Below, one piece after another: positions 1-64,000 of a stretch of 64,000 nucleotides of DNA. The position numbers and the translations under genes were made by a program. The notes under the pieces are model-generated. The model had not been told where the DNA came from. It did not search any database and saw only the letters and a list, made by a program, of their open reading frames with translations. Each line of letters starts with the position of its first letter. The first letter of the stretch is position 1. Location: contig JACPHH010000009.1 of the NCBI GenBank assembly GCA_016188705.1, forward strand, positions 98,091-162,090, given 5' to 3'. The stretch comes from Candidatus Peregrinibacteria bacterium (GTDB lineage: Bacteria > Patescibacteriota > Gracilibacteria > UBA1369 > JACRIC01).

Positions 1-279
1 ACCAGGAATAATTTTATAAAAACTAAGGGAGTCTTAAGAAAAACAGATTTTCGTTACGAAATTTGTAAAGTATAGTAGAAAAAATGTTTTTTTTAAGGCT
101 TCTAAGCTGAAAATCTCAGCCTTTTAAGGCTGGGGATGAAGCTGTTTTTGAAGCGAGGCAAGTTTTATTATTGAAAAATTAAATTGATATTTGTCAAGTA
201 TACATTTTTTTCGCTTACTTTCATTTTTTTTGGCTTAAATGTAAAGTAAAGTTAATTTATTTATTTTACCCCTTTTCCT

Positions 280-1158
280 ATGCCTATTTTTCAAAAAACA
301 TCTGAAGCGGAAATTACCCGCGCCATGGTTCGACGCCATTGGAAAAAATTTGATGAATATGTTCAATGCGATGTCGTTGTCGTTGGAGCAGGTCCAGCCG
401 GTCTTGTCGCCGCTTATGAACTTGCGAAAAATGGAGTGAAAGTCATGCTTGTCGAACGCAACAATTACCTCGGCGGCGGTATGTATCTTGGCGGTTATGG
501 AATTCCAGAAATGATCGTTCGCCATCCGGGCAATTTTATTCTTGATGAACTTCGTATTCCTTATATTGAAGAAAGCAAGGGTTTATATATTGTGAATGCT
601 CCTTTGGTCGCTGGAAAAATTATCGCGGCCGCGGCTGAAGCAGGGGCATTTATTGTTAATCTCACGGCTTGCGAAGATCTTGTTCTGAATGATAAACGCG
701 AAGTTGGCGGCGTCGTCATTAATTGGAGTCCGGTGCAGGCGCTTCCTCGCCAGATTACTTGCGTGGATCCGGTTGCCATTGAATCAAAATTGGTTATCGC
801 GACCACGGGGCACGATGATGCTTCGATCGTGAAGAGACTTTCCGATATAGGTCTTATTCATAAAATCACGACCATGAGCGCCATGAATGTGCGTTTCGCC
901 GAGGATGAAGTCGTGGAGCATACCTGTGAAATTTATCCCGGTTGTATCGTGGCTGGAATGGAAGTCGCTACGGCTTTTGGACTTCATCGCATGGGGCCCA
1001 CGTTTGGCGCTATGTTCCTTTCCGGCAAAAAGGCCGCTGAACTCGCGATGATGAAACTCGGCGTAAAAAGTGAATCCACGCGACTCAAAGAACTTATTAT
1101 GAAAAAATCATCGATGAAACATGAATCGAAAAAGGTGAATGAATTAGTACGAGCCTAA
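280..1158 (+). CDS. thi4: Thi4-family thiazole synthase (archaeal/eukaryotic type ADP-thiazole synthase)
   Basis: 292-aa ORF with dinucleotide-binding motif DVVVVGAGPAGL, plus ATTGHDD and GMEV..RMGPTFGAMFLSG blocks typical of Thi4/THI1. Lies directly upstream of thiC. Confidence 0.9.
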   Translation: MPIFQKTSEAEITRAMVRRHWKKFDEYVQCDVVVVGAGPAGLVAAYELAKNGVKVMLVERNNYLGGGMYLGGYGIPEMIVRHPGNFILDELRIPYIEESKGLYIVNAPLVAGKIIAAAAEAGAFIVNLTACEDLVLNDKREVGGVVINWSPVQALPRQITCVDPVAIESKLVIATTGHDDASIVKRLSDIGLIHKITTMSAMNVRFAEDEVVEHTCEIYPGCIVAGMEVATAFGLHRMGPTFGAMFLSGKKAAELAMMKLGVKSESTRLKELIMKKSSMKHESKKVNELVRA

Positions 1159-1288
1159 TTTTTTTTGTCAGACGATGATGTTGTCGATATCGATATTGAT
1201 GTATTGATATTAATGTTAAATGTTGATGTTGTGATGTTGTGATGTTGATGTTCTGGACGATAGAGTGATCCATTTTTTCTTTTATCGC

Positions 1289-2608
1289 ATGTCTACTCAA
1301 ATGATTGCCGCCCGAGAGGGGCGTATAACTCGTGAAATGGAGATCGTGGCTCAAAAAGAGTCACTTTCTGTTGATATTTTGAGGCAATATATAGCTGAAG
1401 GTTCGGTTATTATTCCGGCAAACACCGTTCATTTAAAAAAGAAACTTGATCCCATCGGTATTGGTAAAGGTCTTAAAACTAAGGTAAATGTGAATTTTGG
1501 CGCTTCTCCGCAAGTCGCGTCATTGGATTATGAGCTCAAAAAACTTGAAATCAGTGAAAAATACGGCGCCGATACCGTCATGGACCTTTCCACGAAAGGC
1601 GATCTTGATCTTATTCGTGAAGCGGTGATCGATTATGCCACAATGCCTGTTGGAACAGTGCCGATCTATCAGGTGGTTGAGGAAAAAGGTTTACTTGGAT
1701 TTGATATTCCGGATATTTTGCGCGTCATTCGTCGTCAGGCCGAGCAGGGAGTTGATTATATGACGATTCATGCCGGTTTTTTGCGAGAGTATATTCCGTT
1801 GACGAAAAAACGCGTAGTTGGAGTCGTGAGTCGAGGCGGCGGTATTTTGGGAAAATGGATGGAGCATCATAAACGCGAAAATCCGCTTTATGAGTGTTTT
1901 GATGAAATTTGTGCTATTTTTCAAAAATATGATGTGTCGTTTAGCCTCGGTGATAGTTTGCGGCCAGGGGGGCTTGTCGACTGTGGAGATGAAGCGCAGA
2001 TGTCGGAACTTTCGACGCTCGGCGAACTTACGAAACGCGCGTGGAAACATGGCGCGCAGGTCATGGTTGAGGGGCCTGGTCACGTGCCGATTCACATGAT
2101 TCGCGAGCAAATGGAGATTGAAAAAAAAGTTTGTCACGGCGCGCCTTTTTATGTTCTTGGGCCTTTGATTATTGATACGGGCGCCGGTTATGATCATATT
2201 ACTGGCGCGATTGGAGGAGCGGTGGCGGGCATGTATGGCGCGGACATGCTTTGCTACGTGACGCCGGCGGAGCATTTGAAACTTCCAGATGAAAATGACG
2301 TGAAGGAAGGGCTTATTGCTTTCAAAATCGCGGCTCGTGGCGCGGATATTGCCAAAGGCATACCTGGCGCTTGGGAAGAACAAAAAGAGATGTCCCGTCA
2401 TCGTAAAGCTTTACGATGGGAAGCGCAAAGTCGTTATGTTTTCGATCGTGAAAAATTTTATCATTATCGCATTGGAAGCGGATATACTGGCGCGGCTTGC
2501 GGCATGTGCGGCGACGAATTTTGTCCCATGAATGAAAAAATAGATATGGACAATGCCTTTAAAGAAATTTCGACCGCAAGTCAAGAAGGAAAAGTTGAAA
2601 AAAAATGA
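1289..2608 (+). CDS. thiC: Phosphomethylpyrimidine synthase ThiC
   Basis: Motifs GADTVMDLSTKGD, VSRGG, DSLRPG, EGPGHVP, FYVLGPLIIDTGAGYDHI, and C-terminal CGMCGDEFCPM (radical-SAM cluster). The ORF track starts at GTG 1265; ATG 1289 (MSTQMIAAREG) fits short-form ThiC better. Confidence 0.93.
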   Translation: MSTQMIAAREGRITREMEIVAQKESLSVDILRQYIAEGSVIIPANTVHLKKKLDPIGIGKGLKTKVNVNFGASPQVASLDYELKKLEISEKYGADTVMDLSTKGDLDLIREAVIDYATMPVGTVPIYQVVEEKGLLGFDIPDILRVIRRQAEQGVDYMTIHAGFLREYIPLTKKRVVGVVSRGGGILGKWMEHHKRENPLYECFDEICAIFQKYDVSFSLGDSLRPGGLVDCGDEAQMSELSTLGELTKRAWKHGAQVMVEGPGHVPIHMIREQMEIEKKVCHGAPFYVLGPLIIDTGAGYDHITGAIGGAVAGMYGADMLCYVTPAEHLKLPDENDVKEGLIAFKIAARGADIAKGIPGAWEEQKEMSRHRKALRWEAQSRYVFDREKFYHYRIGSGYTGAACGMCGDEFCPMNEKIDMDNAFKEISTASQEGKVEKK

Positions 2609-2619
2609 ATATTGATTAA

Positions 2620-2685
2620 GGAACTTCTGAAAAACGTGCTTACTACTGCAAATTTCGTAATGAAATCACGTTTTTCAGATGTTCC
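2620..2685. repeat. Family-1 palindromic element, short hairpin form (66 bp)
   Basis: ggaacttctgaaaaacgtg ... cacgtttttcagatgttcc: 19-nt inverted ends with 1 mismatch, 12 nt after the thiC stop. Shares its ends and the cttactactgcaa core with copies at 6662, 50352, 56085 and 26468. Confidence 0.85.
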
Positions 2686-2786
2686 TCAATGGCACATAAA
2701 CGGCTCAATTGAAGTTTTTTTTGGTTTTCATTTGACATTTATAGAATTTTTCCTTTATAATCTATATAGATTGGTCACTATATAAA

Positions 2787-3038
2787 ATGTTTTCTCAAAA
2801 AAATCATCAAAAACGCCAGGCAAATTTTTTTATTTCGATTCAGGTTTTGAATCAATTAAATGATATTGTTCCTTATCGGCAAAGAAGTAAGTTTGTAGAG
2901 CAAGCTCTTGCAAGAGAACTTCAGCAGAAAAATTTTTTTCAAGCTCTTCATGATTGCGCTGGCGCATGGAAAAAAGAAGATCATCCTCGTTCTTCTGCTC
3001 AATTTATCCGATCACTTCGCGAGTCAAAACGTATATGA
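2787..3038 (+). CDS. Ribbon-helix-helix (CopG/VapB-like) antitoxin
   Basis: 83-aa ORF. N-terminal segment FFISIQVLNQLNDIVPYRQRSKFVEQALAREL fits an RHH fold. Its stop overlaps the start of the downstream PIN gene (ATGA overlap at 3035-3038). Confidence 0.7.
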   Translation: MFSQKNHQKRQANFFISIQVLNQLNDIVPYRQRSKFVEQALARELQQKNFFQALHDCAGAWKKEDHPRSSAQFIRSLRESKRI

Positions 3039-3412
3039 ATGCAGTTATTCTTGATACAGATGTCATTATCGATATTTTAAGAAATAATCAGAAAACCATT
3101 CGACAAGTGGAACGTTTTTCGGCTGATCGGGTCCCTTGTTGTTCCTGCATTACCATTGGAGAGGTTTACGCAGGAATGTTGCCAAAAGAAGAAAAACTTA
3201 CTCAAAAATTTTTTCAAAGTCTTACTAAAATTCCTGTTACTGAAAAAATCGCTGAACTTGCTGGAAGAATGAAATTTTTCACAAAAACTCATCAGCTTTG
3301 GCTTGATGATTGTCTTATAGCCGCTACGGCGTTTGAAAATCAATCTGTTCTCGTTACAAAAAATGTTAAGCATTATCCATTTAAGGATATTGAGGTTTGT
3401 AGAGTTTTTTAG
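3035..3412 (+). CDS. vapC: PIN-domain toxin VapC
   Basis: MNAVILDTDVIIDIL (first acidic residue), later LWLDDCLIAATA and VTKNVKHY, a typical PIN layout. Internal ATG at 3035 of track ORF 2954..3412; 4-nt overlap with the antitoxin. Confidence 0.85.
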   Translation: MNAVILDTDVIIDILRNNQKTIRQVERFSADRVPCCSCITIGEVYAGMLPKEEKLTQKFFQSLTKIPVTEKIAELAGRMKFFTKTHQLWLDDCLIAATAFENQSVLVTKNVKHYPFKDIEVCRVF

Positions 3413-3434
3413 TACAGCTTCGTCGTCGTTTTTT

Positions 3435-3490
3435 GAACTGAATCACATATGGAATGGCTTCCATATGTAAAAATTATATGTGAACAGTTC
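3435..3490. repeat. Family-3 mini-element (nested hairpins related to the 26907 TIR)
   Basis: gaactgaatcacatat (3435-3450) pairs with atatgtgaacagttc (3476-3490). Inner 9-bp stem catatggaa/ttccatatg. Right arm gtaaaaattatatgtgaacagttctaag is about 25/29 identical to the right TIR at 27152-27180. Confidence 0.7.
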
Positions 3491-4230
3491 TAAGGTTGAG
3501 GTCTTTTTTTTGCTGCATATTTTTCTTTTATTTTCCTTGCTGCAATAAAAGGATTTTCACCATTTAAAATAGCATGTAACAATGTTTTAAAATCGTTGAT
3601 AGCTGCATGTATATTTTGTTTGCTTGTTTGAGTTTGCTCGGCAAGCGTGGCAGTAGAGAAATTGAAACAGTCAATTATAGCCTTTTTTTGAGCTGAATCT
3701 TTTTTTCCTTTTGTGAGCCTTATGGCAATGTTTATTGCTTGAGAGAGCCAAGCAACGTCTTCGGGCGTTTCATGATTTATGAATGGATCGGAATAGAGAT
3801 ATTCTCCATTTCTGTCAATAAGTTTTTCGAGAGAAATTTTTCTTGGTCTTGGTTCGGCTTTTTCGACCTCTCGTAATTTTTCTAATAATTCTAAAACTTG
3901 TATTTTTGCCTGATAAATCAATTGAGCTGGGTTTTTTGGTCCTTGTTTTGTTTTATTGATTATGTTACGAAATATCAGCGCTATTTCTATCGCAATGTCT
4001 TCAGCAGTATATTGATGCCTTAAATGTTCATTTCCAGAAGATGATAAAAATTCTCTTACGTCAGATTCTATTTTGGCTGACATTCCGCGTACAAAGGTTT
4101 CGCTTCCAAGAAGGGTACTCCATCCTTCAGTTTTAGTGGGCATGCTAGAATCGGCAGAAATTATTTCAATAATCATAGTTTGTATATCATTTCCAGCAGT
4201 TTGGCTTTCAAAAATTTTCATAAAGTACAA
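3490..4230 (-). CDS. Hypothetical protein (possible C-terminal HTH)
   Basis: 246-aa ORF between thiC and thiE on the opposite strand. No recognisable catalytic motifs. The C-terminal segment STATLAEQTQTSKQNIHAAINDFKTLL looks HTH-like (weak). Confidence 0.55.
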   Translation of the reverse strand: MYFMKIFESQTAGNDIQTMIIEIISADSSMPTKTEGWSTLLGSETFVRGMSAKIESDVREFLSSSGNEHLRHQYTAEDIAIEIALIFRNIINKTKQGPKNPAQLIYQAKIQVLELLEKLREVEKAEPRPRKISLEKLIDRNGEYLYSDPFINHETPEDVAWLSQAINIAIRLTKGKKDSAQKKAIIDCFNFSTATLAEQTQTSKQNIHAAINDFKTLLHAILNGENPFIAARKIKEKYAAKKRPQP

Positions 4231-4443
4231 TAGTAAAGATATTTTTTTAGAAATTCCCTCAAAGTGATGTACTTATATGCCAGAATTTTAAATAAATCAA
4301 GATAAAATCAGCTCTTATATTAAACGAAAACTACTTTTTTTTAGTCATGAAAAGTGAATCGCGAAAAAAATTATTTTTATCCATGGTTAAAATTCCATTA
4401 TTTCTATTTTTTACGTTGTTACGATTGCAGCAAATAGAGTTAC

Positions 4444-4605
4444 GGACATGCTGAAAAACATCTTAAGAGCTACGATTTTTGTATTTTGGCTACAAATGTT
4501 TCAGCGCTTATCGCCGTATCTAATCTGATACGTCTCTTTCGCGCTTCAACGTTTTCGCGCAAAATACAAAAATTTCGCTTCAATAATCTGTTTTTCAGCA
4601 TGTCC
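4444..4605. repeat. Family-1 palindromic element, divergent full-length variant (162 bp)
   Basis: Perfect 17-nt inverted ends ggacatgctgaaaaaca / tgtttttcagcatgtcc. Central gccgtatctaatctgatacgtc matches the central hairpin of copies 6662 and 50352. Confidence 0.8.
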
Positions 4606-4705
4606 TTACCTTTTTGTTTTTGAAGTAAAGTTGTGGAATTTTTTTTAAAAATGTTTTTTTGAGGTTCCTTGATATACTGAAGTCGCGTTTTTTTGATTGT
4701 TTTTT

Positions 4706-5446
4706 ATGATCGATCAATTTGGGCTTTATTGCATTACTCATCGTGGGATTCCTGTTGATGCTGATATTGTCGATTCGAGCATAACTTTTCATGATGATAT
4801 GATCGCTCAGGTCGTGGCCATGATTCGCGGCGGGGCGAAGATCATTCAATATAGAAATAAAGATTTTTTTAAAAAAAAATCAAAGAGTGATTTTGTGAAC
4901 ATTAAAAAATTGCGAAAAATAACTCGCGACGCAGGCGTGGTTTTTATTGTCAATGATAGATTGGATGTCGCTTTGGAAGTTGGCGCTGACGGCGTACACC
5001 TCGGGCAAGATGATATGTCAATGAATGAGGCTCGAAACGTGCTTGTTAAGCATTTTTTGAATAATATGCCTCAGAGTGTTTTAGCGAAAACGAATGAAAA
5101 AAACGTGGTTCGAAAAAGAGAATTTATTGTTGGACGTTCGACTCATAGTTTGGAGCAGGCTTTGAGAGCTGAGAAGGATGGCGTTTCGTATATTTCGATT
5201 GGACCTGTATTTTCTACTCTTACGAAGCCTGATTATAAGCCTGTTGGGCTTGATGTGGTTCGCGCGGTTGTTCGGAGCGTGAATATTCCAGTGGTGGCGA
5301 TTGGCGGAATTACCGAGGCAAATTTATATGACGTTTTAGATACTGGAGTGAAAAATGTCGCCATGGTTCGCGAAATTACGGAGGCGAAAAATATTGAAAC
5401 GAAAGTGAAAAATGTAAATGGCGCTATGAGCAATTATTTGACGTGA
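4706..5446 (+). CDS. thiE: Thiamine-phosphate synthase ThiE
   Basis: LYCITHRG, IIQYRNKD, FIVNDRLDVALEVGADGVHLGQDD, GRSTHS, ISIGPVFST.TKP, VVAIGGI. Carries a roughly 30-aa insertion (VKHFLNNMPQSVLAKTNEKNVVRKREF). Confidence 0.9.
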   Translation: MIDQFGLYCITHRGIPVDADIVDSSITFHDDMIAQVVAMIRGGAKIIQYRNKDFFKKKSKSDFVNIKKLRKITRDAGVVFIVNDRLDVALEVGADGVHLGQDDMSMNEARNVLVKHFLNNMPQSVLAKTNEKNVVRKREFIVGRSTHSLEQALRAEKDGVSYISIGPVFSTLTKPDYKPVGLDVVRAVVRSVNIPVVAIGGITEANLYDVLDTGVKNVAMVREITEAKNIETKVKNVNGAMSNYLT

Positions 5447-5475
5447 CGCTTTTTTTAGAGCTAAATTTTTGGGTT

Positions 5476-5529
5476 ACATTTTTCGCTCGAAATGGTAAAA
5501 TTTCGTTACAAAGTTACGTTTTTAAGAGG
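5476..5529. repeat. Family-1 element, right-half fragment
   Basis: acatttttcgctcgaaatggtaaaatttcgttacaaagttacgtttttaagagg is near-identical to the right half of copies 6662 and 50352. Confidence 0.8.
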
Positions 5530-5634
5530 TTTTTCAGGAGCTGTTTACGTATAATTTTTGCCATAAGTTTTCTGTGATTTCGAATGGTGATTTGTTAGCA
5601 TAAGGATGCGTTAATTTTTATTTTATTATTTTTT

Positions 5635-6639
5635 ATGTTTTTTTCGAGTGAATTTTATATTATTCGACGGATTGCACGAGGGACGCGGATTTTTGATGAT
5701 AAAGTCGTGCGGGGGATTGGCGATGATTGCGCGGTTATTGATCGTGGAAAATATTATGAAATTATTTCAACCGACGCGGTGGTTGAAGGGGATCATTTTT
5801 CACTTGAATGGTCCACTTCCCAGCAGGTTGGTCGAAAATCGTTCGAATCCAACGTGAGCGATATCGCGGCCATGGGAGGCGTTCCGAAATATGTTTTTGT
5901 GTCGTTGGTCCTTCGTCGCGATACGCCGTCAACATTTGTTGATGGTTTTTATAAAGGATTTCAGTCAGGATGTGAAAAATATCGGATTTCGCTTTTGGGT
6001 GGAAATATCGCTCATGGCAGAGAAATTTCCGCGACCGTGACGATCATTGGAGAGGTTTCAAAAAAGTTGCTTTGTCTTAGGAGTGGCGCGAAAATTGGAG
6101 ATTTTATTTGCGCTACGGGTCCATTGGGAGCTTCGATGGCTGGACTTTTGGCTTTGAGAAAATTTGGAAGTGTTAGCGGCGCTTTGAAAGCTGGTATTCC
6201 ACGGTACGTTTTAGCAAAGCATTTGGAGCCGCGGTCCCGCATGGATATTGTTTCGTTTATAGCTCAATACGCGACGAGCATGATTGACGTAAGCGATGGG
6301 CTCGCTTCCGAAGTGCGTCATATTTGCGAGGCGAGTGGCGTTGGCGCTGAAGTGTATGCTGAAAAAATACCTATTCATTCCGCGACGAAGAAGTCAGCAC
6401 GAATTTTAAAGAAGAACCCTTTGGATTTCGCGCTCTCTGGCGGTGAGGATTTTGAACTTATTTTTACCGTTCATCCGAAAAATTTTGCAATTCTCCGTAA
6501 AAAATTTTCGTTTTTACGAAAAAATCTTTTTTATTTTGGCGTTATTCATTCTCCCAAAAAAGGGATTTTTTTCCTTTTAAAGGAGAAAAAGGTTGTTTTT
6601 CCGGAGGGGTTTGACCACTTCTCAACCTTGTTGGTCTAA
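5635..6639 (+). CDS. thiL: Thiamine-monophosphate kinase ThiL
   Basis: GIGDDCAVI, STDAVVEGDHF, NVSDIAAMGG, LLGGNI, DVSDGLASE, SGGEDFELIFTV. Confidence 0.9.
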   Translation: MFFSSEFYIIRRIARGTRIFDDKVVRGIGDDCAVIDRGKYYEIISTDAVVEGDHFSLEWSTSQQVGRKSFESNVSDIAAMGGVPKYVFVSLVLRRDTPSTFVDGFYKGFQSGCEKYRISLLGGNIAHGREISATVTIIGEVSKKLLCLRSGAKIGDFICATGPLGASMAGLLALRKFGSVSGALKAGIPRYVLAKHLEPRSRMDIVSFIAQYATSMIDVSDGLASEVRHICEASGVGAEVYAEKIPIHSATKKSARILKKNPLDFALSGGEDFELIFTVHPKNFAILRKKFSFLRKNLFYFGVIHSPKKGIFFLLKEKKVVFPEGFDHFSTLLV

Positions 6640-6661
6640 AGCGTTCTTCGGCGGTGTATAA

Positions 6662-6825
6662 AGGAGCCTCTGAAAAACGTACCATCTACTGCAATTTTAC
6701 CATGTCGGCTGCAAAAAGTTCAAAGCTCCTCAACGTATCTTATTTGATACGCTTTCGTCGTTTTTCACATTTTTCGCTCGACATGGTAAAATTTCGTTAC
6801 GAAGTTACGTTTTTCAGAGGCTCCT
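6662..6825. repeat. Family-1 palindromic element, full-length archetype (164 bp, MITE/REP-like)
   Basis: Perfect 20-nt terminal inverted repeat aggagcctctgaaaaacgta / tacgtttttcagaggctcct. Inner 13-nt IR ttttaccatgtcg / cgacatggtaaaa. Central hairpin gtatc-ttattt-gatac. About 95% identical to 50352..50512. Confidence 0.9.
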
Positions 6826-6850
6826 AAAGTAAAAGCGCTTAATCCAAAAA

Positions 6851-7414
6851 TCAGATATTAACTCCTTGTAATCTCATGAGCGCATTAAAAGTTTCTCTTC
6901 CTCGCGTTACAAGGTCTTTTTTTTCTAGATCTGATATTCCAAAAAGTTCTGATAACCTTTCTGTTAATTCGTCATTATTGACAAATTTCATAATAAGCCG
7001 TCTTGCTATCTTTTTAATTTCTGCATTTTCGCTTACGCCGGCTGTTTTGCATTTATGATAAAATTTCCATGCGTCATCTTTTGTTCTAAATTCTATTCTG
7101 AACTTTATTATATGGGTTGTTGCTAATCGTGAAAATTTATCTCTTTGAGTTAAGTCGCCGTCTTGTAATTCAAATAGATGCATGAGTTCCAACATTTTCT
7201 CCATAAGCGGTCCGTCAATCTCAATGCGCGTAAGTCTATTTAGATGCCTTAGGACTGCGGCGCGCATCTCTTTTAATTTTCGATCTTCTGAGGTTAATGT
7301 TTTGACAGCATCAATAATTTTTTGAATATCTTCCAATGGCTCTGCTCTTAAGAGTGTCAAAATTGGGATGGTGCAATCTGTTACATCATCTATTGTTCTC
7401 TCTTCTGCTTCCAT
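6851..7414 (-). CDS. Hypothetical protein
   Basis: 187-aa ORF, predicted mostly helical, no recognisable motifs. Adjacent to tRNA-Arg(CCG). Confidence 0.55.
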   Translation of the reverse strand: MEAEERTIDDVTDCTIPILTLLRAEPLEDIQKIIDAVKTLTSEDRKLKEMRAAVLRHLNRLTRIEIDGPLMEKMLELMHLFELQDGDLTQRDKFSRLATTHIIKFRIEFRTKDDAWKFYHKCKTAGVSENAEIKKIARRLIMKFVNNDELTERLSELFGISDLEKKDLVTRGRETFNALMRLQGVNI

Positions 7415-7527
7415 ACTGATTTATTATTTATGGAATCGTGTAATTCCTGTGAAACCAGGTTTTTCGGAGGTTTCGAGTTTTTTGGAGATTAAAAATACAA
7501 TGAAAAAATATTGAAAGCAAGTTTATT

Positions 7528-7599
7528 TGCCTCCAGCGGGAATCGAACCTGCATCACGAGCTTCGGAGGCCCGTGTTTTATCCATTAAACTATGGAGGC
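7528..7599 (-). tRNA. tRNA-Arg (anticodon CCG)
   Basis: The reverse complement folds as a cloverleaf: gcctcca-ta-gttt-aatggata-aaac-a-cgggc-CTCCGAA-gctcg-tgat-gcagg-ttcgatt-cccgc-tggaggc-a. One A:C mismatch in the T stem. No encoded CCA. Confidence 0.85.
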
Positions 7600-7711
7600 A
7601 AAAGGCGAATTGTAAAGCGAGTCAAAAGGCTTTTTTATTGTAGCGTTTTTTTTTAGAAAGGGAATATTTGAGAGTTGAATTATGCTACAATGCGCATGTT
7701 ATCTTTTCTTT

Positions 7712-8227
7712 ATGCCTTTTGTTTATCTTAGTCTTGGATCGAATCTTGGGAGAAAAGAATCAAATCTGAAAAAAGCTCTTCGCGAAATGAAGACTCGCAA
7801 TTTTTGGATCAAGCAAGTTTCTTCTGTTTATAAAACCGAACCGGTGGGAAAAACCGATCAAGCTTGGTTTTTCAATATGTGTGCTATTGTCGATACCCGT
7901 TATCCGCCGGATATTCTTTTAAACAAATTGCAGGAGATCGAGCTCGCCTGCGGCCGTGATCGGTCGCAGGAACGAGAAAAATGGGGGCCTCGGACTATCG
8001 ATATTGACATTCTTTTTTTTGAAGATGTTATTCTTGATACTCCCAATCTTAAAATTCCTCATCCTCTCATGCACGAACGCCGGTTTGTGCTTGTTCCGCT
8101 TAATGAAATCGCGCCTCTTTTTACTCATCCTGTTTTGAAAAAAACCGTACATCGTCTCTTGATGGAGTGCCCTGATGCCAGTATAGTGGAGCCGTTTTCA
8201 CGTATGGCTTTGAAGAAAAATTATTAG
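7712..8227 (+). CDS. folK: 2-amino-4-hydroxy-6-hydroxymethyldihydropteridine diphosphokinase (HPPK)
   Basis: VYLSLGSNLG, TEPVG, RWGPRTIDIDILFF, IPHPLMHERRFVLVPLNEIAP. Track ORF starts at 7682; ATG 7712 (MPFVYLSLGSN) matches the usual FolK N-terminus. Confidence 0.9.
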   Translation: MPFVYLSLGSNLGRKESNLKKALREMKTRNFWIKQVSSVYKTEPVGKTDQAWFFNMCAIVDTRYPPDILLNKLQEIELACGRDRSQEREKWGPRTIDIDILFFEDVILDTPNLKIPHPLMHERRFVLVPLNEIAPLFTHPVLKKTVHRLLMECPDASIVEPFSRMALKKNY

Positions 8228-8245
8228 GAAAGTCGAGTTTTTAGT

Positions 8246-9112
8246 ATGTGTTTATTTTTTATGACGACCCAGGAACTTCAAAAACTTATCATCCTTCTTC
8301 GACTTGATATTCTTGAGATGATTCACCTCGCGCAGTCGGGTTATCCGGGCGATTCGCTTTCAGCTCTTGATATGATCGCAACTCTTTATTTTGGAGAAAC
8401 GCTTATGCATCAGCCTGTTTTTTTCTGTGATCCAGCAAAGCCGCAATGGGAAGATCAGGATTTTTTTGTGCTTTCTAAAGCTCATGCGGCTCCTGCGTTG
8501 TACGCGGTTTTGGCGGAACGCGGATTTTTTTCTAAATCGGAACTTCATCATTATCGGGCTTCTGGCAGTCTTTTGCAGGGTTTTCCCGTTTTAAAAATTC
8601 CTGGAATCACGGCTCAAACCGGCGTTCTTGGTCATGGACTTTCCGTTGGCATTGGCTTGGCGCTTTCCCTGAAACTCGATCGCAAACCTAATCGAGTTTA
8701 TGTGCTTTTGGGAGATGAGGAATTTCAGCAAGGCGAGATTTGGGAAGGAATGCTCGCTGCTTCGCACTATCAACTCGATAATCTTTGCGTGATTGTTGAT
8801 TGCAATGGTTTTCAAGCGGATGGTTTTGTGCGAGAAATTGTCAATGTCGAGCCGTTACAAGATAAATGCGAAGCTTTTGGCTGGAAAGTGATACGGGTAC
8901 TTGATGGCCATAATATTGAAGAATTCCTTTTTGCCGTTGAAAAAGCATGGACGTTCCAGCGTAGGCCCACGGTGATTATCGCGCATACCGTTAAAGGCAA
9001 GGGAATAGCTTTTATTGAACGAAAAATCGCTTATCACTCTCTTCCTTTAAGCCGTCCGGAAATCCAGGCGGCGAGAAAAGAGCTCGAGCGGCAGCTTGAT
9101 AACATGTATTAA
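8246..9112 (+). CDS. Transketolase N-terminal (PP-domain) subunit, divergent
   Basis: Split-TK layout: SGYPGDSLSALDMIATLYF, FVLSKAHAAPALYAVLAERGFF, LGDEEFQQGEIWE, VIVDCNGFQADG, KGKGI.FIE. Expected SGHPG, QGHP and GDG read SGYPG, QGFP and GDE. Confidence 0.85.
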   Translation: MCLFFMTTQELQKLIILLRLDILEMIHLAQSGYPGDSLSALDMIATLYFGETLMHQPVFFCDPAKPQWEDQDFFVLSKAHAAPALYAVLAERGFFSKSELHHYRASGSLLQGFPVLKIPGITAQTGVLGHGLSVGIGLALSLKLDRKPNRVYVLLGDEEFQQGEIWEGMLAASHYQLDNLCVIVDCNGFQADGFVREIVNVEPLQDKCEAFGWKVIRVLDGHNIEEFLFAVEKAWTFQRRPTVIIAHTVKGKGIAFIERKIAYHSLPLSRPEIQAARKELERQLDNMY

Positions 9113-9118
9113 TTTTTT

Positions 9119-9721
9119 ATGTTTAGGAAATTTTTGAAAAACACTCTTTCGACTGCGAATGCAAAGATTCGGCTGCGAACGTTTCATTTTTTCTTTCAAT
9201 ATGTGAAATGGATGATTTTTGGAATATTTTTTATTTTCATCGTATTGTTTTTTATTTTTTTTGTTTTTGGTTATTGCCGATACGGAAGTTTCGATGGAAA
9301 TCGCGGTGAAGTCGTTATTCAGACGCCGGTTACGGAATTTCTCATTTCCGCGGAAGTGGCTGATACTTCCGAAAAACGCGCGAAGGGGCTTATGTATCGG
9401 GAAAATTTACCGGATGAAATGGGCATGCTTTTTATTTTTGAAGAAGCGGGTATTCGCAATTTTTGGATGAAAAATACACTTATTCCTCTTGATATAATTT
9501 TTCTTTCGAGTGACAAGAAAATTGTAGGAATTTCCAATAATGTCCAGCCTTGTTCAGATGATTTTTGTCCGTATATTTCATCCGAGGAACCGGCACAATA
9601 TGTATTGGAGGTTCGTGGTGGTTTCGCGGCTGAAAATAGCATTGAAGTCGGCGATACGGTACAATTTACCTATCCTTTCGCGAGAAAATGGCTGTCTTGC
9701 GGTTCCCGTTATTTACGATAA
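9119..9721 (+). CDS. DUF192-family protein with N-terminal transmembrane segment
   Basis: KRAKGLMYRENLPDEMGMLFIF....FWMKNTLIPLDIIFL.....YVLEVRGGF matches the DUF192 pattern. Hydrophobic stretch IFGIFFIFIVLFFIFFVFG near the N-terminus. Confidence 0.8.
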   Translation: MFRKFLKNTLSTANAKIRLRTFHFFFQYVKWMIFGIFFIFIVLFFIFFVFGYCRYGSFDGNRGEVVIQTPVTEFLISAEVADTSEKRAKGLMYRENLPDEMGMLFIFEEAGIRNFWMKNTLIPLDIIFLSSDKKIVGISNNVQPCSDDFCPYISSEEPAQYVLEVRGGFAAENSIEVGDTVQFTYPFARKWLSCGSRYLR

Positions 9722-9728
9722 AAATACT

Positions 9729-10667
9729 ATGTCCAATTTTTTTTCTCTCCATCAAGCTTTTCGTGATTCACTTTTGAAACTCGGAGCGGAACATAAAAAT
9801 GTCGTTCTTTTTGATTCTGATTGTTCCCGTCTTAGCGGGACGGATGTTTTTCGGCGTCAGTTTCCCGATCGTCATTTCAACATGGGTCATTCCATGGCTT
9901 TGGCGGCAGGCATGGCGGCGGGTTTTTCGCTTCGCAGAAAAATTGTTTTTCTTTCAGGAACATCTGTTTTTATCACGGGCAAGGTGTACGAATCCATTCG
10001 CAATCTTTTTTGTTTGTCATATTTAAATGTGAAAATTGTGGCTATCGCGTCAGGTTTTTCGTCAGGAAAAGAAGGCGCGGTTCATCAATCCATCGATGAT
10101 ATCGCTCTTATGCGTTTGATTCCGAACATGAAGGTGGTTTGTCCTGCTGATTATTTTGAATGTGTTTCGGTTTTTAAGGCCGCGGTGTCTGATTTTGGCC
10201 CAACGTATATTCGGCTTCATTCAATGGAATTGCCGGTTTTATATGACGAGACTCACCGATTTTTCTTTGGAAAATCGACGATTTTGAAGCAGGGGAAAGA
10301 TATTACTCTTTTTGCTACGGGGTCCATGGTTGTCCCTTCTTTGGAAGCGGCTTCATTTTTACAAAAAAATGGCATTTCTGTCCGCGTGGTGAATATTTCG
10401 AGCATCAAGCCTCTTGATGAAAAGCTTATTTTCGATTGCGCGAAAATTTCAAAATTCGTCGTGACCGTGGAAGAACACAGTATTATAGGCGGTTTGGGGA
10501 GCGCGGTTGCCGAAGTTTTGAGCGGACATTCGCCTTTTTTTGTTTATCGGATCGGCATTGAAGATACTTTTGGCGAATCGGGCGACACGGAAGATTTATA
10601 TGAAAAATATGGCCTTAACGCCAAAGGCATATTTAAAAGAATACAGGGATGGTTAGAAAACCTCTAA
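9729..10667 (+). CDS. Transketolase C-terminal (Pyr/C-domain) subunit, divergent
   Basis: FPDRHFNMGHSMALAAGMAAGFS, GKEGAVHQSIDDIALMRLIPNMKVVCPAD, GPTYIRL, and C-terminal EEHSIIGGLGSAV. ATG 9729 (MSNFFSLHQAF) lies inside track ORF 9540..10667. The usual GIAEQ reads GHSMA. Confidence 0.85.
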   Translation: MSNFFSLHQAFRDSLLKLGAEHKNVVLFDSDCSRLSGTDVFRRQFPDRHFNMGHSMALAAGMAAGFSLRRKIVFLSGTSVFITGKVYESIRNLFCLSYLNVKIVAIASGFSSGKEGAVHQSIDDIALMRLIPNMKVVCPADYFECVSVFKAAVSDFGPTYIRLHSMELPVLYDETHRFFFGKSTILKQGKDITLFATGSMVVPSLEAASFLQKNGISVRVVNISSIKPLDEKLIFDCAKISKFVVTVEEHSIIGGLGSAVAEVLSGHSPFFVYRIGIEDTFGESGDTEDLYEKYGLNAKGIFKRIQGWLENL

Positions 10668-10805
10668 AAAAAACATAATCCCAATATCCAGTATATTTTC
10701 CCACTGCTATTGTTTTTTATTCAAATAGCAATGGTGCGTGGGATTACATTTTCGCTACACTTCGATATGCGCTCAAATGGTAGTCTCCGCATCATTGTTT
10801 AAAAA

Positions 10806-11192
10806 TCAATTGTGATTAGAAAATCCTGATAAGTCCTTCGGGTTAATTGATTCATCCTGCATTGGTCTTTTTTCGTTTAACCCTTGACATGTCTCATAAC
10901 CCATAAAAATCCCAAGTCCAGCTATTATTAAAGCCCTAAAAAGTTCTTTGTAATTGCCACGAATGCCATTGATAATGGTTCCTTTTGATCTTTCCGCGTC
11001 ACCTTTTTTCCCTAGTTTATCAGTAGATCTTGCGGTCGGCATATAAAATGCTCCGTGTTCATTGTTTACAGGTGTTCTTCTTCCACCACCTTCCCCTATT
11101 TTTTTATCAGTATGTCTATCAGTAGGCCTATAGGGTTTTCTTGGATTTTCCATAAAAATTTTGTTTAAAAACTTATTTAATGACATATTCAA
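10806..11192 (-). CDS. Hypothetical small membrane-associated protein
   Basis: 128-aa ORF with a basic, Gly-rich N-terminal half and one hydrophobic segment (ALIIAGLGIFMGY). No recognisable family. Confidence 0.45.
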   Translation of the reverse strand: MNMSLNKFLNKIFMENPRKPYRPTDRHTDKKIGEGGGRRTPVNNEHGAFYMPTARSTDKLGKKGDAERSKGTIINGIRGNYKELFRALIIAGLGIFMGYETCQGLNEKRPMQDESINPKDLSGFSNHN

Positions 11193-11443
11193 GCGAAAAA
11201 ATGATACTATTAATTAGTTTGTTGTCAAATTTTTTGTTATTATTTTTTTTCAGTCCAATCATCAAAGCATTTTTTTATGAGGCGTTACTTTTTCAGAGGC
11301 TCCTACAATGACATTTTTTTTTAATAAAGTATTTTTTTCTTGCGAGCAGTTGCTTTCTTATATGTCGCTTTTTTTTGAGTTTCGCCGTAAAATGAAATTG
11401 AAATGAGTTTTTGGCAGGTATTTCATCAATAGCATTCAATTGT

Positions 11444-12070
11444 ATGTCCATTCATATTTCATCAAGCGCTTACTATTTGAAGATTGGAAATCGCGTGATC
11501 GATAAAATCACGAGCGATTATAATCCTCCCCGTTACTGGTTTCGGCTCAAAATTTCGGCTAAAAATCAGTCACACTATCAAGTTGACGGGCATATTACCA
11601 ATTTTTGGTGGAGTAATTTTCGGCGTGTTAAAAATTTTGATCCGCTCACTTTTTTCTGGGTTGATGAACCTCTGCAAAAGGGCGAATCCAGTCATCATGG
11701 TCTTGTACAATATTTTAAACCTGATATCCACGCGGGAACTTACGCGCTTTCGGGACTTCTTCATTCTAAGCTTCCAATGAGGCCTGTTGATCCCAATAAG
11801 CCTTTGCCTTCTGAAAATATTCCTGATGAGCAATTACCGGAAGTTGAATTAGGTCAGAGTTTGAATGAGCCTCAACATGTTCGAAAACGCCGAACATTTC
11901 CTTATGGTATTTATTACGCCGAAGTCGTTGTTACTGATCATAAAGAGAGTAAGGCTAAAAAGAGTTTTAAAATATGGGCGTTTCGCGATGCTCGTCAATG
12001 CAAAATTCGCAGCACGCGTTTTTATGAACGATGGCTTTTGACATTAAAACTTCTCCTTCCCGCTCTCTGA
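11444..12070 (+). CDS. Hypothetical protein
   Basis: Track ORF 11411..12070 (TTG); first ATG at 11444. No motifs recognised. Confidence 0.45.
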   Translation: MSIHISSSAYYLKIGNRVIDKITSDYNPPRYWFRLKISAKNQSHYQVDGHITNFWWSNFRRVKNFDPLTFFWVDEPLQKGESSHHGLVQYFKPDIHAGTYALSGLLHSKLPMRPVDPNKPLPSENIPDEQLPEVELGQSLNEPQHVRKRRTFPYGIYYAEVVVTDHKESKAKKSFKIWAFRDARQCKIRSTRFYERWLLTLKLLLPAL

Positions 12071-12263
12071 AAATTATGTGCTGCGTCGTCGGTTTTGCCA
12101 TTCCCTCGTCGCTTCTAAACATAACGTCTTAAATTATTGAACATATATCGTTTAATTTCTCCCATTACGATGGTCAAATATCTATAATACGGCTTTATTG
12201 GGAAATGGTTTACCTCCTCGCGTCGCGTCAATTTTGAGAAATTTTTATCATTTATTTCCCTCC

Positions 12264-13448
12264 ATGATATCAAGAAAATCCAAGGGCATATCGGACGCAA
12301 CCCTCTTTTACATTCATTCGGGCATATTTGCTTTTTCGGAAATTATTTTTTTGATTTCATTGCCAATTTTATTTTGGCAGCAAGGATTTTCATTAAGTTT
12401 TATTTTTGCTTTTTATGCTTTCGCGGCTTTGCCGGGATATTTTTTTACTTTGCCTCTTATTCAATATGGCCTCAAAATTCATCTTAAAAAAATACTCATT
12501 TTTGGCATCTTTTTTTATATCGCGCTCGCCATCATTTCTCCTCTTATTCAAATCAATAATGGATGGTGGATTATTGCCTTTTTACTTTTATCGCTTCAGG
12601 CGCTCTGTTATTTTCCCGCACGATATATTTATTTTTCGGAAATTGCTTCCAAAAAAACAATTGGATTTCAAACAGGAATCGTCAATGCCGTAATGATGGT
12701 CGCGAGGACTCTTGCTCCGATTATCGCCGGATTTATCGCTTTTTTTACTCAATTTAATTGGGTTTTTCTTTTCGGAGCTTTGTTCATGCTCCTTTCCATT
12801 ATTCCTATTTTTTTTATTCGAATAAAAATTCGGCATTCTTGCCAAACGGAAGTTTTTCATGCCATGCGTAAAGAACATCCCGTTTTTAAAAATACGCAAG
12901 CAACCTATATTGCCGCAGGGATGAGCGGAACGCTTTCTTATTTGCTTTGGCCGCTTTTGTTTTTCTTGCTTCTCAATCAAAGTGGTTATTTCGGTCTCAC
13001 TTCTCTCATGACGGTGACGTACGGTATTTCAGCGATCATTATGCTCATCGTGGGTCATTTTTTTGATCGCCAGCATAGAAAAATGCTCCTCAAGGGTTCC
13101 GTAATGTTCAATATTCTGGCAACTTTAGGACGTTTCGCGCTGTTATTTTTTCATCCTTTGCTTTTTGTGTATGGAATTCAATCGTTGTATTCGTTTACCG
13201 AATCGGCGCTGCAATCAACATTTGAAGGTTATTTATTTTCGTACAGCAAAATCACCAATACTGTGTTTTTTACCATCCATAGAGAAATGAATAATGCTTT
13301 AGGTCGTTTTTTCGCGGGAGCAATTTTGGCGCTTGCCAGTTTTGTTTTTACAGATATAAAAATTTTGTGGTTTTTTTTCCTTGTCAATATTCCCGTTGTA
13401 TTGATTTATCTGCGTAAAGGAAAAATTGATTATTATTTAAAAAAATAA
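12264..13448 (+). CDS. Polytopic membrane transporter (MFS-like)
   Basis: About 395 aa with roughly 10-12 hydrophobic segments throughout. ATG 12264 (MISRKSKG) inside track ORF 12198..13448. The family assignment rests on topology only. Confidence 0.6.
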   Translation: MISRKSKGISDATLFYIHSGIFAFSEIIFLISLPILFWQQGFSLSFIFAFYAFAALPGYFFTLPLIQYGLKIHLKKILIFGIFFYIALAIISPLIQINNGWWIIAFLLLSLQALCYFPARYIYFSEIASKKTIGFQTGIVNAVMMVARTLAPIIAGFIAFFTQFNWVFLFGALFMLLSIIPIFFIRIKIRHSCQTEVFHAMRKEHPVFKNTQATYIAAGMSGTLSYLLWPLLFFLLLNQSGYFGLTSLMTVTYGISAIIMLIVGHFFDRQHRKMLLKGSVMFNILATLGRFALLFFHPLLFVYGIQSLYSFTESALQSTFEGYLFSYSKITNTVFFTIHREMNNALGRFFAGAILALASFVFTDIKILWFFFLVNIPVVLIYLRKGKIDYYLKK

Positions 13449-13516
13449 TTTTTTGCTTTTATTGCTCTCGATGACACTTTCAGCTATTCTAAAAATGTCC
13501 TTATTTTTTTGATGAA

Positions 13517-14461
13517 ATGATACAGCATTCTCTCAAGCTTTTCTCCGGGTCGTCTTGTCCGGAACTCGCGCGGAATATCGCGAAGTATTTGAAAATTCCA
13601 GTTTCCGAAATGATTCTCACTCGATTTGCCTGCGGAGAAGTGTACGCGAGGCCGATTGAGAGTGTTCGAGGGTGCGATGTCTATGTGGTTCAAACAACAA
13701 CGCATAGAGTGAATGAAGATTTGATGGAACTTTTCGTGATGCTTGATGCCATGAAGCGTTCTTTTGCCGCGAAAATCCATGTAGTGATGCCGTATTATGC
13801 TTATTCCCGCCAGGATCGCGTGGCGATGCCGCGTGAGCCAATTTCCGCGAAACTTGTCGCGGATCTTATTTCCGCGGCTGGTTCGGATCATGTTATTACC
13901 ATGAATTTGCATTCGGATCAGGAACAAGGTTTTTTTGACTATCCAGTCGATAACCTTACGGCGGGCAAGATTTTTGCCGATTATTTTCGCAGTAAAAAAC
14001 TTCGGGATTTAGTGGTGGTTTCTCCGGATGCTGGCGGCGCGAAAAAGGCGAATGTTTTCGCGGATCTCATTGGAGCGGATTTGGCGATTATGCATAAAAG
14101 CCGGCCTCGTCATAATGTCGCGGAAATTAAACAAATTATCGGACATGTCGCTGGAAAAACCTGTATTGTTTATGATGACATGATTGACACTGCTGGGACG
14201 GTATGCGAAACCATGGAAGCGCTCAAGCGTTTTAAGGCGAACAAAGAAGTGTATTTAGCCGCGACTCACGCGGTTTTTTCACAGCCTGCCATTGAACGAT
14301 TGAAAAAAGCTTGTTTTCATGAAGTGGTTGTTACGGACACGGTGCCTTTAAAAAAAGATGATTGTTTTTCCGGACTAAAAGTGCTTTCCGTGGCGCCGCT
14401 TCTTGCAAAAATTATCATGAATGTGCATGACGCAAAGCCTATAAGTAAACTTTCAGAATAA
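13517..14461 (+). CDS. prs: Ribose-phosphate pyrophosphokinase
   Basis: LKLFSGSS.PELA..IA, YYAYSRQDR, NLHSDQ.QGFF, VVSPDAGGAKKA, VYDDMIDTAGT. Confidence 0.93.
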   Translation: MIQHSLKLFSGSSCPELARNIAKYLKIPVSEMILTRFACGEVYARPIESVRGCDVYVVQTTTHRVNEDLMELFVMLDAMKRSFAAKIHVVMPYYAYSRQDRVAMPREPISAKLVADLISAAGSDHVITMNLHSDQEQGFFDYPVDNLTAGKIFADYFRSKKLRDLVVVSPDAGGAKKANVFADLIGADLAIMHKSRPRHNVAEIKQIIGHVAGKTCIVYDDMIDTAGTVCETMEALKRFKANKEVYLAATHAVFSQPAIERLKKACFHEVVVTDTVPLKKDDCFSGLKVLSVAPLLAKIIMNVHDAKPISKLSE

Positions 14462-14468
14462 TTTTTCT

Positions 14469-14921
14469 ATGAATATTTATCTTGGAGCTGATCATCGCGG
14501 ATATCGTTTAAAAGAAGCTCTTAAGCAGTATTTTGAAAAAAAAGGAGAAGAATCGGCGTATTTAAAAAAATATCAACTTGTGGATCTTGGCGCTTTTAGC
14601 GAAGAATCGGTTGATTATCCGAAATTTGCTCAGGAGGTTTCGAAGCATGTGATTCAAGATTCAAATTCTTTCGGCATTTTGCTTTGCAATAGCGGAATCG
14701 GAATGAGTATCGCGGCTAATCGATTTAGAGGTGTTCGCGCCGCTCTTTGCACGGATATTACCATGGTGGAATTTTCGCGGCGTCATAATGACGCGAACGT
14801 TCTCTGTATTGCTTCGGATAAAACTTCTCTTGAAATGTTGGAAACCATGGTTGATGTTTTTTTGAATACGCCGTTTGAAGGAGGACGACATGAGCGAAGA
14901 GTGCAAATGATGGATAGTTGA
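14469..14921 (+). CDS. rpiB: Ribose-5-phosphate isomerase B
   Basis: IYLGADHRGY.LKE, GILLCNSGIGMSIAANRF.GVRAALC, SRRHNDANVLC, FEGGRHERRV. Confidence 0.93.
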   Translation: MNIYLGADHRGYRLKEALKQYFEKKGEESAYLKKYQLVDLGAFSEESVDYPKFAQEVSKHVIQDSNSFGILLCNSGIGMSIAANRFRGVRAALCTDITMVEFSRRHNDANVLCIASDKTSLEMLETMVDVFLNTPFEGGRHERRVQMMDS

Positions 14922-14950
14922 CGATAAAGTAGTGATTTTTTAGTAACAGA

Positions 14951-15592
14951 ATGACCCCTATGAAATCTATAAAAATAGCGCCTTCGATATTGTCCTGCGA
15001 TTTTGGCCGGCTAAATGAAGAAATTCGTACCATTGAGCCTTATTGCGATCGGATTCATGTGGATGTCATGGATGGTCATTTTGTGCCGAATATAACCATC
15101 GGGCCGCCTGTGGTCAAAATGATTCGTTCAAAAAAACCGCTTGAATGCCACCTTATGATTGAAGAGCCCGAACGATATGTTGAAGCTTTTGCGAAAGCAG
15201 GCGCGTCGATTATTCTCATTCATCAGGAAACTTGTCCTCACCTTCATCGTAATATTCAGCAAATAAAGGACCTCGGCCTGAAAGCCGGCGTCGCTCTCAA
15301 TCCTGCTACTTCGCTCGGGACCATTGAAGACGTTCTTGATACCGTGGACATGGTTCTTCTCATGACGGTTAATCCTGGTTTTGGAGGGCAGAATTTTATC
15401 GAGCTTGTGCTTCCGAAAATTGCTGAACTTCGTGCCATGAAGCACGATCTTGACATTGAAGTTGATGGTGGAATTACGGATAAAACGGCTCATCGCGTGA
15501 AAGAAGCTGGCGCGAATATTTTAGTTTCGGGTTCTTATATTTTTAGCTTGAAAAATCGTAAAAAAGCGATAAAATCACTTTTGAATGCGTGA
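14951..15592 (+). CDS. rpe: Ribulose-phosphate 3-epimerase
   Basis: IAPSILSCDFGRL, HVDVMDGHFVPNITIGP, HLM, MTVNPGFGGQ.F, IEVDGGI. Confidence 0.93.
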   Translation: MTPMKSIKIAPSILSCDFGRLNEEIRTIEPYCDRIHVDVMDGHFVPNITIGPPVVKMIRSKKPLECHLMIEEPERYVEAFAKAGASIILIHQETCPHLHRNIQQIKDLGLKAGVALNPATSLGTIEDVLDTVDMVLLMTVNPGFGGQNFIELVLPKIAELRAMKHDLDIEVDGGITDKTAHRVKEAGANILVSGSYIFSLKNRKKAIKSLLNA

Positions 15593-15705
15593 TTTAAGAT
15601 CCCGTCAATATTTAGAAAATTTTGATACCTATGTTTACTATTACACATTGTAAAATTTGACCGTAAATGTTTTAAATTCTCTCTCTATTTTTTTATTTTA
15701 TAATT

Positions 15706-16872
15706 ATGAAACAGATGATTATCGCTACCTTGAAGGAAATTAAGGACAATGAAAATCGTGTAGGAATTACTCCTCATGGAGTTGAAGAATTGAAGCGTTT
15801 CGGTCATCGCGTGTTGGTGCAAAAAGGCGCTGGGCTTGGCGCTGGTTTCCATGATGAAGATTATATGAATGCCGGCGCTGAAATTATGAATGATTCGGCT
15901 GAAATGGTCATGTTGGCCGATATTGTCGTGAAGGTGAAAGAGCCGCTTCCCAGTGAATATTCTCTTTTGGAAAAAATGGCCGATAAAACTTTGTATACAT
16001 ATTTTCATCTTTCAGCAGCGGATAAAGCTCTTACGGAGGCGCTTTTAAAAAATAATATCACGTCGGTTGCGTATGAAACCGTTGAAGATGAGAATGGGCA
16101 TTTGCCGCTTCTCGCTCCCATGAGTCAGATTGCCGGAGTTTTGGCGGTACAATATGGAGCGCAATATTTGCAGAAAAAATATCATGGTCGCGGCGTAACG
16201 CTTGGTCATGTTCACGGCGCTGAAATTGCACGAGTGGTGATTGTCGGTGGTGGAGTTGTGGGCGAAACCGCTGCCATTACGGTTGCGGGCATGGGAGCTC
16301 ATGTAACGCTTTTTGAAATTAACGAGGCTCGCATCGAGCAGTTACAAACTGAAATGAAACGTATCCTCGGTCCTTATCTTTATGAACATGTTGAAATAAA
16401 AAAACCTTTGGAACCTGGTTATTCCGAAGTTCTTTCCGATTGCGATCTCCTTGTCGGGGCGGTGCTTTTGAAGGGAGCTAAAGCTCCGGTCGTGGTATCG
16501 GAACAACAAGTCCATTTGATGAAACAGGGCGCGGTCATTGTTGACGTTGCTATTGATCAGGGAGGATGCGTGTGGGGTTCTCATGCCACTTCTCATACCG
16601 AGCCGATTTATGAAATTGAAGGAAAAATTTATTGCTGTGTCGCCAATATGCCAGGGCAAGTCGCTCGGCAGTCGACTCAAGCTCTTACGAGTGCGACCCT
16701 TCCATACCTTGTAAAAATGGCTAACGATGGCGTAATTGAGAGTTTGAAATCAAATGAACGGTTTGCGCGAGGGCTGAATACGTATCAAGGTAAAGTTACT
16801 TACAAATCGGTAGCTGAAGACCTAGGCCTTATGGCAAAATATGAGGAATTTGGCAAGGTCGCTTGTTTATAA
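15706..16872 (+). CDS. ald: Alanine dehydrogenase
   Basis: MIIATLKEIKDNENRVGITP, MSQIAG, VVIVGGGVVG (NAD site), VDVAIDQGG, CVANMPG. Confidence 0.92.
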   Translation: MKQMIIATLKEIKDNENRVGITPHGVEELKRFGHRVLVQKGAGLGAGFHDEDYMNAGAEIMNDSAEMVMLADIVVKVKEPLPSEYSLLEKMADKTLYTYFHLSAADKALTEALLKNNITSVAYETVEDENGHLPLLAPMSQIAGVLAVQYGAQYLQKKYHGRGVTLGHVHGAEIARVVIVGGGVVGETAAITVAGMGAHVTLFEINEARIEQLQTEMKRILGPYLYEHVEIKKPLEPGYSEVLSDCDLLVGAVLLKGAKAPVVVSEQQVHLMKQGAVIVDVAIDQGGCVWGSHATSHTEPIYEIEGKIYCCVANMPGQVARQSTQALTSATLPYLVKMANDGVIESLKSNERFARGLNTYQGKVTYKSVAEDLGLMAKYEEFGKVACL

Positions 16873-17136
16873 GAAAATTGGGTTTTTTATGAATTGAGCT
16901 TGGAAACCTTAAGAAAAGCGTAATTTTGAAAATGAAAATTGAGTCGAAAATCTGTTTTTCAGCATGTTCTTAGATTTATGTGAACGGTTTTTAGAAAGTT
17001 TTAGTGAAAAGTAGGGTGTTTTGTGCAATTTTTGTGATCCATTATTGTGGATTTTTGTTTGACAAATTATATAAAGTTTGTCATCTATATAACCTCAGTT
17101 AAATATTTAGTTAAATATTTTTTTATTTTCACTTAA

Positions 17137-18345
17137 ATGTCTGACGTAGGCGTTGACTTGAATATTCCTGATTTAAAAGAAGGAGATGATTTTATTTTAG
17201 ATATTGAGGAATTACGTTCTCAAACGAATATTGATGGTTTTTTTGGTCGTTCATTGGCTATGAAACGATTGTCGGAACAAATTAGACGCGTCGCTTTATT
17301 AGATTGTTCTGTATCCATTACAGGTGAAACAGGAGTGGGAAAAGAAGTAGTTGCTCGTTCTCTTCATGCCTTGAGTATGCGTTCAGAGGCACCATTTATT
17401 GGTGTGAATTGCGCGGCTATTCCTCAGGAATTGGCTGATTCAATGATTTTTGGTCATGTTAAAGGTTCTTTTACTGGGGCTATAAATGATCACGTAGGTT
17501 TTTTGGAACAAGCCCATACCGGGACTTTGTTTCTTGATGAAATAGGAGATTTACCTCCAGGGATTCAGGCAAAGTTATTACGCTTTCTTGATGATGGTGT
17601 AGTTCCTAGAATTGGCAGGAGTGCGCTTAAATCATGTGTTGTTAATGTTCGTACCATTATTGCATCCAATAGATCAATTAGTGACGAGAATGGAGGTTTT
17701 CGCAAGGATTTGTTTTATAGACTTCAGGGATTTCCTTTGCAGGTTCCTTCGTTGAGCGAAAGACGTGGGGACATTACTCCCCTTATATATTATTTTCTTT
17801 CATTAAAGAGTAATGGTAATACTGCTATGATGTTTCGTTCTTTTGAACCAATTTTTTCTATCTTGAATTCATATGATTGGCCCGGAAATGTTCGAGAATT
17901 GAAAAATGTTGTTGATATATTGGCGGAATATTATAATGGTCAATTGATAACTCCAGAGAGGCTTTTTGAGGTTTTTCCCAAATTAAATAACCCTTCTTCT
18001 GCAGTTTCTTTGATTCCTTTGTCTTCGTCATTAATAGATTTTGATTTTGGTTTTGACAAAGAAGGCTCTTTGAGGTTGAATGACGTTTTTGAAGCAATAA
18101 CTTTTTTTGCTTCCCGACTTGCAATATTAATAAAAAAGAGTTCGGGAACCTTTCCTTTAAGCGATTTTGGTCGTAAATTTGAGGAAGTTATTGTAGGTGA
18201 ATTTGCGAGAGATAAAACATTTTCATATAATGGTATTGCTGATAAATTGGGTTTTTCTCGTAGTGGTTTGCGTGATAGAGTGAGGAGACTTGGTGTTTTG
18301 TCTCAAAATAGGGATAGAATTTCTAGAGAGTTTAGCGACAATTGA
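17137..18345 (+). CDS. Sigma-54-interaction-domain AAA+ transcriptional activator (bEBP-like), no sensory or receiver domain
   Basis: Walker A GETGVGKE, Walker B GTLFLDEIGDL, FGHVKGSFTGA (GAFTGA position reads GSFTGA), FRKDLFYRL, YDWPGNVRELKN, and C-terminal HTH-like YNGIADKLGFSRSGLRDRVRRLG. Only about 35 aa precede the AAA+ core. Confidence 0.85.
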   Translation: MSDVGVDLNIPDLKEGDDFILDIEELRSQTNIDGFFGRSLAMKRLSEQIRRVALLDCSVSITGETGVGKEVVARSLHALSMRSEAPFIGVNCAAIPQELADSMIFGHVKGSFTGAINDHVGFLEQAHTGTLFLDEIGDLPPGIQAKLLRFLDDGVVPRIGRSALKSCVVNVRTIIASNRSISDENGGFRKDLFYRLQGFPLQVPSLSERRGDITPLIYYFLSLKSNGNTAMMFRSFEPIFSILNSYDWPGNVRELKNVVDILAEYYNGQLITPERLFEVFPKLNNPSSAVSLIPLSSSLIDFDFGFDKEGSLRLNDVFEAITFFASRLAILIKKSSGTFPLSDFGRKFEEVIVGEFARDKTFSYNGIADKLGFSRSGLRDRVRRLGVLSQNRDRISREFSDN

Positions 18346-18605
18346 GTGATTTTTGAATATTTAAAGAATTTTTTTTCATGGATTTTTGAGGAATGATAAA
18401 AAAAATATGGATTCATGTTTTTTTTCTTGACCGTGGTTTTTTTTTTACATACACTGCAGATGTTATTTGGCATTCATATGAATTATTGTTTTCAAAATTG
18501 TGTTTTTCAGAAATTTTTTAGGTTATTTTTTTTAAAAAGTCTGGACGTTAAGAAGCCTGGAAAGGTAAGGTAGTTGCTGTTTTTCGTTTTGGTATAAAGT
18601 AACTG

Positions 18606-18635
18606 CCTCATCAAAAAAGTATGAGGTATTTTTTT
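18606..18635 (+). terminator. Terminator-like hairpin in the lysC leader (possible attenuator)
   Basis: cctcat-caaaaaagt-atgagg followed by tattttttt, about 80 nt upstream of the lysC ATG within a 370-bp intergenic region. Confidence 0.35.
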
Positions 18636-18716
18636 ATGAGTTTTATTTATCACATAAGTTTATTCATTTTTTATTCAAGGATGCGTTTCAAATATTTTTT
18701 TTAATCTTTTATTTTT

Positions 18717-20135
18717 ATGATCGCAATGAAATTTGGCGGATCTTCCGTTGGATCTGGTGAACGCATGGTGAATGTTGCTAAAATTATTCAATCATATATA
18801 TCCAAGAAGCCCGTGGTCGTGATTTCCGCGTTGCAGGGAGTTACCGATACTCTTCTTTCGCTTTCGGATGATTTTCTTCATCGTCGCAAAGAAGAAGGTC
18901 AGAAAAAACTTAATCAAGTTGGCGAAAAACATTTTGAGATTATTCGAGAATATATCAAAGATACTAAACGCGCTTCTGAAATTCGAAAAAAAATTGAAGA
19001 ACTCATGACGCAGCTCGAAGAAGTGGCGCATGGTGTTTATCTTTTGAGAGAATTTTCTCCGAAATCCCTTGCTCTTGTTTCATCTTTCGGTGAACGGCTT
19101 TCCGTGCCGCTTCTTTCGGGTATTCTGCAGGAAATGGGGACCCCTGCCAAAGATTTTGATGCTAGACAACTTGTTTCAACTGACGACGAATTTCTTTCGG
19201 CTGGCGTTGACATGAAAACTACCTGTTCGCAGTTTAAAAAATATGTTTTTCCTGTGTGGAAAAAAGGTGTTGTTCCGGTTATAACGGGCTTTATCGGTTC
19301 TTGCCGCGAGGGGCTTACAACAACTCTCGGTCGCGGAGGATCCGATTATTCTGGCGCGATTGTTGGAGCTTGTTTTGATGCTGAAGAAATATGGATTTGG
19401 ACTGATGTTTCCGGCATTTATTCGGCGGATCCGCGAATTGTTCCTAACGCGAAGGGGCTTTCTTCAGTAAGCTATGAGGAAGCGTCTGAAATGTCCTATT
19501 TTGGCGCGAAAGTGATTCATCCGAAAACCATGATGCCCGCGGTCATGAAAAAAATTCCCATTCGTATAAAAAATACTTTTGCTCCGAAAGATTCAGGAAC
19601 TCTTATTTCCAAGAAAACAATGACCAAAGGTCATCCTGTTCAAATAGTCACTGCCATCAAAAAACTTGATCTTGTTTCAGTACAGGGGAGTGGCATGATC
19701 GGAGTTCCTTCCATTAGCGCTCGTATTTTTTCCACGGTGGATCGCGCGAAAGTTCATCTTTTTATGTATTCGCAGGCTTCTTCCGGCTACAATATGTGTC
19801 TTGTCACGGGCAATCAAGAAAGTCATCGTCTCAAGGAAATGCTTGAGTGTGAATTTTCCCATGAATTGAAAATTGGAGCGCTTGATCAGATTGGGATTTT
19901 GTCTTCCATGTCTATTGTTTCCGTTATTGGAAGTGGCATGAGAGGCACGCCGGGTATTGCTGGAGCTATTTTTGCCGCGCTTGGAGATCATAGTCTTAAT
20001 ATTATGGCCATTGCGCAAGGAAGTTCTCAGCTTAATATTTCCATGGTTATCGACGAAAGCGATGCTGACCGAGCAGTGAAAATTCTTCATGATGCCGTTA
20101 TTTTGAAACATTTTGAAAATAAGGTTGGTTCATGA
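18717..20135 (+). CDS. lysC: Aspartate kinase
   Basis: MKFGGSSVG, VVVISA, GRGGSDYSGA, IWTDVSGIYSADPRIV, SYEEASEMSYFGAKVIHP, plus two C-terminal ACT-like repeats. Confidence 0.93.
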   Translation: MIAMKFGGSSVGSGERMVNVAKIIQSYISKKPVVVISALQGVTDTLLSLSDDFLHRRKEEGQKKLNQVGEKHFEIIREYIKDTKRASEIRKKIEELMTQLEEVAHGVYLLREFSPKSLALVSSFGERLSVPLLSGILQEMGTPAKDFDARQLVSTDDEFLSAGVDMKTTCSQFKKYVFPVWKKGVVPVITGFIGSCREGLTTTLGRGGSDYSGAIVGACFDAEEIWIWTDVSGIYSADPRIVPNAKGLSSVSYEEASEMSYFGAKVIHPKTMMPAVMKKIPIRIKNTFAPKDSGTLISKKTMTKGHPVQIVTAIKKLDLVSVQGSGMIGVPSISARIFSTVDRAKVHLFMYSQASSGYNMCLVTGNQESHRLKEMLECEFSHELKIGALDQIGILSSMSIVSVIGSGMRGTPGIAGAIFAALGDHSLNIMAIAQGSSQLNISMVIDESDADRAVKILHDAVILKHFENKVGS

Positions 20136-20207
20136 ATATATTTTTAGCATCCATACGAAGTTACGTTTTTTAGAGGCTCCTTATATGTATTTTTAATTTT
20201 TTTTACT

Positions 20208-21419
20208 ATGAATCCTTTACGTGTTGGAATTCTTGGCGCGACAGGGATGGTGGGACAGCGTTTTATTCAATTGCTTCACAATCATCCGTGGTTTCGCGTG
20301 ACGGAAGTAGCCGCTTCGGAACGTTCGGCGGGAAAGCGTTATCGCGATGCCGTGAACTGGAAAATGGCGGAAAACATACCGTCCGATGTCGCGGATCTCA
20401 CGGTGAAATTGTGCAAACCTTCCGAATTGCGCAGTTCGGCTCAATCATGCGATTTTGTTTTTTCGGCGCTTGATTCGGATGTTGCCGGCGATGTTGAACT
20501 TGAATTTGCTCGGGCGGGGATTCCGGTTGTTTCAACGGCGAAAAATTATCGCATGGAGCATGACGTTCCCATGATTATTCCGGAAATAAATGCCGATCAC
20601 ATTGATATTATTCCGATTCAACGTAAAAATCGCGGTTTTGATCGAGGATTTATTGCAGTGAAGCCGAATTGTTCACTTCAGTCGTATCTTATCGCTTTGT
20701 ATCCGCTTCATCGGCAGTTTCGAATGACTCGACTTATTATTACCACGATGCAGGCAGTATCCGGAGCAGGTTATCCTGGTGTTCCGTCTCTTGATATTGT
20801 TGATAACGTCGTGCCGTTTATCGGAGGAGAGGAAGAAAAATCTGAACAGGAATCATATAAAATTTTTGGAACGTTTTCTGGCGAAAAAATTGAGCATACT
20901 TCGGATATTATTATTTCGGCGCATTGCAACCGCGTTCCGGTTATTGATGGCCATTTGGCAACTATTTCTGTGGAATTTGAGAAAAAACCTTCTCGCGAGG
21001 AAATTTTGCGTCTTTGGAAAGATTTTCGTTCGGTTCCGCAGGAGCTTGAGCTTCCGTCTGCTCCGGATCCTGTCATTTATTATCGCGAAGAAGAAAATCG
21101 TCCGCAGCCCCGTCTTGATCGCGATGCCGGTCAGAGTGTTTATCGTGACGCGAGAGTGGATCATGCAGGAGTTCACTATGACGGCGTGGATCAAGTTCAT
21201 GTGAGTCAATCTGGCGCGAATTATGCCGAGGCGAATCAATTTGGCATGAATCATGCTGGCGTCAATCGGGCGAAAGGTATGGCTGTTACGTGCGGCCGAC
21301 TTCGGCCCTGTCATATTTTCGATTGGCGTTTCGTGTGTCTTTCTCATAACACCATTCGCGGCGCCGCCGGAGGAAGTATTCTTTTGGCGGAACTTTTAAA
21401 AGCTCGGGGCTATTTGTAG
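20208..21419 (+). CDS. asd: Aspartate-semialdehyde dehydrogenase (archaeal-type), with low-complexity insertion
   Basis: VGILGATGMVGQRF, KPNCSLQSY (active-site Cys), HCNRVPV.DGH, LSHNTIRGAAGG. A roughly 48-aa insertion (QSVYRDARVDHAGVHYDGVDQVHV...NHAGVNRAK) is encoded at about 21132-21275. Confidence 0.9.
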   Translation: MNPLRVGILGATGMVGQRFIQLLHNHPWFRVTEVAASERSAGKRYRDAVNWKMAENIPSDVADLTVKLCKPSELRSSAQSCDFVFSALDSDVAGDVELEFARAGIPVVSTAKNYRMEHDVPMIIPEINADHIDIIPIQRKNRGFDRGFIAVKPNCSLQSYLIALYPLHRQFRMTRLIITTMQAVSGAGYPGVPSLDIVDNVVPFIGGEEEKSEQESYKIFGTFSGEKIEHTSDIIISAHCNRVPVIDGHLATISVEFEKKPSREEILRLWKDFRSVPQELELPSAPDPVIYYREEENRPQPRLDRDAGQSVYRDARVDHAGVHYDGVDQVHVSQSGANYAEANQFGMNHAGVNRAKGMAVTCGRLRPCHIFDWRFVCLSHNTIRGAAGGSILLAELLKARGYL

Positions 21420-21441
21420 GTTTTTAAAATGGATGGATTTT

Positions 21442-22695
21442 TCAAAATATTCCGGATTTGATTGCTTTTGACGCTTTTTGTATTTGTTGAAAAGTCGGCA
21501 CAAGGGCAAAACGGATAAAGTTTTTTCCAGGGTTATCGATTTTTGCTGTTTTCGTGCGATTTTTTATATTTTTGTCATTGGAAGAGTGTTTTTTAAAGGT
21601 TTTTTGATTTATTTTTATTGGCTCACTGATCCATTCGCCTGGAGTAACGACGATGGCGCATTTTTGAAGAAGTTTTTTGGCGAAAGTTATAGAAGTTTCA
21701 TCTTCCGGGACGCGTTGCCAAATGTAAAAAGTCGCTTCTGGCCTATATGTTTTGAGACCGATGGATGAAAGTGTTTCGAGCATGATGTCGCGTTTTTCGC
21801 GGTATTTTTTATTCATTTTTTGCACGTGTTTTTCATTTGAAAGCGCGGCGATTGCTCCTTCTTGAATAAAATTGGGAGTGCCTGAATCGATATTTGTTTT
21901 TACTTGTTTGAAAATTTTGATAATTTTTTCATCGCCGCATGCCCATCCAATGCGATGACCGGTCATACAGCTCCGTTTTGAAAGCGACTGGAATACTATA
22001 ATATTTTTTTGATCGATTTCAAGAATCGAATGCGGTTTTTCATCAAAATAAATTTCCGTGTAGCACTCGTCGGACGCGATGATGATATTGTGTCGATGCG
22101 CAAATTCAATCGCATGTTTGTAAAAATCGAGCGTGGCCATTTTTCCTGTTGGACTATTGGGGTAATTGAGCCAGAGAATTTTTGTTTTTTTGAGAATTGT
22201 TTTTGGAATCTTTTTGAAGTCGGGATAAAAATTATTTTCTTCGAGCAGTGGATAGAAATATGGAATGCCGCTTGCAAAGAGCGTGCCGGTTTTGTACGGC
22301 GGATAGCCTGGTGAAGGCATCAGCACGTAGTCGCCGGGATTTACAAATCCGAGCGGAAAATGAAAAATTCCTTCCTTTCCGCCAATGGTTGAAGTAATTT
22401 CCGTGTCGGGGTTGAGCGAAACATTGAAGCGATTGTTCATCCATTCGGAGATTTTTTCACGATAATGTTTCATGCCAATATAGTTTGGATAACCGGCGTT
22501 TTTGTGTTTTTCAAGGCCTTTTTTTATAGCGTCGAGAATAAACTCAGGCGTTGGATCAAACGGATCACCGACACCGAAATCGATTGGTTCGATGCCTTTT
22601 TTTTTAAGATCCGTGACGAGTTTATCGACTTCAGCGAACGCATACGGTGAAAGTTTTTGAAGTCGATTGGAGGGATGGAGAAAATTGAAATTCAT
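21442..22695 (-). CDS. dapL: LL-diaminopimelate aminotransferase (class I aminotransferase, DapL-like)
   Basis: LSPYAFAEVDKLV, GVGDP.DPTP, LNYPNSPTG, SLSKRSCMTGHRIGW (PLP Lys). Lies in an operon-like array with lysA, dapA and dapB. Confidence 0.8.
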   Translation of the reverse strand: MNFNFLHPSNRLQKLSPYAFAEVDKLVTDLKKKGIEPIDFGVGDPFDPTPEFILDAIKKGLEKHKNAGYPNYIGMKHYREKISEWMNNRFNVSLNPDTEITSTIGGKEGIFHFPLGFVNPGDYVLMPSPGYPPYKTGTLFASGIPYFYPLLEENNFYPDFKKIPKTILKKTKILWLNYPNSPTGKMATLDFYKHAIEFAHRHNIIIASDECYTEIYFDEKPHSILEIDQKNIIVFQSLSKRSCMTGHRIGWACGDEKIIKIFKQVKTNIDSGTPNFIQEGAIAALSNEKHVQKMNKKYREKRDIMLETLSSIGLKTYRPEATFYIWQRVPEDETSITFAKKLLQKCAIVVTPGEWISEPIKINQKTFKKHSSNDKNIKNRTKTAKIDNPGKNFIRFALVPTFQQIQKASKAIKSGIF

Positions 22696-22831
22696 GATGT
22701 TATCTTGAGTGATGAAGTTTTGGAATTTTCGCGAATTTTATTGCGAAAGCAGGTTTTTTTGCGTTTTTAAAATAAAAAGCAACGGCAGTTGGCAAATACG
22801 CGAAATTTATTATACAGAGCGACATAACTTT

Positions 22832-24175
22832 TTAGGGATTTTCTCTAGGTACAACATTACTCATCATATTTTTTAGTGTTTGCCTTTTTCGAATAAGCTT
22901 TGCTTTCCCATCGCGCACTAAAACTTCGGCATCGAGTGGAATTGTGTTGAATCCAAAACTCATTGAAAAACCATAAGCTCCAGTGCAAAGAAAAGTCAAT
23001 ATGTCGCCTTCTTTAGGAGTAGGTATTTTTCGGTTTCTTGCTATTTTGTCAGTATTTTCACATATTCCGCCGACTATGGTTCTTTTCTTTCCAGGTTTGG
23101 CATTCATACGATTTGCCATCAAAACATCGTGATATGCCGTAGGATAAAGCACTGATCGAAGCAGTGTATTCATTCCAGCATCTGTTCCCACATAAGGCTG
23201 GTAACTTAAATTTTTTACTTCTTGGACTGTTGTTAAAAGAATTCCAGCATCTCCAACAATATAACGTCCAGGTTCTACCATGAGCGTTGGATGTCCCAAA
23301 TCGTATTCTTCTGCTTTTTTTCTGAGCATTTCGATTACTTTTTCGGCAACTTTTTCGATATCAAGCGATTTTTCATCAGGACGATAGGGTATGCCGAATC
23401 CTCCTCCGATATTGATCCACTCAAATTGAATGCCAACTTCTTTTCGTATTTTTCCAGCTATGTCGAGAAGTTTTTCCGTGACTTTTTCGAAATATGATGG
23501 ATCGAGTACGCAAGAACCAGTCATCATATATATTCCAAAATGTTCCACTCCAGCCTCTTTAGCTTGTTTATAGGCATCTACTGCGTCTTCGTGTCGAATT
23601 CCAAATTTCGCGTCATGCCCGGCAAAAACATTGTTTTCAAAACTTCCTTGTCCGAATCCTGGATTTATTCGGAACGTGATACGTTTCGGTGGTGATAATT
23701 TTGGCCCTTTTATCGAATTCGGGATCGGTGGTGATGATTTTGAATTCTTTATCAAATTCATGAGTCGTTGAAAAGCCTCAATGCTATCGAAATTTATGAT
23801 ATCGGCATTTTTTAAGCCGGATATGAGTGATTCGTTCGTTGCGAAGTTTCCTGAATATGAAATCATCGGGAATTCGGCATCTTGCGCGAGTTCGATTTCC
23901 GTGGAACGTGAAGCGTCGGCGCCATCAGTTTTTTGAGCGATGACATCAAGCATTCGCGAATTGTTCATTGCTTTTATGGCATAAAGCATGAGAAATTCGT
24001 TATATCGTGACTGGAATGCCCTTCTTACACGATTTATATTCGATTGTATTCGTTCTTGATCGTAGACAAAGAGTGGCGTGCCAAATTTTTCTGCTAGTTC
24101 TACGGTATTTACTCCACCAAAGTAAAGAATGCCGTCTCGGTTTTCAAAAGAATCGTGCAGGAGTGAATTTTTCAT
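22832..24175 (-). CDS. lysA: Diaminopimelate decarboxylase
   Basis: GTPLFVYD, YAIKAMNN (PLP Lys), GGGFGIPY, EPGRYIVG, CENTD, GAYGFSMS. Confidence 0.9.
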   Translation of the reverse strand: MKNSLLHDSFENRDGILYFGGVNTVELAEKFGTPLFVYDQERIQSNINRVRRAFQSRYNEFLMLYAIKAMNNSRMLDVIAQKTDGADASRSTEIELAQDAEFPMISYSGNFATNESLISGLKNADIINFDSIEAFQRLMNLIKNSKSSPPIPNSIKGPKLSPPKRITFRINPGFGQGSFENNVFAGHDAKFGIRHEDAVDAYKQAKEAGVEHFGIYMMTGSCVLDPSYFEKVTEKLLDIAGKIRKEVGIQFEWINIGGGFGIPYRPDEKSLDIEKVAEKVIEMLRKKAEEYDLGHPTLMVEPGRYIVGDAGILLTTVQEVKNLSYQPYVGTDAGMNTLLRSVLYPTAYHDVLMANRMNAKPGKKRTIVGGICENTDKIARNRKIPTPKEGDILTFLCTGAYGFSMSFGFNTIPLDAEVLVRDGKAKLIRKRQTLKNMMSNVVPRENP

Positions 24176-24355
24176 GGTTTTTCGATGGGATATAAGGAAT
24201 TGAGCGTTGTGAATGAAGGTTTTTTTTGACGAAATCTAAGAAGTTGAATGAGTAAATGAAGGTTTTTTTGATTGAAATTTGAGGATGAAGCTTTAATTTT
24301 TTTTAAAACATTCAATTGAGTATTGTAATCAAAATGAGACATGGATTTAAAAAAT

Positions 24356-25366
24356 CTAGATGAGTGATGCTTGTTTCAAGGTTTGAGTGAGTTTTTCTTT
24401 ATTTTCTTTTGACATCGGGGTCAGAGGAAGTCGGAAATTGGTTTCGATTTTACCCATGAGTTCAAGCGCGGTTTTTACGGGGATTGGATTTGTTTCAATG
24501 AAATTTGTTTCCATGAGTTTTAAATATCGAAAATGGATTTCACGTCCTTGTTTGAGTTTTAGGTTTTGATGTTTTTTATTGAATTGTTCTTGTCTGTCAT
24601 TTTTTTCATCGTGGTTATACTTGTTTTTTTGTTCATTTTCATCGCTTAATGCATTATTGTCGTCTGATTTTTGAATATTTGATCTTGTTTCAAGGCAAAG
24701 TTGAATCATTGTTGAGAATTCTTGCGGAATTTCGTTCGCGACCACGGATACGCAGCCGTCCGCTCCGAGCATCATGAGTGGATAGGCAAGAGCGTCGTCG
24801 CCTGAATACACGCGAAAACCATCGGGTCGATCCCGTAGAATTTCCATGATTTGGCTCATATTTCCAGAAGCTTCTTTGATGCCGACGATGTTTCCCATTT
24901 GAGCGAGTTTGAGCGTTGTTTCAGCCGTAATATTGATCCCAGTGCGGCCTGGCACATTGTATACGATAATAGGAATCCCTATTTCGTTGAGAGTTTTGTA
25001 ATGCTCAATAATGCCTTGCTGAGTTGGTTTGTTGTAATATGGCGAAATGGAAAGCACGGCATCAGCGCCGGCTTCTCGAGCGTGTTCAGTCAGAGAAACA
25101 GCCTCTCGTGTTGAGTTGGACCCCGCGCCGGCGATTACGGGAATTCGTCCTTGTGTTTCGTTAATGACGATGTCGATCACGCGATGGTGTTCTTCATGGC
25201 TGAGCGTCGCGCTTTCACCTGTTGTTCCGCAGGGAACGATAGCATTTGTGCCGCTTTTGACGTGCCAGCTAACGAGTTCGCGCAGACGTTGTTCATCGAT
25301 GGCTCCATCTGATTGAAATGGAGTTATAAGAGCGACTATCGAACCTTGAAGAGAAAAAGTTTTCAT
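24356..25366 (-). CDS. dapA: 4-hydroxy-tetrahydrodipicolinate synthase, with low-complexity insertion
   Basis: VALITPF, VPCGTTGES, YYNKPTQ, YNVPGRTG, GIKEASG. A roughly 45-aa Asn/Lys/Gln-rich insertion is encoded at about 24551-24685. Confidence 0.9.
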   Translation of the reverse strand: MKTFSLQGSIVALITPFQSDGAIDEQRLRELVSWHVKSGTNAIVPCGTTGESATLSHEEHHRVIDIVINETQGRIPVIAGAGSNSTREAVSLTEHAREAGADAVLSISPYYNKPTQQGIIEHYKTLNEIGIPIIVYNVPGRTGINITAETTLKLAQMGNIVGIKEASGNMSQIMEILRDRPDGFRVYSGDDALAYPLMMLGADGCVSVVANEIPQEFSTMIQLCLETRSNIQKSDDNNALSDENEQKNKYNHDEKNDRQEQFNKKHQNLKLKQGREIHFRYLKLMETNFIETNPIPVKTALELMGKIETNFRLPLTPMSKENKEKLTQTLKQASLI

Positions 25367-25505
25367 GACAATTTTTTAGTAAGTAAGTTGATTGGCTGGG
25401 GCTGGAAAAGTGTTTTACGGACGATTAAGTGATATTTACAATGGAATATTTTTTGATTGAATCGGTTTGGAATTTTTTTGACAGTATTGTTTTTAGTAGA
25501 AAAAA

Positions 25506-26408
25506 TTATTCAGCGATGATGTTCTTTATCCAATCTTCCATTGTGAAAAAGCCTTTTTTTCCGTGGAGCCACTTCGCGGCTTTGAGCGCGCCTATGGCGA
25601 AGCCTTTCCGTGATCTTGCCGTATGTTTTATTTCAATGGCGTCGGCTTCGGAGTCGAAGTAAACGGCATGCGTCCCAGGCACATATCCGCCACGGGTGCT
25701 GGAAATATGGATTTCCTCCGGCGCGATATTTCGATCGAGTTTTTCTGTAACTATTTGTGTTTTTCGATCGATATTTTTGATCAAAAGCTGGCCAAGAGAG
25801 AGTGCCGTGCCCGATGGACTGTCTTTTTTTTGCCGGTGATGGAATTCATGCGCAAAAATGTCGTATTCATCGAAGGTATTCATAAAATTCGCCGCGCGTT
25901 CGATTATTTTGAAAAAAAGCTGTACGCCGATAGAAAAATTTGAGGCATACAGAAAACCGATATTTTTTGATTTTACAATTTTTTTTGCTTCATCGATTTT
26001 GTCATACCATCCTGTGGTGCCCATAACGAGATTGACCCCGTTCTCTGCGCAGATTTGAATATGTTCGAGCGCGACTTCGCCTTGACTGAAATCAATGGCG
26101 GCATCGACGTTTTTCAGGCTTTCTGCGTTGAGCGTTGGATAGGTTATTGTCGCGTTTGCGGCCTTTGCGGTGTTTTGAGGTTGAATGGACGTCGAAACAT
26201 TTTGAAGGTGAATGGACTGAAATGAGTTTTTAGGTTCAGCGAATTGAGGCGTTTTTTGAGCATTTATAAATTGAATGGCACTTTGAAGTTGTAATGCGTT
26301 GGAGGAAGTATTCGGGTCTATAATGCTTGTAATGTTCATTTCGTGTAATGGCGCAAGTTCAGCGAGCATTTTTCCCATTTTTCCGTAGCCGATGAGCGCG
26401 ATGTTCAT
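25506..26408 (-). CDS. dapB: 4-hydroxy-tetrahydrodipicolinate reductase, with low-complexity insertion
   Basis: MNIALIGYGKMGK, MGTTGW, SNFSIGV, EFHHRQKKDSPSGTA, IKHTARSR.GFA.GAL.AA.W. The true start is ATG 26408. The extra 24 codons of track ORF 25506..26480 read through a family-1 repeat fragment. Confidence 0.88.
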   Translation of the reverse strand: MNIALIGYGKMGKMLAELAPLHEMNITSIIDPNTSSNALQLQSAIQFINAQKTPQFAEPKNSFQSIHLQNVSTSIQPQNTAKAANATITYPTLNAESLKNVDAAIDFSQGEVALEHIQICAENGVNLVMGTTGWYDKIDEAKKIVKSKNIGFLYASNFSIGVQLFFKIIERAANFMNTFDEYDIFAHEFHHRQKKDSPSGTALSLGQLLIKNIDRKTQIVTEKLDRNIAPEEIHISSTRGGYVPGTHAVYFDSEADAIEIKHTARSRKGFAIGALKAAKWLHGKKGFFTMEDWIKNIIAE

Positions 26409-26467
26409 AGTGAGTGTGTTAAAAAGGAGAGAAAGGTGAAAAATTCGCGGCAAAAGTTTGCAAATCG

Positions 26468-26492
26468 CAGTAGTAAGCACGTTTTTCAGAGG
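26468..26492. repeat. Family-1 element end fragment
   Basis: gcagtagtaagcacgtttttcagagg is the reverse complement of the left end cctctgaaaaacgtgcttactactgc seen at 2620. Confidence 0.75.
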
Positions 26493-26540
26493 TTTTCATA
26501 CGGTAAAATGTAATTGTGAAAATTTTAAAAAGTGAGATAG

Positions 26541-26621
26541 AAAAAAAGCCTGAATTCAGGCTTAGGAAGGTTCGTTATATTATGGCACGACCTCTCTAAG
26601 CCTTGGAATGAGGCTTTTTTT
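26541..26621. promoter_or_regulatory. Alternative-hairpin (attenuator-like) module or small-RNA candidate between dapB and tRNA-Arg
   Basis: A-run, then palindrome agcctgaattcaggct (26547-62). aggcttag (26558-65) can instead pair with ctaagcct (26596-603), which can in turn pair with aggctt (26611-16) followed by T7. A hairpin plus U-run is present when read on either strand. Confidence 0.35.
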
Positions 26622-26800
26622 GAGAGATTTTTTTTATTTGAGAATCGAAAAGTACGGTCATTGATGTCACTAAAGTGGCTTTATTGTGGGGGATTGACGT
26701 TATTTTGTCAAGAATGATGATTGCTTTTTTCGTATTTTTTATTATAATAAACCGTGTTTTACGTTGTTTAGAAGGTGTTTTTTCGCTTGGAATTTTGTAC

Positions 26801-26874
26801 GCGCCCGTAGTTCAGCTGGATAGAACGCAAGCTTGCGGAGCTTGAGGTCGCAGGTTCGAGTCCTGCCGGGCGCA
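26801..26874 (+). tRNA. tRNA-Arg (anticodon GCG)
   Basis: Clean 74-nt cloverleaf: gcgcccg-ta-gttc-agctggata-gaac-g-caagc-TTGCGGA-gcttg-aggtc-gcagg-ttcgagt-cctgc-cgggcgc-a. No encoded CCA. Confidence 0.9.
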
Positions 26875-26906
26875 AATATGAGCAGTGTCTTTTGTATAAT
26901 TTTTTC

Positions 26907-27178
26907 TAGGCAGTGTTCACATAAAATTTTTACAGATGGAAGAGATGTATTTTGTTCAGTTCAAGGAACGACGACGAGAGTGTACCCAAAGGTACATCGA
27001 GAAGGAGTGACGCAGAAATGGACAAAATACGTCTCTTCCCTTCGGGTTGGACGGAAAGATGTCCGTCTTCTTTGTTGCTCGTCGCTTATGGAGCGCTGGC
27101 TCCACCACGCTCCTCGCGCCTTGAATCCAGACATCTTTCCGTCCAACCATCGTAAAAATTTTATGTGAACACTGCCTA
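26907..27178. mobile_element. Family-3 non-autonomous element (272 bp, 27-bp perfect TIRs, TA-flanked) with nested internal helices
   Basis: The TIR taggcagtgttcacataaaatttttac (26907-33) is the exact reverse complement of 27152-78. Internal pairings: gatggaagagatgtattttgt with acaaaatacgtctcttccc, and ggttggacggaaagatgtc with gacatctttccgtccaacc. Read as ggcagtg...cactgcc, both ends are flanked by TA. Lies 32 nt downstream of tRNA-Arg. Confidence 0.75.
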
Positions 27179-27460
27179 AGCAGAAAAGCCTTGAATATTT
27201 TATTCACTTGAGGCATAGTTTGTTTCGTCCTTGATTCGGTTTACATGAATTTCTGCAAAATTTGTTTTCGTAACGCAATTTAAAATTGTAATAGAAATGG
27301 GTTTTCGCGGAAGTTTCTAGAGTTATTGTTTCGTTTTTGGACAAGTAATCGAAGTAATGGACAATTTATATTCCTATCTCAAAATATCGTTAGCACTCTT
27401 TCTGCCTCGTCGACAACTTGTTTGCCGGCTGGCGCGTCTCCTTCGGGGGACATAGAAAAT

Positions 27461-29008
27461 ATGCTTTCGCTCATAAAAACCGCCATTTTTGACCGTCGGT
27501 CGATTTTGAAAAATATTATGGAAAAACACGGGGCGAAGACTCTTTATGAATATTCCCGTGATTTTATGGACGTGAACCCGAGTCCTCGGCTTGACGCGAG
27601 AAAACATGAACTTATTGCCGTGGTGGAGGAGTTGACACGGAATCGATTAGGAGAAAAAACGGCTCGCGAGGTTGCTTCGCAGCTTACAAAACTTTCTCTT
27701 ATTTCAACCGCTGACCATCATGGATTTATCGACCATCCTTTTTGGGTTAATTCCAATATTATTTCAGCTTTGCCGATGGTCGCGTCGAATAATCCTGATT
27801 TACGCCATCTTGTTGTGTTTTCTTTCGCGAGTGTTTCTTTGAATAATGCTTCGGCCTATCCGCGAGGCGTGGAATTCCATGGAGGTTGGGGGAATTTTGT
27901 TCGTCTGCCGCTTTTGCCGGATAAATTGAAAATGGGAGTGGTCTACGCGACACGCGGTTTCGACGTGAAAGATATTGAACGCGCAAAAAGTGAAATTCGC
28001 CGTCTGATAAAGGAAGGTAAAATTATGATGAATCGTTCTGAAGAAATTGTACAAATTTTGCAGAAATTTTTTGAAACTTCGGAAGTTTTAAATTCTCCTG
28101 ACCTTAATTCTCAAATAACCCGCGTGAATTTTTCGCTCTGGCCGAAATTTTTTCACCCGGAAATTTCAAAAGACACTTTTTCTCTTTCTCATACTTTTCC
28201 TCAACGTTTTCCTGATCTTGTTTATCTTGAAATTGAAACGATTGTTCGTGAAGTTTTAGTTCGTTATCACCTTTTTCAACCTGATTCGCTCCTCTATCGT
28301 TTGCTTTTCCATCCTGATTACCGCACGCTCGCTTTGAAACTTTTTGATTCCATTCCCGGAGCGTTTTCTTTTCGCAGAGAATGGGGAAGTTATATGTTTT
28401 GGGGTTTGGACGCGAAAAATCATCGCGTGAGACTTCGGCCAATCAATGGAACGCTGCAATCTTATAATGAGCAAATAGTTATTCCTTTTACTCCAGAAGG
28501 AATTGCTCGGTCGCTTAGGGATAAGAAAATTTTTCCAGGAATGCTTTTGTGTTATCTTGTTGTTTCTCTCTATTATGGCATGAAATGTTTGGGCGGATTT
28601 TGTCAGGTTCACGATCTTACCATGACAAAACGCGCATGGATTGAATTTTTGAAACGAACGGGAGAAAATGATGAAGCGAAAGCAGTTGATCCCGTTCAAA
28701 CGAAAGAACTTGGAGGAGATGGCATGGTTCTTGCTTATATTCAAACTTCCAAGGGTGGTCTGACCCCTGCTACTGGATTTGATATGATCATGAAACGCGG
28801 CGATACAAGTTTTGAACGCTACGCCGAGGTTGCAAAACATATCACTCTGCAAGAAGCCATGCTTCCTCTTTTTCCTGAAATGTATACCGTTCTTTACCCT
28901 ATTCATGACCGTGTTCCAGCTCTTGCGGGTCTTTCTCCCGAGCAAATTCTTGCAACCACGGAATTACAGGATCATTTAAAATATTGTCTTTACGAAGCCG
29001 TTGTATAA
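27461..29008 (+). CDS. Hypothetical protein (about 515 aa, no recognisable domain)
   Basis: Long ORF with coding-like composition. ATG 27461 (MLSLIKTAIF) inside track ORF 27326..29008. Distinctive blocks include ISTADHHGFIDHPFW and GMKCLGGFCQVHDLTMTK. Confidence 0.6.
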   Translation: MLSLIKTAIFDRRSILKNIMEKHGAKTLYEYSRDFMDVNPSPRLDARKHELIAVVEELTRNRLGEKTAREVASQLTKLSLISTADHHGFIDHPFWVNSNIISALPMVASNNPDLRHLVVFSFASVSLNNASAYPRGVEFHGGWGNFVRLPLLPDKLKMGVVYATRGFDVKDIERAKSEIRRLIKEGKIMMNRSEEIVQILQKFFETSEVLNSPDLNSQITRVNFSLWPKFFHPEISKDTFSLSHTFPQRFPDLVYLEIETIVREVLVRYHLFQPDSLLYRLLFHPDYRTLALKLFDSIPGAFSFRREWGSYMFWGLDAKNHRVRLRPINGTLQSYNEQIVIPFTPEGIARSLRDKKIFPGMLLCYLVVSLYYGMKCLGGFCQVHDLTMTKRAWIEFLKRTGENDEAKAVDPVQTKELGGDGMVLAYIQTSKGGLTPATGFDMIMKRGDTSFERYAEVAKHITLQEAMLPLFPEMYTVLYPIHDRVPALAGLSPEQILATTELQDHLKYCLYEAVV

Positions 29009-29035
29009 AAAAAAATATTTTGTGGAGATTTTTTT

Positions 29036-29815
29036 TTAATTTTTGAAACCAATAATGAGATTATCTCGCGTGCCATCCGGCTCTAGTATATGCACTTTTT
29101 TAAAACCAACTTTTCGCATCAGTGTGGCTAATTCATCCTTCGTAAACAGGTAACTTTTTCTTAATACAGATCCTTTAACGTTTTTTCCTTCAATATTCGT
29201 TGTCCATTGGTGATTTCTGTTGTGCCAATCCATAACACTGCGCCATTCTATGTGATACTTTTTTTTGTTTTTAGTGAGATCAAAAATGGTTGTGAGCTTC
29301 GTGGTTCCTAGATGGTAATGCTTTGCAAGTCCTATAATAGCAAATCCGTCATCTTGTAATACATCATAAAAATTTTTAAGAACAAGAGATATTCTTTTGA
29401 AGACTTTTTTAGTGCCTGACACAAAAGTTCCTTCAGACCAACCATCCATGTAAATAAGTGAGTTTCCTGCATTTACTAAAACATCAAATTTATTTTGTAT
29501 TTTTTTGTTAAGTTTTTGCCATTCTATTGTATATACTGGAACTGGCATATTGAGATTTTTGAAATGTGTTTGCAAGAATTTAACGGATTTTTTGTCAGCA
29601 TCGCTCGCTGTTATTTTTGTAAATCCATTATTATAGAGATCTGTCACAGGAAATCCGCTTCCGCATGCTGAATCTAAAATAGTGAGTTTTTTGTCTCGTA
29701 TGAGAAACGAAAGTGCATCGATATATTTTTTACGATATTTTTTGCTGTTCAATGCTTCAGCAGAAATGTGCCATATTTCTGTTGGATTTAGGATTTTTTG
29801 AGTATTTACAATCAT
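29036..29815 (-). CDS. Class I SAM-dependent methyltransferase
   Basis: Motif I ILDSACGSGF, ASDADKKSV (motif II region), FDVLVNAGNSLIYM (motif IV region). About 260 aa, so a small-molecule or protein MTase size rather than a DNA MTase. Confidence 0.75.
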   Translation of the reverse strand: MIVNTQKILNPTEIWHISAEALNSKKYRKKYIDALSFLIRDKKLTILDSACGSGFPVTDLYNNGFTKITASDADKKSVKFLQTHFKNLNMPVPVYTIEWQKLNKKIQNKFDVLVNAGNSLIYMDGWSEGTFVSGTKKVFKRISLVLKNFYDVLQDDGFAIIGLAKHYHLGTTKLTTIFDLTKNKKKYHIEWRSVMDWHNRNHQWTTNIEGKNVKGSVLRKSYLFTKDELATLMRKVGFKKVHILEPDGTRDNLIIGFKN

Positions 29816-30010
29816 AGAATGGAATAAAATTTCAGAAAAAGTATACTCAACGATAATTTTTAAAACAAGTCGATGCTGCTTTGTTTTTCATTTACGTTAT
29901 TTTTTTTGTGTGGTATTTTTGGCTTAATCTCATGCTGGTTGTTATGGAATTTTATTTTGCGCGAATCCATGAATTTTTGTTATTGAAATAGCATAATTTT
30001 GAGATTTTTT

Positions 30011-31438
30011 ATGTATTTTAAAATGCATTTTAGAAAATATATTTTTTTTCACATTTTTTTCGTATTTTTTTTGTTTTTTTGTGCGGTTTTTTTTCTTGTT
30101 TTTATTTTTATTCCATTTGCTTCGGCTGAATCAGTTCCAGAAACATTTATTCCAAATGAAATTGGACGGATTCCTGTTATGGAATATCATGATGTCGCTG
30201 TTAAAGAAAATCCATTTGTTCGCAGTTACGATAATTTTCGGCGCGATCTTGAATTTTTTTACAATAATGATTACACGCTTATCACAGTTCAAGATTTTAT
30301 TGATCAGAATTTTGACGTTCCGGCTGGTAAAAAACCTCTTATTTTTACTTTTGATGATTCAAGGCAGAGCCAATTTAACGTGAAGGATGACGGAACGATT
30401 GATCAGGAAAGTGTTATTGGCATTATGGACAGTTTTTTTCAGTCGCATCCGGATTTTGGACGAAGCGCGATTTTTTATATGCTGCAATATCCGTTTGGTC
30501 AGTCGCAATATTTTACTCAAAAACTTCAATATCTTCTCAAAACCGGTCGTGAAATGGGCAATCATACCCTCGATCATGACAGTCTCGGAAAAATGACGCC
30601 TGAACAAATACAGCAAAATTTGGCAGGGCTTCAAGGTAAAATTCAAGGACTTGCGGATATGTCTTTTCCCATGAACAGCCTTGCTTATCCGTATGGAGCT
30701 GTTCCGAAAGGCGATAATTTTATTTTTGTGAAAAAAGGTGAGAGCGGCGGTATACAATATTCGATTACGACAGGGTTTCTTGTAGGCGCTGATCCCACTT
30801 ATCCGCCGTATGGGGTAAAATTTGATGCTTTTTTAATACCGCGTATTCAGGCCGATGATACGGAATTTCAGCGATGGTTCGCTCGCGTCCCAGGTTCGAC
30901 AAATCGGGTTGAAGAGCAATTTCGGCCTTTTATCAGCGATGGAAATAAAGAAACGATCAGTGTTCTTGAAAATGACCTTCCAAAACTTGATCAAAAACGT
31001 CTTCGTTCAGGGCTTACTATTGTAAAAAGCGTTTCGTTGGAGAGCGTGAGTAGTCGATCGATTATCGCGGGATGGGAGAAAAACGCAGTGATGAGTCGAA
31101 TTGACGCTTTTTTAAAAGGAGGTGATTCGGACAGCGATAATACGATTTCCAAAGAACCAGCCAATTCCAATGCTCCAGCCAATTCCGAGGAGCCAGCTGT
31201 AGACACGACGAAGTCTGGCGGTTCAGATGCTGAGAATTTAAGTCAGAGTAATTCCGGTACGTCCGATGGGCAAAAATTGGACGCTGGCAATGAGTTGGAT
31301 GGTAGTGATAATGTACTCATTTTTGGTTGGACTCAGACCGTTTTGGACGCGAGTTGGGAGGTAAAAAAAATGTTTTCTTTTTTTCAGCCGCTCGAAGACG
31401 CGTTTTCCCAATTTTTTATTGAACATTCCCGGCGTTGA
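30011..31438 (+). CDS. Polysaccharide deacetylase (NodB homology) with N-terminal TM and Ser/Asn/Asp-rich C-terminal tail
   Basis: IPVMEYHDV, FTFDDSRQSQF, GNHTLDHDSL, YPYG. N-terminal hydrophobic stretch FFHIFFVFFLFFCAVFFLVFIFIPF. Confidence 0.85.
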   Translation: MYFKMHFRKYIFFHIFFVFFLFFCAVFFLVFIFIPFASAESVPETFIPNEIGRIPVMEYHDVAVKENPFVRSYDNFRRDLEFFYNNDYTLITVQDFIDQNFDVPAGKKPLIFTFDDSRQSQFNVKDDGTIDQESVIGIMDSFFQSHPDFGRSAIFYMLQYPFGQSQYFTQKLQYLLKTGREMGNHTLDHDSLGKMTPEQIQQNLAGLQGKIQGLADMSFPMNSLAYPYGAVPKGDNFIFVKKGESGGIQYSITTGFLVGADPTYPPYGVKFDAFLIPRIQADDTEFQRWFARVPGSTNRVEEQFRPFISDGNKETISVLENDLPKLDQKRLRSGLTIVKSVSLESVSSRSIIAGWEKNAVMSRIDAFLKGGDSDSDNTISKEPANSNAPANSEEPAVDTTKSGGSDAENLSQSNSGTSDGQKLDAGNELDGSDNVLIFGWTQTVLDASWEVKKMFSFFQPLEDAFSQFFIEHSRR

Positions 31439-32441
31439 AAAAATTATTTTTCCGTCCGTGCCTTCCGTGCCAAATAAACGCGGTATTTATTGGACAGGTT
31501 ATACGGCGGGAAGCAGTCGAGCGCTTGATCTTTTAGGTGATCTCGTGAAAGCACATGGGAATATGGTGGTTTTTGATTTGAAGGAAACCGCCGGTGAGAT
31601 TTTTTACGATACGAAAGTGCCACTCGCTCGAGAGATTGGCGCGATTTCACTTCGTTTGCCGGACGTGAAAAAGCTTGTTCGGGTTCTTCATCGAAAAGGA
31701 GTGTACGCCGTGGCTCGGCTGACGATGTTTAAGGACGTTATTTTGGCTCAATCAAGGCCTGAATTTGCCATTAAAAGTAAATCCACGGGCAAGCCTTTTA
31801 CTTCAGGAGAGGTGAGAGAATGGGTGGATCCTTCGAATCCCGATGTGCAAGCCTATAATATTGATATCGCGAAGGAAGTGGCACGTATGGGCGTTGATGA
31901 AATTCAGTTTGATTATATCCGTTTTCCGACTTTGGGCAGCGCTCCAGACGTTGATTATTATTACTATCGCGATAATCCCGATGCGCCGAAGTATGAAATT
32001 ATCGCGGATTTTTTGAAAAAAGCGCATGAGGCGCTTGAGCCTTATGGCGTGAAGCTTGGGATTGACGTGTATGGCATTATCGCGTGGAGTGACGGCGATG
32101 ATGCCAAAGCTACCGGGCAAAAAGTTGATTTGATGGCTGAATACGTGGATACGATTTATCCGATGATTTATCCGTCGCACTTCGGGCCGGGTTTCGGTGG
32201 TCATAAAAATCCCGCGGACGAGCCGTATTTTTTTATTCAAGAGAGTACGAAAAAATTTAACGCTTTGGTGAAAGATAAGGCGAAAATTGTTCCTTGGCTT
32301 CAAGGGTTTCCGTATCGAACGAGTAATTTTGGGGTTTCTTACGTTCAGTCGCAAATTAAAGCTTTGCGTGATTTGGACATGCATTCTTTCGTTATTTGGA
32401 GCGCCGCTAACAAGTATGATGTCAGCCTGCCTGCGTTTTAA
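31419..32441 (+). CDS. Putative glycoside hydrolase, DUF4015-like TIM barrel
   Basis: GIYWTGYTAGS, VVFDLKE, GVYAVARLTMFKD, WVDPSNPDVQAYNIDIAKEVARMGVDEIQFDYIRFP. No in-frame ATG near the 5-prime end; TTG at 31419 overlaps the upstream gene by 20 nt. Confidence 0.75.
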   Translation: MNIPGVEKIIFPSVPSVPNKRGIYWTGYTAGSSRALDLLGDLVKAHGNMVVFDLKETAGEIFYDTKVPLAREIGAISLRLPDVKKLVRVLHRKGVYAVARLTMFKDVILAQSRPEFAIKSKSTGKPFTSGEVREWVDPSNPDVQAYNIDIAKEVARMGVDEIQFDYIRFPTLGSAPDVDYYYYRDNPDAPKYEIIADFLKKAHEALEPYGVKLGIDVYGIIAWSDGDDAKATGQKVDLMAEYVDTIYPMIYPSHFGPGFGGHKNPADEPYFFIQESTKKFNALVKDKAKIVPWLQGFPYRTSNFGVSYVQSQIKALRDLDMHSFVIWSAANKYDVSLPAF

Positions 32442-32549
32442 ATGTTAAGTAGCGTGTGAAAATTATACATGAGGCGGAATTTTTGTTTTTGTTGTATATA
32501 TCTGTTAAAATCGACATACTATATTTTTCAGAATGTGATTTTGTAATTT

Positions 32550-34523
32550 ATGCTCGATCAAAAATTTAAACTCGTGTCGGAATTTCAGCCGAAAGGGGAT
32601 CAGCCGATGGCTATTAAAAAGCTCGTAGATGGTTTACGGAAGGGGGTAAAACATCAGACGCTTCTTGGCGCTACTGGCACGGGAAAAACTTTCGTTATGT
32701 CCAATGTCATTGCTCAGATGAATAAACCGACCTTGGTTCTTGCTCATAATAAAACACTCGCGGCCCAGCTTTGCAGCGAATTTCGTGATTTTTTTCCGGA
32801 TAACGCGGTGAATTATTTTGTTTCTTATTATGACTATTATCAGCCTGAAGCTTATATTCCGCATACTGACACTTATATTGAAAAGGATGCTTCGATCAAT
32901 GAAGAAATTAATAAATTTCGACACGCGGCCACCACGAATCTGCTTACGCGCAGTGATGTTATTATTGTGGCTTCGGTTTCATGTATTTACGGTCTCGGTT
33001 CCGAAGAATATGAAAATTTGGCAATGGAAATTAAAGTGGGAGAAGAACGCAAACGCGATAAACTTCTTCGCCAACTTACAGACATTCAGTATACTCGCAG
33101 CCAAATGGAGTTTAAGCAGGGTATGTTTCATGTTTTGGGTGATACGGTTGAGATTTTTCCGCCGTCGCAGGATACCATTTATCGTTTGGAATTTTTTGGC
33201 GATGAAATTGAACGCATTACCGAGGCGGATGCTTTTACCGGCGAGGTTATCCATGAATTTGACCATATTATGATATTTCCTGCCAAACATGACGTTACGA
33301 CAAAAGAACGCATTGAAAAAGCCGTTCAGCAGATTCGAAATGATCTTGAAATTCGTTATAACCAGCTTCAGGGCATGGGGAAAATGTTGGAGGCGGAACG
33401 ACTTAAAACGCGAACGGAATATGACCTCGAATTGATGCAGGAAATGGGATACTGCACCGGTATTGAAAATTATACACGTTATCTCAATATGCGTGAGCCT
33501 GGTCAGCAGTCCGCGACTCTTCTTGATTATTTTCCGGATGATTTTTTGCTTATCGTTGATGAATCGCATATTTCCATTCCTCAAATTGGAGGCATGTATA
33601 ACGGGAATCTTTCGCGAAAACAGACTCTTATTGATTATGGTTTTCGTTTACCTTCGGCTCTTGATAATCGACCATTGAAATTTGAAGAATTTGAACGGCA
33701 TATTCATGAGGCGATTTATGTTTCAGCGACTCCGGGTCCTTATGAATTGAATATAAGCAAAAGTCATACGGTTGAACAGATTATTCGGCCTACGGGTCTT
33801 CTTGATCCCGTGGTTGAGGTGAAGCCTACAAAAGGGCAAATAGTTGATATTTTAGAGCACATTCAAAAACGGACTTCGGAAAATGAACGGACGCTCATTA
33901 CCACTTTAACCAAACGTTCCGCTGAGGATTTGACGGATTTTCTTCTTGAAAGAGGCATTAAGGTGCGTTATTTGCATTCCGACATCGATACGCTTGAACG
34001 CATTGATATTTTGCGTGATTTTCGGCTTGGAAAATTTGACGTGCTCGTTGGTATTAATTTGCTTCGTGAAGGGCTTGATCTTCCTGAAGTTTCTTATATA
34101 GCGATTCTTGACGCGGATAAGCAGGGGTTTTTGCGGTCGACTTCGGCGTTGATTCAAACCATCGGGCGATGCGCGCGCAATGTGCATGGATATGTCGTCA
34201 TGTACGCGGATAAGGTGACTGCGGGGATGCAAGGGGCGATTGATGAAACGACTCGCCGTCGGACCATTCAAATGGCTTATAATGAAAAACATGGAATTAC
34301 GCCGCAAACCATCGTGAAGGCGGTGAAGGATATTTCGATGCAGAAGCATAAACCGGAAGTGAAGCATTTCGATCCTAAAAAAGTGCCTAAGGATGAGATT
34401 AAGCGGTTGGTTAAGAGTTTGGAAGATCAGATGGATTTAGCTTCGCAGAATTTGGAATTTGAAAAAGCTGCTGATTTTCGCGATGAAATTGAGATGTTGA
34501 AACGCGAGTTTAATTTGGCGTGA
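32550..34523 (+). CDS. uvrB: Excinuclease ABC subunit B
   Basis: [54 protein letters not shown], and C-terminal UVR motif [11 protein letters not shown]. Confidence 0.96.
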
Positions 34524-34975
34524 AATATATTTTTGATGTATTATTTGAGCAGTGTTGTGTCTTTTTTAAAGATTTTTATGGCTCATTTGTATTAATGGTC
34601 TGGAAAAATGGCACTATACGTTTTTTTTAAAAAATATGCTGGCAAGCTGAAGTTTGGAGTACTAGAGACCGGTTTTTAACAGTATCACCGGTGATATTGT
34701 TAAAAATTGTACCTGCCCATCATTTTTTTGAAGCAATGGGCAAATACCACGAAATTCATTGCTTCAAAACAGCGGTGGGCAACTTCCAAAAATCGACTTG
34801 ACGGACATTTTTGCATGAAAAGCGAAATAAATTTTCGGCTGAAAATAAGGGAAAAACGAGTATGATAATTTTTTGATATAAAATGTGTTAAAATAGCATT
34901 TATAAGCCATTTTCGTCTTGTTTAACATGGGAATTTTTGAGAACATTGAATCATACAATATTTTATAAAAATACC

Positions 34976-36031
34976 ATGATTCACGCGCAAAAATTACATA
35001 ATGAATTTGTGAGACTTGGCGGATTGAGGCTTAATTTGAAAAATAAAATGCTCGCGATGCTCCCTAAAATCCATGAAAGCGGAATTTGGAAGAAATATGC
35101 CGATTCCATTGAGGAATATGCCGGAAAATATGGAGATATCGCAAAAACAACAGTTATCAAAAGGCTCAGACTTGAAGAAAATTTGAAAGATAAGCCATGT
35201 TTGAAAGCAGCGATTGAAAAAGCGGGCGTACATAAAGTCGCGATGCTGGCAAAAATTGCCACGCCTGAAACGGATTCAAGAATGGCAGAAAATATTGTAA
35301 GCATGAGCAAAATGGCGGTACAAAGTTTGTCGAAAGAGTTCAGGTCTGGACAAGTTGAAAAAAATGGCAATCAGCAGTTTCATTTTTCCAATTTTGGATT
35401 CGCGGATCAAGGTCAGTCACAACCTTGCCGAGCCGTTTTTATGACGAAAAAGATAGAACTTGATGAAAATGCAACTTTTCTTTTCTTGAAATTAAAATCA
35501 AAACTTGGCAAAAATTTGAGCGACAAAGAATTTTTAAAACTCATTTTGGAAGAACGAAGTGTCACCGGTGATACTTTGAACCGACAGATCAAACAGTCTG
35601 ATGAAAAAGATTGTTTCCTCGCGGCAGACAATGTAAGAGTGGCAGACAATGTAAGAGCAGCAGACAATGTAAAGGCGGCAAATAATGTAAAAGCGGCAGG
35701 CACGATAAAAGCAAAAGAAATTGCTTCTCGCTACATTCCCGTCAGCAAAAAACGCGAAGTCGTTGCTCAAACAAATGGAAAATGTATCTACCCGAATTGC
35801 CATTCGCCATATGAAGTTTTGCACCATGTTTACCGCTACAGTGAAAGCAAAACCAACGACTCCATCATCCCGTTTTGCAAGATTCACCATGAATTCGCGC
35901 ACCATAACTTAATACGTAATGAAACGCTCAAAACAGACGCGTGGCGAATATCTCTTCGGAAAGACCCCGTGGCAGAAATTTCACAGGCGGATTTTTTATA
36001 CCGAAAATATAAACAAAAAATAGTGGTCTAA
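34976..36031 (+). CDS. HNH endonuclease-domain protein (DUF222-like architecture)
   Basis: C-terminal CIYPNC....EVLHHVYRYSES.......FCKIHHEFAHHN (HNH/His-Me finger). Internal 18-bp tandem repeats at 35621-35698 encode AADNVR/VADNVR/AADNVK/AANNVK. Confidence 0.8.
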   Translation: MIHAQKLHNEFVRLGGLRLNLKNKMLAMLPKIHESGIWKKYADSIEEYAGKYGDIAKTTVIKRLRLEENLKDKPCLKAAIEKAGVHKVAMLAKIATPETDSRMAENIVSMSKMAVQSLSKEFRSGQVEKNGNQQFHFSNFGFADQGQSQPCRAVFMTKKIELDENATFLFLKLKSKLGKNLSDKEFLKLILEERSVTGDTLNRQIKQSDEKDCFLAADNVRVADNVRAADNVKAANNVKAAGTIKAKEIASRYIPVSKKREVVAQTNGKCIYPNCHSPYEVLHHVYRYSESKTNDSIIPFCKIHHEFAHHNLIRNETLKTDAWRISLRKDPVAEISQADFLYRKYKQKIVV

Positions 36032-36130
36032 ATTTTCGTCAGATTACGCTGGAGAGATTGCGTAGGTTGGTTAAAAATGAGGCAGAGTTTCGCGAGACTT
36101 AAGCGAAGGGGCGGCGACTCCCGTTTGAAC

Positions 36131-36170
36131 ACATAGCAAAGCGTAGCGGAAATGGAGTCCCCGTCGTCTT
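36131..36170 (+). repeat. 40-nt direct repeat, copy 1 (flanks ORF 36281..36880)
   Basis: acatagcaaagcgtagcggaaatggagtccccgtcgtctt matches 36921-36960 gcatagcgaagcgtagcgaaaatggagtccccgtcctctt at 36/40. Both are followed by an A-rich run and a cggtgg motif. Confidence 0.8.
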
Positions 36171-36280
36171 TTTTCAAAAAAAACGGTGGATAAGTACAAT
36201 TTTTTTATTTGACATAATAATAATTATGTATTATAAATATTTACTTTAACACTTGCAAATAAAACATTTAACGCTTTTTT

Positions 36281-36880
36281 ATGATTGGCGATCCAGAACA
36301 TATAGACAAAATAAATTTCTTGATTCATCCAGGTTTTCTCAGCTCACTCCGTCCAGAAGACTTAGATGATCCGGATGATACTTCAGATATCGAAAAAGGA
36401 ATAGCCCTTCTTCCTATTTATACAGAAAAGGCTCAAGAAATTATGAATAGAACTAAAGAACTATTGATTATATTTTTGCATTCTCATAAAAATGAACTAA
36501 AAAATGCGGTAAAAGAAAGTTGTCCATATATTTTGGAAATACAAAAAATTAGAAAATTACTCGGGAGAAGACTTATTGTTATAGCAAATGACGGCAATGG
36601 CCCAAATGTTGATGTTACAGGGCTTAAAAAAATTATAACTGCTCGTGGCTATGCCTTTGATAAAGATGTGGAAAGTGAATCAGGTGGGGAAACTATAGGC
36701 CTTTGTGTTGAAGATTGGTCCGAAGATTTAAATGAAAAACTCGGTTTAACCCAAAAAACAAGAATTAATACAAGATTCACTAACTGCAGAGCTGGTAATA
36801 ATTTTGAAAAGGCTCAACAATCTTTTTTTCAGGAAGTTCCCGACTTACAGGAAATATACACAAGATTAATATGGTTTTAA
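36281..36880 (+). CDS. Hypothetical protein
   Basis: 199-aa ORF preceded by a good promoter-like ttgaca-17nt-tataaa (about 36215-36243). No recognisable motifs. Bracketed by the 40-nt direct repeats. Confidence 0.55.
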   Translation: MIGDPEHIDKINFLIHPGFLSSLRPEDLDDPDDTSDIEKGIALLPIYTEKAQEIMNRTKELLIIFLHSHKNELKNAVKESCPYILEIQKIRKLLGRRLIVIANDGNGPNVDVTGLKKIITARGYAFDKDVESESGGETIGLCVEDWSEDLNEKLGLTQKTRINTRFTNCRAGNNFEKAQQSFFQEVPDLQEIYTRLIWF

Positions 36881-36920
36881 GGTGAGACGACTTGCAATAT
36901 TTATTTAAATACATTTGAGC

Positions 36921-36960
36921 GCATAGCGAAGCGTAGCGAAAATGGAGTCCCCGTCCTCTT
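36921..36960 (+). repeat. 40-nt direct repeat, copy 2
   Basis: See copy 1. Followed by aaagcggtgggcaaatacgcgtgtggagattgc, which resembles acgctggagagattgc found upstream of copy 1 at about 36046-36061. Confidence 0.8.
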
Positions 36961-37046
36961 CTACCTGAATAAAAAATAAAGCGGTGGGCAAATACGCGTG
37001 TGGAGATTGCCTCAAATGATGATTTCTACTATAGTAATAGTCGCTT

Positions 37047-37691
37047 ATGTATACTTTTGATGTAAGAAACGTTATCAATCAGGCGACAGGTTATAAGGAT
37101 ACACATACAGTCGATCTTCCGCTTGCCTTTCCCGAGGTCAGAAATTTTACCGAGGTCAAGGATTTTCCTCAGACCGAGGATTTTACTGAAATCAAGAATT
37201 TTTCCGAAACTAAAGATTTTTCTCAGACCGACGATTTTTCTAAGACAAAAGAAATTTTCGCGGTTTCGCCCATGCATCTGGAAGTCAGCTTTCGCAAACT
37301 TCCGGATGGCATTAACGCGGAGGTGGAAAAACTTCAGGTTTCACTGCAATTTCCTTGCAGCCGCTGTATAACACCCTATGTGCTTTCTCTCGATATCAAG
37401 CCTTTTGAGGCGTGTTTTTACATTAACGCGCCACAAGAAATACTTGATGAGGCTGGAATCTTTTTTATCGATAAAAAACGGCTTACAGTAGACCTTTCTG
37501 ATATGCTGCGCCAGGAAATCCTCTTGCATTTTCCTTTGGTTCCGTTATGCTCTAAGAGTTGCAAGGGTTTATGTGTCACGTGTGGTAAAAATCGAAATCA
37601 TACAAAGTGCCGTTGTACTCATAAATCTGTAACAAGTTCAGATTCTCAGCAACCATTTCAGAATATTAAAAATCTTATAAGTGGATATTAG
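37047..37691 (+). CDS. YceD/DUF177 family protein, with hexapeptide tandem-repeat insertion
   Basis: C-terminal CSKSCKGLCVTCGKNRNHTKCRC and DLSDMLRQEILLHFP are typical of DUF177. Conserved position immediately upstream of rpmF. Seven 18-bp repeats at 37134-37259. Confidence 0.85.
   Translation: MYTFDVRNVINQATGYKDTHTVDLPLAFPEVRNFTEVKDFPQTEDFTEIKNFSETKDFSQTDDFSKTKEIFAVSPMHLEVSFRKLPDGINAEVEKLQVSLQFPCSRCITPYVLSLDIKPFEACFYINAPQEILDEAGIFFIDKKRLTVDLSDMLRQEILLHFPLVPLCSKSCKGLCVTCGKNRNHTKCRCTHKSVTSSDSQQPFQNIKNLISGY
37134..37259 (+). repeat. 7 x 18-bp in-frame tandem repeat inside yceD-like gene
   Basis: Units: gaggtcagaaattttacc / gaggtcaaggattttcct / cagaccgaggattttact / gaaatcaagaatttttcc / gaaactaaagatttttct / cagaccgacgatttttct / aagacaaaagaaattttc. 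They encode (E/Q/K)(V/T/I)(R/K/E/D)(N/D/E)F(T/P/S). Confidence 0.9.
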
Positions 37692-37809
37692 GCATCGCAA
37701 CAGAAAGAATTTAGTCAAAAAAGATTTTAGAAACGTGTTCACAGACTCTTAGAAAGTTTAGGGCAGGATAGTAAAGACCTTATAAAAATTATATTTAAAT
37801 TGTTATTTT

Positions 37810-38049
37810 ATGGCAAAGCATCCAGTTCCAAAGAAAAAAGCTCCCAAAAGTCAGACCTCAGGACGTTTTCACACTTATGTCACCAATGTTCAGAAAAAAC
37901 TCAAAGACAGAATTCACCTTGTTCCCTGCCCGAATTGCAAACAAAAACACCTTGTTCATCATGTATGTCCTAATTGCGGAAAGTATCGTGGCAGGCAAGT
38001 TCTTAACATGGGAAAGGAAATTGATAAAATAACGAAGATAAAGGCATAG
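37810..38049 (+). CDS. rpmF: 50S ribosomal protein L32
   Basis: MAKHPVPKKK.....R, then CPNC...HLVHHVCPNCGKYRGRQV (zinc ribbon). Located after the yceD-like gene. Confidence 0.92.
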   Translation: MAKHPVPKKKAPKSQTSGRFHTYVTNVQKKLKDRIHLVPCPNCKQKHLVHHVCPNCGKYRGRQVLNMGKEIDKITKIKA

Positions 38050-38117
38050 ACGGGGTCAAGTCTCTTTTTTAACGAGCGGGAATTTTTTGTGAAACTTTTA
38101 CTCGTGGTCAAACTCTC

Positions 38118-38528
38118 ATGGCAAGCAACAGACATCTTTCTCGAATTCTTGTGATGCAGACCCTCTTTGCCAACGAATTTCGGAATGGAAAATCCACGGA
38201 CATTTTGGAATATCTCATTAAGGACAGAAGTTCGGAAATTGTCGAACCTGATTTTTCGATGAATCTTTTAAAAGGTGTTTTTAAAAATGAAAAAAAAATT
38301 CGCGCCTGCATTGAAAGCCACGCGCCGGATTGGCCTTTTGAAAAGATCGCTCCGGTTGATCGCGCTTGTCTTGAAATTGGCGTTTATGAGCTTGTCATCG
38401 AAAAAAAAGTGCCGCCACTGGTTGCTTTGAACGAAGCCATTGAGATTGCCAAACAGTACGGAGGAGAAAATTCCGCTAAATTTGTCAATGGCGTGCTTAG
38501 TTCCCTTTATAAAGAAAAAACACAATGA
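38118..38528 (+). CDS. nusB: Transcription antitermination factor NusB
   Basis: [44 protein letters not shown]. Confidence 0.9.
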
Positions 38529-38538
38529 ATCATATTTT

Positions 38539-39267
38539 ATGAAAAATTCCACCACCCCTCCAGTGAATCGAACTTCCATTGACCGCTTTTCACCGCTTGA
38601 AAAAAAGCTTGGTGTTATTTTCAAAAATAGAAATATTCTGACAATGGCTTTTATTCATAAATCCTATATGAATGAGGTAAAAAATAAAAGTCTTGAAAAT
38701 AATGAACGCCTCGAATTTCTTGGCGACGCGGTGCTCGAACTCGTAGTCACGGAATATCTCTATTTGAACTACGATAGCCCGGAAGGAGTTTTGACTAATT
38801 GGCGATCCGCTCTGGTAAAAGGGAAAAATCTCGCTGAAATCGCGTCGAAACTGAACTTAGGAGCCTACCTTTCATTGAGCAAAGGAGAACGCGAATCAGG
38901 CGGCGAGCATAAAAGTTATATTTTGGCGAATACATTTGAAGCGCTTATTGGAGCTTTATATCTCGATCAGGGTTTAGATGTCGCGCGGCATTTTATCAAT
39001 CACTTCGTTATAAAATATCTTGATGAAATTATTGAAAAAGGTCTTTATATTGATTCAAAGTCGCGTTTTCAGGAAATTTCGCAGGAAACATTCGGTATCA
39101 CGCCGGAATACCGTTTACTTTCCGAAGAAGGGCCGGATCATGACAAACATTTTACCATGGGGGCTTTCCTTGGTGAAAAAATGATGGGAGAAGGAAAAGG
39201 AACTAGCAAACAAAATGCCGAACAAGTCGCTGCCGAAAACGTTCTCAAACAACATGGCTGGAAATAA
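38539..39267 (+). CDS. rnc: Ribonuclease III
   Basis: FIHKSY, NERLEFLGDAVLELVV (signature), ANTFEALIGALYLD, and C-terminal dsRBD (GPDHDK.F....GEGKGTSKQNAEQ.AA). ATG 38539 inside track ORF 38440..39267. Confidence 0.93.
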   Translation: MKNSTTPPVNRTSIDRFSPLEKKLGVIFKNRNILTMAFIHKSYMNEVKNKSLENNERLEFLGDAVLELVVTEYLYLNYDSPEGVLTNWRSALVKGKNLAEIASKLNLGAYLSLSKGERESGGEHKSYILANTFEALIGALYLDQGLDVARHFINHFVIKYLDEIIEKGLYIDSKSRFQEISQETFGITPEYRLLSEEGPDHDKHFTMGAFLGEKMMGEGKGTSKQNAEQVAAENVLKQHGWK

Positions 39268-39319
39268 TAAAATTGTATACGCCCGCCGCTTTTCTTGAAA
39301 CAATGGGGCGGGAATTCAT

Positions 39320-39358
39320 TAGTCAGTGTTCACATAAAATTTTTGCGAACACTGACTA
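39320..39358. repeat. Family-3 minimal element: TIR-only hairpin between convergent genes
   Basis: tagtcagtgttc-acataaaatttttgc-gaacactgacta forms a perfect 12-bp stem. The left part is 24/25 identical to the TIR at 26907. TA-flanked. May also act as a bidirectional terminator. Confidence 0.75.
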
Positions 39359-39537
39359 GGGGATACTCTTAAAAACTCGGTTATTGCAATTTAAAAGAGG
39401 CATATTCGTGATGGAATTATGCCTCCTTTATGACTGTGACTTTTCTGTAAAATTCTACTTCTTTTCTGTCATCCTATTTTTTTCTGCGAATTGCGAATGA
39501 AGATGCTTTTTCACTTCATGCTTCGCGAAAAAATAAT

Positions 39538-42270
39538 TCATCGAACGCCTTGCGTCAGCTCCTCGGTGCTCAAATTATTGAGGTTTTCTTCTTCAGTAAC
39601 TTCGAGCACTTTTTGAATCACTTTTGCAACCTCGGCACGGTTGAGTCCTTCGTAGGGACGGAATGTTTCGCCATTGGAATCGCCGCTCATGATTCCGTTT
39701 TCTTTTACCGTTGCTATGTATGAAGCACATGAGTCGGAACTTGGCAGGTCGGTAAATTCACCTCCGTAGGTGGCTTGTTCAAGATTGAGCGCTTCGACAA
39801 TGCTCTGCGCAACCATGCACCTTGAAGCCTGTTCGTCAGGCGTTGTTTTCGCGATGGAAAAGCCTTCATTTTCAGCGGTTTTGTAAAATCCTTTTGCCCA
39901 ATGGCTTTTCGCGAGCTTGTTTCCCGTCTCTCCCTCTGACTCATCTCGTCCGGTACTTTTCAAAAGTATTTTCGTAAATTCAGCATTCGTCACGGCATTT
40001 CCCGGACCGTATTCCGCCGGACTATAGCCTTTCACTATGCCAAGATTTTTCATTTCCGAAACGAAACCCGTGAACCATTGATCATCGTCGACATCTTTAA
40101 ATGGAATAATGCCATCTTTAAATTTCGCTTCAATGGACACTTTTTTCGCTTCTTCAAACTTCTGTTTTAGAGTTTCCGCTTCGTTTTCCGACAGATTTTC
40201 AATATTGATGTTTTTCAATTCTGCCTGAAATTTATCCGCTCCGTAGAGGTTATATTGAACTATTTCCGAAAGTTGAGCCTGAAGCTTCTTGTTTTGAATT
40301 TTTAGATCTTTCATTTCCTGCTTCATTTGCATGACGATTTCCGCGAGTTGATCCTTTTCATTCAGTAATTTTTTGAAATTTTCCTCATCCGCAAAGCCTC
40401 CCATTTCCAAAGTTCTTCCGAGGTTAATATCCATTTGCTCATCATATTTACTCAAAGATTCCAATATGTCGCTTTGGATTCCTTTAACAATTTTTTCAAC
40501 GGCTTCGGAAGACATATCATCACCCATTTCATCAAAAAGGTGATCTTTGGCGTCTTTATCTTCAAAATCCATATCATTCATCATTTCACGAGGATCGCGC
40601 CTCATGTCGTCTTTGAAAAAGTTTTCAATGAGTGTTTTTTCTTCGCCGCTTACGCTTGTCTTATATTTCCTGAAATAGAGTTCCGCAAGATAGTTTATTT
40701 TCGGCTCTACTTTGCGTCCAAGCGGATCCATCACTTTTTCAAAAAATTTCCAAATAATTTCCGGCTTGTTTTCCTTCGCCGCCAATTCTTGCGTTTTTTT
40801 CGCGCCTTTCTCGACTTTTGCAATCAAATTAAGAAGATCGCTGATTACCGATTGGGCTTTTTCTTCTTTCATAATGCCCTGCAAAACCGTCAAAACCTCT
40901 TTTGCCTGGGCGATTTCCTGCATGACATTTTCGAGTTCATTCGTCGCCATGCCGCCTTCACGGACAGAATTGATCTGCTGCCAGATTTTTTCCATATTTT
41001 TCCACGGCTCGGAATCCCAAAATTCACGATCCGCGTCCCATATATTCGTAAATTCTTCACGGGCATCATCCATAATGTCACGCATTTCTTGTCTCATGTC
41101 TTCGCTCTCATCTTGAGAAAGATCGACTTCCTGAATCAATTTCATGGCAAGAGTTACCGCCTCGTCCATTTGTTTTATGATTGCTTCTATTTTTCCAAAC
41201 TGCTCATCAAAATGCGCGATTATCTCATCTTGAGGGCTCCAATCGACTTTATCGGCGACGCCCTGTTTTTCCGCTTCGTAACGTTGTTTTACGAAATCCT
41301 TGATAAAATCGTAATAGCCGTCATTCATGTAACGATCATTGCTTCGGTCAAGCGCTTCATTCAGCACCCAAAACGCATCGCCTTTATTATTGTAATTCCA
41401 GAAATATTGACCTTCTCGCTCTCCGGATTTTACGGCATTTAATCTCGATTCAAGTTCTTTTTTAAAATTTTGCACGAGTTTTTCATATTCTCCCGCCTTC
41501 TCAATCTTTGCCTTGATTTGTGTCGCAGCTGTTTGCAGCTCATCGAGATGGGTTTGCACGAATTTTGAAAAATCGTCGCCCGCGCTTATTTCCTTACCTT
41601 TTAGCTCGGCTTTCTCTAGGTATTCGATCATTTTCTCAACCCTCTTTAGGCTTTTTGTCGCATTTTTTACTGTGTGACTGAATTCAAATTTGTAGTTTTT
41701 TATCGTTCGAGTCATATCCCTTATTTCCCGATCGCCACTTTTTCCACACGGCCCATCATGCTGAACTTCCACGTTTCCGCTTTGAGCAGCTTCTTCATTT
41801 GAATAGGTTTTTCCATCCGTGCCGCAAACTTCCTCTGAACCATTATTGAGTTCCATTCCTTGCGGCTTAAAATCATCTTCTTCTGGAATAAAATTATTCG
41901 TATTTTCTTGATCATTGCCGGGTTCCTTCCATTCATCTTCCGATGTATTTCCTGTATTTTCTTCTGTTTGCGTAAAATCTTCTTCCGTAAACCCATTTTG
42001 GTCATCCTCATTGTTTATTCCATCAGACTCTTCACTTTGAAAATCTCCTTCTTCTGGAGGATTTTGCACATCGGTTCCTGTTGATCCCTCGGTATTTGTC
42101 GGTTCTTTCGGTATTTCACTTTGACTTATCAGATTTGTATAGCCCAATTTTCCAAGTACGGGTCCTGCGATAAGCATCACGAGGAGGAAAGCTCCGGCCC
42201 CCATAATGGAATACTTTTTCTGAAGGTAGTCAGAAAAATTCTCACTGTACTTTTTGTCTTTGTTTTCCAT
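39538..42270 (-). CDS. Large cell-envelope protein: N-terminal TM, acidic region, Kazal-like motif, long coiled coil, C-terminal SLH domains
   Basis: TM segment GAGAFLLVMLIAGPVLG. VCGTDGKTYSNEEAAQSGNVEVQHDGPCG is Kazal-like. About 500 aa are heptad-rich (Glu/Lys). SLH repeats FKDVDDDQWFTGFV...GIVKGY and FTDLP...YIATVKENGIMSGDSNGETFRPYEGLNRAEVAKV. Confidence 0.8.
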   Translation of the reverse strand: MENKDKKYSENFSDYLQKKYSIMGAGAFLLVMLIAGPVLGKLGYTNLISQSEIPKEPTNTEGSTGTDVQNPPEEGDFQSEESDGINNEDDQNGFTEEDFTQTEENTGNTSEDEWKEPGNDQENTNNFIPEEDDFKPQGMELNNGSEEVCGTDGKTYSNEEAAQSGNVEVQHDGPCGKSGDREIRDMTRTIKNYKFEFSHTVKNATKSLKRVEKMIEYLEKAELKGKEISAGDDFSKFVQTHLDELQTAATQIKAKIEKAGEYEKLVQNFKKELESRLNAVKSGEREGQYFWNYNNKGDAFWVLNEALDRSNDRYMNDGYYDFIKDFVKQRYEAEKQGVADKVDWSPQDEIIAHFDEQFGKIEAIIKQMDEAVTLAMKLIQEVDLSQDESEDMRQEMRDIMDDAREEFTNIWDADREFWDSEPWKNMEKIWQQINSVREGGMATNELENVMQEIAQAKEVLTVLQGIMKEEKAQSVISDLLNLIAKVEKGAKKTQELAAKENKPEIIWKFFEKVMDPLGRKVEPKINYLAELYFRKYKTSVSGEEKTLIENFFKDDMRRDPREMMNDMDFEDKDAKDHLFDEMGDDMSSEAVEKIVKGIQSDILESLSKYDEQMDINLGRTLEMGGFADEENFKKLLNEKDQLAEIVMQMKQEMKDLKIQNKKLQAQLSEIVQYNLYGADKFQAELKNINIENLSENEAETLKQKFEEAKKVSIEAKFKDGIIPFKDVDDDQWFTGFVSEMKNLGIVKGYSPAEYGPGNAVTNAEFTKILLKSTGRDESEGETGNKLAKSHWAKGFYKTAENEGFSIAKTTPDEQASRCMVAQSIVEALNLEQATYGGEFTDLPSSDSCASYIATVKENGIMSGDSNGETFRPYEGLNRAEVAKVIQKVLEVTEEENLNNLSTEELTQGVR

Positions 42271-42456
42271 GTTTTTTTTATTTAATGAATTAAAAAAAAT
42301 TGTATAGGCTTATCATGGACTTATCATTATGTTTTCACTGCATTTTTGTTATCATGAAGCGCATTTTATTGTTTTCGCATTCGTATAATTGTAACATTTT
42401 ATTTTATATTTGTCAAGAATGAAATTTCGTCAGTTTTTCAATTCTTTTGTATTATT

Positions 42457-42536
42457 GGATTATACGCACATTACTTTGAAAAAAAGCACATATCGCTGGC
42501 AGGCAAGAGTTCGTCGCTCGGATACTCGGCCGGATC
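42457..42536 (+). repeat. Family-2 interspersed repeat, copy a
   Basis: ggattatacgcacattactttgaaaaaaagcacatatcgctggcaggcaagagttcgtcgctcggatactcggccggatc shares long blocks with 53743..53873 and 58657..58708. Confidence 0.8.
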
Positions 42537-42913
42537 AAAAAGGGCGAAAATTCACTAAAAATGCTATCGGCTACGCATTTTTTAACGTTCATTTTCGCCT
42601 CTTTTTGAAAACCGGCCTGCGTAACTCGCTCCGAACTCCCGCCTCCCAGCATATGTTTTTAAAGTAATCCGCGTATGATCCGTATTATTTTCACATGATT
42701 ACAAGGCGCATTTTGATCAATGGAATTTCCGTTGTCGCGAGTATGAATATTTATGGAACTTTAAAAAAAACGAATTTCGGAAACGAAAATGCAAAAATTC
42801 GAGCAAAAATTCTGAATAATGACAAAGGCGTATCAGATGAAAATACGATTGATGAACGCGAAAATATAACCTCGAATGCGCATTTGAAAGAACGTTTTTT
42901 CGAGGTCTCAAAA

Positions 42914-43636
42914 ATGCGCGGCACTCAAAGCGTGCCCGTAGTCATTCTCCATGGCTGGGGCAGCAATCGCGCAAGTTGGCTTCCTGTCATGAAAATTCTT
43001 GATTCGCAAGGATTTGAGGTTATAGCTCCCGATCTGCCGGGTTTTGGAGAGAGCGATTTTCCGAAAAAGCCATGGAATGTTCAAAATTACGTCGACTGCG
43101 TCACAGCTCTCCTTGAAACATTGAATTTAAAAAAGGTTATTCTTTTAGGACATTCATTCGGCGGCCGCATTTGCATAAAATTCTCTCATCAATATCCAGA
43201 AAAAGTTCAAAAACTCATTCTCGTCGCGTCAGCCGGCATCAAGCACCCTCCAACACCGAAAATGAAAATACTCTCTTTGGTTGCTCGCTTCGGGAAAAAA
43301 ATTGTCGCCATTCCTGTTTTTGGACTTTTTGCATCGACCGCGAGACGCGCTCTTTACCGTCTGGCAGGTTCGCGCGACTATCTTGTTTCAGGTCCAAATC
43401 GCGAAACCTTTCTGAAAGTCATTGAGGAAGACCTTCGTCCCCATCTTCCGAAAATCTTGGCGCAGACCCTTCTCATCTGGGGTGATAAAGACTTAGTGAC
43501 TCCTTTGGAGGATGCCAAAATTATGAAGTCGGCCATCCCCGATTCCGAACTTGTTATTTTTCCAGGTATTCATCACAGCATTCAGCGTGAAGCCCCTGTA
43601 AAACTTGCGGAAACGGTAATATCTTTTCTTAAATAA
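42914..43636 (+). CDS. Alpha/beta-fold hydrolase
   Basis: VVILHGWGS, DLPGFGESD, nucleophile elbow GHSFGG, WGDKD, and C-terminal GIHHS (His). Probable start is ATG 42914. The upstream part of track ORF 42695..43636 contains repeat-derived sequence (TNFGNEN). Confidence 0.8.
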   Translation: MRGTQSVPVVILHGWGSNRASWLPVMKILDSQGFEVIAPDLPGFGESDFPKKPWNVQNYVDCVTALLETLNLKKVILLGHSFGGRICIKFSHQYPEKVQKLILVASAGIKHPPTPKMKILSLVARFGKKIVAIPVFGLFASTARRALYRLAGSRDYLVSGPNRETFLKVIEEDLRPHLPKILAQTLLIWGDKDLVTPLEDAKIMKSAIPDSELVIFPGIHHSIQREAPVKLAETVISFLK

Positions 43637-43638
43637 GC

Positions 43639-45690
43639 ATGATAGATTTTTTATTTTTTTCCATTTTTTTTCTTTGGGTCATTAATATTGCCGCGCAGAT
43701 TTTGAAACTGACCTATATCATCCAGCTTAAAGAATATCGGTGGGATCGTATTTTGGATTTTCTGAAATCGCCTGAAGGCCGCAGATCTATTTTTACTCCT
43801 TTTTTCTTTGTGTATCTTTTGATCATTCTTCTTGTTTTTTTCATTATTGTATTTTCATGGACTTCTTTGATTTCTCCATTTGTTTTTCTTACGAATGTTT
43901 TCCTTTTTTACTCTGCTGGATTTTTTATTATTCTCAAAAAACTTCGCGATCATTCTCTTCTTCGGCCGCGTTGGACAAAAAAATCTTTTCTTTTCGTTTC
44001 GCTTTCATTTTTAATGATGCTTTTCGTTCCTCTTATTTTCATTCTTGTCTTTATTTTTGCTCAAATGAATTCAGACTTTTTTATTTATAGTTTTTACTTT
44101 ATTAGTCGTCTGCTTTTTCTTGATACGTTTCTTATGATTCGTAATCTTTTCGATCTTTTGTATCGCGGGTGGATTCTCTCTCTCATGAGTCCTTTTTTGT
44201 TCATTTATAATCTTTTTGTACCATTTTTTGTTCTTTTTTGGTTTCTCATACTCCAAGCTGGGACGATTTTTATAAAAAAATATATGTACTGGCGAGCCGC
44301 GAAAAAAATTACATCAATGAGTCATTTAACCGTCATAGGCATTACGGGAAGCTACGGAAAAAGCACTACCAAGGAATTTTTGACGACCATTCTTTCAAAA
44401 AAATTTCAGGTTCTTGCCACTCCAGCAAACGTGAATAGTGAAATCGGTGTTGCTCAAATTATTTTAAAAAAACTTACTCCGACTCATGATATTTTCATCG
44501 TTGAAATGGGAGCGTATAAAAAAGGCGAAATCGCGCTTATTTCCAAAATGACACAACCGAAAATCGGCATTATGACGGCAATCAATGAGCAGCATATTTC
44601 TCTTTTCGGATCCATTGAAAACATAAAACAGGCGAAATATGAGCTCATGGAATCGCTGCCTGATGACGGTTTGGCTCTTTTCAACGGGGATAATGATTAT
44701 TGCGTCGAACTTTATAAAAAAACGAAAAAACCGAAACTTCTGTATTCAGTACAAAAAACTGACGATGAAAGGGTCGATAAAGATTTTTCTCATGGGAAAA
44801 ATGTTGATAGCGCGAAAAAACAATCTTCCGATATCTCTGCCACGAATGTCAAAGGCACGCAAGATGGAATTCGATGCACTCTTCATAAAAAACCGCTAAA
44901 AAATCTGGTTTCTTTACAAAATTGTAGTAGTAAGGGAACCTCTGAAAAACACCATTTTGGAAATGAAAATGAACAACAGGATTTCTTTGTTCCTGTGCCT
45001 GGAATCCATAATGTTTCGAATCTTCTGGCGGCGGCGGCTACGGCTTCGTATTTTGGAATGAGTCTCGCGGAAATTTCCGAAGCCGCCAAGCATATTCAGC
45101 CTCGAGAAAAAACTTTAAAACTCATGGCTGGCATCCGAAACACGCTCATTATTGATGACAGTTACAGCGCCAATCCTGATGGCGTCATGGCGGCGTTGGA
45201 ATATCTTGATTCGCTTGCGGCTCCGAAAAAAATCATGATCATGAGAGGGATGATCGAGCTTGGAGAAAAATCAGCTGAAGCTCATAAACGTGTTGGGAAA
45301 AAAGCCGCGGAAGTATGCGATCTTGTTATTTTTACGACTACGGATTTTTTCTCGGATTTTTTGGCTGGCGCCATGGAGATCATCAATCGCTCTGAAATAA
45401 GTTACTCTCATGTTAGTCACCCAGCAGTCAGTCATTCCAAAATCAGTCACCCTGAAAATCCTTATTCTGAAAACGGTAAGGGAACTTCTGAAAAACGCAA
45501 TTTCGGAAACGAAAATGTTGGATTTTTCAATGATGCCGCATTTTTCAATCATAATGAGAAAGTATTGCAAATCAGCTCAGCGGAGGAGATTATGGAAAAA
45601 GTGAATCCGTATGTTTCCGATGGAAATATTTTTCTTCTTGAAAATCGTATTCCATCTCAAATCATTCTCGCGCTCAAAATGTTACACTAG
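43639..45690 (+). CDS. murF: MurF-like Mur ligase with about 225-aa polytopic membrane N-terminus and two repeat-derived insertions
   Basis: GITGSYGKSTTKE (P-loop), ANVNSEIGVAQIIL, VEMGA, NGDNDY, PGIHNVSNLLAA, IIDDSYSANPD. The N-terminal 225 aa is almost entirely hydrophobic. Insertions fall at about 44900-44993 and about 45400-45565. Confidence 0.85.
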   Translation: MIDFLFFSIFFLWVINIAAQILKLTYIIQLKEYRWDRILDFLKSPEGRRSIFTPFFFVYLLIILLVFFIIVFSWTSLISPFVFLTNVFLFYSAGFFIILKKLRDHSLLRPRWTKKSFLFVSLSFLMMLFVPLIFILVFIFAQMNSDFFIYSFYFISRLLFLDTFLMIRNLFDLLYRGWILSLMSPFLFIYNLFVPFFVLFWFLILQAGTIFIKKYMYWRAAKKITSMSHLTVIGITGSYGKSTTKEFLTTILSKKFQVLATPANVNSEIGVAQIILKKLTPTHDIFIVEMGAYKKGEIALISKMTQPKIGIMTAINEQHISLFGSIENIKQAKYELMESLPDDGLALFNGDNDYCVELYKKTKKPKLLYSVQKTDDERVDKDFSHGKNVDSAKKQSSDISATNVKGTQDGIRCTLHKKPLKNLVSLQNCSSKGTSEKHHFGNENEQQDFFVPVPGIHNVSNLLAAAATASYFGMSLAEISEAAKHIQPREKTLKLMAGIRNTLIIDDSYSANPDGVMAALEYLDSLAAPKKIMIMRGMIELGEKSAEAHKRVGKKAAEVCDLVIFTTTDFFSDFLAGAMEIINRSEISYSHVSHPAVSHSKISHPENPYSENGKGTSEKRNFGNENVGFFNDAAFFNHNEKVLQISSAEEIMEKVNPYVSDGNIFLLENRIPSQIILALKMLH

Positions 45691-45703
45691 ACAGTGTTAA
45701 ACC

Positions 45704-45758
45704 TTTTCGCTTAAAATTTGCAGATTTCGTGACGAAGTTACGTTTTTCAGATAAGTTC
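45704..45758. repeat. Family-1 element, right-half fragment
   Basis: ttttcgcttaaaatttgcagatttcgtgacgaagttacgtttttcagataagttc, located just after the murF stop. Confidence 0.75.
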
Positions 45759-45772
45759 TTAATTGACCGGAT

Positions 45773-47041
45773 ATGAAACCATCAATTTTTACATCGCTTT
45801 CGCCCAATATTGAACGAGACGATTTTGTTATGGCTCTTAAACTTTTTTTAACGCCGTGGCGGTGGAAACATGGAAAGCATGCCGAGCTCCTCGAAAAGGC
45901 GTTTGCCGATTTTTTTCAAGTACAAACAGCCGTGAGTTTTAATAGCGGCCGATCCAGTTTACTCGCTCTCCTCAAGATCTTTGACGTTCAAAAAAATGAT
46001 GAAATACTTCTTCAAGCATTTACGTGTTCCGCTGTTCCGGCGCCCATTATTTGGGCGGGAGCAAAGCCTGTTTTCGTCGACGTGGATCCGTCAACTTTCA
46101 CTCTAAGCGTTCATGATTTGGAAAAAAAAATCACTCAGCGTTCCAAAGGAATTATCGCGCAACATACTTTTGGAATCTCCGCTGACATGGAGCGTATTCT
46201 TATTATCGCGAAAAAACATGGACTTTTTGTCATTGAAGACTGCGCCCATGCCATTGGAAATGTGTATGCCGGTAATGGAAATGAACGCGATGGGAAAAAA
46301 CTCGGCACTCTCGGCGACGCAGGATTTTTCAGTTTTGGTCGTGATAAAGTCATTTCTTCGGTTTATGGCGGAATGGCCATAACGAATAATCCCGCTCTTG
46401 GTGAGAAATTACGAATGGTTCAAAGCGAGTATGAGTTTCCCCGCCTTTTTTGGATCGGTCAGCAGCTGTGGCATCCGCTTATTTTACGTATCTTGATTCC
46501 GCTTTATTATTTTCTGAATATTGGCAAAATTCTTCTGGTTCTTTTTCAAAAACTCGGACTTCTTTCCTTGGCAATATCGAAAGAAGAGCGTAGCGCCCGA
46601 AAACCATCCTTTTTTCCAAAAAAATTTCCGAATGCTCTGGCGGCTCTCGCATTTCATCAATTCAAAAAACTGGAAAAATTTCAGCAGCATCGAATATTTC
46701 TTGCTGAATTCTATAACAAGGCTTTAAAATCCTACCGAATGCGTCTGCCTCAAAATGTGGCTGGTACGATTTTTTTGCGGTATCCCCTTGCCACTCCGAG
46801 AGCCCAGGAAATTTTGCATAAAGCAAAAGAGGCTCATATAGTGCTGGGTGACTGGTACACGAGCGTTCTTGCTCCTGAAAAAATTGACATCCAACTCTAC
46901 GGATACAAAAATGGTTGTTGTCCCGTGGCTCAGCGGCTTTCAGAAGAGACTTTTAATCTGCCGACTCACATTCATATTTCCGAACGCGACGCAAAGCATA
47001 TCGTACAATTTTTGGAAAAATATCTCTCAAATATTCAGTGA
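45773..47041 (+). CDS. DegT/DnrJ/EryC1/StrS-family PLP-dependent aminotransferase
   Basis: SGRSSL, DEILLQAFTC.A...PIIWAGAKPVFVDVD, IAQHTFG, VIEDCAHAIG, FFSFGRDKVIS (PLP Lys). Confidence 0.85.
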   Translation: MKPSIFTSLSPNIERDDFVMALKLFLTPWRWKHGKHAELLEKAFADFFQVQTAVSFNSGRSSLLALLKIFDVQKNDEILLQAFTCSAVPAPIIWAGAKPVFVDVDPSTFTLSVHDLEKKITQRSKGIIAQHTFGISADMERILIIAKKHGLFVIEDCAHAIGNVYAGNGNERDGKKLGTLGDAGFFSFGRDKVISSVYGGMAITNNPALGEKLRMVQSEYEFPRLFWIGQQLWHPLILRILIPLYYFLNIGKILLVLFQKLGLLSLAISKEERSARKPSFFPKKFPNALAALAFHQFKKLEKFQQHRIFLAEFYNKALKSYRMRLPQNVAGTIFLRYPLATPRAQEILHKAKEAHIVLGDWYTSVLAPEKIDIQLYGYKNGCCPVAQRLSEETFNLPTHIHISERDAKHIVQFLEKYLSNIQ

Positions 47042-47163
47042 AATAGATATCCGTGCTCATCATTCAATCAAATATTATAACCAATTCGCTACGCGCTTAA
47101 ATGATAGCTCCCTTCCCATTGCTTCAAAAAAAGCGGTGGACAGTTACAAAATAAATTCATAGT

Positions 47164-48357
47164 ATGCATTACTCGATTCAAGAAATTACCGATAAAAAAA
47201 TTTGGGAATCATTCGCTTCAAATTTTCCGCAAAGGACGTTTCTCCATTCGTGGCATTGGGGCGAATTCAATAAAAACACGGATGAGACCATTTTTCGATT
47301 CGGAATTTACGATGATGAAAGTTCAGAGGTTCCTTCATATACCGATGGTCACTGCTTCAATATCAATGACCATGGCTCACATGCGCTTCATCATATTTCA
47401 AATACGCATCATCACGTTTCACATACGAATGACAATAGCTCAAATACTTATCATCAGAACTCAAATACGAATGACATAAATACGAAAAAATATCTAAAAG
47501 GTATTGTCCTCATTATTAAAGTCATGGCGCGTCGCGGTTCCTTTCTTTTTTGTCCACACGGCCCACTTTTGGACTGGAACGATGAGTCTCTGGTCACGGC
47601 ATTTTTTCAATTCATTCAATCATTGGGAAAAAAAGAAGGCGTTGGTTTTATACGCATCAGTCCCCTTCTCTCTAATGATGAAAAACATCGAAACATATTT
47701 TCTCGCGCTGGCTTTCGAGACGCTCCCATTCACATGATGCATCCGGAGCTTAGTTGGACGCTTGATATCACTCCGAGCGAAGCATCGATTCTTCAAGGCA
47801 TGCGAAAAACAACGCGTTACCTCGTGAAAAAAGCTGAAAAAGATGGAGTGGAAATTGAAGTGAGGAAGGATGAAAAAGCTGTCTCCATTTTTCACGAAAT
47901 TCTCCGTGACACGGTAACGAGGCAACATTTTGTTCCGTTTTCTTCGGAATACCTTCTTGGTGAATTTCAAAGTTTTCTTGAGGACGATCACATTGCTCTT
48001 TTTTTGGCGAAATATGAAGGGCGGTATATCGCAGGAGCTGTCATTGTTTTTTACGGAAATTCCGCTTTTTATCATCACGGCGCGTCTCTCGCCGCTTTTC
48101 AAAAAATTCCAGCGTCCTATCTTGTACAATGGCGCGCCATTCAGGAAGCAAAACGCCGCAACATGTCACTCTATAATTTTTGGGGCGTGGTTCCTGAAGA
48201 GCAAAAAAATCATCCGTGGTGGGGACTAAGTCTTTTCAAACGCGGTTTCGGAGGTTCTTCCATGGAATATGTTCACGCACAAGATTTTATTTTAAAAAAA
48301 ACCTATTGGATTACTTATTGCATTGAACGATTGCGGAGAATAAAACGAAGGTTATAA
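47164..48357 (+). CDS. FemAB-family peptidoglycan bridge aminoacyltransferase, with His/Asn/Ser-rich insertion
   Basis: FLHSWHWGEF, LFCPHGPL, GMRKTTRYLVKKAEK.GVEIE, AGAVIVFYGN.AFYHHGAS, LVQW.AIQEAK. Insertion DHGSHALHHISNTHHHVSHTNDNSSNTYHQNSNTND is encoded at about 47310-47490. Confidence 0.85.
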   Translation: MHYSIQEITDKKIWESFASNFPQRTFLHSWHWGEFNKNTDETIFRFGIYDDESSEVPSYTDGHCFNINDHGSHALHHISNTHHHVSHTNDNSSNTYHQNSNTNDINTKKYLKGIVLIIKVMARRGSFLFCPHGPLLDWNDESLVTAFFQFIQSLGKKEGVGFIRISPLLSNDEKHRNIFSRAGFRDAPIHMMHPELSWTLDITPSEASILQGMRKTTRYLVKKAEKDGVEIEVRKDEKAVSIFHEILRDTVTRQHFVPFSSEYLLGEFQSFLEDDHIALFLAKYEGRYIAGAVIVFYGNSAFYHHGASLAAFQKIPASYLVQWRAIQEAKRRNMSLYNFWGVVPEEQKNHPWWGLSLFKRGFGGSSMEYVHAQDFILKKTYWITYCIERLRRIKRRL

Positions 48358-48393
48358 ATTGTAACTTTCGGAATAAAAAACTTGTTTGTACTA

Positions 48394-48430
48394 TTGACAC
48401 TATATTTCACATTTGATACACTAATGTCAA
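48394..48430 (+). promoter_or_regulatory. Inverted repeat overlapping a promoter-like element upstream of abiEi (possible autoregulatory operator)
   Basis: ttgacacta (48394-402) and taatgtcaa (48422-430; reverse complement ttgacatta). Also ttgaca-17nt-tacact. Confidence 0.3.
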
Positions 48431-48434
48431 ATAT

Positions 48435-49046
48435 ATGAAAAGCAAAAAAAATCTTTTAGAACAGTTAAAAGCATTGCCCCATTTTAATAAAAATACGGTC
48501 TGTCAGCTGAGCAAACAGTTGGGGCTTAAAGATTCCACGGTTCATACTTATATCAGCCGATTTTTAAAATATAAAGAAATTTTGCAGCTAAAAAATGGGT
48601 TATATGTGTCCGGGGATTTTTTCGAAAAAAACCGAATGGATATTTCATACTCGTTTTATCTTGCTAATATTATTCGCACTCCGTCTTACGTCACTTCTTG
48701 GTCAGCTCTTCAATATTATAATCTTGCTACCGAAGCAATCTATTCTATAACTTCCGTTACTCCCAAGGTCACAAGAAGCTATCAGACAAAAGCAGGAAAT
48801 TTTTCGTATCAGTCAATAAAAAGAGACCTTTTTTCAGATTTTTCTTTAGCCAAAGGAAATTTTGATTTTTATATTGCTTCGCCATCTAAAGCGTTGTTTG
48901 ATGTATTGTATTTCAGAACTCATCAGTTTCGCGGCGTTACGATAGAAAATATTAACGCACTCATAGAAGAACTGCGCATAGATATTGACGAAATGGATAA
49001 AACGGAACAGAAAAAATTTTATTCAATGCTTAAAAAATGTATATGA
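48435..49046 (+). CDS. AbiEi-family antitoxin / transcriptional regulator (type IV TA)
   Basis: N-terminal wHTH-like FNKNTVCQLSKQLGLKDSTVHTYISRFLKYKEILQLKNGLY, then a C-terminal domain of AbiEi size. Precedes an AbiEii-type nucleotidyltransferase with an ATGA overlap. Confidence 0.75.
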   Translation: MKSKKNLLEQLKALPHFNKNTVCQLSKQLGLKDSTVHTYISRFLKYKEILQLKNGLYVSGDFFEKNRMDISYSFYLANIIRTPSYVTSWSALQYYNLATEAIYSITSVTPKVTRSYQTKAGNFSYQSIKRDLFSDFSLAKGNFDFYIASPSKALFDVLYFRTHQFRGVTIENINALIEELRIDIDEMDKTEQKKFYSMLKKCI

Positions 49047-50320
49047 GCGAACAAATAGTCACCATTTTAAAAAGAAAGCTTGATGATTTTTCCGCTTATG
49101 GAGGAATCGACGCCGAAACCATGCGTAATGCCATGAAAGAAGAATTGCAGTTTTACGTCCTCAATTTTATTTATCACCATCCGCAGTACAATAAATGGAT
49201 TATGTACGGCGGTTCCGCGCTCCGCATCATTCACAAACTTCATCGCATGTCTGTTGATTTGGATTTTGAAGTTTCTCATTCAGTGACAGATAAATTTCTG
49301 AAAAAATTAAAAAAAGAAATTGAAAATTATTTTATGAATACTTACGGCGCCAGCGCTGATTTTCTTACAATAAAAATAACTCCTGGCAGAGGGTTGCTTG
49401 TAAAATTTCACGTTGGCAAAGAATTAAGCCTTGGTCACTCATCAAATCAGGTGCACGTAAAAATTGATCTGAACCATTTTTTCGCCCCGAAAACGGTTAT
49501 CGAACGCTGGCCGATAAACCATGGCCAGCTTTCATTTGTTATTGTGACGTACAACATGTCTTCTCTGATGGCGAGCAAGTTGGCCGCTATCTTTCTCCGT
49601 GGCGCTCGTGGAGTTGGAAATGTTGTTTATGAAGAAAAGGGGCGCGATATTTATGATCTGCTTTGGTATATGGGTAAAAAAATAGTGCCAGATTTTGATT
49701 ATCTCATTGCCAAAGGCATTGACATCAAAGATCCGCGCATTCTTTTTGATAAGCTTACATTGCAGATGAACAAAGTAAGTGACTCAAATCTTAAAAACGA
49801 CCTATCTCCTTTGTTTGCAGATTCAACATTTATCACCAACTGGCTGAAAAATTGGAGAGAGAGTTATTTCAGGCTTTTAGATGGATATAACATTTGTACA
49901 GTAACAAATCTTCTTGCCATAGGCCTTACGATAGATTCTCGTACCGATGTGTTTTCCTTTATTTATATTTATGCCACGCTGGAAGGTCCTGAAATAAAGA
50001 TAGAATATCGATTGAGCGACTACTGGATACATAATCGGGAAGGCGACTTACCTATCGTCATTGACGAACATATCATCAAGCTTATGACTCCTGAAGCGCA
50101 AAAAAACATGAGACCAAAAGTAATGAAACAAAAGCAGTATGCCACACTTTTTTATCAGAAGACCGAGAATTATTTCAAAAAAATAAATCACGTAATGTTC
50201 GGCGATAGTATCGTTACGAAAATTATCCTCATGACGACAAATAATTTCAATCCAAAAGAGCAAATAGTGTTGAATAAGTCAACGTTATTATCATGCGAGC
50301 TTGATGATTTATTAAAATAA
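49043..50320 (+). CDS. AbiEii/AbiGii-family nucleotidyltransferase toxin with about 150-aa C-terminal extension
   Basis: MYGGSALRIIHKLHRMSVDLDFEV (NTase GS...DxD motif), SLMASKLAAI, GRDIYDL. 425 aa, versus about 250-300 aa as I recall for the family. Confidence 0.8.
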   Translation: MSEQIVTILKRKLDDFSAYGGIDAETMRNAMKEELQFYVLNFIYHHPQYNKWIMYGGSALRIIHKLHRMSVDLDFEVSHSVTDKFLKKLKKEIENYFMNTYGASADFLTIKITPGRGLLVKFHVGKELSLGHSSNQVHVKIDLNHFFAPKTVIERWPINHGQLSFVIVTYNMSSLMASKLAAIFLRGARGVGNVVYEEKGRDIYDLLWYMGKKIVPDFDYLIAKGIDIKDPRILFDKLTLQMNKVSDSNLKNDLSPLFADSTFITNWLKNWRESYFRLLDGYNICTVTNLLAIGLTIDSRTDVFSFIYIYATLEGPEIKIEYRLSDYWIHNREGDLPIVIDEHIIKLMTPEAQKNMRPKVMKQKQYATLFYQKTENYFKKINHVMFGDSIVTKIILMTTNNFNPKEQIVLNKSTLLSCELDDLLK

Positions 50321-50351
50321 AGGAACCTTCAAAAAATGGTGAAAAGTTAGA

Positions 50352-50512
50352 GAACCTCTGAAAAACGTACCATCTACTGCAATTTTACCATGTCGGCTGC
50401 AAAATGTTCAAAGCTCCTCAACGTATCTTATCTGATACGCCTTCGTCGCTTTTCACATTTTTCGCTCAACATGGTAAAATTTCGTTACGAAGTTACGTTT
50501 TTCAGAGGTTCC
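50352..50512. repeat. Family-1 palindromic element, full-length copy
   Basis: gaacctctgaaaaacgta...tacgtttttcagaggttc. About 95% identical to 6662..6825, with a compensatory G:C to A:T change in the terminal stem. Confidence 0.9.
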
Positions 50513-50580
50513 TTAGATGACTTTGGATTGCTTTTTTCCCAGCGAAATTTATAGTATGAAAAGACGATTGAATCATTCTC

Positions 50581-51837
50581 ATGCTTTCATTTTTTAAAAA
50601 ACGCGAACGAAAAGGAAAAGAGGTTTTTGTGCTTGCTCTCGATATTGGAACCGATATGGTAAAGGCATTCATTTCCGCGAATTCGCATAACAAAGGCTCC
50701 ATTATCGGCGTTGGCAGAAAAAAACAAAAGCTCGGCGACATGCAAAGCGGAACAGTTACTGACATCGCGAGCGTTATTGATAATTGCCATGAGGCGATTC
50801 GTGAAGCTGAAAAAATGGCAGGAGTCAGACCGGATCAGCTTATCATGGGAATCGCCGGCGAACTCGTCAAAGGTTCAACCAGCGTAACCCACTACAATCG
50901 GCCGAATCCTGATTCCAAAATTGACGTTGATGAACTCAAAACGATTATTCATAAATTGCAGTGGAAGGCTTTTGACCAAGTAAGAACGCAGATGTCCTAT
51001 GAAACCGGTTATAACGAAATCGATGTTAAACTTGTTCATGCCGCGATTACCGATGTGCGAATCGATGGCTACAAAGTAGGGAATCCTCTCGGTTTTCAAG
51101 GAAAAGATGTAACGATCAGTATTTTTAATGCTTTTGCTCCTCTTGTTCACTACGGCGCTTTGCAGACGATTGCCGCTGAGCTTGGACTTGATCTTCTCGC
51201 GATTACCGCGGAGCCTTATGCAGTCGCGCGTTCACTCGGCTATGAAGATGGAGGGAATTTCAGCGCGATTTTTATCGACATCGGCGGTGGAACGACGGAT
51301 ATTGCCGTTGTGCGCGACGGCAGCGTTGACGGTACTAAAATGTTTACGCTCGGAGGAAGAACTTTTACAAAACGGCTTGCTCAAACTCTCAACGTTTCAT
51401 TTCAAGAAGCGGAAGATATTAAAATAGCGTATTCGACTCATCAGCTCGAAAAACAGTCTCATAAAATCGTGCAAGAAGCCATGCAAAGCGACTGCGAAGT
51501 ATGGCTTTCAGGTGTCGCGCTGACGCTCAGTGAATTTTATAATATTGATATGCTTCCTTCGAAAATTCTTCTCTGCGGAGGCGGCTCACATCTTCCTGAA
51601 ATCAAGTTGGCGCTTGAGACGCGTGAGTGGAGTAAGTCGCTTTCATTCGCGCGCAAACCGCAAATTGATTTTCTTGATCCCAAAAGTGTCAGCAATATCA
51701 AAGATGAAACGAAGCAGATAAAAAACCAGCAAGATGTCACTCCCATGGCTCTGGCAAATCTTTCACTCGAACTTTCAGGAGAAGAACGTATTCTTTCAAA
51801 AATACTGCGAAAAGTCGTTCGTCTCATGCAAGTCTAA
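50581..51837 (+). CDS. ftsA: FtsA-like actin-fold ATPase (cell division)
   Basis: LALDIGTDMVKAFI, GIAGELVKG, FIDIGGGTTDIAVV, LGGRTFT, LCGGGSHLPEI. Confidence 0.8.
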   Translation: MLSFFKKRERKGKEVFVLALDIGTDMVKAFISANSHNKGSIIGVGRKKQKLGDMQSGTVTDIASVIDNCHEAIREAEKMAGVRPDQLIMGIAGELVKGSTSVTHYNRPNPDSKIDVDELKTIIHKLQWKAFDQVRTQMSYETGYNEIDVKLVHAAITDVRIDGYKVGNPLGFQGKDVTISIFNAFAPLVHYGALQTIAAELGLDLLAITAEPYAVARSLGYEDGGNFSAIFIDIGGGTTDIAVVRDGSVDGTKMFTLGGRTFTKRLAQTLNVSFQEAEDIKIAYSTHQLEKQSHKIVQEAMQSDCEVWLSGVALTLSEFYNIDMLPSKILLCGGGSHLPEIKLALETREWSKSLSFARKPQIDFLDPKSVSNIKDETKQIKNQQDVTPMALANLSLELSGEERILSKILRKVVRLMQV

Positions 51838-51867
51838 CTAAAACTATTTTTCTCTGTCCATTCAATT

Positions 51868-53709
51868 ATGCTCTCTAAAAAAAACGCAGACAATTCGGAA
51901 AAATCCCAGCAAAACGCGAATGACCCGAGTGAACACAACGAATCGAGTCAGAAAGCGGTAGTGGCGCAAGTGCCCATGAAAAAAATCCTCTACATCGACA
52001 TCGATGACGAAATTACCCAAGTCTATGACCGGATGAAAAATTTGAAAATCCGCGATATTTATATTGTGGTGCCGGCTCGCGCCGTTTTATTTCAAAGCGT
52101 GGTTAATTTGAAAATTCTCAAACGCAAAGCGATTGATCTTGATAAAAATATTTCAATTATCACGAATGACCGCATTGGCATTCATCTCGCGAATCAAGCT
52201 GGAATCACGGTTTATGACAGGATTGAAGAACCCAAAGAGAAAACAAAAGTTGATAAAATTCTTCATTCGGAACTTCGCATGAGTCCGCTTCAGGCTTTCA
52301 GTAATCCAAGGTCCCAGGAAAATCCCACTCGCTTGCCGAAGAAAAAAATTTCGATTTTCGAACTTGTCCGCCGCGCAAAATCAGATGACTCAACGATTGT
52401 CACGAAGCTCCAGCGCCGTTGGGAAAAACGCAAACAAGGTTCACCACTGATTCTTTTCCCTGCCAATAAACGCGCCATGACCGGACTCATTCTCTTGAGC
52501 GCTGTTTTGCTTCTCGCGATCAGTTATATTACTTTGCCTGGCGCGACGATTTATCTTACGCCAAAAATGAATGTTCTTGAAATGAGCGTCAATATAACTT
52601 TCGCGGATGCCGTCAAAAATAGTATTGAGCTTTCGAGTCATCCTCCTCACAGTCTGGCTTCGTATCCGGTTTCCATGACTATTAAAAAAACTCTTGTCTA
52701 CAATGCTTCCGGCCAGATTTTTCAAGGAACGAATGCTTCGGGCAAGATTACCATTATCAACGAATCGAATCACGATTGGGCGCTTAAGCCGAGAACTCGA
52801 TTTCAAACCGCGGAAGGTCTTGTTTTCCGCACATCAACATTTCTATCAGTTCCTCCCGCAACTCCCGAGGGATTTGGCACTGTTGAAGCATCTGTCACGG
52901 CTGATGAAATCGACGCGAACGGAAAGGCTATCGGTGAACGCGGCAATATTCAACCCACGAGTTTTTTCCTTCCAGGCCTCAGTGAAACGAGCCGTAACCA
53001 GCTTTATGGCAAGAGCAATCAATTGTTTGCCGGCGGCACCACTCTTGTGATTCATAAAATTATCAAAGAAGATATCGACGCGGCGAAAGAAAAAGCGAAA
53101 AAGGAAATCATTGATTCATCCGCTCAGGAGCTGAAGAACTATGTCCTCTCCATGAATAAGCAAAATGGCACTTCTCTTAATTTACTTGCTGATGATGTTA
53201 TAGGGAATGTCGCGATTAAACAATCCGAACCTCGTGTTTTTATCGCGAATGATCTGGTTGAAAAACAGTTGGAAACCTTTGAAGTCAGTTCAGAGCTTGA
53301 TGTTTCAGGTGTCGCCTTTAATCAAAATGAACTTCAAAATATACTTAAAGCCGAACTGAAACTGAGAAAAAGTCCGGAGAAACGGCTTGTCACCATTGAT
53401 GAAAATTCCGTGTATTATCGCGTTTTTGAAACAAATGAAGATACTCAAAAAATTAAAGTAACCGCAACCATTAAAGGAAAGGAAGAATATGAAATTAATC
53501 CCGATGCCGTGAACGGGGCTCGACTCATTCAAAAAATCACCGAGCATATTTTGGGAAAAAACGTGGAAGAAGCGAAAACTTTTATTCAAAATTTACCGGA
53601 AATTAATAAGGTTGAAATCAAAACCTGGCCGGTCTGGGCTCCAAGCATCCCCAAAGTTGCCAATAATATCGAAGTGAAAGTAGTAAAGGAGGGTGAATCT
53701 ATTGAATAA
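51868..53709 (+). CDS. Hypothetical bitopic membrane protein following ftsA
   Basis: 613 aa. Cytoplasmic N-terminal domain (ILYIDIDDEITQVYDRMK...), one TM segment (GLILLSAVLLLAISYITL), and a large beta-rich C-terminal domain. No family recognised. Confidence 0.6.
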   Translation: MLSKKNADNSEKSQQNANDPSEHNESSQKAVVAQVPMKKILYIDIDDEITQVYDRMKNLKIRDIYIVVPARAVLFQSVVNLKILKRKAIDLDKNISIITNDRIGIHLANQAGITVYDRIEEPKEKTKVDKILHSELRMSPLQAFSNPRSQENPTRLPKKKISIFELVRRAKSDDSTIVTKLQRRWEKRKQGSPLILFPANKRAMTGLILLSAVLLLAISYITLPGATIYLTPKMNVLEMSVNITFADAVKNSIELSSHPPHSLASYPVSMTIKKTLVYNASGQIFQGTNASGKITIINESNHDWALKPRTRFQTAEGLVFRTSTFLSVPPATPEGFGTVEASVTADEIDANGKAIGERGNIQPTSFFLPGLSETSRNQLYGKSNQLFAGGTTLVIHKIIKEDIDAAKEKAKKEIIDSSAQELKNYVLSMNKQNGTSLNLLADDVIGNVAIKQSEPRVFIANDLVEKQLETFEVSSELDVSGVAFNQNELQNILKAELKLRKSPEKRLVTIDENSVYYRVFETNEDTQKIKVTATIKGKEEYEINPDAVNGARLIQKITEHILGKNVEEAKTFIQNLPEINKVEIKTWPVWAPSIPKVANNIEVKVVKEGESIE

Positions 53710-53742
53710 CTCAGATGCATTGACAGTGTATACTATAAAAAT

Positions 53743-53873
53743 CGGATCATACGCACATTACTTTGAATAAGTCAGAATCTCGGCACGCGGAAGCTCGTCC
53801 GGATCATACGTTTTTTCCTTTGAAAAAAAATACATATCGCTGGAAGGAGGGAGCTCGTCGCTCGGATACTCGG
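53743..53873 (+). repeat. Family-2 interspersed repeat, copy b (two tandem units)
   Basis: cggatcatacgcacattactttgaa...gaagctcgtccggatcatacg, followed by tttgaaaaaaaatacatatcgctggaaggagggagctcgtcgctcggatactcgg. Units are bounded by ggatcatacg. Confidence 0.8.
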
Positions 53874-53953
53874 GTGCCTTTCAAAGGCGTTTCATTGTGA
53901 TTTTTTAGTTCGTGCTGTATAATTTTTAAGAAAACTTTTTGAATTATTTCTCT

Positions 53954-55461
53954 ATGAGTGAACATATATCCATTACAAAACGATCGGAAAATTATCCTCA
54001 ATGGTATCTCGATATTATAGAAGCAGCCGATCTTGCTGAACATTCGGTCGTGAAAGGCTGCATGGTCATTAAACCCTACGGCTACAGCATTTGGGAAAAT
54101 ATTCAAAAAATACTTGATCGAAAGTTTAAGGAAACAGGCCATGTGAACGCGTATTTTCCACTCTTTATTCCAAAGTCTTTTTTGAGTCGCGAAGCTGAGC
54201 ATATTCAAGGATTTGCCAAAGAATGCGCTGTCGTGACCCATCATCGCCTTATAAATGACCCCGAGGGCAAAGGCGTGATCGTCGATCCCGACGCGAAACT
54301 TGAAGAGGAACTTATCGTGCGTCCCACTTCGGAAACCATCATCCACGCGACTTACGCCAAGTGGATTCAGTCATGGAGAGATCTTCCAATTCTCATAAAT
54401 CAATGGGCGAATGTTGTGCGATGGGAACTGCGAACCAGACTTTTTTTGCGGACTGTCGAGTTTTTGTGGCAGGAGGGCCACACGGCTCATGCCACGGAAA
54501 AGGAAGCTGAAGCAGAAACTTTGAAAATGTATGAAGTGTATAAAAATTTTGCTCAAGATTATTTTGCTTTGCCGATTGTCGGCGGACTGAAAACCGAAGC
54601 GGAAAAATTCGCAGGCGCGCTTCGAACCTATACCATTGAAGCAATGATGCAGGACAAAAAGGCGCTCCAGACAGGAACTTCGCATAATCTCGGCCAAAAT
54701 TTCGCACAAGCGTTTGACATTCAATTTACGGATCGAGATGGCGTTCGAAAATATGTATGGCAGACGAGCTGGGGCGTGAGTACTCGGCTTATTGGGGCTC
54801 TTATTATGGCTCACGGTGATGACCGAGGCTTGATTCTTCCTCCTAAAATCGCCCCTATAAAAATTGTTATCATTCCGATTTGGAAAACGGATGAGGAAAA
54901 AATGGCAGTTATTTCTTACGTCTACGAACTCAAAAAGATGGTTGCATCGCTTTTTTCTGATATGAGTTTTGAAACTTCGAATTCGAGTATTCACATCGAT
55001 GAACGGGATCACCTGACTCCTGGAAGCAAATTTCACGAATGGGAAAAAAAGGGCGTTCCTGTGCGAATTGAAGTTGGCCCAAAAGATATCGAAAAAGATC
55101 AAGTGGTATTGGTTCGTCGCGACACATCGGAAAAATCTTTCGTACCGCGCGGATCGGCAGAAAAAGAAATTGAGCGAATTTTGAGCGAAATACAGGAGAA
55201 ACTTTTTAAACGCGCTTTAGATTTTCAACGAAATAATTCGCATGAAGTCAATAATTATAAGGAATTTAAAGAAATTTTGGAAAAGATGGCGGTTTCATCT
55301 ATGCTCATTGGTGCGGCTCGAATAAATGTGAAAAGAAAATCAGCGAAGAAACTCTGGCTACCATTCGTTGTATTCCGTTTGACCAGAAAAAGGAAAAAGG
55401 CAGTTGTATTTTCTGTGGCGGCGCGTCCAAAAACCGCGTCCTCTTCGCCAAAGCCTATTAG
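53954..55461 (+). CDS. proS: Prolyl-tRNA synthetase (archaeal/eukaryotic-like type), interrupted by a 1-nt frameshift near 55281-55285
   Basis: Class II motifs FRTEL-like ([33 protein letters not shown]). After ...KEFKEILEK the authentic C-terminus [58 protein letters not shown] continues in the -1 frame and stops at 55459-55461. The track ORF (to 55486) stays open by chance with a non-homologous tail. Confidence 0.88.
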
Positions 55462-55496
55462 GCAGTGTTCATTATACGCATACTGAGTAAGAAGGC

Positions 55497-55757
55497 TTAA
55501 AAATCTCTGTAGGCAATTTTTCTGTGTCTTATGTGAACAATAACAATTTTATGGTCATTTTTGAGAACTTGAAATATCACTCTATAGTCTCCTACTCTCA
55601 TTCGATAAAAGGTTTTCAGTGTTTGTATTTTTTTTACACCTCCTGTTTCCGGAAATTTTTTAAGCTCGTCTATTTTTTTAAATATGTTTTCGTGAAAAAC
55701 GGCATCAATTTTTCGTAAATCCTTTTCAACTGAAATTTTGAACTCTATTCCCATCAT
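55497..55757 (-). CDS. RelE/ParE-family type II toxin
   Basis: KKIQTLKTFYRMRVGDYRVIFQVLKNDHKIVIVHIRHRKIAYR is the canonical RelE/ParE C-terminal pattern. Confidence 0.85.
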   Translation of the reverse strand: MMGIEFKISVEKDLRKIDAVFHENIFKKIDELKKFPETGGVKKIQTLKTFYRMRVGDYRVIFQVLKNDHKIVIVHIRHRKIAYRDF

Positions 55758-55763
55758 ATTGTA

Positions 55764-55934
55764 TCATTTCATTTTTTTCATGAGTTCACTGCATATTATT
55801 GTTTTTTCTTTTTTTCTTTCGGCAATGATTCGTAAATCATGCAAGTCCTCATGCAATTCATCGAATTGACCAATAGAGAGGACAACTGCTAACTTTTTTC
55901 CTTTTTCATCTGTTACAAATTGTTGTTTTAGCAT
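55764..55934 (-). CDS. Small antitoxin candidate (56 aa, below the ORF-track cutoff)
   Basis: Manual translation gives MLKQQFVTDEKGKKLAVVLSIGQFDELHEDLHDLRIIAERKKEKTIICSELMKKMK*. It ends 6 nt upstream of the RelE start. Phd/YefM- or DUF2281-like size and position. Confidence 0.6.
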   Translation of the reverse strand: MLKQQFVTDEKGKKLAVVLSIGQFDELHEDLHDLRIIAERKKEKTIICSELMKKMK

Positions 55935-56084
55935 TTTTATGGTAAGGTAATCTTTTTTTTATTTTAAATTCATAATTTTTTTTTGTATATTTAAATCTAT
56001 TGACATATTTTTATATTTATGTTATAAGAAATTCCTATATCAATGATTTTTGAATTTATTACCCAATTTTCTATTTTTAATCAA

Positions 56085-56232
56085 GGAAACCCTGATAAAT
56101 ATGCTTACTACTGCAAATTGCAAAATTTGGCTGCAAACGCTTCAGACCTCCTCGCCGTATCTTCTTCTGATACGCCTTCGTCGGTCGCTCAGCGTTTTCG
56201 CTCAAATTTTGCAATTTTCGTAATGAAAAATC
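56085..56232. repeat. Family-1 element, divergent full-length copy overlapping the 5-prime end of the S-layer gene ORF
   Basis: ggaaaccctgataaatatgcttactactgcaaattgcaaaatttggctgcaaacgcttcagacctcctcgccgtatcttcttctgatacgccttcgtcggtcgc...ttttcgtaatgaaaaatc is collinear with copies 6662 and 2620. Confidence 0.75.
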
Positions 56233-58649
56233 ATATGAAAGCATATTTTAAAAAATATATTGGGACAGTCCTTATAGTTGCCTTTCTAGGGACAACTGGG
56301 ACATCATATCTGTTTGACCAAACAGTCATGGCGGATTCTCAGGTGGGACCGACGGCTGTTTTGCAGGTTTCTCCAACGGGAGGTTCGATACAAACAACCT
56401 TTACATTCGACGCGTCACTTTCAACCAATGCACGCGGTTCCAGGGGGAATCTCGATTACAGAATAAATTTTGAATACTCATCTTCCTCCTTTACCACATG
56501 GAACAGCGTAAGCCAATTCGACTACACCTATACCCAATCCGGCAATAAAAAGGTCATTCTCGACGTTCGGGACAGGGAAACAGGTTTAACCGACCGTGCT
56601 ATTCTCAGTCTCAATGTCGGCGAAAAACTGTCATGGAATGCTGAAATTGCCGTTTCACCCCTCAAAGGCGATAGCAATACCTCATTTCGATTTCAAATGC
56701 AGATGACGAGTGATCTTGCGACTCCTGTCACGGACTATGAAGTTCGTTGGGATTTTGACGGAGATAACGCTTGGGATACGCGTTTTTCAAATCAACATAC
56801 CGCGTATCATCTCTTTTCAAAAACCGGCTACTTTACGCCGAAAGCCGAAGCGCGCGATCCGAGTGGGAATACCGTCCTTGTTTTCGGACTCGGTGAAGAT
56901 AATACAGAATTGGGCGAAAAGCGTGAAGATATGATTCTCGTGGCTCGATCAGGCGCGCCGGATGCCAATATAAGCGTCTATCCTGGTGTCGGAATTGCCA
57001 ATTCCACCATATTTTACCTTGATGGTTCTGATTCTGTCGACCTTGAAGACCTTTTCAAAATTCAGTATCGTTTTGATTTTCAAAATGATGGCATTTTCGA
57101 TACGGATTTTTCATCAAATGCCAAAGCTTCGTATATTTACCCGCTTCCAGGTACGCAAACTGCGGTTGTGCAGGTAAAAGACAAAGATGGGCACATGGAT
57201 GAGGCTTACATTATGGTGGAAGTGCGTGAGCATGACACACCGCCGCAAGCGGATTTTACCATTCGAGGCGATGGAAAACTCGCGGAACAGCCTTATTCGA
57301 AAAATGGAACAGCGATTGGAACCACTTCCACTGTTTTTTCTTTCAGCGCCCAGAGTGTCCGTGACAATGAAGATTCCTCTACGAATTTACAAGTACGATT
57401 CGATTTCGACGGCGATACAATTTTTGATACCGCATTTTCCACCAATAAACGAGCCGAATACCGTTATTTAAAAATCGGTAATTTTACCGCTATGATGCAG
57501 GTACTCGACAGCGCCGGCAGTATCACTTCGGTGTCAAAAGAAGTTACCATTGTTGCCAATACTGATCCTGAAGCGAAACTTATCATTACGCCGTTAGCAG
57601 GCACGCCCGCAACGGTTTTTACCTTTGATCCGAGAAATTCGCGAGACGCCCAGTATCGAAATTCCTCGCTTCGTGTACGCTATGACTTCAATTCCGACGG
57701 TATTTACGATACGAAATTTGAAAGCATCAAAAGCAGAAGGGAGACATTTAAAAATCCTGGCAAAAAATCGATTACGCTCCAAGTAATGGATCCCGAGGGA
57801 AAAATCGCTACCGCCACGCAGCAAGTTGAAATTTATTCCAACCAGACTCCGGTAGCTCAATTTGATATTTCACCTCGAGAAGGGACTTTTTCCACGAACT
57901 TTGTTTTTGACGCTTCAAAATCTCTTGATCCTGAGCCGAGTTCGGGTAAGCTTCAATATCGTTTTGATTTCGATTACACAGGTCCTAATGACATTGAATA
58001 CGATTCCAATTTCAGCAGTAATCCCATCCGAAAAATTCAGTATAATCAAGTCAATAAAATCGGAAAAATTCAAGTTCGAGTTGAAGTGAAAGATGCTGAT
58101 GGAAAAACCACTACCGCCATTTCAGAAATTTCGCTGCATTGGTCTTCTCAATACATTGAATACTTTAGACGCAAAGGCGTGCTTCGAGGATATGAAAAGG
58201 GAGAGATGAAACCCGATCAGCCTATTACTCGAGCTGAATTTACCAAAGTCATTTTAGAAACTCTGGATATTCCTTTAAATGGCGTAAAGTTTGAACAGAG
58301 ATTTACCGATGTACGAAAAACGGATTGGTTTTCAAAATATGTTTTAAAAGCCGAATCGCTCGGCATTATTCAAGGCTACGACAATCAAACTTTTCGTCCG
58401 AATGAGCCGGTAACGCGAGCCGAAGCGCTGGCTATTATTTTTCGAGCTTTTGAAATTCCGTCACAATCATCGAAAAAAGTATTTCCCGATGTCGCGATGG
58501 GACAGTGGTTTACGAGTTATGTATCCAGCGCCTATGAATCAGGTCTTATTAAAGGATACACTGATGGTTCCTTTCGACCTCATGGACTTATCACTCGCGG
58601 AGAGGCTTCCAAAATCAGCTATCTCGCCAGTCAAAAATACGATTTTTAG
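56223..58649 (+). CDS. S-layer candidate: signal/TM, about seven PKD-like repeats, three C-terminal SLH domains
   Basis: Repeating roughly 90-aa units (TTFTFDAS.S......L.YR.DF..DG..D), then HWSSQYIEYFRRKGVLRGY, FTDVRKTDWFSKYVLKAESLGIIQGYDNQTFRPNEPVTRAEA and FPDVAMGQWFTSYVSSAYESGLIKGYTDGSFRP. Probable start ATG 56223 or 56235; track ORF start 56043 reads through the repeat. Confidence 0.85.
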   Translation: MKNHMKAYFKKYIGTVLIVAFLGTTGTSYLFDQTVMADSQVGPTAVLQVSPTGGSIQTTFTFDASLSTNARGSRGNLDYRINFEYSSSSFTTWNSVSQFDYTYTQSGNKKVILDVRDRETGLTDRAILSLNVGEKLSWNAEIAVSPLKGDSNTSFRFQMQMTSDLATPVTDYEVRWDFDGDNAWDTRFSNQHTAYHLFSKTGYFTPKAEARDPSGNTVLVFGLGEDNTELGEKREDMILVARSGAPDANISVYPGVGIANSTIFYLDGSDSVDLEDLFKIQYRFDFQNDGIFDTDFSSNAKASYIYPLPGTQTAVVQVKDKDGHMDEAYIMVEVREHDTPPQADFTIRGDGKLAEQPYSKNGTAIGTTSTVFSFSAQSVRDNEDSSTNLQVRFDFDGDTIFDTAFSTNKRAEYRYLKIGNFTAMMQVLDSAGSITSVSKEVTIVANTDPEAKLIITPLAGTPATVFTFDPRNSRDAQYRNSSLRVRYDFNSDGIYDTKFESIKSRRETFKNPGKKSITLQVMDPEGKIATATQQVEIYSNQTPVAQFDISPREGTFSTNFVFDASKSLDPEPSSGKLQYRFDFDYTGPNDIEYDSNFSSNPIRKIQYNQVNKIGKIQVRVEVKDADGKTTTAISEISLHWSSQYIEYFRRKGVLRGYEKGEMKPDQPITRAEFTKVILETLDIPLNGVKFEQRFTDVRKTDWFSKYVLKAESLGIIQGYDNQTFRPNEPVTRAEALAIIFRAFEIPSQSSKKVFPDVAMGQWFTSYVSSAYESGLIKGYTDGSFRPHGLITRGEASKISYLASQKYDF

Positions 58650-58656
58650 AGACTCC

Positions 58657-58708
58657 TTAGAAAAAAAGTACATATCGCTGGCAGGCGGGAGCTCGTCGCA
58701 GATCATGC
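58657..58708 (+). repeat. Family-2 interspersed repeat, copy c
   Basis: ttagaaaaaaagtacatatcgctggcaggcgggagctcgtcgcagatcatgc. Confidence 0.75.
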
Positions 58709-58757
58709 AATTTTTGGTTTTTTTCTTGCGAATGAAAAAATAATATGGTAAAATTTT

Positions 58758-60536
58758 ATGAAAGATTCTTTTTTTATGTTGTCAAAAATAAAGATGAAAT
58801 TTTTCTCTTGGAGAGCATTTTCAATCGCAAAAGCATTTTCAATATCGCTTTCCGTTTTGCTTGTCGTCTTTTTTTATAATCTTTCGTATCAGACGATATA
58901 TCAAATTTTTGCGCAGATACAGGCTTCCGCCTCTCAACCGATTCCATCAACGAATCCGGCAAGCGGTGAATCCTATATTGGCGAAGACGGCGCAACCTGG
59001 ACATATCTTAATGGAGCTTATCAGATGGCTGATGATCCTTCTACTGTTTGCAGCGACCTCGATAGCGATGGCTATTGGACGAATACCTGTTTTGCCACCA
59101 ATGGCGATTGCAATGATTCTGACGCTTTCGTTCATCCAAAAGCTACTGAAATTTGCGGCGATACTATTGATAATAACTGTGATGGCCAAAAAGAAGAATG
59201 GTGCCCCGCAACCACTTCTTCCTGCAGCGCCAGTGATAATTTTCTTTCGTGTTTTTCAAATACATTTTCCTTTGATACGTCATTTCTTTCTTCAACGCTT
59301 GATTCATTAAAAAATTCTCTTAATTCACTTTTTGGCAAAGGACAGCCTGATACCAATCCTCAAGCATCAACGAGCATATCTTCTGATTTTTCGCGTCTTA
59401 CTATTTCCACGAAAGCAGCGCTCAATCCATTGTCCGAAAGTGGAGCGATGGCTTTGAAAACGAATTCTCAAGTTGGATCAATTATCCTTAATAATCCAAC
59501 AAGTAATCTCAGCAGCGCAGGTCTTGCTCTCCAAAACAATGGCAATGTGGGTCTCTATGGTGAAGGAAAATCTACAGGTATTTTAGTTGAATCATATTCA
59601 GATATACAACCTAGTGTCGGTGTCTTTTCTACAGGCGATATCGGAACATTTGCCATTTCACAAACGAATATGGGCGGATATGCTTCCGGTACGAAGATTG
59701 GTATTTTCTCCGAGGGAAAAAATGTTGGAATCTATGCGAATGGAACTGATAACGGAATAACAGCGAATGCTCTTGGCGTAACTCCCAAATATGGCGATGT
59801 TATTGGAGCAGTGAATGGATCAGATGGATTGATTGCATGGGCTCTACTTGATGGCAAAGGATTCGACGGCAAAGGATATAGTTTGTTTACTCCTTTTTCT
59901 GCATTGACCGAAACCACCTCTGTAACAGGAAACACTTTTACCGACTCATTGACGACTTTGAATCTTATTGGCAATGAATCACAGCTTCCAAGTGATTTTA
60001 TGCTCAATATGATTGCAGGTTCCTTAACTGTACAAGATTCTCTCGCTCTCACTGGAAATCTTGATATAACAGGAGGTCTCAATGTGGGCGGAAATATTGT
60101 ATTAAAAGATGGATCGATTCTTACTCAGAGTGATATTCAGGCAGGTCCAGATGAACTAGGAAAAGTCACTCACCTGAGTTCTGGTAAAATATCGGTCGAA
60201 CTCGGTATTCATAGCATTGCCTTTGATAATAATGTCGAGGTTACAAACGACACTCTTGTTAAAGGCAAAGTTACGGCTGATGGAGGAATAGGCGCATTTT
60301 ATAGTGTTTTTAATGAAAATGGACTCGGCAATCCGTATGCCTCATGCGATTCGGGTGATTTTCTTGTTTCCTGCAGCGCATTTCTCTCGGATTCAAAACA
60401 ATATGTCGGGGCTCGGCCTTCAAAGCGCGGAGCACAATCATGCGAGGCATTTTCACAAAATTCCAATAAAACCGTGAGAGTCTATGCGTACTGTTTTGAT
60501 CCTCAGGGCGGTCATGGTCCATTTGAAATTCCATGA
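58758..60536 (+). CDS. Secreted repeat protein, paralog 1 (Cys-rich metal-binding-like motif, Gly-rich solenoid-like repeats, 4-Cys C-terminal module)
   Basis: N-terminal TM/signal. CSDLDSDGYW..C...GDCNDSDAFVHP.ATEICGDTIDNNCDG. Repeats such as NVGLYGEGKSTGILVES, IGIFSEGKNVGIYANGTDNGITA. C-terminal ASCDSGDFLVSCSA...SCEA...VRVYAYCFDPQG. Confidence 0.8.
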   Translation: MKDSFFMLSKIKMKFFSWRAFSIAKAFSISLSVLLVVFFYNLSYQTIYQIFAQIQASASQPIPSTNPASGESYIGEDGATWTYLNGAYQMADDPSTVCSDLDSDGYWTNTCFATNGDCNDSDAFVHPKATEICGDTIDNNCDGQKEEWCPATTSSCSASDNFLSCFSNTFSFDTSFLSSTLDSLKNSLNSLFGKGQPDTNPQASTSISSDFSRLTISTKAALNPLSESGAMALKTNSQVGSIILNNPTSNLSSAGLALQNNGNVGLYGEGKSTGILVESYSDIQPSVGVFSTGDIGTFAISQTNMGGYASGTKIGIFSEGKNVGIYANGTDNGITANALGVTPKYGDVIGAVNGSDGLIAWALLDGKGFDGKGYSLFTPFSALTETTSVTGNTFTDSLTTLNLIGNESQLPSDFMLNMIAGSLTVQDSLALTGNLDITGGLNVGGNIVLKDGSILTQSDIQAGPDELGKVTHLSSGKISVELGIHSIAFDNNVEVTNDTLVKGKVTADGGIGAFYSVFNENGLGNPYASCDSGDFLVSCSAFLSDSKQYVGARPSKRGAQSCEAFSQNSNKTVRVYAYCFDPQGGHGPFEIP

Positions 60537-60549
60537 TACTATCTCAATT

Positions 60550-62571
60550 ATGAAATATTTTCTCCACAAATATCCGATCTTTCTCATCAGTATAGTCCTT
60601 GTTTTGATTACAGGGATAACACAGCATGTTTTCGCGCTGGACTCGAATATTATCAACGAAATAGAAGCTCTGCTCCAAGGTTTATCCCAAAACCAATCGC
60701 AGCCTTCAGACGCGGCTCCTTCTCAAGCCGGAGTAATTCCGAGTTTCGGACGAATTGCCGTCGGTCCGTCTTCATCTGAAGCTATTTTACTTGGCGATAA
60801 TGAAGTTTCAGGCATCACAACCGGTGAAAATATCGGACTTGGAATCCAAACCAATGGAGCTCTCGGACTCGCAGCCATTTCGCATCGACTTTCAGCCCCT
60901 TCTTCAAATATTTACGATGCCGGCATTATTGTAAAAAATACAGGCAGCATAGGAATTTTTGCCTTTTCTCAGAATACTTCATCCAGTGGAAAAGGTTTGT
61001 ACATCAATGGCTCAAAAGATATCGGACTCTTTACATCTGGCGAAACAATAGGGCTTTCAATTTCAGGATTCAATACAGGACTAGAAGCACGCAGTGGATT
61101 TGGAGGCGCTTTTGGTTCTTCACAAACAAACGGTGTTGGAGTTTATGGTAGTGGAACAAACTTAGGCGTTACCGCGAGCGACGGTTCCTCGGTAGGAGCT
61201 AAGGATGGGATTGGTATATTTTCTTCACAAAATGCTTTTATCGCCGAAAAAGCCACACAATTTCAAATTCATTCCGATGCTTCCTTCCTTCAAAATGTTG
61301 ATGGTCAAAATCTGGATGTCATTGAGGTCGCGCAATTTGAATCACTGGATGCTATTCAAGCAAAAAGCGTTCAAGATGAATTATTGGTTGCAGGTATTCT
61401 AACTCTTGACGGAAATACTTTAAATATAGCCGACGGTCTCACTGCTTCTTCTGTCAAAATCGGTGGAAATTTTTCTTTTGAAGGCAATAACAGTTCTAAT
61501 ATCATTCGCTCGACATCGGATACCCTTGGAATCAACGATGATGTTATTATTTATGGAAATTTGAATGTAAATACTCGACTAAATGCTTACGAAATGGGCA
61601 ATATTACCATTCATGAATATAATGCAGCCGCTGAACAAGTAACTGTTTCCTGTGACAGTCCACAGACGCTTATGAACTGCGGAGCTTCCATTGAAGGTAC
61701 GAGCGATGCTGTTCAAAGCGTTTATCCTTCAAGCTCCGCATGCGTAGCTCGGCAGCCAAATGACGGTTATTTTTCAAAGCTCCACGTATATGCCTATTGC
61801 TTTGAACCGCAAGGCATTGGTTCCGATAATTGTACGGATCCCGATAATGATGGTGTCTGCGATAATGATAATTGTCCAAATACAGCGAATACGAACCAGT
61901 CCGATATCGATGGTGACGGGGTTGGCGATGCCTGCGATAATTGCGTCAACGATTCGAATGCCGACCAAGCTGACAGTAACGGCAATGGTATCGGTAATGT
62001 TTGTGAAAAAACTTCTACGACCTATGATCCTTGTTCTGCTGATCCTTCGCTTTGCGCCCAGGTCAATATCCCATTTGATACAAATAGTTCAAAAATCTGG
62101 GATTGGAAATGGAAGCCTACCTGTGAGCCGGATTGCACCAGTCAAACCGCCACAGTGAGCGCTACGGATTGCTACCCGACTGGAGGTTTCTGTGCGGAAA
62201 ATATTCCAACAACACAAAGTTTGAATGCCGATATTCTCACAGACTCCTCTTCTCTTGTTCAAGGATGGAACGCAGAAGATCCGCGTAATGGCAATGTTCT
62301 TGGTGATCTTTCTGTTTCAGCCCTTGCCTTCATGATTCAAATGAATAGAATCAGTGAACAGGATGTTGCCGCCATTACTGACGCTAACCAAGACTTGGCG
62401 GAAGCAGCTCTTAATCTCCTCAGCCAGTATAATTTTCGAGATGGATCTTGGAAAACTGGAGGCTGGAATGGACTTGATGGCTTTACAGATTCTCTCAACT
62501 CCGCGCTTCAATCTCTTGGTCAGGATGCTCTCAATCTTAATGATATCCGTGCTGGTAATTATGGAATATAA
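60550..62571 (+). CDS. Secreted repeat protein, paralog 2 (plus thrombospondin type-3-like Ca-binding repeats)
   Basis: Signal MKYFLHKYPIFLISIVLVLITGITQHVFA. Repeats IGLGIQTNGALGLAAIS, SIGIFAFSQ, GVGVYGSGTNLGVTASDG. Module VSCDSPQTLMNCGA...ACVA...LHVYAYCFEPQG. Then DPDNDGVCDNDNCPNTANTNQSDIDGDGVGDACDNCVNDSNADQADSNGNGIGNVC. ATG 60550 inside track ORF 60484..62571. Confidence 0.8.
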   Translation: MKYFLHKYPIFLISIVLVLITGITQHVFALDSNIINEIEALLQGLSQNQSQPSDAAPSQAGVIPSFGRIAVGPSSSEAILLGDNEVSGITTGENIGLGIQTNGALGLAAISHRLSAPSSNIYDAGIIVKNTGSIGIFAFSQNTSSSGKGLYINGSKDIGLFTSGETIGLSISGFNTGLEARSGFGGAFGSSQTNGVGVYGSGTNLGVTASDGSSVGAKDGIGIFSSQNAFIAEKATQFQIHSDASFLQNVDGQNLDVIEVAQFESLDAIQAKSVQDELLVAGILTLDGNTLNIADGLTASSVKIGGNFSFEGNNSSNIIRSTSDTLGINDDVIIYGNLNVNTRLNAYEMGNITIHEYNAAAEQVTVSCDSPQTLMNCGASIEGTSDAVQSVYPSSSACVARQPNDGYFSKLHVYAYCFEPQGIGSDNCTDPDNDGVCDNDNCPNTANTNQSDIDGDGVGDACDNCVNDSNADQADSNGNGIGNVCEKTSTTYDPCSADPSLCAQVNIPFDTNSSKIWDWKWKPTCEPDCTSQTATVSATDCYPTGGFCAENIPTTQSLNADILTDSSSLVQGWNAEDPRNGNVLGDLSVSALAFMIQMNRISEQDVAAITDANQDLAEAALNLLSQYNFRDGSWKTGGWNGLDGFTDSLNSALQSLGQDALNLNDIRAGNYGI

Positions 62572-62587
62572 TTTTTTTTCTTAATCA

Positions 62588-64000
62588 ATGAAACGTCTTC
62601 GCACTTACATATTTGGCTCCTTCCTTTCCGGACTTATTGTTCTCTTGATGCTCCATATTACATCAGCCGCTCAAATTGACGCTATCCCCAGCTCTCTGAA
62701 AACCGCAATTCCTGTCTCTTCTCCGTTACCTTCAGAGCCATCTACGGGATTTCTTACCTCTCTTCAGTCAAGCTTTAACACTTTTATGAATTTTTCGGAA
62801 AATGCGGTTGGAACTCCTGATGAAAATGGACCGATTCAGGGTTTAGTGACACCGAATTTTTCCGGAATAACTACAGGAGGCGGCGCAGAAAATCTCGGAA
62901 CCGAAATCACTCCGGAAGGCTCACTCGTCGTACGATCAGAGACATCTCCTGTTTCATTTTCTATCAATTCCACGAACACAGATGGTGTTGGTCTTATGGC
63001 TACATCTCTCAATTCTAATGGTATTGGAGTTTTCGCCACGGGATCAACGATTGGTATTCTGACAGAAGGCAAAAATGTTGGTACTTACGCAAAAGGATCG
63101 CAATATGGAATTTATGTGAATTCTGGTGAAATTGGCATTCAGGCTATTTCAGAAAATGGAATAGGAACTTCTATCTCGGGATCAAATGGTCTTGAAGCTC
63201 AGGGAAATGATTTTGGGGTACTTGGATATGGTACCGCAGCCGGCATCCTTGGGTTGCATCAATCTGACAATACATGGGGAGCGCTTGGCTATAATTATGA
63301 TAACATTCTTTATGGCTTCTATACTCCTTATGAAACGAAAATCGGAGGAACTCTTACTTCTAACGGTGAAATTGCCGTGGCAGGAAAGGCAAATATTTCA
63401 GGAGTCCTTTCCATTTTGAAAAAAGCCGTGATTGATACGGTTATTACGCCGATTTGGAAAAATACTTCGCCTTCTGAAGATACTGTCACATGGAATGCGC
63501 CATCAGTACAAGTGACGAATGATGTTCTTGACGGCACATCTGATGCCACGAATGTTAACGTCAATACCAATGGCGTCACGAATCAGATATCCGTCGGTTC
63601 CGGAGGTTTTGAAATTGGAAATGGAGCTATTCAAGGCGGCAATCAAACTTTTTCTCTTCCTAATAAACTCGAAGTACGTGATGGAAATAATCTTTATTCT
63701 CAAGGAACGATTACCGCTGATACGGAAATTGGAAGATTTTATTTTGAAGAATCAACGTATGAAGGAAGTTCTTCTGTTGCTTCCTGTGACACATCCAGAC
63801 AGCCCTACGTTCTTCTTGTTGGATGCAGTGGCCAGGTTACCAGCGGTGAAGGAACTATTCAATCCGCGGTTCCCTACACAATTATGGGCTACCAGAGCTG
63901 CAGAGTGTCGACTTCTGATTCTTCTACCAAGGCTCGAGCCTATGCGTACTGTTTCAATCCCGAAGGAAGCGGAAATAATAGTACGAATACGACAATTACT
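62588..64000 (+). CDS. Secreted repeat protein, paralog 3 (partial, runs off the window; absent from the ORF track)
   Basis: The manually translated frame is open from ATG 62588 to the window end: MKRLRTYIFGSFLSGLIVLLMLHITSAAQ..., GVGLMATSLNSNGIGVFATGSTIGILTEGKNVGTYAKGSQYGIYVNSGEIGIQAIS..., ASCDTSRQPYVLLVGCSG...SCRV...ARAYAYCFNPEG. Confidence 0.8.
   Translation, partial: MKRLRTYIFGSFLSGLIVLLMLHITSAAQIDAIPSSLKTAIPVSSPLPSEPSTGFLTSLQSSFNTFMNFSENAVGTPDENGPIQGLVTPNFSGITTGGGAENLGTEITPEGSLVVRSETSPVSFSINSTNTDGVGLMATSLNSNGIGVFATGSTIGILTEGKNVGTYAKGSQYGIYVNSGEIGIQAISENGIGTSISGSNGLEAQGNDFGVLGYGTAAGILGLHQSDNTWGALGYNYDNILYGFYTPYETKIGGTLTSNGEIAVAGKANISGVLSILKKAVIDTVITPIWKNTSPSEDTVTWNAPSVQVTNDVLDGTSDATNVNVNTNGVTNQISVGSGGFEIGNGAIQGGNQTFSLPNKLEVRDGNNLYSQGTITADTEIGRFYFEESTYEGSSSVASCDTSRQPYVLLVGCSGQVTSGEGTIQSAVPYTIMGYQSCRVSTSDSSTKARAYAYCFNPEGSGNNSTNTTIT

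Follow-up and report, generated by a model that had tools for sequence, protein, structure and literature searches.

The ~163-bp palindromic repeat dispersed through the window (the whole 64-kb stretch of Peregrinibacteria DNA analysed here) is very probably a MITE-type transposon: a non-coding, polymorphic element that creates 4-bp target-site duplications, would be moved in trans by an IS5-like DDE transposase and keeps its two arms complementary. As such it belongs to a well-known class and is distinctive only in its co-changing arms and in those copies that lie in frame within genes. The genomes of CPR bacteria are very small and are as a rule considered poor in mobile DNA; in the literature we searched, no MITE was described from this group.

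Full copies span 161-164 bp, and variants are 66-75 bp or ~221 bp long. In typical copies, none of the frames examined is free of stop codons, and no transposase is encoded. The element is an imperfect palindrome over its whole length and folds as one long hairpin. Its terminal inverted repeats (TIRs) of ~19 nt start with GGANNNNCTGAAAAAC, follow the layout GGA-NNNN-CTGAAAAAC... and, in copies from the window, pair without mismatch; inside them lie an inner repeat (ttttaccatgtcg/cgacatggtaaaa) and then a central gtatc-N6-gatac hairpin. This nested architecture, proposed in a preliminary description of the same DNA, can be read directly in the sequence and was reproduced by folding: predicted RNA folds reach -67.9 kcal/mol on one strand (z = -12.4) and -74.7 kcal/mol on the other, with z about -12, and the ssDNA fold -40.3 kcal/mol (z = -10.7). 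The palindrome arms co-vary. Asymmetric blocks of invariant sequence (CTACTGCAA, GGCTGCAAA, TTTTCGCTC and ATTTCGTNAC) interrupt them and are probably protein-binding sites.

Searching with nhmmer (E values) and a covariance model (CM; bit scores), we find the family at ~18 loci in the window, where it occupies 1452 bp (2.3%) as five full-length copies and, as decay products of the element, three short hairpin forms and ~10 pieces that are solo arms or end stubs. The motif CTGAAAAACR alone occurs 15 times in the window, against 1.0 expected. Family sequence is present at every coordinate of the preliminary description, whose count of at least 11 intergenic copies or fragments is exceeded, though three of the pieces turn out to lie in frame inside genes; new are those at 9125-9186, 18482-18517, 58631-58660, 44935-44975 and 45481-45520.

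The 162-bp copy at 6663..6824 (+ strand; 172 CM bits) carries the TIRs GGAGCCTCTGAAAAACGTA / TACGTTTTTCAGAGGCTCC, sits between the convergent thiL and orf187 and is bounded by the duplication TAAA at 6659-6662 and 6825-6828; the coordinates first given for it, 6662..6825, take in one duplication base per side. It is 96% identical to the copy at 50351..50512 (+; 170 bits), in keeping with the ~95% previously estimated (there for 6662..6825 and 50352..50512). This second copy has the duplication TTAG on its two sides (50347-50350 and 50513-50516) and precedes ftsA by 68 nt; in L020, a locus of a related MAG, the corresponding position is without the element. Both divergent full-length copies also stand. 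One, at 4444..4605 (+; 144 bits), has the terminal block CATG at both ends and the duplication TTAC at 4440-4443 and 4606-4609, in the divergent spacer upstream of thiE; the other, at 56085..56248 (+; 109 bits), is decayed at its right end, and its right arm holds the likely start codon (ATG 56223/56235) of a downstream secreted protein. To these four, all of them recognized from the outset, an overlooked fifth has to be added: an old, decayed full-length copy on the minus strand at 42756..42909 (nhmmer E 4e-12; CM E 3e-8).

Among the shorter pieces, the 66-bp hairpin at 2620..2685 (+; 60 bits), already described as such, is an internally deleted form in which the left arm is joined to the right arm; it is flanked by TTAA/TCAA and lies 11 nt after thiC. 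Two sites previously listed as end fragments are indeed family sequence but only parts of decayed short forms, 41-67 belonging to one of 75 bp at 28..102 (-; CM 28 bits, E 7e-5) and 16951-16973 to one of 66 bp at 16904..16969 (+), whose right end CTGTTTTTCAGCATGTTC is followed by TTAG. Solo right arms are found between thiE and thiL (5476..5532, +; nhmmer E 6e-11) and 6 nt past the stop codon of murF (45697..45757, +; E 7e-8), the latter missing in the syntenic spacer of locus L136. Solo left arms follow the transketolase N-terminal gene (9125..9186, +; E 1e-6) and directly precede dapB (26436..26496, -; E 4e-9). Right-end stubs, each on the plus strand, lie at 11284..11303 (..CTTTTTCAGAGGCTCC), at 18482..18517 (..TGTTTTTCAGAAATTTT, then TTAG), at 20153..20185 between the aspartate kinase and asd genes, and at 58631..58660 (CGATTTTTAGAGACTCC, then TTAG). 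That almost every copy sits immediately 3' of a gene, as had been stated, is true of many (6-31 nt after stop codons), but others occupy convergent, divergent and co-directional spacers, and three pieces are inside coding sequences.

How did the element come to occupy these sites? Perfect 4-bp direct repeats flank 24 of 46 unique insertions, whereas 10,000 permutations of the flanks average 2.4 and reach 9 at most, and since flank matches at lengths 3 and 5 number 1 and 0, the duplication is exactly 4 bp. Non-palindromic duplications (TAAA, TTAC, CTTG, TTGA, CCTA, CTCA and TGTA) are among them. The target consensus T-W-A-A is AT-rich, with Py-T-A-Pu-like tetranucleotides, and the targets include TTAG, CTAA, TTAA, CTTA, CTTT and CTTG/CAAG; in the copy lists, the target tetranucleotide shows no guide-like correlation with the variable terminal block. 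A perfect duplication is lacking at about half of the insertions, which for some can be put down to recombinant or chimeric flanks and to decay. Filled and empty versions of one site coexist within a single MAG: locus L005 reads ...GGACGGTCAA[163-bp element]TCAATGCGG... (TCAA-element-TCAA), whereas L010 and L039, with flanks 98% identical to those of L005, read ...GGACGGTCAATGCGG... with a single TCAA. Presence/absence polymorphism also separates the window from L020, both ahead of ftsA and behind the next gene, and from L136 in the murF-degT spacer, and L037 and L081 have reciprocal empty sites. The preliminary description had listed a MITE as one option and had held that classic target-site duplications and empty sites, together with a cognate transposase, would make the repeat an ordinary one; the duplications and a filled/empty site pair are now in hand and support that option, while the cognate transposase was not found.

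Beyond the window, Peregrinibacteria, Peribacteria and Gracilibacteria MAGs hold 34 of 43 genome matches; a single MAG, CAZTVN01, contributes 25 loci, and further copies occur in metagenomes, whose loci brought the full-length set to 60. Many matches lie at contig ends, so the family helps explain the fragmentation of these MAGs. Between genomes, copies are 88-92% identical and genes only ~69-76% (DNA). Judged from these sequences, ~90% identity of copies between lineages whose genes are ~70% identical indicates active or recent transposition within Peregrinibacteria, and probably horizontal spread of the element among them. A blastn search of plasmid and phage collections gave no match, and two arm patterns run against IMG/VR viral contigs yielded zero matches, and two chance coding matches, with no phage vector evident.

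The co-changing arms deserve closer scrutiny. Both-sided changes in the terminal stem, previously noted for a few copies, proved general: of the 56 copies with both ends, 55 have matching 4-nt blocks at positions 4-7 of the two ends (one being the reverse complement of the other), regardless of which of nine block types (ACCT, GCCT, CCCT, GGTG, CATG, CCCA, GGCA, GGTA or ACTT) is present, and in one comparison of copies 92% identical elsewhere the terminal block differs at 8/8 positions. Both-sided changes affect 34 of 53 consensus pairs, and paired cells make up 96.2% (shuffles: 82%; slid controls: 36-46%), which gives the suspected covariation statistical support. The further expectation that such support would mark a selected RNA was not borne out. 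Wobble is not favoured (14 G·T, 38 A·C and 32 other mismatches among 1768 cells), the two strands fold equally, and orientation to genes is unbiased in the wider set, with 20 co-oriented and 12 anti-oriented elements in 32 co-directional contexts. For these reasons, the covariation supports a fold-back constraint and not specifically a selected RNA. The 9/9 co-directional contexts within the window had hinted at a strand-specific RNA, a bias that is gone in the wider set. For RNA-motif discovery there is a caution here, in that a palindromic transposon can yield strong, significant covariation.

Which enzyme might move the element? A domain search of the ~40 ORFs in the window detected no transposase domain, in agreement with the initial reading, and Pfam likewise found no transposase among ORFs inside or beside TIR-end pairs and beside solo ends in the related loci. 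A parent-IS search, pairing TIR-like ends 240-5000 bp apart with matching blocks or duplications, was negative; clustering of 573 locus ORFs disclosed no multi-copy gene; and no cognate autonomous IS with the same TIRs was found in the window or in the 0.94 Mb of loci. Nor did tblastn with E. coli IS5 InsH, an approximate query of limited sensitivity, find a relative in these 0.94 Mb; a lone match in L123 (E = 0.36) is broken by stop codons and was dismissed as chance. IS5 itself duplicates Py-T-A-Pu tetranucleotides, with CTAG, CTAA, TTAG, CAAG, CTTA and CTTT among its targets (PMC5493358). The element, too, duplicates 4 bp of Py-T-A-Pu type, its T-W-A-A consensus being more AT-rich than the classical CTAG, and its end GGAACCTCTGAAAAA matches the end of the IS5-family ISNme1, GAGACCTTTGCAAAA, at 11/15 positions, which is a resemblance only (PMC4596501). 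The 4-bp duplication at Py-T-A-Pu-like sites and the GGA termini point to an IS5-type transposase as the mover: a DDE enzyme with a 4-bp staggered cut and a taste for GGA/GAG termini that would act in trans and would either not be encoded nearby or no longer be present. A transposase that reads each end separately leaves the both-end identity of a freely varying 4-nt block unexplained.

Arm complementarity is likely to be kept at the DNA level. Arm-to-arm conversion in the fold-back, by quasi-palindrome template switching, could do so, or the fold-back form could be needed for mobility. A stronger version, to which we give limited credence, holds that the element is structure-dependent: arm pairing, including that of the variable terminal 4-nt block, would be required in a single-stranded fold-back, with the invariant asymmetric loops as recognition sites, and the fold-back would be either an intermediate, made of DNA, in an unusual transposition pathway or an RNA processed by RNase III and of advantage to the host. 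If true, this would make the element a new mechanistic variant of bacterial MITE that also supplies new protein loops in reduced CPR genomes.

Several other explanations have to be weighed against a MITE. A transcribed copy would form a hairpin of ~-68 kcal/mol, a would-be substrate of the RNase III encoded in the window (38440-39267), and RNase III or RNase E is known to process Correia and ERIC elements (PMC10969869). Together with the strong covariation around invariant internal loops, the very stable fold of either strand and the many copies close behind stop codons, this fits a selected cis-acting RNA, that is, an mRNA hairpin serving as RNase III site, 3'-end stabiliser or gene insulator, possibly as a role secondary to a MITE. 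We nevertheless consider it rather unlikely: nearly all pairs are Watson-Crick, with no wobble enrichment in the plus orientation, the orientation to genes is unbiased, copies are also found in divergent promoter spacers and within ORFs, there is no U-tract terminator, and target duplications denote spread by transposition, not descent of a regulatory site. That the element could be an independent structured small-RNA gene in many copies, an option of the preliminary description, may be suggested by its covarying stems, conserved loops and internal promoter-like motif, yet is highly improbable given target duplications and truncated copies, promoter-like sites that point outward and not across the element, and the lack of both a terminator and an Rfam family. 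Gathering and permissive Rfam searches returned nothing relevant; the only above-threshold matches in the window are two tRNAs, and the best match on the element, a plant miRNA-precursor hairpin model, scores 27 bits where the gathering threshold is 140. Nor is the element an intrinsic terminator, with a G+C-rich stem followed by a U tract: no terminator-like site was found at its ends, and the single site flagged was the weak central hairpin within copy 4444.

The window's subfamily may carry outward-facing sigma-70-like promoters as a side effect on the host, which raises the question of whether the element is a mobile promoter cassette driving flanking genes in the manner of Correia elements. 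The motif TTCACA-17-TAAAAT with a TG extension (10/12 matches; 6764-6792) faces outward, as does a 9-of-12 site in the other arm; the solo right arm at 5476..5532 has a similar promoter-like GTTACA-17-TAAAAT (5473-5501) facing thiL; and the same site is kept in the subfamily of the window, CAZTVN and JACRIC. Against this, the -10 hexamer is part of a covarying stem and lacks conservation from one subfamily to another, only ~9/34 copies have a site at that position, the other matches being 9-of-12 and elsewhere in AT-rich sequence, a regional scan gave 8 sites where 6.1 are expected, and many copies come after genes or face convergent ones, so we rate such a primary role as improbable. A REP/BIME/REPIN-type element, in which a RAYT (HUH) transposase recognises palindromic units in their DNA-hairpin form and mobilises them, would likewise be palindromic, mostly intergenic and of high copy number, with the compensatory changes typical of hairpin-recognised elements. 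HUH/RAYT elements make no target duplications, however, and here duplications of 4 bp accompany a 163-bp unit with true TIRs instead of a 20-40-nt palindrome or doublet, and neither the window nor the loci yielded a RAYT or Y1 transposase domain; the REP/BIME-like terminator first envisaged thus has very little in its favour. An invertible DNA switch, in which site-specific recombination keeps inverted repeats identical, would account for perfectly identical ends whatever their sequence, as a crossover site requires, and ~160 bp with internal promoter-like motifs would suit it. We regard it as extremely unlikely, for none of 14 pairs of loci sampled repeatedly in different assemblies shows opposite orientation, no recombinase gene lies nearby, the palindromy runs through the whole element, and there are target duplications. 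The resemblance of GGAGGTG/CACCTCC ends to a Shine-Dalgarno/anti-Shine-Dalgarno pair is confined to one subfamily, with no suitably spaced start codon, and was set aside as coincidence.

The MITE interpretation invites comparison with IS5-family-derived MITEs such as ATR of Neisseria meningitidis, which has ISNme1 ends, and BrickBuilt and MITEPgRS of Porphyromonas gingivalis. They share with the element a small, AT-rich, non-coding body with TIRs and 4-bp duplication at Py-T-A-Pu-like sites, as made by IS5, and its GGA/GAG termini resemble theirs (11/15 terminal bases as in the ISNme1 end). Unlike them, the element comes from a CPR host and without a found parent IS that has the same ends, forms a covarying hairpin over its whole length, and has a free 4-nt block, identical at both ends, within its TIR. 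Correia elements (CREE/NEMIS) of Neisseria are likewise ~100-160 bp long, with long TIRs, many intergenic copies, no known cognate transposase and outward promoter-like motifs, and transcripts of both would form RNase III-type hairpins, a function that is only inferred for the element. The resemblance is a functional one only: the sequences are unrelated, Correia elements have 26-nt TIRs, duplicate TA and live in Neisseria, whereas the element duplicates 4 bp and is paired along its entire length. ERIC, RUP, BOX and REP/REPIN are, like the element, dispersed intergenic repeats with stable stem-loops; REP/REPIN differ as short palindromes of 20-40-nt units that are moved by a RAYT partner without duplications, and ERIC, RUP and BOX in sequence, duplication (TA or none) and host.

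Finally, three pieces of the family, a full copy and two arm fragments, lie in frame within genes. The copy at 42756..42909 (-) is stop-free over ~51 codons within an alpha/beta-hydrolase gene (42695-43636), where it would encode GTLKKTNFGNENAK; the N-terminus of this hydrolase is conserved. Both fragments lie inside murF on the minus strand. The one at 44935..44975, which includes a TIR (GGAACCTCTGAAAAAC...), is part of a 75-nt in-frame insert (44893-44967; encoding ..KGTSEKHHFGNE) that is missing from the closest homologue, and the other, at 45481..45520, belongs to an older in-frame insert at ~45397-45552 (..GKGTSEKRNFGNEN..). The predicted insert-derived peptide of MurF is KGTSEKHHFGNENEQQ. 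Such behaviour recalls the Rickettsia palindromic elements (RPE), ~150-bp palindromic repeats of a reduced genome that also have some copies in frame in housekeeping genes, as tolerated loops. The likeness is one of behaviour, in-frame insertion into conserved genes without loss of frame, and not of family membership, as sequence and host are unrelated and the element is mostly intergenic, is in typical copies not open in the frame used, and has clear TIRs and target duplications. The murF and hydrolase copies are a second, independent case of Rickettsia-type palindromic elements in proteins. It appears that the host tolerates a few copies as in-frame surface loops: in the predicted structure of MurF, each insert forms a loop of low pLDDT that is flanked by confidently predicted secondary-structure elements.

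What kind of element is this palindrome of ~163 bp? Among the structural features of a MITE that can be tested, the family has every one. The two best copies in the window (6663-6824 and 50351-50512) are 96% identical across 162 nt, and both have the nested layout put forward in the preliminary description: terminal inverted repeats (TIRs) of 19 nt, an inner pair of 13 nt, and GTATC-N6-GATAC as the central hairpin. The window contains 15 matches to the decamer CTGAAAAACR, where 1.0 would be expected. A census with a profile HMM and a covariance model (34 distinct copies, filters off) recovered the full-length copies listed earlier (4444-4605, 6663-6824, 50351-50512, and 56085-56248) and added an overlooked fifth, a decayed copy on the minus strand at 42756-42909. 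The remainder consists of three short forms of the hairpin (28-102, 2620-2685, and 16904-16969), solo arms at six places (5476-5532, 9125-9186, 26436-26496, 45697-45757, 44935-44975, and 45481-45520), and four end stubs (11284-11303, 18482-18517, 20153-20185, and 58631-58660). In total, the family occupies 1452 bp (2.3%) of the window. Covariance-model scores are far higher on the plus strand (172 bits) than on the minus strand (72 bits), and the element is therefore a palindrome with a defined polarity.

Evidence for transposition comes from the flanks. Both ends could be located in 56 copies, which correspond to 46 unique insertions. Directly outside the TIRs, 24 of these 46 have a perfect direct repeat of 4 bp, and at least three of the four positions match in 34; permuting left against right flanks (10,000 trials) gave a mean of 2.4 perfect matches and a maximum of 9, and alternative lengths of 3 bp and 5 bp yielded one match and none, respectively. 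In the window, the copies at 6663, 50351, and 4444 are flanked by TAAA, TTAG, and TTAC. Many duplications (TAAA, TTAC, CTTG, TTGA, CCTA, CTCA, TGTA) are non-palindromic and hence true duplications rather than a palindromic target. In CAZTVN01, a related MAG rich in copies, a filled site at locus L005 (GGACGGTCAA-[element]-TCAATGCGG) has its empty counterpart (GGACGGTCAATGCGG) in paralogous, 98% identical sequences at L010 and L039. The sequence hit in L005 is itself another repeat of ~100 nt (L005:2867-3170, L010:145-244, L039:105-204; CCAATCGCGTTATCAGAAG...GCCCCGCCCGCTTTTTAT), which provides this empty-site control and, in L010 and L039, adjoins element copies. Orthologous comparisons show presence and absence in both directions: around ftsA (window versus L020), in the murF-degT spacer (window versus L136), and reciprocally between L037 and L081. 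Two pairs of copies (L108:1815-1978 and L070:1553-1716; L078:1039-1259 and L084:5927-6147) have one flank exactly in common and the other different, which reflects recombination between copies or chimeric assembly at the repeat and explains some of the imperfect duplications.

Which enzyme could have moved the element? The flank consensus at insertions is T-(T/A)-(A/T)-(A/G). A 4-bp duplication combined with Ga/g ends is the signature of the IS5 group in the ISfinder family table, a lead rather than a test. IS5 duplicates a Py-T-A-Pu tetranucleotide, and most of its recorded targets (CTAG, CTAA, TTAG, CAAG, CTTA, CTTT; PMC5493358) are also found among those of the element, whose end, GGAACCTCTGAAAAA, agrees at 11 of 15 positions with that of the IS5-family ISNme1, GAGACCTTTGCAAAA (PMC4596501). 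We infer that an IS5-type DDE enzyme moved the element in trans. No transposase turned up among ~40 window ORFs (Pfam and NCBIfam) or among ORFs of related loci that neighbour solo ends or lie between two paired ones; tblastn of E. coli InsH against 0.94 Mb and a search for multi-copy ORFs likewise gave none, and no parent IS was found.

That pairing between the arms is maintained, as the preliminary description had claimed, is borne out by the wider set of copies. In an RNAalifold structure of 34 distinct copies, four helices comprise 53 pairs, 34 of which have changed on both sides; under this fixed structure, pairing holds in 96.2% of cells versus 82.2% in shuffles, the observed value being reached in 0 of 500. 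Sliding the 3′ partner by 1-3 columns lowers the paired cells to 36-46% and the covariation score from 0.38 to at most 0.08. In 55 of 56 copies, the two ends carry an equal terminal 4-nt block, of which nine types occur; between window copy 50351 and a CAZTVN copy (L025), 8 of 8 block positions differ, with the remainder 91.6% identical. By column entropy, invariant blocks alternate with hypervariable paired blocks, and several invariant blocks are asymmetric between the arms (left, CTACTGCAA and GGCTGCAAA; right, TTTTCGCTC and ATTTCGTNAC).

This covariation does not point to RNA in particular. Among 1768 paired cells, 1684 are Watson-Crick, 14 G·T, 38 A·C, and 32 other mismatches, with one-sided (wobble) changes nearly absent. 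The two strands are equally able to fold as RNA (-67.9 and -74.7 kcal/mol), and the single-stranded DNA folds too (-40.3 kcal/mol, z = -10.7). The element is mixed in orientation, and no U-tract terminator was found at it. The simplest reading is a fold-back constraint at the level of DNA. Quasi-palindromes are known to mutate by template switching, and arm-to-arm conversion by this route could keep the arms complementary; alternatively, a fold-back form required for mobility might do so. Selection would preserve the asymmetric invariant blocks, probably as protein-binding sites. An equal, freely varying block at both ends is not predicted by a transposase that reads each end separately.

Other readings of the repeat lack their defining features: this applies to REP/REPIN sequences, to terminators, which would require a U tract, to invertons, and to an Rfam RNA, an Rfam search having returned nothing similar. 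Copies lie in 20 convergent, 13 divergent, and 32 co-directional spacers, and in the co-directional ones 20 run with the genes and 12 against them; the strand bias suggested by the window (9 of 9) is gone in this wider set. In its workings the element resembles Correia elements, IS5-derived MITEs, and, partly, Rickettsia palindromic elements (RPEs), yet it belongs by sequence to no named family; the class itself is already known. Notable in this MITE are its CPR host, a hairpin that covaries over its full length and has a terminal block free to vary, and the toleration of in-frame copies by an essential gene.

This gene encodes MurF (43639-45690; PDB and Pfam matches), in which the peptide KGTSEK(H/R)(H/N)FGNEN occurs twice, encoded by arm fragments with TIR. 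The first in-frame insert (75 nt, 44893-44967; ..KGTSEKHHFGNE..) is missing from every aligned homologue, including the closest (P0002 in L136, 61-70% identity), and the second (~45397-45552; ..GKGTSEKRNFGNEN..) is common to L136 in decayed form and missing from more distant homologues. AlphaFold models both (residues 424-442 and 588-638) as low-confidence coils (pLDDT < 50) flanked by confidently placed strands and helices. Likewise, the decayed full-length copy at 42756-42909 runs in frame for ~51 codons without a stop, for which we estimate a chance of roughly 2% in such AT-rich sequence, inside an alpha/beta-hydrolase gene (42695-43636). It sits between the N-terminal 20 residues, whose codons and upstream DNA are conserved with L136, and the hydrolase core; the syntenic gene of L136 is without it. 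This in-frame behaviour matches that described for RPEs.

How widespread is the family? A left-arm pattern scan (one genome per species) gave 43 loci, 34 of them in Candidatus Peregrinibacteria, Peribacteria, or Gracilibacteria MAGs; CAZTVN01 alone supplies 25, many at contig ends. The remaining nine are chance matches where the rest of the element is missing. The right-arm pattern matched 90 metagenome stretches, and 60 full-length copies were recovered in all. Despite gene DNA identities of only ~69-76% between the window and its closest sampled relatives (protein identity 68% for FtsA, 80% for Thi4), their element copies are 88-92% identical. Nothing resembling the element was found in plasmid and phage collections or IMG/VR, nor did we find such repeats described in the literature on CPR or Peregrinibacteria. 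A 221-bp subfamily in metagenome loci (L045:7603-7823, L062, L078, L080, L084:5927-6147, L108:1118-1339, L110, L118) carries a 57-nt internal insert with two extra hairpins, GTTTGGAT..ATCCAAAC and GCCCCGC-ATTC-GCGGGGC, and L099 holds a 206-bp variant.

Effects on the host are conceivable. Transcripts reading through the element would be perfectly paired over a long stretch, as they are for Correia elements (PMC10969869), and the RNase III gene in the window (38440-39267) is relevant for this reason. The right arm of the window subfamily contains an outward sigma-70-like site (TTCACA-17-TAAAAT with TG extension, 6764-6792, plus strand) and the left arm a weaker one (6723-6694, minus strand); in a solo right arm (5473-5501, plus strand), such a site is directed at thiL. 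The -10 box sits in a covarying stem and is kept in place in only ~9 of 34 copies. The probable start codon of a secreted LRR/NEAT-like protein (MKNHMKAYFKK..., 56223-56237) lies inside the decayed right arm of 56085-56248.

The window holds other repeats as well. A second palindromic family of ~272 bp, unrelated to the element, adjoins a tRNA gene at 26907-27178 and has perfect 27-nt terminal inverted repeats (TAGGCAGTGTTCACATAAAATTTTTAC), with related pieces at 3458-3486 and 39319-39348; it also occurs outside the window (L013:4623-4797 and L029:4918-5017), including in the CAZTVN MAG. A third dispersed intergenic repeat of ~73 nt (42457-42529, 53801-53873, and 58639-58711; 60-82% identity) follows the pattern ..TTTGAAAAAAA.CACATATCGCTGG.AGG..GAGCTCGTCGC.., and 18-bp tandem repeats of 5-6 units within two ORFs (35603-35710 and 37128-37253) encode hexapeptide repeats.

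Follow-up and report, generated by a model that had tools for sequence, protein, structure and literature searches.

The window, i.e., the whole 64-kb stretch of DNA that was analysed, belongs to a Peregrinibacteria-type (CPR) genome and very probably carries a MITE of 162-164 nt that was inserted in frame, leaving remnants in loops of a murF-like gene and a full-length copy in a hydrolase gene (Table 1). Two segments of the murF-like gene aligned to each other at 37 of 42 nt, flanking GTAAG included (0/500 shuffles), and both matched the intergenic short copy at 16901-16939 (0-1/1000 shuffles). HMM searches limited to the gene gave E-values of 3.9e-6 and 0.0012 for site 2 and site 1b, respectively. 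As claimed by a sequence-only reading of this DNA, both segments are repeat-derived and both are read in one frame of the 683-aa ORF, as KGTSEKHHFGNEN and KGTSEKRNFGNEN (KGTSEK..FGNEN).

Table 1. Coordinates of host genes, element copies and associated repeats in the window.
Feature	Coordinates	Strand	Remarks
Full-length intergenic element, 162 nt	4444..4605	+	TTAC on both flanks
Full-length intergenic element, 162 nt	6663..6824	+	between convergent ORFs
Full-length intergenic element, 162 nt	50352..50512	+	TTAG on both flanks
Full-length element, degenerate right end	56085..56236	+	5' end of 868-aa ORF
Short internal-deletion derivative, 66 nt	2620..2685	+	hairpin -27.6 kcal/mol
Intergenic short element, FENEN/FGNEN type	16901..16975	+	
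Alpha/beta-hydrolase ORF, 313 aa, second host gene	42695..43636	+	Pfam Abhydrolase_1 E=3e-35
Full-length, eroded element in hydrolase	42755..42909	-	translated as GTLKKTNFGNENAKIRAKILNNDKGVSDENTIDERENITSNAHLKERFFEVS
MurF-like Mur ligase ORF, 683 aa, uninterrupted	43639..45690	+	
murF site 1a, partial short-type copy without distal terminus	44889..44934	-	different element frame, KPLKNLVSLQNCSSK
murF site 1b, terminal ~38 nt of FGNEN-subfamily element	44934..44971	-	GTSEKHHFGNEN; HMM E=0.0012
Three tandem 15-nt units (VSHPA, VSHSK, ISHPE)	45412..45456	+	just 5' of site 2, same loop
murF site 2, short form: left terminus, FGNEN segment, degenerate right terminus	45477..45548	-	GTSEKRNFGNENVGFFNDA
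18-nt tandem duplication (GGATTTTTCAATGATGCC, GCATTTTTCAATCATAAT)	45520..45555	+	units 45520-45537 and 45538-45555
Right-half element	45694..45751	+	abuts murF stop codon; nhmmer E=8e-8

The MurF-like ORF consists of an N-terminal membrane region of ~230 aa followed by Mur_ligase_M (235-469; PF08245, E=1e-35) and Mur_ligase_C (498-579; PF02875, E=7e-10), and its best solved relatives are MurF proteins: 1gg4 (E=4e-36), 4cvk and 4qdi. All family-invariant residues are kept, including the GITGSYGKS P-loop. The canonical MurF N-terminal substrate-binding domain is missing; residues 1-230 are predicted transmembrane helices with a conserved WQLKEYR motif common to ~1,800 CPR homologues. Because the membrane domain replaces the canonical N-terminal domain, the substrate of the ligase is not certain, and an essential role of the enzyme is presumed. 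Homologues are typically ~540 aa long. The closest orthologue (P0002/L001, hereafter L001) is syntenic and 60% identical, with the gene order hydrolase, murF, DegT and FemAB collinear, and comparison with it gave dN 0.20 and dS 0.65 (dN/dS ~0.3). The AlphaFold (AF2) models had mean pLDDT values of 85 and 84, and all inserts fell at pLDDT 40-62. The extra ~35 aa in the MurF membrane region (~44040-44160) and the insert after LLYSVQ (44755-44823) gave no element HMM signal, and an element origin of either was set aside as rejected or undetectable.

Site 1 joins two partial copies. Site 1a aligned at 32 of 40 positions with the short element 2612-2692 in reverse complement (0/500 shuffles); its match was significant against the short element only, that to the family HMM being weak (E=0.23). 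In a codon alignment, sites 1a and 1b form a 75-nt (25-codon) insert at 44890-44964 relative to L001, and this segment was missing from L001 and all homologues aligned (79 sequences). In the AF2 model, it lies between strands 411-417 and 445-451 at pLDDT 56-62. The stretch that had been taken for the right arm of this copy (GGATTTCTTTGTTCC, 44979-44993) encodes DFFVP, which is conserved in L001 (GACTTTTTCATACCC) and across the family; because of this conservation in orthologues, it is assigned to ancestral murF and not to the element.

Site 2 gave its HMM match over 45480-45526 and matched the hydrolase copy as well as the intergenic copy at 16901, which of all intergenic copies is nearest to those in murF. 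A residual hairpin is formed by TCTGAAAAA pairing with TTTTTCA, and the loop (residues 594-637) was modelled by AF2 at pLDDT <50. Both murF sites lie in low-pLDDT loops between confident secondary-structure elements, in support of in-frame retention. Alignment with orthologues bore out a lineage-specific origin for site 1 and not for site 2, where an insert is also present in L001, shorter and bearing a similar FG.(T/E)(D/N)..FF.D motif; the match of this L001 insert to the element at the DNA level is weak (21/1000 shuffles, p ~0.02). Judged from these sequences, the insertion at site 2 probably predates the divergence from L001. The codon alignment also showed one of the 15-nt units in L001 against three in the window murF, and a single FFGDE unit in place of the 18-nt duplication. 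The two degenerate right arms previously proposed after copy 2 are the two units of this duplication; the first unit can indeed pair with the left terminus, and an element derivation of the duplication is plausible, not demonstrable.

The hydrolase N-terminus MITRRILINGISVVASMNIY was conserved in the L001 orthologue, and therefore ATG 42695 is the real start of this ORF, the homologues of which are typically 230-260 aa. A third related stretch had been placed upstream of the hydrolase. It is instead an element of full length, though degenerate, that is translated as part of the hydrolase ORF (nhmmer E=5e-34 and 1.7e-21) and has the weakest hairpin in the family (-26 kcal/mol). The insert is 52 aa long and missing from 73 of 74 homologues; the AF2 model places it at residues 21-78 between beta2 and beta3, at pLDDT 44-59.

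Translated copies of the same element were also found in unrelated proteins of other genomes, in agreement with the proposed in-frame retention of a mobile, structured repeat, as is the absence of site 1 from orthologues. Intact, in-frame, full-length copies split the C-terminal domain of an NspC-like decarboxylase (L012), lie between CoA_binding_3 and Bac_transf of a sugar transferase (L031), and divide RrnaAD of a KsgA protein (P0242) into two stretches. Copies were read through in four more ORFs (L010, L034, L024 and L013), where they are N-terminal, before a TM segment or the first Pfam-matched residues; the true starts probably lie downstream of these copies, which were left out of the count of internal insertions. 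A peptide search of 1.84 billion representatives yielded only one further host protein, indicating that in-frame copies are not common; a eukaryotic NACHT/LRR protein (P0241) from the same search was discarded as a chance match. No match came from a protein word-index search that used an alignment of three element-encoded peptides. All six through-reading copies were 164 nt long, whereas no read-through was seen among the 29 copies of a different length; these six form three related pairs, and three or four are N-terminal, with a true start that may be downstream. Forward frame 0 was open in 23 of 33 copies and reverse frame 0 in the FGNEN subfamily only. In the window, the start codon of the 868-aa ORF (MKNHMKAYF...) likely lies inside the right end of the adjoining element.

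The element is 162-165 nt long and forms, as a whole, one long hairpin. It was found in at least 10 Peregrinibacteria, Peribacteria or "Gracilibacteria" MAGs. The window holds 5 full-length and at least 10 partial copies, and at least 41 full-length copies were found outside it in other genomes and metagenomes. With 2 mismatches or fewer allowed, the window contains 13 occurrences of the GGAACYTCTGAAAAAC motif where 0.13 would be expected, a count that takes in 44935-44950 and 45481-45496, both within the murF-like ORF. The "family-1 short element" of the sequence-only reading is a deletion derivative of the 162-164 nt long-hairpin element; the comparison copy used in that reading was the 66-nt one at 2620. 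For an element HMM, 33 full-length copies were drawn from the window and 10 MAGs and aligned end to end. The 51 base pairs of the hairpin were 95.1% paired across these copies against 78% in shuffles, and 34 of the 51 pairs showed compensatory double changes; shuffles gave 20.9 (0/500) and slid controls 13-19. The terminal stem of 17 bp (GGAACCTCTGAAAAACA with TGTTTTTCAGAGGTTCC) was 96.6% paired over the 33 copies. Asymmetric internal loops are conserved, and the apical hairpin is CGTATC-loop-GATACG. Since G-U pairs are scarce, both strands of the element fold equally well. No account of the element was found in the searchable literature. Searching Rfam with the window at the gathering score gave two tRNAs only and no match for the element, and at a permissive E-value the element region matched only sub-threshold miRNA-hairpin (generic long-hairpin) models. 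Exact-pattern scanning of JGI metagenomes for the FGNEN subfamily gave 0 matches. The long-element exact pattern gave 0 matches in viral contigs, so there is no evidence of phage carriage.

The flanks of the copies point to transposition. Exact 4-nt direct repeats flanked 16 of 40 copies against 3.0 expected (0/5000 permutations). These repeats (CTAA, TTAG, CTAG, TTAC, CTTG and others) have the consensus YTAR, which is the documented target duplication of IS5 (PMC5009759). The element termini are GGAACCTCTGAAAAAC...GTTTTTCAGAGGTTCC, with inverted repeats that start with GGA. Compared without gaps, GGAACCTCTGAAAAAC and the E. coli IS5 ends GGAAGGTGCGAA(T/C)AAG agreed at 10 of 16 positions. With terminal inverted repeats, a target-site duplication, small size, many copies and no internal transposase gene, and because a long hairpin with compensatory changes is combined with flanking YTAR repeats, the element behaves as a MITE. 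Its partner transposase would be of the IS5 family. A tblastn search with E. coli IS5 InsH1 (InsH) gave no match in 380 kb (the window and 50 loci), and a search for an autonomous parent, as terminus pairs 0.6-3.5 kb apart in the same DNA, gave coincidental pairs only. Site 1 of murF is lacking in the syntenic L001, where, at ~60% protein identity, no clean single-YTAR empty site is demonstrable.

A sequence of events can be proposed from these features. Insertion of the element is at YTAR sites, with a 4-nt duplication like that made by IS5-family transposases. The 164-nt variant plus the 4-nt duplication makes exactly 56 codons, so the frame would be kept. One frame is stop-free in most copies in the forward orientation, as is one in the FGNEN subfamily in the reverse orientation; in such frame-open combinations of orientation, insertion would lengthen the protein and not truncate it. 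Survival of these insertions may be limited to permissive loops that the enzyme can tolerate. The hydrolase copy is still recognisable at full length in the beta2-beta3 loop. The murF copies would be older, pared down in two loops by in-frame deletions and small tandem duplications, so that site 1 retains ~83 nt, with two partial copies that abut, and site 2 retains ~70 nt. All of these copies would be translated within their host proteins (KGTSEK..FGNEN). We infer this frame selection, order of decay, translation and tolerance, as well as the transposase family.

It is also possible, though unlikely, that murF was hit by a single transposition, that intragenic duplication or gene conversion then produced the second GTSEK..FGNEN segment from the first, and that site 1 was formed by recombination between copies and not by nested insertion. 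The murF copies are nearer to each other than to any other copy, and since copies 1b and 2 share the GTAAG flank, one may have been copied from the other and not inserted independently; the same loops carry small duplications (15 nt x3 and 18 nt x2), and site 1 joins its two partial copies exactly at the terminus. However, 546 nt separate the copies and nothing else around them is duplicated, and GTAAGG is near the flank-plus-terminus (TAAGGAAC or TAGGGAAC) that many independent copies have in common, so that a shared flank is expected from target preference. The central claim of the sequence-only reading is unaffected either way. That the element serves mainly as a structured nucleic acid kept by selection (for example mRNA-stabilising, terminator-like or protein-binding), with the ORF copies as exaptations or by-products and not as selfish insertions, appears improbable. 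The very strong full-length covariation, the conserved asymmetric loops and the presence in at least 10 MAGs would suit such a function, as would the many copies 0-40 nt from ORF ends and the half-elements that recur directly 3' of stop codons (45694, 5475 and 20154). The target-site duplications, however, point to transposition, the rarity of G-U pairs fits a constraint at the DNA level, and no Rfam family matched. Furthermore, copies lie in both orientations without bias relative to flanking ORFs (upstream ORF 20 same, 20 opposite), on which ground a strand-specific RNA function was rejected. A functional hairpin and a MITE are compatible with each other.

Two other readings concern the murF gene itself. 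It might be suspected that its frame results from faulty assembly, through collapse or chimeric joining of contigs at repeats, or that the gene is a decaying pseudogene, because the genome is probably metagenome-assembled and repeats are classic sites of mis-assembly. This is very improbable: the independent assembly L001 has the same gene order and is collinear with the sequence that flanks each insert on either side, the remnants (38-70 nt) are shorter than reads, domain matches run on both sides of each insert, and the ORF is uninterrupted with its invariant residues present and dN/dS ~0.3. It is scarcely credible that the segments are an ancestral MurF loop or a chance likeness, with the repeats unrelated or seeded from the gene. 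The motif in the L001 site 2 insert and the ancestral right arm of site 1 would agree with it, but site 1 is missing from the 79 aligned homologues, the same DNA-encoded peptide occurs in the hydrolase, KsgA and the sugar transferase, shuffles gave 0/500 to 0/1000, and the family is widespread in intergenic DNA. The presence of the element in unrelated proteins, together with many intergenic copies bearing target-site duplications, excludes an ancestral MurF peptide as the source. A bolder extension of the MITE reading, which we consider doubtful, is that the family is adapted to live in genes, the 54-56-aa module GTSEK...FSEVP being a transposon-delivered peptide cassette that was recurrently recruited into loops of Peregrinibacteria housekeeping and envelope enzymes. 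It draws on the forward frame being open in most copies and on the subfamily with an open reverse frame. If true, the cassette could act, for example, as a common tag for interaction, localisation or regulation, or as a translation-tuning mRNA hairpin, and would give CPR bacteria a mechanism for protein innovation.

Rickettsia palindromic elements (RPE) were reportedly described by Ogata et al. (Science, 2000; Genome Res, 2002). They are summarised in PMC10969869. Both RPE and the present element are hairpin palindromes of ~100-165 bp in a small reduced genome, with many intergenic copies, a fraction in frame in unrelated housekeeping genes, an intrinsic open frame encoding a conserved peptide, and no partner transposase identified. 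Insertion at fold-compatible loops is a further likeness, here predicted by AF2 (pLDDT 40-62). In contrast to the alphaproteobacterial hosts of RPE, the host here is a CPR Peregrinibacteria, and the two are likened by behaviour and not by sequence; the present element has the 4-nt YTAR duplications and IS5-like termini of transposition and uses both orientations via different subfamilies, and its murF copies are short remnants and not full elements. IS5-family MITEs have a eukaryotic analogue in Tourist/PIF-Harbinger. With IS5-derived MITEs, the element shares GGA-start terminal inverted repeats and the 4-nt YTAR duplication (PMC5009759), small size without transposase coding capacity, and many copies with internal-deletion derivatives, but the partner transposase was not found (380 kb), the terminal match to E. 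coli IS5 is 10/16, and the element is hairpin-complementary over its whole length, with compensatory evolution. Correia, ERIC, BOX and RUP elements are likewise abundant hairpins of ~100-160 bp near gene ends, occasionally intragenic and with ORF fusions (PMC10969869), although these are known mainly by RNA-level effects (promoters, RNase III sites and terminators), whereas the present element has no orientation bias relative to genes. The element is a new family in a new lineage, with RPE as the closest analogue, and not a new principle.

In-frame "protein-coding palindromes" have so far been treated as mainly a Rickettsia peculiarity, and a 2024 review only speculated on similar MITE-mediated protein change elsewhere (PMC10969869). 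The family described here would be an independent instance in the Candidate Phyla Radiation, which also has small genomes and a host-dependent lifestyle. Its YTAR duplication is a clearer transposition signature, and 164 + 4 nt = 56 codons suggests frame-keeping arithmetic. At the starts of genes, its copies inflate or lengthen ORF calls, and breaks in the assembly of these MAGs are likely caused by it. The family also serves as a marker to trace Peregrinibacteria lineages. Furthermore, it accounts for differences in length and for loops of low confidence in CPR proteins that had lacked an explanation.

The motif GGAACYTCTGAAAAAC occurred 13 times in the 64-kb window, compared with 0.13 expected, and two of these occurrences, at 44935 and 45481, were located inside the MurF-like ORF. 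The two murF segments were identical at 37 of 42 nt when aligned with each other (0/500 shuffles) and shared one reading frame, giving KGTSEKHHFGNEN and KGTSEKRNFGNEN, which confirmed the claim of the sequence-only reading that both are homologous to the repeat and read in the same frame. The coordinates of the murF, hydrolase and full-length window copies are listed in the table.

The window and the related contig L001 share the syntenic block hydrolase–murF–DegT–FemAB, and the two MurF-like orthologues are 60% identical. At site 1, exactly 25 codons (44890-44964) were present in the window and missing from the L001 orthologue, with the junctions kept on either side (..TLHK before the insert and ENxQxDFF.. 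after it). Site 1 was element-derived as proposed, but it consisted of two abutting partial copies, 1a and 1b, read in different frames. The stretch 44934-44971 of the proposed copy 1 was homologous to the element, but its supposed right arm GGATTTCTTTGTTCC was rejected: orthologues conserve the peptide DFFVP that it encodes, so this part is ancestral. Site 2 retained residual pairing of TCTGAAAAA with TTTTTCA, and its nearest intergenic counterpart was the short copy 16901-16975. Its loop, which also carries tandem units and a duplication, made the window protein about 54 residues longer in total than more distant homologues. L001 had a shorter insert at this position, with the motif TFGDTDFFGDE and weak DNA similarity to the window (21/1000 shuffles). 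The proposed check for lineage-specific insertion thus supported it for site 1; at site 2, an insertion older than the split of the two organisms is probable.

Coordinates and support of the host gene, element copies and associated repeats
Feature	Position	Strand or orientation	Basis
MurF-like ORF, 683 aa, no interruption	43639-45690	+	ORF translation
murF copy 1a	~44889-44934	-	32/40 vs reverse complement of short element, 0/500 shuffles
murF copy 1b, terminal part of FGNEN subfamily	44934-44971	-	E=0.0012
murF site 2, short-form element	45477-45548	-	core E=3.9e-6
Three tandem 15-nt units, loop around site 2	45412-45456	+	codon alignment
18-nt duplication, loop around site 2	45520-45555	+	sequence
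Full-length copy inside hydrolase	42755-42909	- (reverse)	E=5e-34
Full-length intergenic element	4444-4605	+	window copy
Full-length intergenic element	6663-6824	+	window copy
Full-length intergenic element	50352-50512	+	window copy
Full-length intergenic element	56085-56236	+	window copy
L012, NspC-like PLP decarboxylase, intact full-length copy in frame		forward	GTSEKLATDCNF...SFSEV
L031, sugar transferase, intact full-length copy in frame		reverse	GPSEKHNFGNENAKIRAKTLNDDEAVSDEDT...
P0242, KsgA/RsmA methyltransferase, intact full-length copy in frame			RrnaAD domain match in two stretches

Domain matches in the MurF-like protein were the Mur-ligase middle domain at residues 235-469 (E=1e-35) and the C-terminal domain at 498-579, and the solved structures nearest to its soluble part were MurF (1gg4, E=4e-36). 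The host gene looks functional, because all family-invariant residues are present and dN and dS against L001 were 0.20 and 0.65, respectively. The canonical N-terminal domain was replaced by predicted transmembrane helices (residues 1-230, 43639-44330) with an invariant WQLKEYRxDR motif, a region common to about 1,800 homologues from CPR, which are about 540 aa long. The window protein had about 35 extra aa of lower pLDDT within this region, and no similarity of this stretch to the hairpin element was detectable.

AlphaFold2 modelled the ligase from an alignment of 79 sequences with a mean pLDDT of 85 and pTM 0.82. In this model, site 1 occupied residues 418-444 (pLDDT 56-62) between strands 411-417 and 445-451, and site 2 occupied residues 594-637 (pLDDT below 50) between helix 571-590 and strand 642-644. 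This predicted placement, with low pLDDT between confident elements, agrees with the suggestion that the inserts lie in loops.

The hydrolase N-terminus MITRRILINGISVVASMNIY was conserved in the orthologue; therefore the third related stretch, which had been placed upstream of the hydrolase, is in fact a full-length copy inside its ORF. It reads in frame as GTLKKTNFGNENAKIRAKILNNDKGVSDENTIDERENITSNAHLKERFFEVS, and its hairpin was eroded (-26 kcal/mol, compared with -60 to -80 in typical copies). The hydrolase was modelled with a mean pLDDT of 84; the insert formed residues 21-78 (pLDDT 44-59) between beta2 and beta3, and the rest of the core was confidently modelled.

The short element 2620-2685 derives from a longer element by internal deletion. 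The longer form was present in the window as four full-length intergenic copies, together with at least 10 partial ones. An exact pattern scan of one genome per species with CTGAAAAAC-N-TGATACG-N-GTTTTTCAG returned 33 loci, of which 28 were true copies; their ten source MAGs carry the labels Peregrinibacteria, Peribacteria, Gracilibacteria or Patescibacteria. JGI metagenomes yielded 13 more. Lengths were 162 nt (23 copies), 163 nt (5), 164 nt (11) and 165 nt (1). The 33 copies aligned end to end (alignment A3) had a common fold, a single long hairpin with 51 base pairs, in which 95.1% of cells were paired, compared with 78% after shuffling. Compensatory double changes were found in 34 pairs, compared with 20.9 in shuffles (0/500) and 13-19 with partner columns slid. 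The internal loops were asymmetric and conserved, CTACTGCA opposite TTTCGTTACGAA, and the apex, CGTATC-loop-GATACG, was invariant, with CCTTCGTCG after it. Because G-U pairs were rare, the hairpin can form on both strands. No Rfam family matched the element.

Solo right halves, without a left half, were located directly after +-strand stop codons at 5475-5530, 20154-20185 and 45694-45751, and may have been left behind by deletions or may act at the 3' end. The intergenic copy 56085-56236 overlapped, at its 5' end, the ORF 56043-58649 (868 aa), whose plausible true start (MKNHMKAYF..., then a signal-peptide-like segment) lies within the degenerate right end of the element. This copy inflates the ORF call and may supply its start codon or 5' UTR.

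The 4 nt flanking the terminal stem were direct repeats, such as CTAA...CTAA, TTAG...TTAG, CTAG...CTAG, TTAC...TTAC and CTTG...CTTG. Among 40 independent copies, 16 had exact repeats, compared with 3.0 expected (0/5000 permutations). Their consensus, YTAR, agrees in sequence and length with the 4-nt YTAR target duplications of IS5 (PMC5009759). Of 16 positions at the termini, 10 matched the ends of E. coli IS5, a likeness that is suggestive only. Both orientations were used, with no bias relative to neighbouring ORFs. We concluded that the element is a MITE and that an enzyme of the IS5 family, whose identity we infer, probably mobilises it; the 380 kb of DNA examined contained no detectable partner transposase. 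The YTAR repeats, the hairpin covariation and the 25 codons missing from L001 support the earlier proposal that a mobile structured repeat was retained in frame.

Proteins of other genomes carried the element as well. The copy in L012 divides the C-terminal sheet domain, and that in L031 sits between the CoA-binding and transferase domains; P0242 was recovered with the hydrolase insert as query against 1.84 billion representatives. These three copies are probably young, because their hairpins were the most stable of the set. Four further through-read copies at N-termini, which may lie upstream of true start codons, were not included among these insertions.

Several other repeats were also observed in the window. 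An intergenic family of about 73 nt, containing CATATCGCTGGCAGGC..GAGCTCGTCGCTCGGATACTCGG, was found at 42457-42529 (just upstream of the hydrolase), 53801-53873 and 58639-58711, with 60-82% identity among copies, and is unrelated to the hairpin element. A third family, TTTGAGCGCATAGCGAAGCGTAGCGAAAATGGAGTCCCC, was located at 36124-36183, 36914-36973 and 10740-10779 (inverted), and also at the end of the L001 contig (5300-5324); it is therefore common to both genomes. Just downstream of tRNA-Arg(GCG) (26801-26874), a perfect 27-nt inverted repeat TAGGCAGTGTTCACATAAAATTTTTAC (26907-26933 / 27152-27178) encloses 218 nt, and a third copy (93% match) was found at 39319-39348. Five tandem 18-nt units (GCGGCAGACAATGTAAGA-like, 35603-35710) form an in-frame hexapeptide repeat within ORF 34937-36031. 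The FemAB-family ORF 47164-48357 encodes 397 aa, 30 more than the 367 of its L001 orthologue. It includes a low-complexity stretch rich in His, Asn and Ser, HALHHISNTHHHVSHTNDNSSNTYHQNSNTNDINTKK, and is a further case of a loop expanded in frame within the cell-wall gene cluster of murF.

Rickettsia palindromic elements (RPE) are the closest analogue: these palindromic repeats are inserted in frame in genes unrelated to each other, at sites that the protein fold can accommodate (Ogata 2000, 2002, summarised in PMC10969869). The likeness lies in the mode of working, and sequence membership in RPE is not claimed. Unlike RPE, the Peregrinibacteria element has clear YTAR target duplications and IS5-like ends, uses both orientations via different subfamilies, and belongs to a different host lineage. 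The literature search turned up no account of an element of this kind in Peregrinibacteria or CPR.

All six embedded copies with through-reading frames, which form three related pairs and are not independent, were 164 nt long, and none of 29 copies of other lengths had such a frame. Adding the 4-nt duplication to 164 nt gives 168 nt, which equals 56 codons. In the frame that begins GGA-ACC-TCT on the forward strand, 23 of 33 copies were stop-free. On the reverse strand this frame normally contains stops (GTSEKRNFVTKF..FERK*); the exception is a subfamily carrying a 1-nt indel, in which it is open and reads NF(G/E)NENAKIRAK, and to which the hydrolase copy, L031, L013 (a further locus), P0242 and the murF remnants belong. 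An insertion would thus lengthen a protein and not destroy it only if its length, orientation and frame all fit. Directly upstream of its element copy, P0242 has a low-complexity segment QYMMSQSQNQNQNQPIHARKNDTPYKCNPKTIPS (residues ~133-165), comparable to the additional repeats that precede murF site 2. Once inserted, an element may promote further growth of the loop.

Follow-up and report, generated by a model that had tools for sequence, protein, structure and literature searches.

A tandem triad of predicted secreted paralogs with a PCSK9-like four-cysteine module beside an SLH/PKD wall-protein gene

The window (the whole 64,000-nt stretch of DNA analysed here) ends in three consecutive genes whose products share a module with four cysteines, raising the question of what these proteins are and where they act. 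A preliminary description of the locus saw in them a diversifying surface system, perhaps the host-contact apparatus of a probable episymbiont, and could not place the module in any family.

The gene triad and its relatives

All three genes lie on the plus strand. P1 (paralog 1, class A; 58758..60536) is an ORF of 592 aa with a TGA stop and an N-terminal signal or TM segment; judged by its orthologs, its true start is probably the second ATG, at 58794 (MKFFSW...). P2 (paralog 2, class B; P0033; 60550..62571) has 673 aa when counted from the ATG that gives a 13-nt gap to P1 (the mechanical ORF from 60484 has 695 aa), and its signal peptide ends in VFA, before LD. P3 (paralog 3, class C; P0037; 62588..64000) follows after 16 nt and runs past the window end without a stop, as already noticed. 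Completed from Logan contig L001, which encodes an identical P1, it has 602 aa and a TAG stop; the part beyond the window holds TSP3-like (thrombospondin type-3-like) repeats and a MopE motif (Logan annotation: Cu-binding_MopE, TSP_3). The co-oriented, closely spaced genes are operon-like, as proposed. The upper size first given, more than 690 aa, does not hold for P3. A small convergent gene lies 3′ of P3 on L001, and the number of paralogs is therefore exactly three.

BLASTP aligned P1 with P2 at 25% identity over 450 aa (E 5.6e-12), P1 with P3 at 27% over 367 aa (E 1e-16) and P2 with P3 at 27% over 562 aa (E 5e-22). This similarity is far above chance and identifies the three proteins, at the sequence level, as true but old paralogs; the four cysteines are present in each. 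The shared plan of secreted proteins described earlier is supported. The only DNA repeats between the genes are short: the longest, at the YAYCF codons, spans 25-31 nt with 68-88% identity, and the triad is therefore neither an assembly collapse nor a recent duplication.

A search for relatives in a set of 1.84 billion proteins yielded 58 family representatives (E<=1e-3). The typical member is secreted, has 150-330 aa and ends in CF[DS]P[NQT]G; the usual plan is a signal peptide, a PPxGxVxPxFxGLxV motif (seen in 40+ members), a beta-repeat stalk and the module. Ten members were looked up and none had been given a name by its source; a cluster-mate bears just the label “hypothetical protein”. 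Orthologs could be assigned to each class. Those of P1 (P0002, P0034 and P0035) are 37-43% identical to it, and those of P2, in L003, L002 and L085, 36-41%. Among the A, B and C orthologs of these three metagenome contigs, members of one class share 37-52% identity and members of different classes 19-28%. A, B and C occur together in the window, L003 and L002, while L085 has A and B and then the contig end. These comparisons indicate that the three classes are ancient and retained.

The four-cysteine module

The module occupies 60294..60509 (+) in P1 (C530, C539, C562 and C579, ending ...VYAYCFDPQG), 61573..61836 (+) in P2 (C368, C377, C398 and C417; HVYAYCFEPQG; hmmsearch envelope residues 342-429) and 63692..64000 (+) in P3 (C400, C413, C438 and C455; RAYAYCFNPEG; envelope residues 369-471). 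It is the most conserved portion of the family, with a median cysteine spacing of 8/21/16 in 55 of the 58 modules. In Pfam, the P1 module matched PCSK9_C1 weakly and that of P2 matched PCSK9_C3 (E 7.1e-5; 23.4 bits, cutoff 26.7); no single window protein reached a PCSK9_C gathering score. Across the 58 family modules, 13 matched PCSK9_C3 and five PCSK9_C1; the strongest of these matches reached E 3.8e-7.

A profile of the 58 sequences, searched against the PDB (177,635 sequences), had PCSK9 as its sole match (E 7e-9) and aligned with all three PCSK9 modules, with LTGCS, LGAY and AxAxC in register and the four cysteines falling on PCSK9 Cys2-5. In PCSK9 these follow the motif C-8/9-C-18/25-C-11/23-C and form the disulfides 2-5 and 3-4 (PMC9113161). 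Two of the three PCSK9 disulfides would then be retained, with the probable pairing C1-C4 and C2-C3.

A template-free AlphaFold (AF2) model of the P1 module (pLDDT 86.5) has six strands, and its top Foldseek matches were to the PCSK9 CTD (probability 0.99-1.00, rmsd 2.3-2.8 Å, about 72 columns at 20-25% identity). Resistin and RELM-beta were also among the top matches (probability 0.8-1.0, rmsd 3.3-4.0 Å over about 69 columns). Foldseek E-values were weak (0.07-0.2) despite the high probabilities. The P1 module is accordingly modelled as a six-stranded beta sandwich of PCSK9-CTD / resistin-like type, and profile and predicted fold agree in making the module a remote bacterial homolog of the C-terminal (resistin-like) modules of PCSK9. 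The earlier statement that it could not be placed no longer holds. Homology to a characterised family was found for the module, but the bacterial family that carries it is itself uncharacterised and unnamed.

Stalks, accessory parts and gene neighbourhood

Upstream of the module in P1, a MopE-type Cys/Asp-rich putative metal-binding motif (59106..59198, +; residues 117-147) matches PF11617 (E 2.8e-12; 47.1 bits, cutoff 27), confirming the earlier assignment; this motif alone accounts for most matches to full-length P1. A short amphipathic, heptad-like helix, LSSTLDSLKNSLNSLF, is followed by SSDFSRLTIS, a degenerate form of the family N-motif (59277..59405, +). AF2 places the helix at core residues 5-23. 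The Gly-x-Gly-(I/V)-(F/Y) repeat block (59514..59768, +; period about 9-10 residues) is conserved across classes A, B and C and matched no sequence family in Pfam and no sequence in the PDB; AF2 predicts nine beta strands in it (core E84-168, pLDDT about 63-74). The stretch LTVQDS, LALTGN, LDITGG, LNVGGN, IVLKDG (60024..60143, +), previously called tail-fibre-like, is hexapeptide-like, with predicted strands of 3-4 residues every 6 residues (core 254-293, pLDDT about 72), and has no PHROG match. Two relatives, in L093 (474 aa) and L094 (498 aa), have a Pfam Bactofilin match in the stalk (39.7-39.8 bits, cutoff 27.9). “Beta-solenoid” and “tail-fibre-like” stand as descriptions only; a family-level match was found in none of the three proteins. 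The full-length AF2 monomer model was poor (pLDDT 62.8, pTM 0.37), with much of the stalk unmodelled.

Classes B and C have more domains C-terminal to the module. In P2 these are TSP3-like DxDxDG calcium-binding repeats (61831..62016, +; residues 428-489), for which the earlier reading gains weak backing (PF02412 21.9 bits, short of its cutoff, 25; partial NCBIfam MtsC match, 50.2 bits), and a C-terminal tail of about 185 aa (62017..62568, +). The tail, described before as about 190 aa, matches nothing in Pfam or among PDB sequences and is shared, in an alignment made by eye, with P0040 and the class-B ortholog of L003.

How would the three chains fit together? One arrangement is a heterotrimeric fibre, with A, B and C contributing one chain each in register and their heads set around a pseudo-threefold axis, single-gene relatives being homotrimeric. 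In PCSK9 the modules M1-M2-M3 are arranged as a pseudo-trimer, and resistin forms homotrimers (PMC9113161); a relative, P0071, carries three tandem modules in one chain. The tight spacing of the genes, the co-occurrence of the classes and the heptad-like helix near each N-terminus would suit such a fibre, as would the similar length of the stalks, measured from N-motif to Cys1, across the classes (A/B/C 321/304/311 in the window; B 295 and C 313 in L002) against 84-235 in most single-gene relatives. Like lengths may, however, be ancestral, given that the apparently single gene P0086 also has 311; moreover, Bactofilin-type stalks are monomeric beta-helices, and the accessory tails differ greatly among the classes. 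We regard this arrangement as unlikely.

Directly upstream of the triad, a gene at 56223..58649 (+) encodes a PKD-repeat, triple-SLH wall-anchored protein (Pfam: SLH 3.9e-42 in three stretches, PKD_4 1.3e-18, PKD 1e-16). Such a gene lies directly 5′ of the family gene in seven of ten loci with upstream sequence (the window, L003, L084, L086, L092, L093 and JGI 3300072015), in the common order (ProRS)-PKD/SLH-family gene(s)-convergent small gene. It is absent at L087 (the three-module protein), L089 (a giant MopE paralog array) and L091. Because ProRS and an FtsA-like gene travel along with it, part of this linkage may reflect vertical synteny in one lineage rather than function. The proposed tie to the upstream gene is supported by the recurring order, and a role at the cell surface is plausible. 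Of the two SLH proteins first grouped with the triad, the second (39538-42270) is on the minus strand 16 kb off, and no link between it and the triad was found.

P1, P2 and P3 themselves have no SLH match at Pfam E<=1, and the ends of P1 and P2 show no LPXTG motif or C-terminal TM segment. The module could instead be a proximal anchor, a lectin-like domain that binds the cell's own wall polymer, the S-layer or the PKD/SLH protein and leaves the N-terminus and accessory modules pointing outward. C-terminal binding domains serve as anchors in many monoderm surface proteins; the strong conservation of the module and the constant presence of the SLH/PKD neighbour at ProRS-linked loci would fit. 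Among fibre proteins, however, those structurally most similar (R2 pyocin fibre foot, Pam1 tailspike RBD) have the corresponding sandwich as their distal receptor-binding tip, and the N-terminal motif just after the signal peptide itself resembles an attachment motif, leaving this orientation with a rather small chance.

The absence of a wall anchor, together with the head fold common to resistin and RELM-beta, the latter bactericidal, might also suggest by analogy secreted effector or antimicrobial proteins rather than structural surface parts. Long repetitive stalks, calcium-binding repeats and the conserved SLH/PKD pairing favour a surface structure, and no immunity-like or export genes adjoin the triad; we hold an effector role to be very improbable.

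A hypervariable DGR-type or phage-derived receptor-binding cassette, as suspected earlier, would accord with the tandem arrangement of the paralogs, their predicted C-terminal beta sandwich and its weak structural likeness to phage fibre tips. This was largely refuted, and we give it hardly any credence: no near-identical template/variable repeat occurs in 56-64 kb or elsewhere in the window, the available sequence past P3 holds a convergent small gene alone, with no reverse transcriptase, template repeat or further paralog, the family has no PHROG match and no member on IMG/VR viral contigs, and orthologs of every class are conserved on other contigs. The label “diversifying” does not fit such ancient classes. 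An episymbiont's host-contact apparatus is likewise unsupported; genes in the window include those for ThiC, aspartokinase, Asd, alanine dehydrogenase, a sigma-54 activator, FemAB and a Mur ligase, as well as a class I/II aminotransferase adjoining a LysA-like decarboxylase, and all three stop codons are in use. UvrB points only faintly to a taxon: its best match, at 63%, is to a Peribacteria MAG, with Firmicutes at 60-62%.

The reading we prefer, and hold to have somewhat better than an even chance, is that the three genes belong to a single uncharacterised bacterial family and encode secreted stalk-and-head proteins, stabilised by disulfides, which act at the surface together with the SLH/PKD protein. 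Because the triad adjoins a wall-anchored surface protein gene, P1-P3 are probably cell-surface appendages, not a rapidly diversifying host-contact system. Each chain would run from signal peptide through the short amphipathic helix and conserved N-terminal motif into a stalk, built first of Gly-rich repeats of 9-10 residues and further on of hexapeptide-like windings, and end in the compact six-stranded head; to this plan the classes add MopE-type motifs, TSP3 calcium-binding repeats or the unassignable P2 tail. The triad probably arose when one gene was triplicated long ago; in related genomes that one gene lies directly 3′ of the gene for a PKD-repeat, SLH-anchored wall protein. All three classes were then retained. 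As P1-P3 lack a wall anchor of their own, we infer display through the neighbouring SLH/PKD protein, the wall or the S-layer, with the resistin-like head as a putative ligand-binding, adhesin-type tip, probably within an oligomer.

Comparison with known systems

The closest known relatives of the head are PCSK9 modules M1-M3 (PCSK9_C1 PF18459, PCSK9_C3 PF18463), with which it shares profile homology, the motifs xxC-x2-G-x-LxGCS, LGAYP and AxAxC, the spacing of Cys2-5 and the same predicted sandwich; P0071 even shares the threefold repetition. Unlike the six-cysteine PCSK9 modules, the bacterial module has four cysteines, no Cys1-Cys6 bridge and Phe at the Cys6 position, with an invariant CF(D/S)PxG ending and single sequences below Pfam gathering scores. 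The window proteins carry one module per chain on a beta-repeat stalk, whereas those of PCSK9 sit on a subtilase. Resistin and RELM (1rgx, 1rfx, 1rh7) are alike in predicted head fold, secretion, abundant disulfides and the pairing of helix and head domain, with no sequence-level match; these vertebrate hormone/defence proteins are only about 90 aa long, with a long coiled coil joined straight to the head and five disulfides.

Phage and pyocin fibres (R2 pyocin fibre foot 6cl6, Pam1 tailspike RBD 7eea, BFVD tail-fibre models) likewise lead from a beta-structured stalk to a small sandwich, with weak structural matches (probability 0.7-0.85) at 7-14% sequence identity, but the triad lies amid chromosomal housekeeping genes, and its family is absent from PHROG matches and viral contigs. 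The Bactofilin beta-helix (PF04519) recalls the stalks of L093 and L094 and the hexapeptide-like windings of P1; the window paralogs have no match to it even at E<=1, and Bactofilins are cytoplasmic polymers, whereas these proteins carry signal peptides. MopE/TSP3 surface proteins (e.g. MYXO-CTERM MtsC-like) share MopE motifs with P1 and P3 and TSP3-like repeats with P2 and P3, but here these are short accessory modules that vary by class and ortholog and do not define the family. SLH-anchored PKD S-layer(-associated) proteins differ in their SLH domains, the paralogs having neither these nor another recognised wall-binding domain; one such protein is encoded directly upstream and is genetically coupled to the family in several genomes.

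Three adjacent genes for divergent secreted paralogs

P1 (class A; 58758–60536) encodes a protein of 592 aa. It is followed by the co-oriented P2 (class B; 60550–62571), of 673 aa when translation is taken to begin at the ATG 13 nt after P1 (a mechanical call of the longest ORF begins at 60484), and, after a further 16 nt, by P3 (class C), which starts at 62588 in the same orientation and has no stop before the window end. These coordinates and gaps bear out the preliminary description of three co-oriented neighbouring genes; the gaps are short, lie on the same strand and lack convincing terminators. On the Logan metagenome contig L001, P3 ends at a TAG stop after 602 aa and is followed by a small ORF of ~121–132 aa in convergent orientation, which limits the array to exactly three paralogs. 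Logan's own call for P3 (610 aa) runs through this TAG at L001 8223–8225 (8223–8249), where the protein-library form has 602 aa, and is probably a gene-calling quirk.

Pairwise BLASTP alignments of P1, P2 and P3 show 25–27% identity over 370–560 residues (E-values of 5.6e-12 to 5e-22), confirming that the three are paralogs, as had been proposed. At the DNA level the genes share just 25–31 nt stretches of 68–88% identity, and the assembly collapse or recent duplication raised as a concern in the preliminary description, for which linking DNA repeats are absent, is therefore excluded. An assembly artefact is also ruled out by L001, an independent contig on which P1 is identical and the genes come in the same order.

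All three proteins start with a hydrophobic signal-type segment and share a Gly-rich repeat block and a four-Cys module ending YAYCF(D/E/N)P(Q/E)G; we refer to the beta-repeat region as the stalk and to the four-Cys module as the head. The Cys/Asp-rich motif described in P1 is indeed a MopE motif (PF11617, residues 117–147), scoring 47.1 bits against a Pfam cutoff of 27. The C-terminus of P3 is annotated with PF11617 on L001, and beyond the window it carries both module kinds, MopE and thrombospondin type-3 (TSP3)-like. The TSP3-like repeats proposed for P2 stand only in part: the Pfam score for PF02412 falls just under the cutoff (21.9 versus 25 bits), whereas the same stretch gives a partial match of 50 bits to the NCBIfam MtsC model. 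The P2 tail has no match in Pfam or the PDB. Surface proteins with MopE and TSP3 repeats are common.

Pfam matched no SLH domains in P1, P2 or P3, while the PKD/SLH gene directly upstream (56223–58649) has three, and a recognised wall anchor is absent from all three paralogs. We consider it unlikely that the four-Cys module is itself a proximal anchor. A second SLH protein (39538–42270), previously grouped into one system with the triad, lies 16 kb away on the opposite strand with no demonstrated link.

Identity of the four-cysteine module and the stalk

Searching 1.84 billion representative proteins with a HMMER profile of the shared core identified 58 family representatives at E ≤ 1e-3, all from metagenome or MAG sources; a source protein name was absent for 10 of the 10 members looked up. 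Most are 150–330 aa long and have one architecture, which opens with a signal peptide and, a few residues past the predicted cleavage site, the motif PPxGxVxPxFxGLxV, and continues with beta-repeat windings, IGxFY and the module, which in most members lies 5–14 residues from the C-terminus. The N-terminal motif is recognisable in P3 (VTPNFSGITTG) and P2 (VIPSFGRIAV) and degenerate in P1 (SSDFSRLTIS). With full-length P1 as the query, homolog searches were dominated by MopE-motif matches and P0002 was the only true relative; a word-indexed protein search with a module-only profile returned one protein. The YAYCF signature, for which a search had been advocated earlier, was scanned for as YAYCF[DEN]P[QE] in GTDB species representatives (185,579 genomes); the pattern gave 13 matches and none was confirmed. 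Close relatives are therefore absent from representative genomes at this sensitivity.

The preliminary description could not place the module in any family; profile searches and structure prediction both lead to the C-terminal Cys/His-rich domain (CTD, or CHRD) of PCSK9. In Pfam, P1 and P2 weakly match PCSK9_C1 and PCSK9_C3, modules of this domain. A profile of alignment A3, which consists of the modules cut out of the 58 family proteins, matched PCSK9 chains only among all PDB sequences (E-values of 7e-9 to 3e-7); no resistin chain was among the PDB sequence matches of the family profile at E ≤ 10. All three PCSK9 modules align, with the conserved Cys residues and the LTGCS, LGAY and AxAxC motifs in register. 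Individually, 13 of the 58 modules match PCSK9_C3 (E ≤ 0.01) and five match PCSK9_C1. The Pfam gathering threshold for PCSK9_C (PF18459/PF18463) is not reached by any of the triad proteins: P1 reaches 15.5 bits, or 21.2 with just the module as query, where the cutoff is 31.3, P2 reaches 23.4 bits against 26.7 and P3 has no match, with the best relative at 26.2 bits against 26.7. By these thresholds and by the six-Cys definition, the module lies outside the PCSK9_C families.

The PCSK9 modules have the motif C-17/19-C-8/9-C-18/25-C-11/23-C-C with bridges 1–6, 2–5 and 3–4, and are structurally homologous to the resistin homotrimer (PMC9113161). Of the 58 bacterial modules, 55 carry all four Cys (median spacings 8, 21 and 16) and 50 have exactly four, and the conserved residues align to PCSK9 Cys2–5. 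Taken with the PCSK9 motif, this spacing and alignment mean that the bacterial Cys residues correspond to PCSK9 Cys2–5. By homology, the predicted disulfide pairing is C1–C4 and C2–C3, and the third bridge of PCSK9 is predicted to be missing.

Built with A3 and without templates, an AlphaFold2 (AF2) model of the P1 module shows six strands at a pLDDT of 86.5. Comparison with the PDB using Foldseek gave the PCSK9 CTD as the top match (probability 0.99–1.00, rmsd 2.3–2.8 Å, 20–25% identity over ~72 columns), along with resistin/RELM-beta (probability 0.8–1.0) and weaker matches to the R2 pyocin fibre foot and a cyanophage tailspike receptor-binding domain. The E-values are modest (0.07–0.2) because the domain is small. 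Sequence profiles and the predicted structure agree independently, which establishes homology of the module to the PCSK9 CTD modules at the superfamily level; on this basis the head is a predicted two-disulfide resistin-like domain.

The same checks, recommended for both regions, left the Gly-repeat stalk without a match in Pfam, PDB sequences or a fold search. For the P1 core (residues 170–592), AF2 gave a model of low overall confidence (pLDDT 62.8) with a confident module (above 90). In this model a short helix at the N-terminus has Leu residues at heptad-like intervals, the Gly repeats are predicted as nine beta strands (pLDDT ~63–74) and the stretch described as tail-fibre-like as strands of 3–4 residues every six residues (pLDDT ~72). 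A fold search of the full P1 core recovered just the module; the top two matches, to endoglin, were discarded as meaningless at an rmsd of 18–19 Å. A profile of the core matched nothing among PDB sequences even at E ≤ 10, which leaves the stalk without detectable resemblance to trimeric autotransporter heads, RTX rolls or any other protein there. Bactofilin (PF04519) has no Pfam match in P1, P2 or P3 at E ≤ 1. Two relatives (on L093 and L094) exceed the Pfam Bactofilin cutoff in the region equivalent to the stalk, and these matches support a putative beta-helical stalk for the family.

The conserved locus and its surroundings

The related contig L003 has the exact window order of prolyl-tRNA synthetase (ProRS), PKD/SLH, A, B, C and the convergent small gene. 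L002 carries A, then B (with a LamG domain), then C, and L085 carries A then B before the contig ends. On L084, L086, L092, L093 and a JGI contig, the place directly downstream of the PKD/SLH gene is taken by just one small family gene, in some cases with a second family gene nearby, and ProRS and an FtsA-like gene are usually found upstream, as in the window. An identity matrix and NJ tree resolve three clean classes, with 37–52% identity within and 19–28% between classes. Given this conserved order and the clean classes, we conclude that a single ancestral gene at this conserved locus was triplicated long ago to give the triad, with all three copies retained. Exceptions lacking the PKD/SLH gene are L089, from another lineage, with giant MopE-rich family members in tandem array; L087, with three modules in one chain; and L091.

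The L089 array (1–19870; ENA ERZ24794656 contig) has at least six large co-oriented genes (465 to >1,900 aa), five of them MopE-rich; P0043, P0053 and P0041 contain the family stalk and four-Cys module. On L086 a further family member, P0073 (9123–10973, 616 aa), is encoded downstream of the single-copy gene at a distance of two genes and combines stalk and module with a following Hint/PT-HINT (intein-like) domain.

The suggestion that the system is diversifying is not supported. No repeat of ≥40 nt that could represent DGR template/variable repeats involves the triad genes within the window, L001 shows neither a fourth paralog nor a reverse transcriptase next beyond position 64000, only the convergent ORF, and the class orthologs are conserved; a DGR or diversifying cassette was rejected on these grounds. 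A phage origin was also rejected: structural matches to phage proteins in BFVD are weak (E ≥ 4e-3), PHROGs phage families gave no matches to P1, P2, P3 and four relatives, and scans of IMG/VR viral contigs found no family relatives. The reading of the triad as a DGR or phage cassette is essentially refuted.

The proposed episymbiotic lifestyle is likewise unsupported. The window encodes ThiC, a ThiL-like protein, aspartokinase, Asd, an aminotransferase adjoining a LysA-like decarboxylase, alanine dehydrogenase, a sigma-54 activator, FemAB and a Mur ligase, and uses TAA, TGA and TAG stop codons. The taxonomic signal is weak, with the best UvrB match at 63% to a Candidatus Peribacteria MAG and Firmicutes at 60–62%. 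The triad provides no evidence for a hypervariable or symbiosis-specific system.

Several other features of the window were recorded. The ProRS gene (53939–55486) has an apparent frameshift at 55270–55486, where reading on in the ORF frame yields an unrelated, basic tail and the canonical ProRS C-terminus lies in the adjacent frame; the L003 ortholog is intact, and the frameshift may be real or an error of sequencing or assembly. The ProRS at this locus is of two types, an archaeal-like one (ProRS-C_1) in the window, L003 and L086 and, in L084, L093 and JGI 3300072015, a bacterial one that has an editing domain; gene order is still kept. An intergenic motif of ~45 nt, GAAAAAAAnTACATATCGCTGGnAGG...GAGCTCGTCGC, lies upstream of genes on the plus strand at 42478–42503, 53822–53847 and 58660–58685 (the last between the PKD/SLH gene and P1); in extended form these copies span 42457–42529, 53801–53873 and 58639–58711. 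Three copies are observed versus zero expected by chance; the motif is absent from L003, has no Rfam match and may be a regulatory site or small repeat element. Dispersed intergenic repeats of up to 162 nt (4445–4606, 6664–6825 and 50352–50513, with shorter copies at 2600, 5476, 9107, 45700 and 56065) look REP- or MITE-like: two copies are 96% identical, the cores are palindromic (...CTCTGAAAAACGT...ACTACTGCAA... / AAATTTCGTTACGAAGTTACGTTTTTCAGAGG) and one copy immediately precedes the PKD/SLH gene. An 86-aa ORF (55497–55757, minus strand), RelE-like by eye, separates ProRS from the PKD/SLH gene, with no ORF seen at this position in related loci; an AbiEii-type toxin gene (49037–50320, plus strand) lies upstream of it. 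An 18-nt (6-codon) tandem repeat with at least five copies is found at 37128–37253, inside ORF 37047–37691. The Rfam scan of the window yielded two tRNAs only.

Possible assembly and relation to PCSK9 and resistin

The predicted export signals, the stalk and head, the calcium- or metal-type accessory repeats and the adjacency to an SLH-anchored PKD gene are consistent with a model in which P1, P2 and P3 would be displayed on the envelope via the SLH/PKD protein or the wall, probably as an oligomeric assembly, with the resistin-like head as a putative binding module. That these exported proteins are instead secreted effectors is very improbable.

Could A, B and C form a heterotrimer whose heads mimic modules M1–M3 of PCSK9? 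The three classes are retained together, stalk lengths are similar, the P1 core model has a heptad-like helix, the resistin/PCSK9 fold is habitually trimeric and a three-module relative, P0071, exists; even so, we give this arrangement a small chance at best. The fuller version, a prokaryotic three-chain PCSK9 CTD forming a heterotrimeric fibre with heads in pseudo-threefold arrangement like M1-M2-M3 and the N-terminal motif docked on the SLH-anchored PKD protein, is decidedly doubtful. Were the three-chain reading true, the family would represent a kind of surface appendage new to bacteria, and the vertebrate resistin/PCSK9-CHRD fold would have in it its evolutionary source or its closest outgroup.

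PCSK9 CHRD and resistin are medically important, and the fold and its eukaryotic homologs are already well known; the triad family is not a categorically new system. The literature searched treats both as vertebrate inventions and yielded no paper on bacterial PCSK9-CTD or resistin-like homologs. Against that literature, three things appear to be new: a family in bacteria that is homologous to the PCSK9 CHRD modules at the sequence level, the stalk-and-head build of its members and its coupling to an SLH/PKD gene. Such a family offers an outgroup for the PCSK9 CHRD/resistin fold and a simple two-disulfide version of it for study. Within an uncultured lineage it also defines an unannotated group of secreted stalk-and-head proteins with a genetic tie to an SLH-anchored PKD protein, and this makes it a concrete candidate surface appendage or adhesin.

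The likeness of the P1 module to resistin/RELM is structural only. In resistin a coiled coil directly precedes the head, whereas the predicted helix of P1 lies ~320 residues upstream of it. With the PCSK9 CTD, the P1 module model shares the six-stranded resistin-like beta sandwich. PCSK9 modules have six Cys and three disulfides, in contrast to the four conserved Cys of the bacterial modules, and PCSK9 carries three tandem modules as a pseudo-trimer where P1, P2 and P3 have one each. P0071 (L087 8001–8936) is a 311-aa secreted protein made up of three tandem modules, each with Cys1 and Cys4 only. Alone among the family, it has three modules in one chain, the layout of the PCSK9 C-terminal domain.
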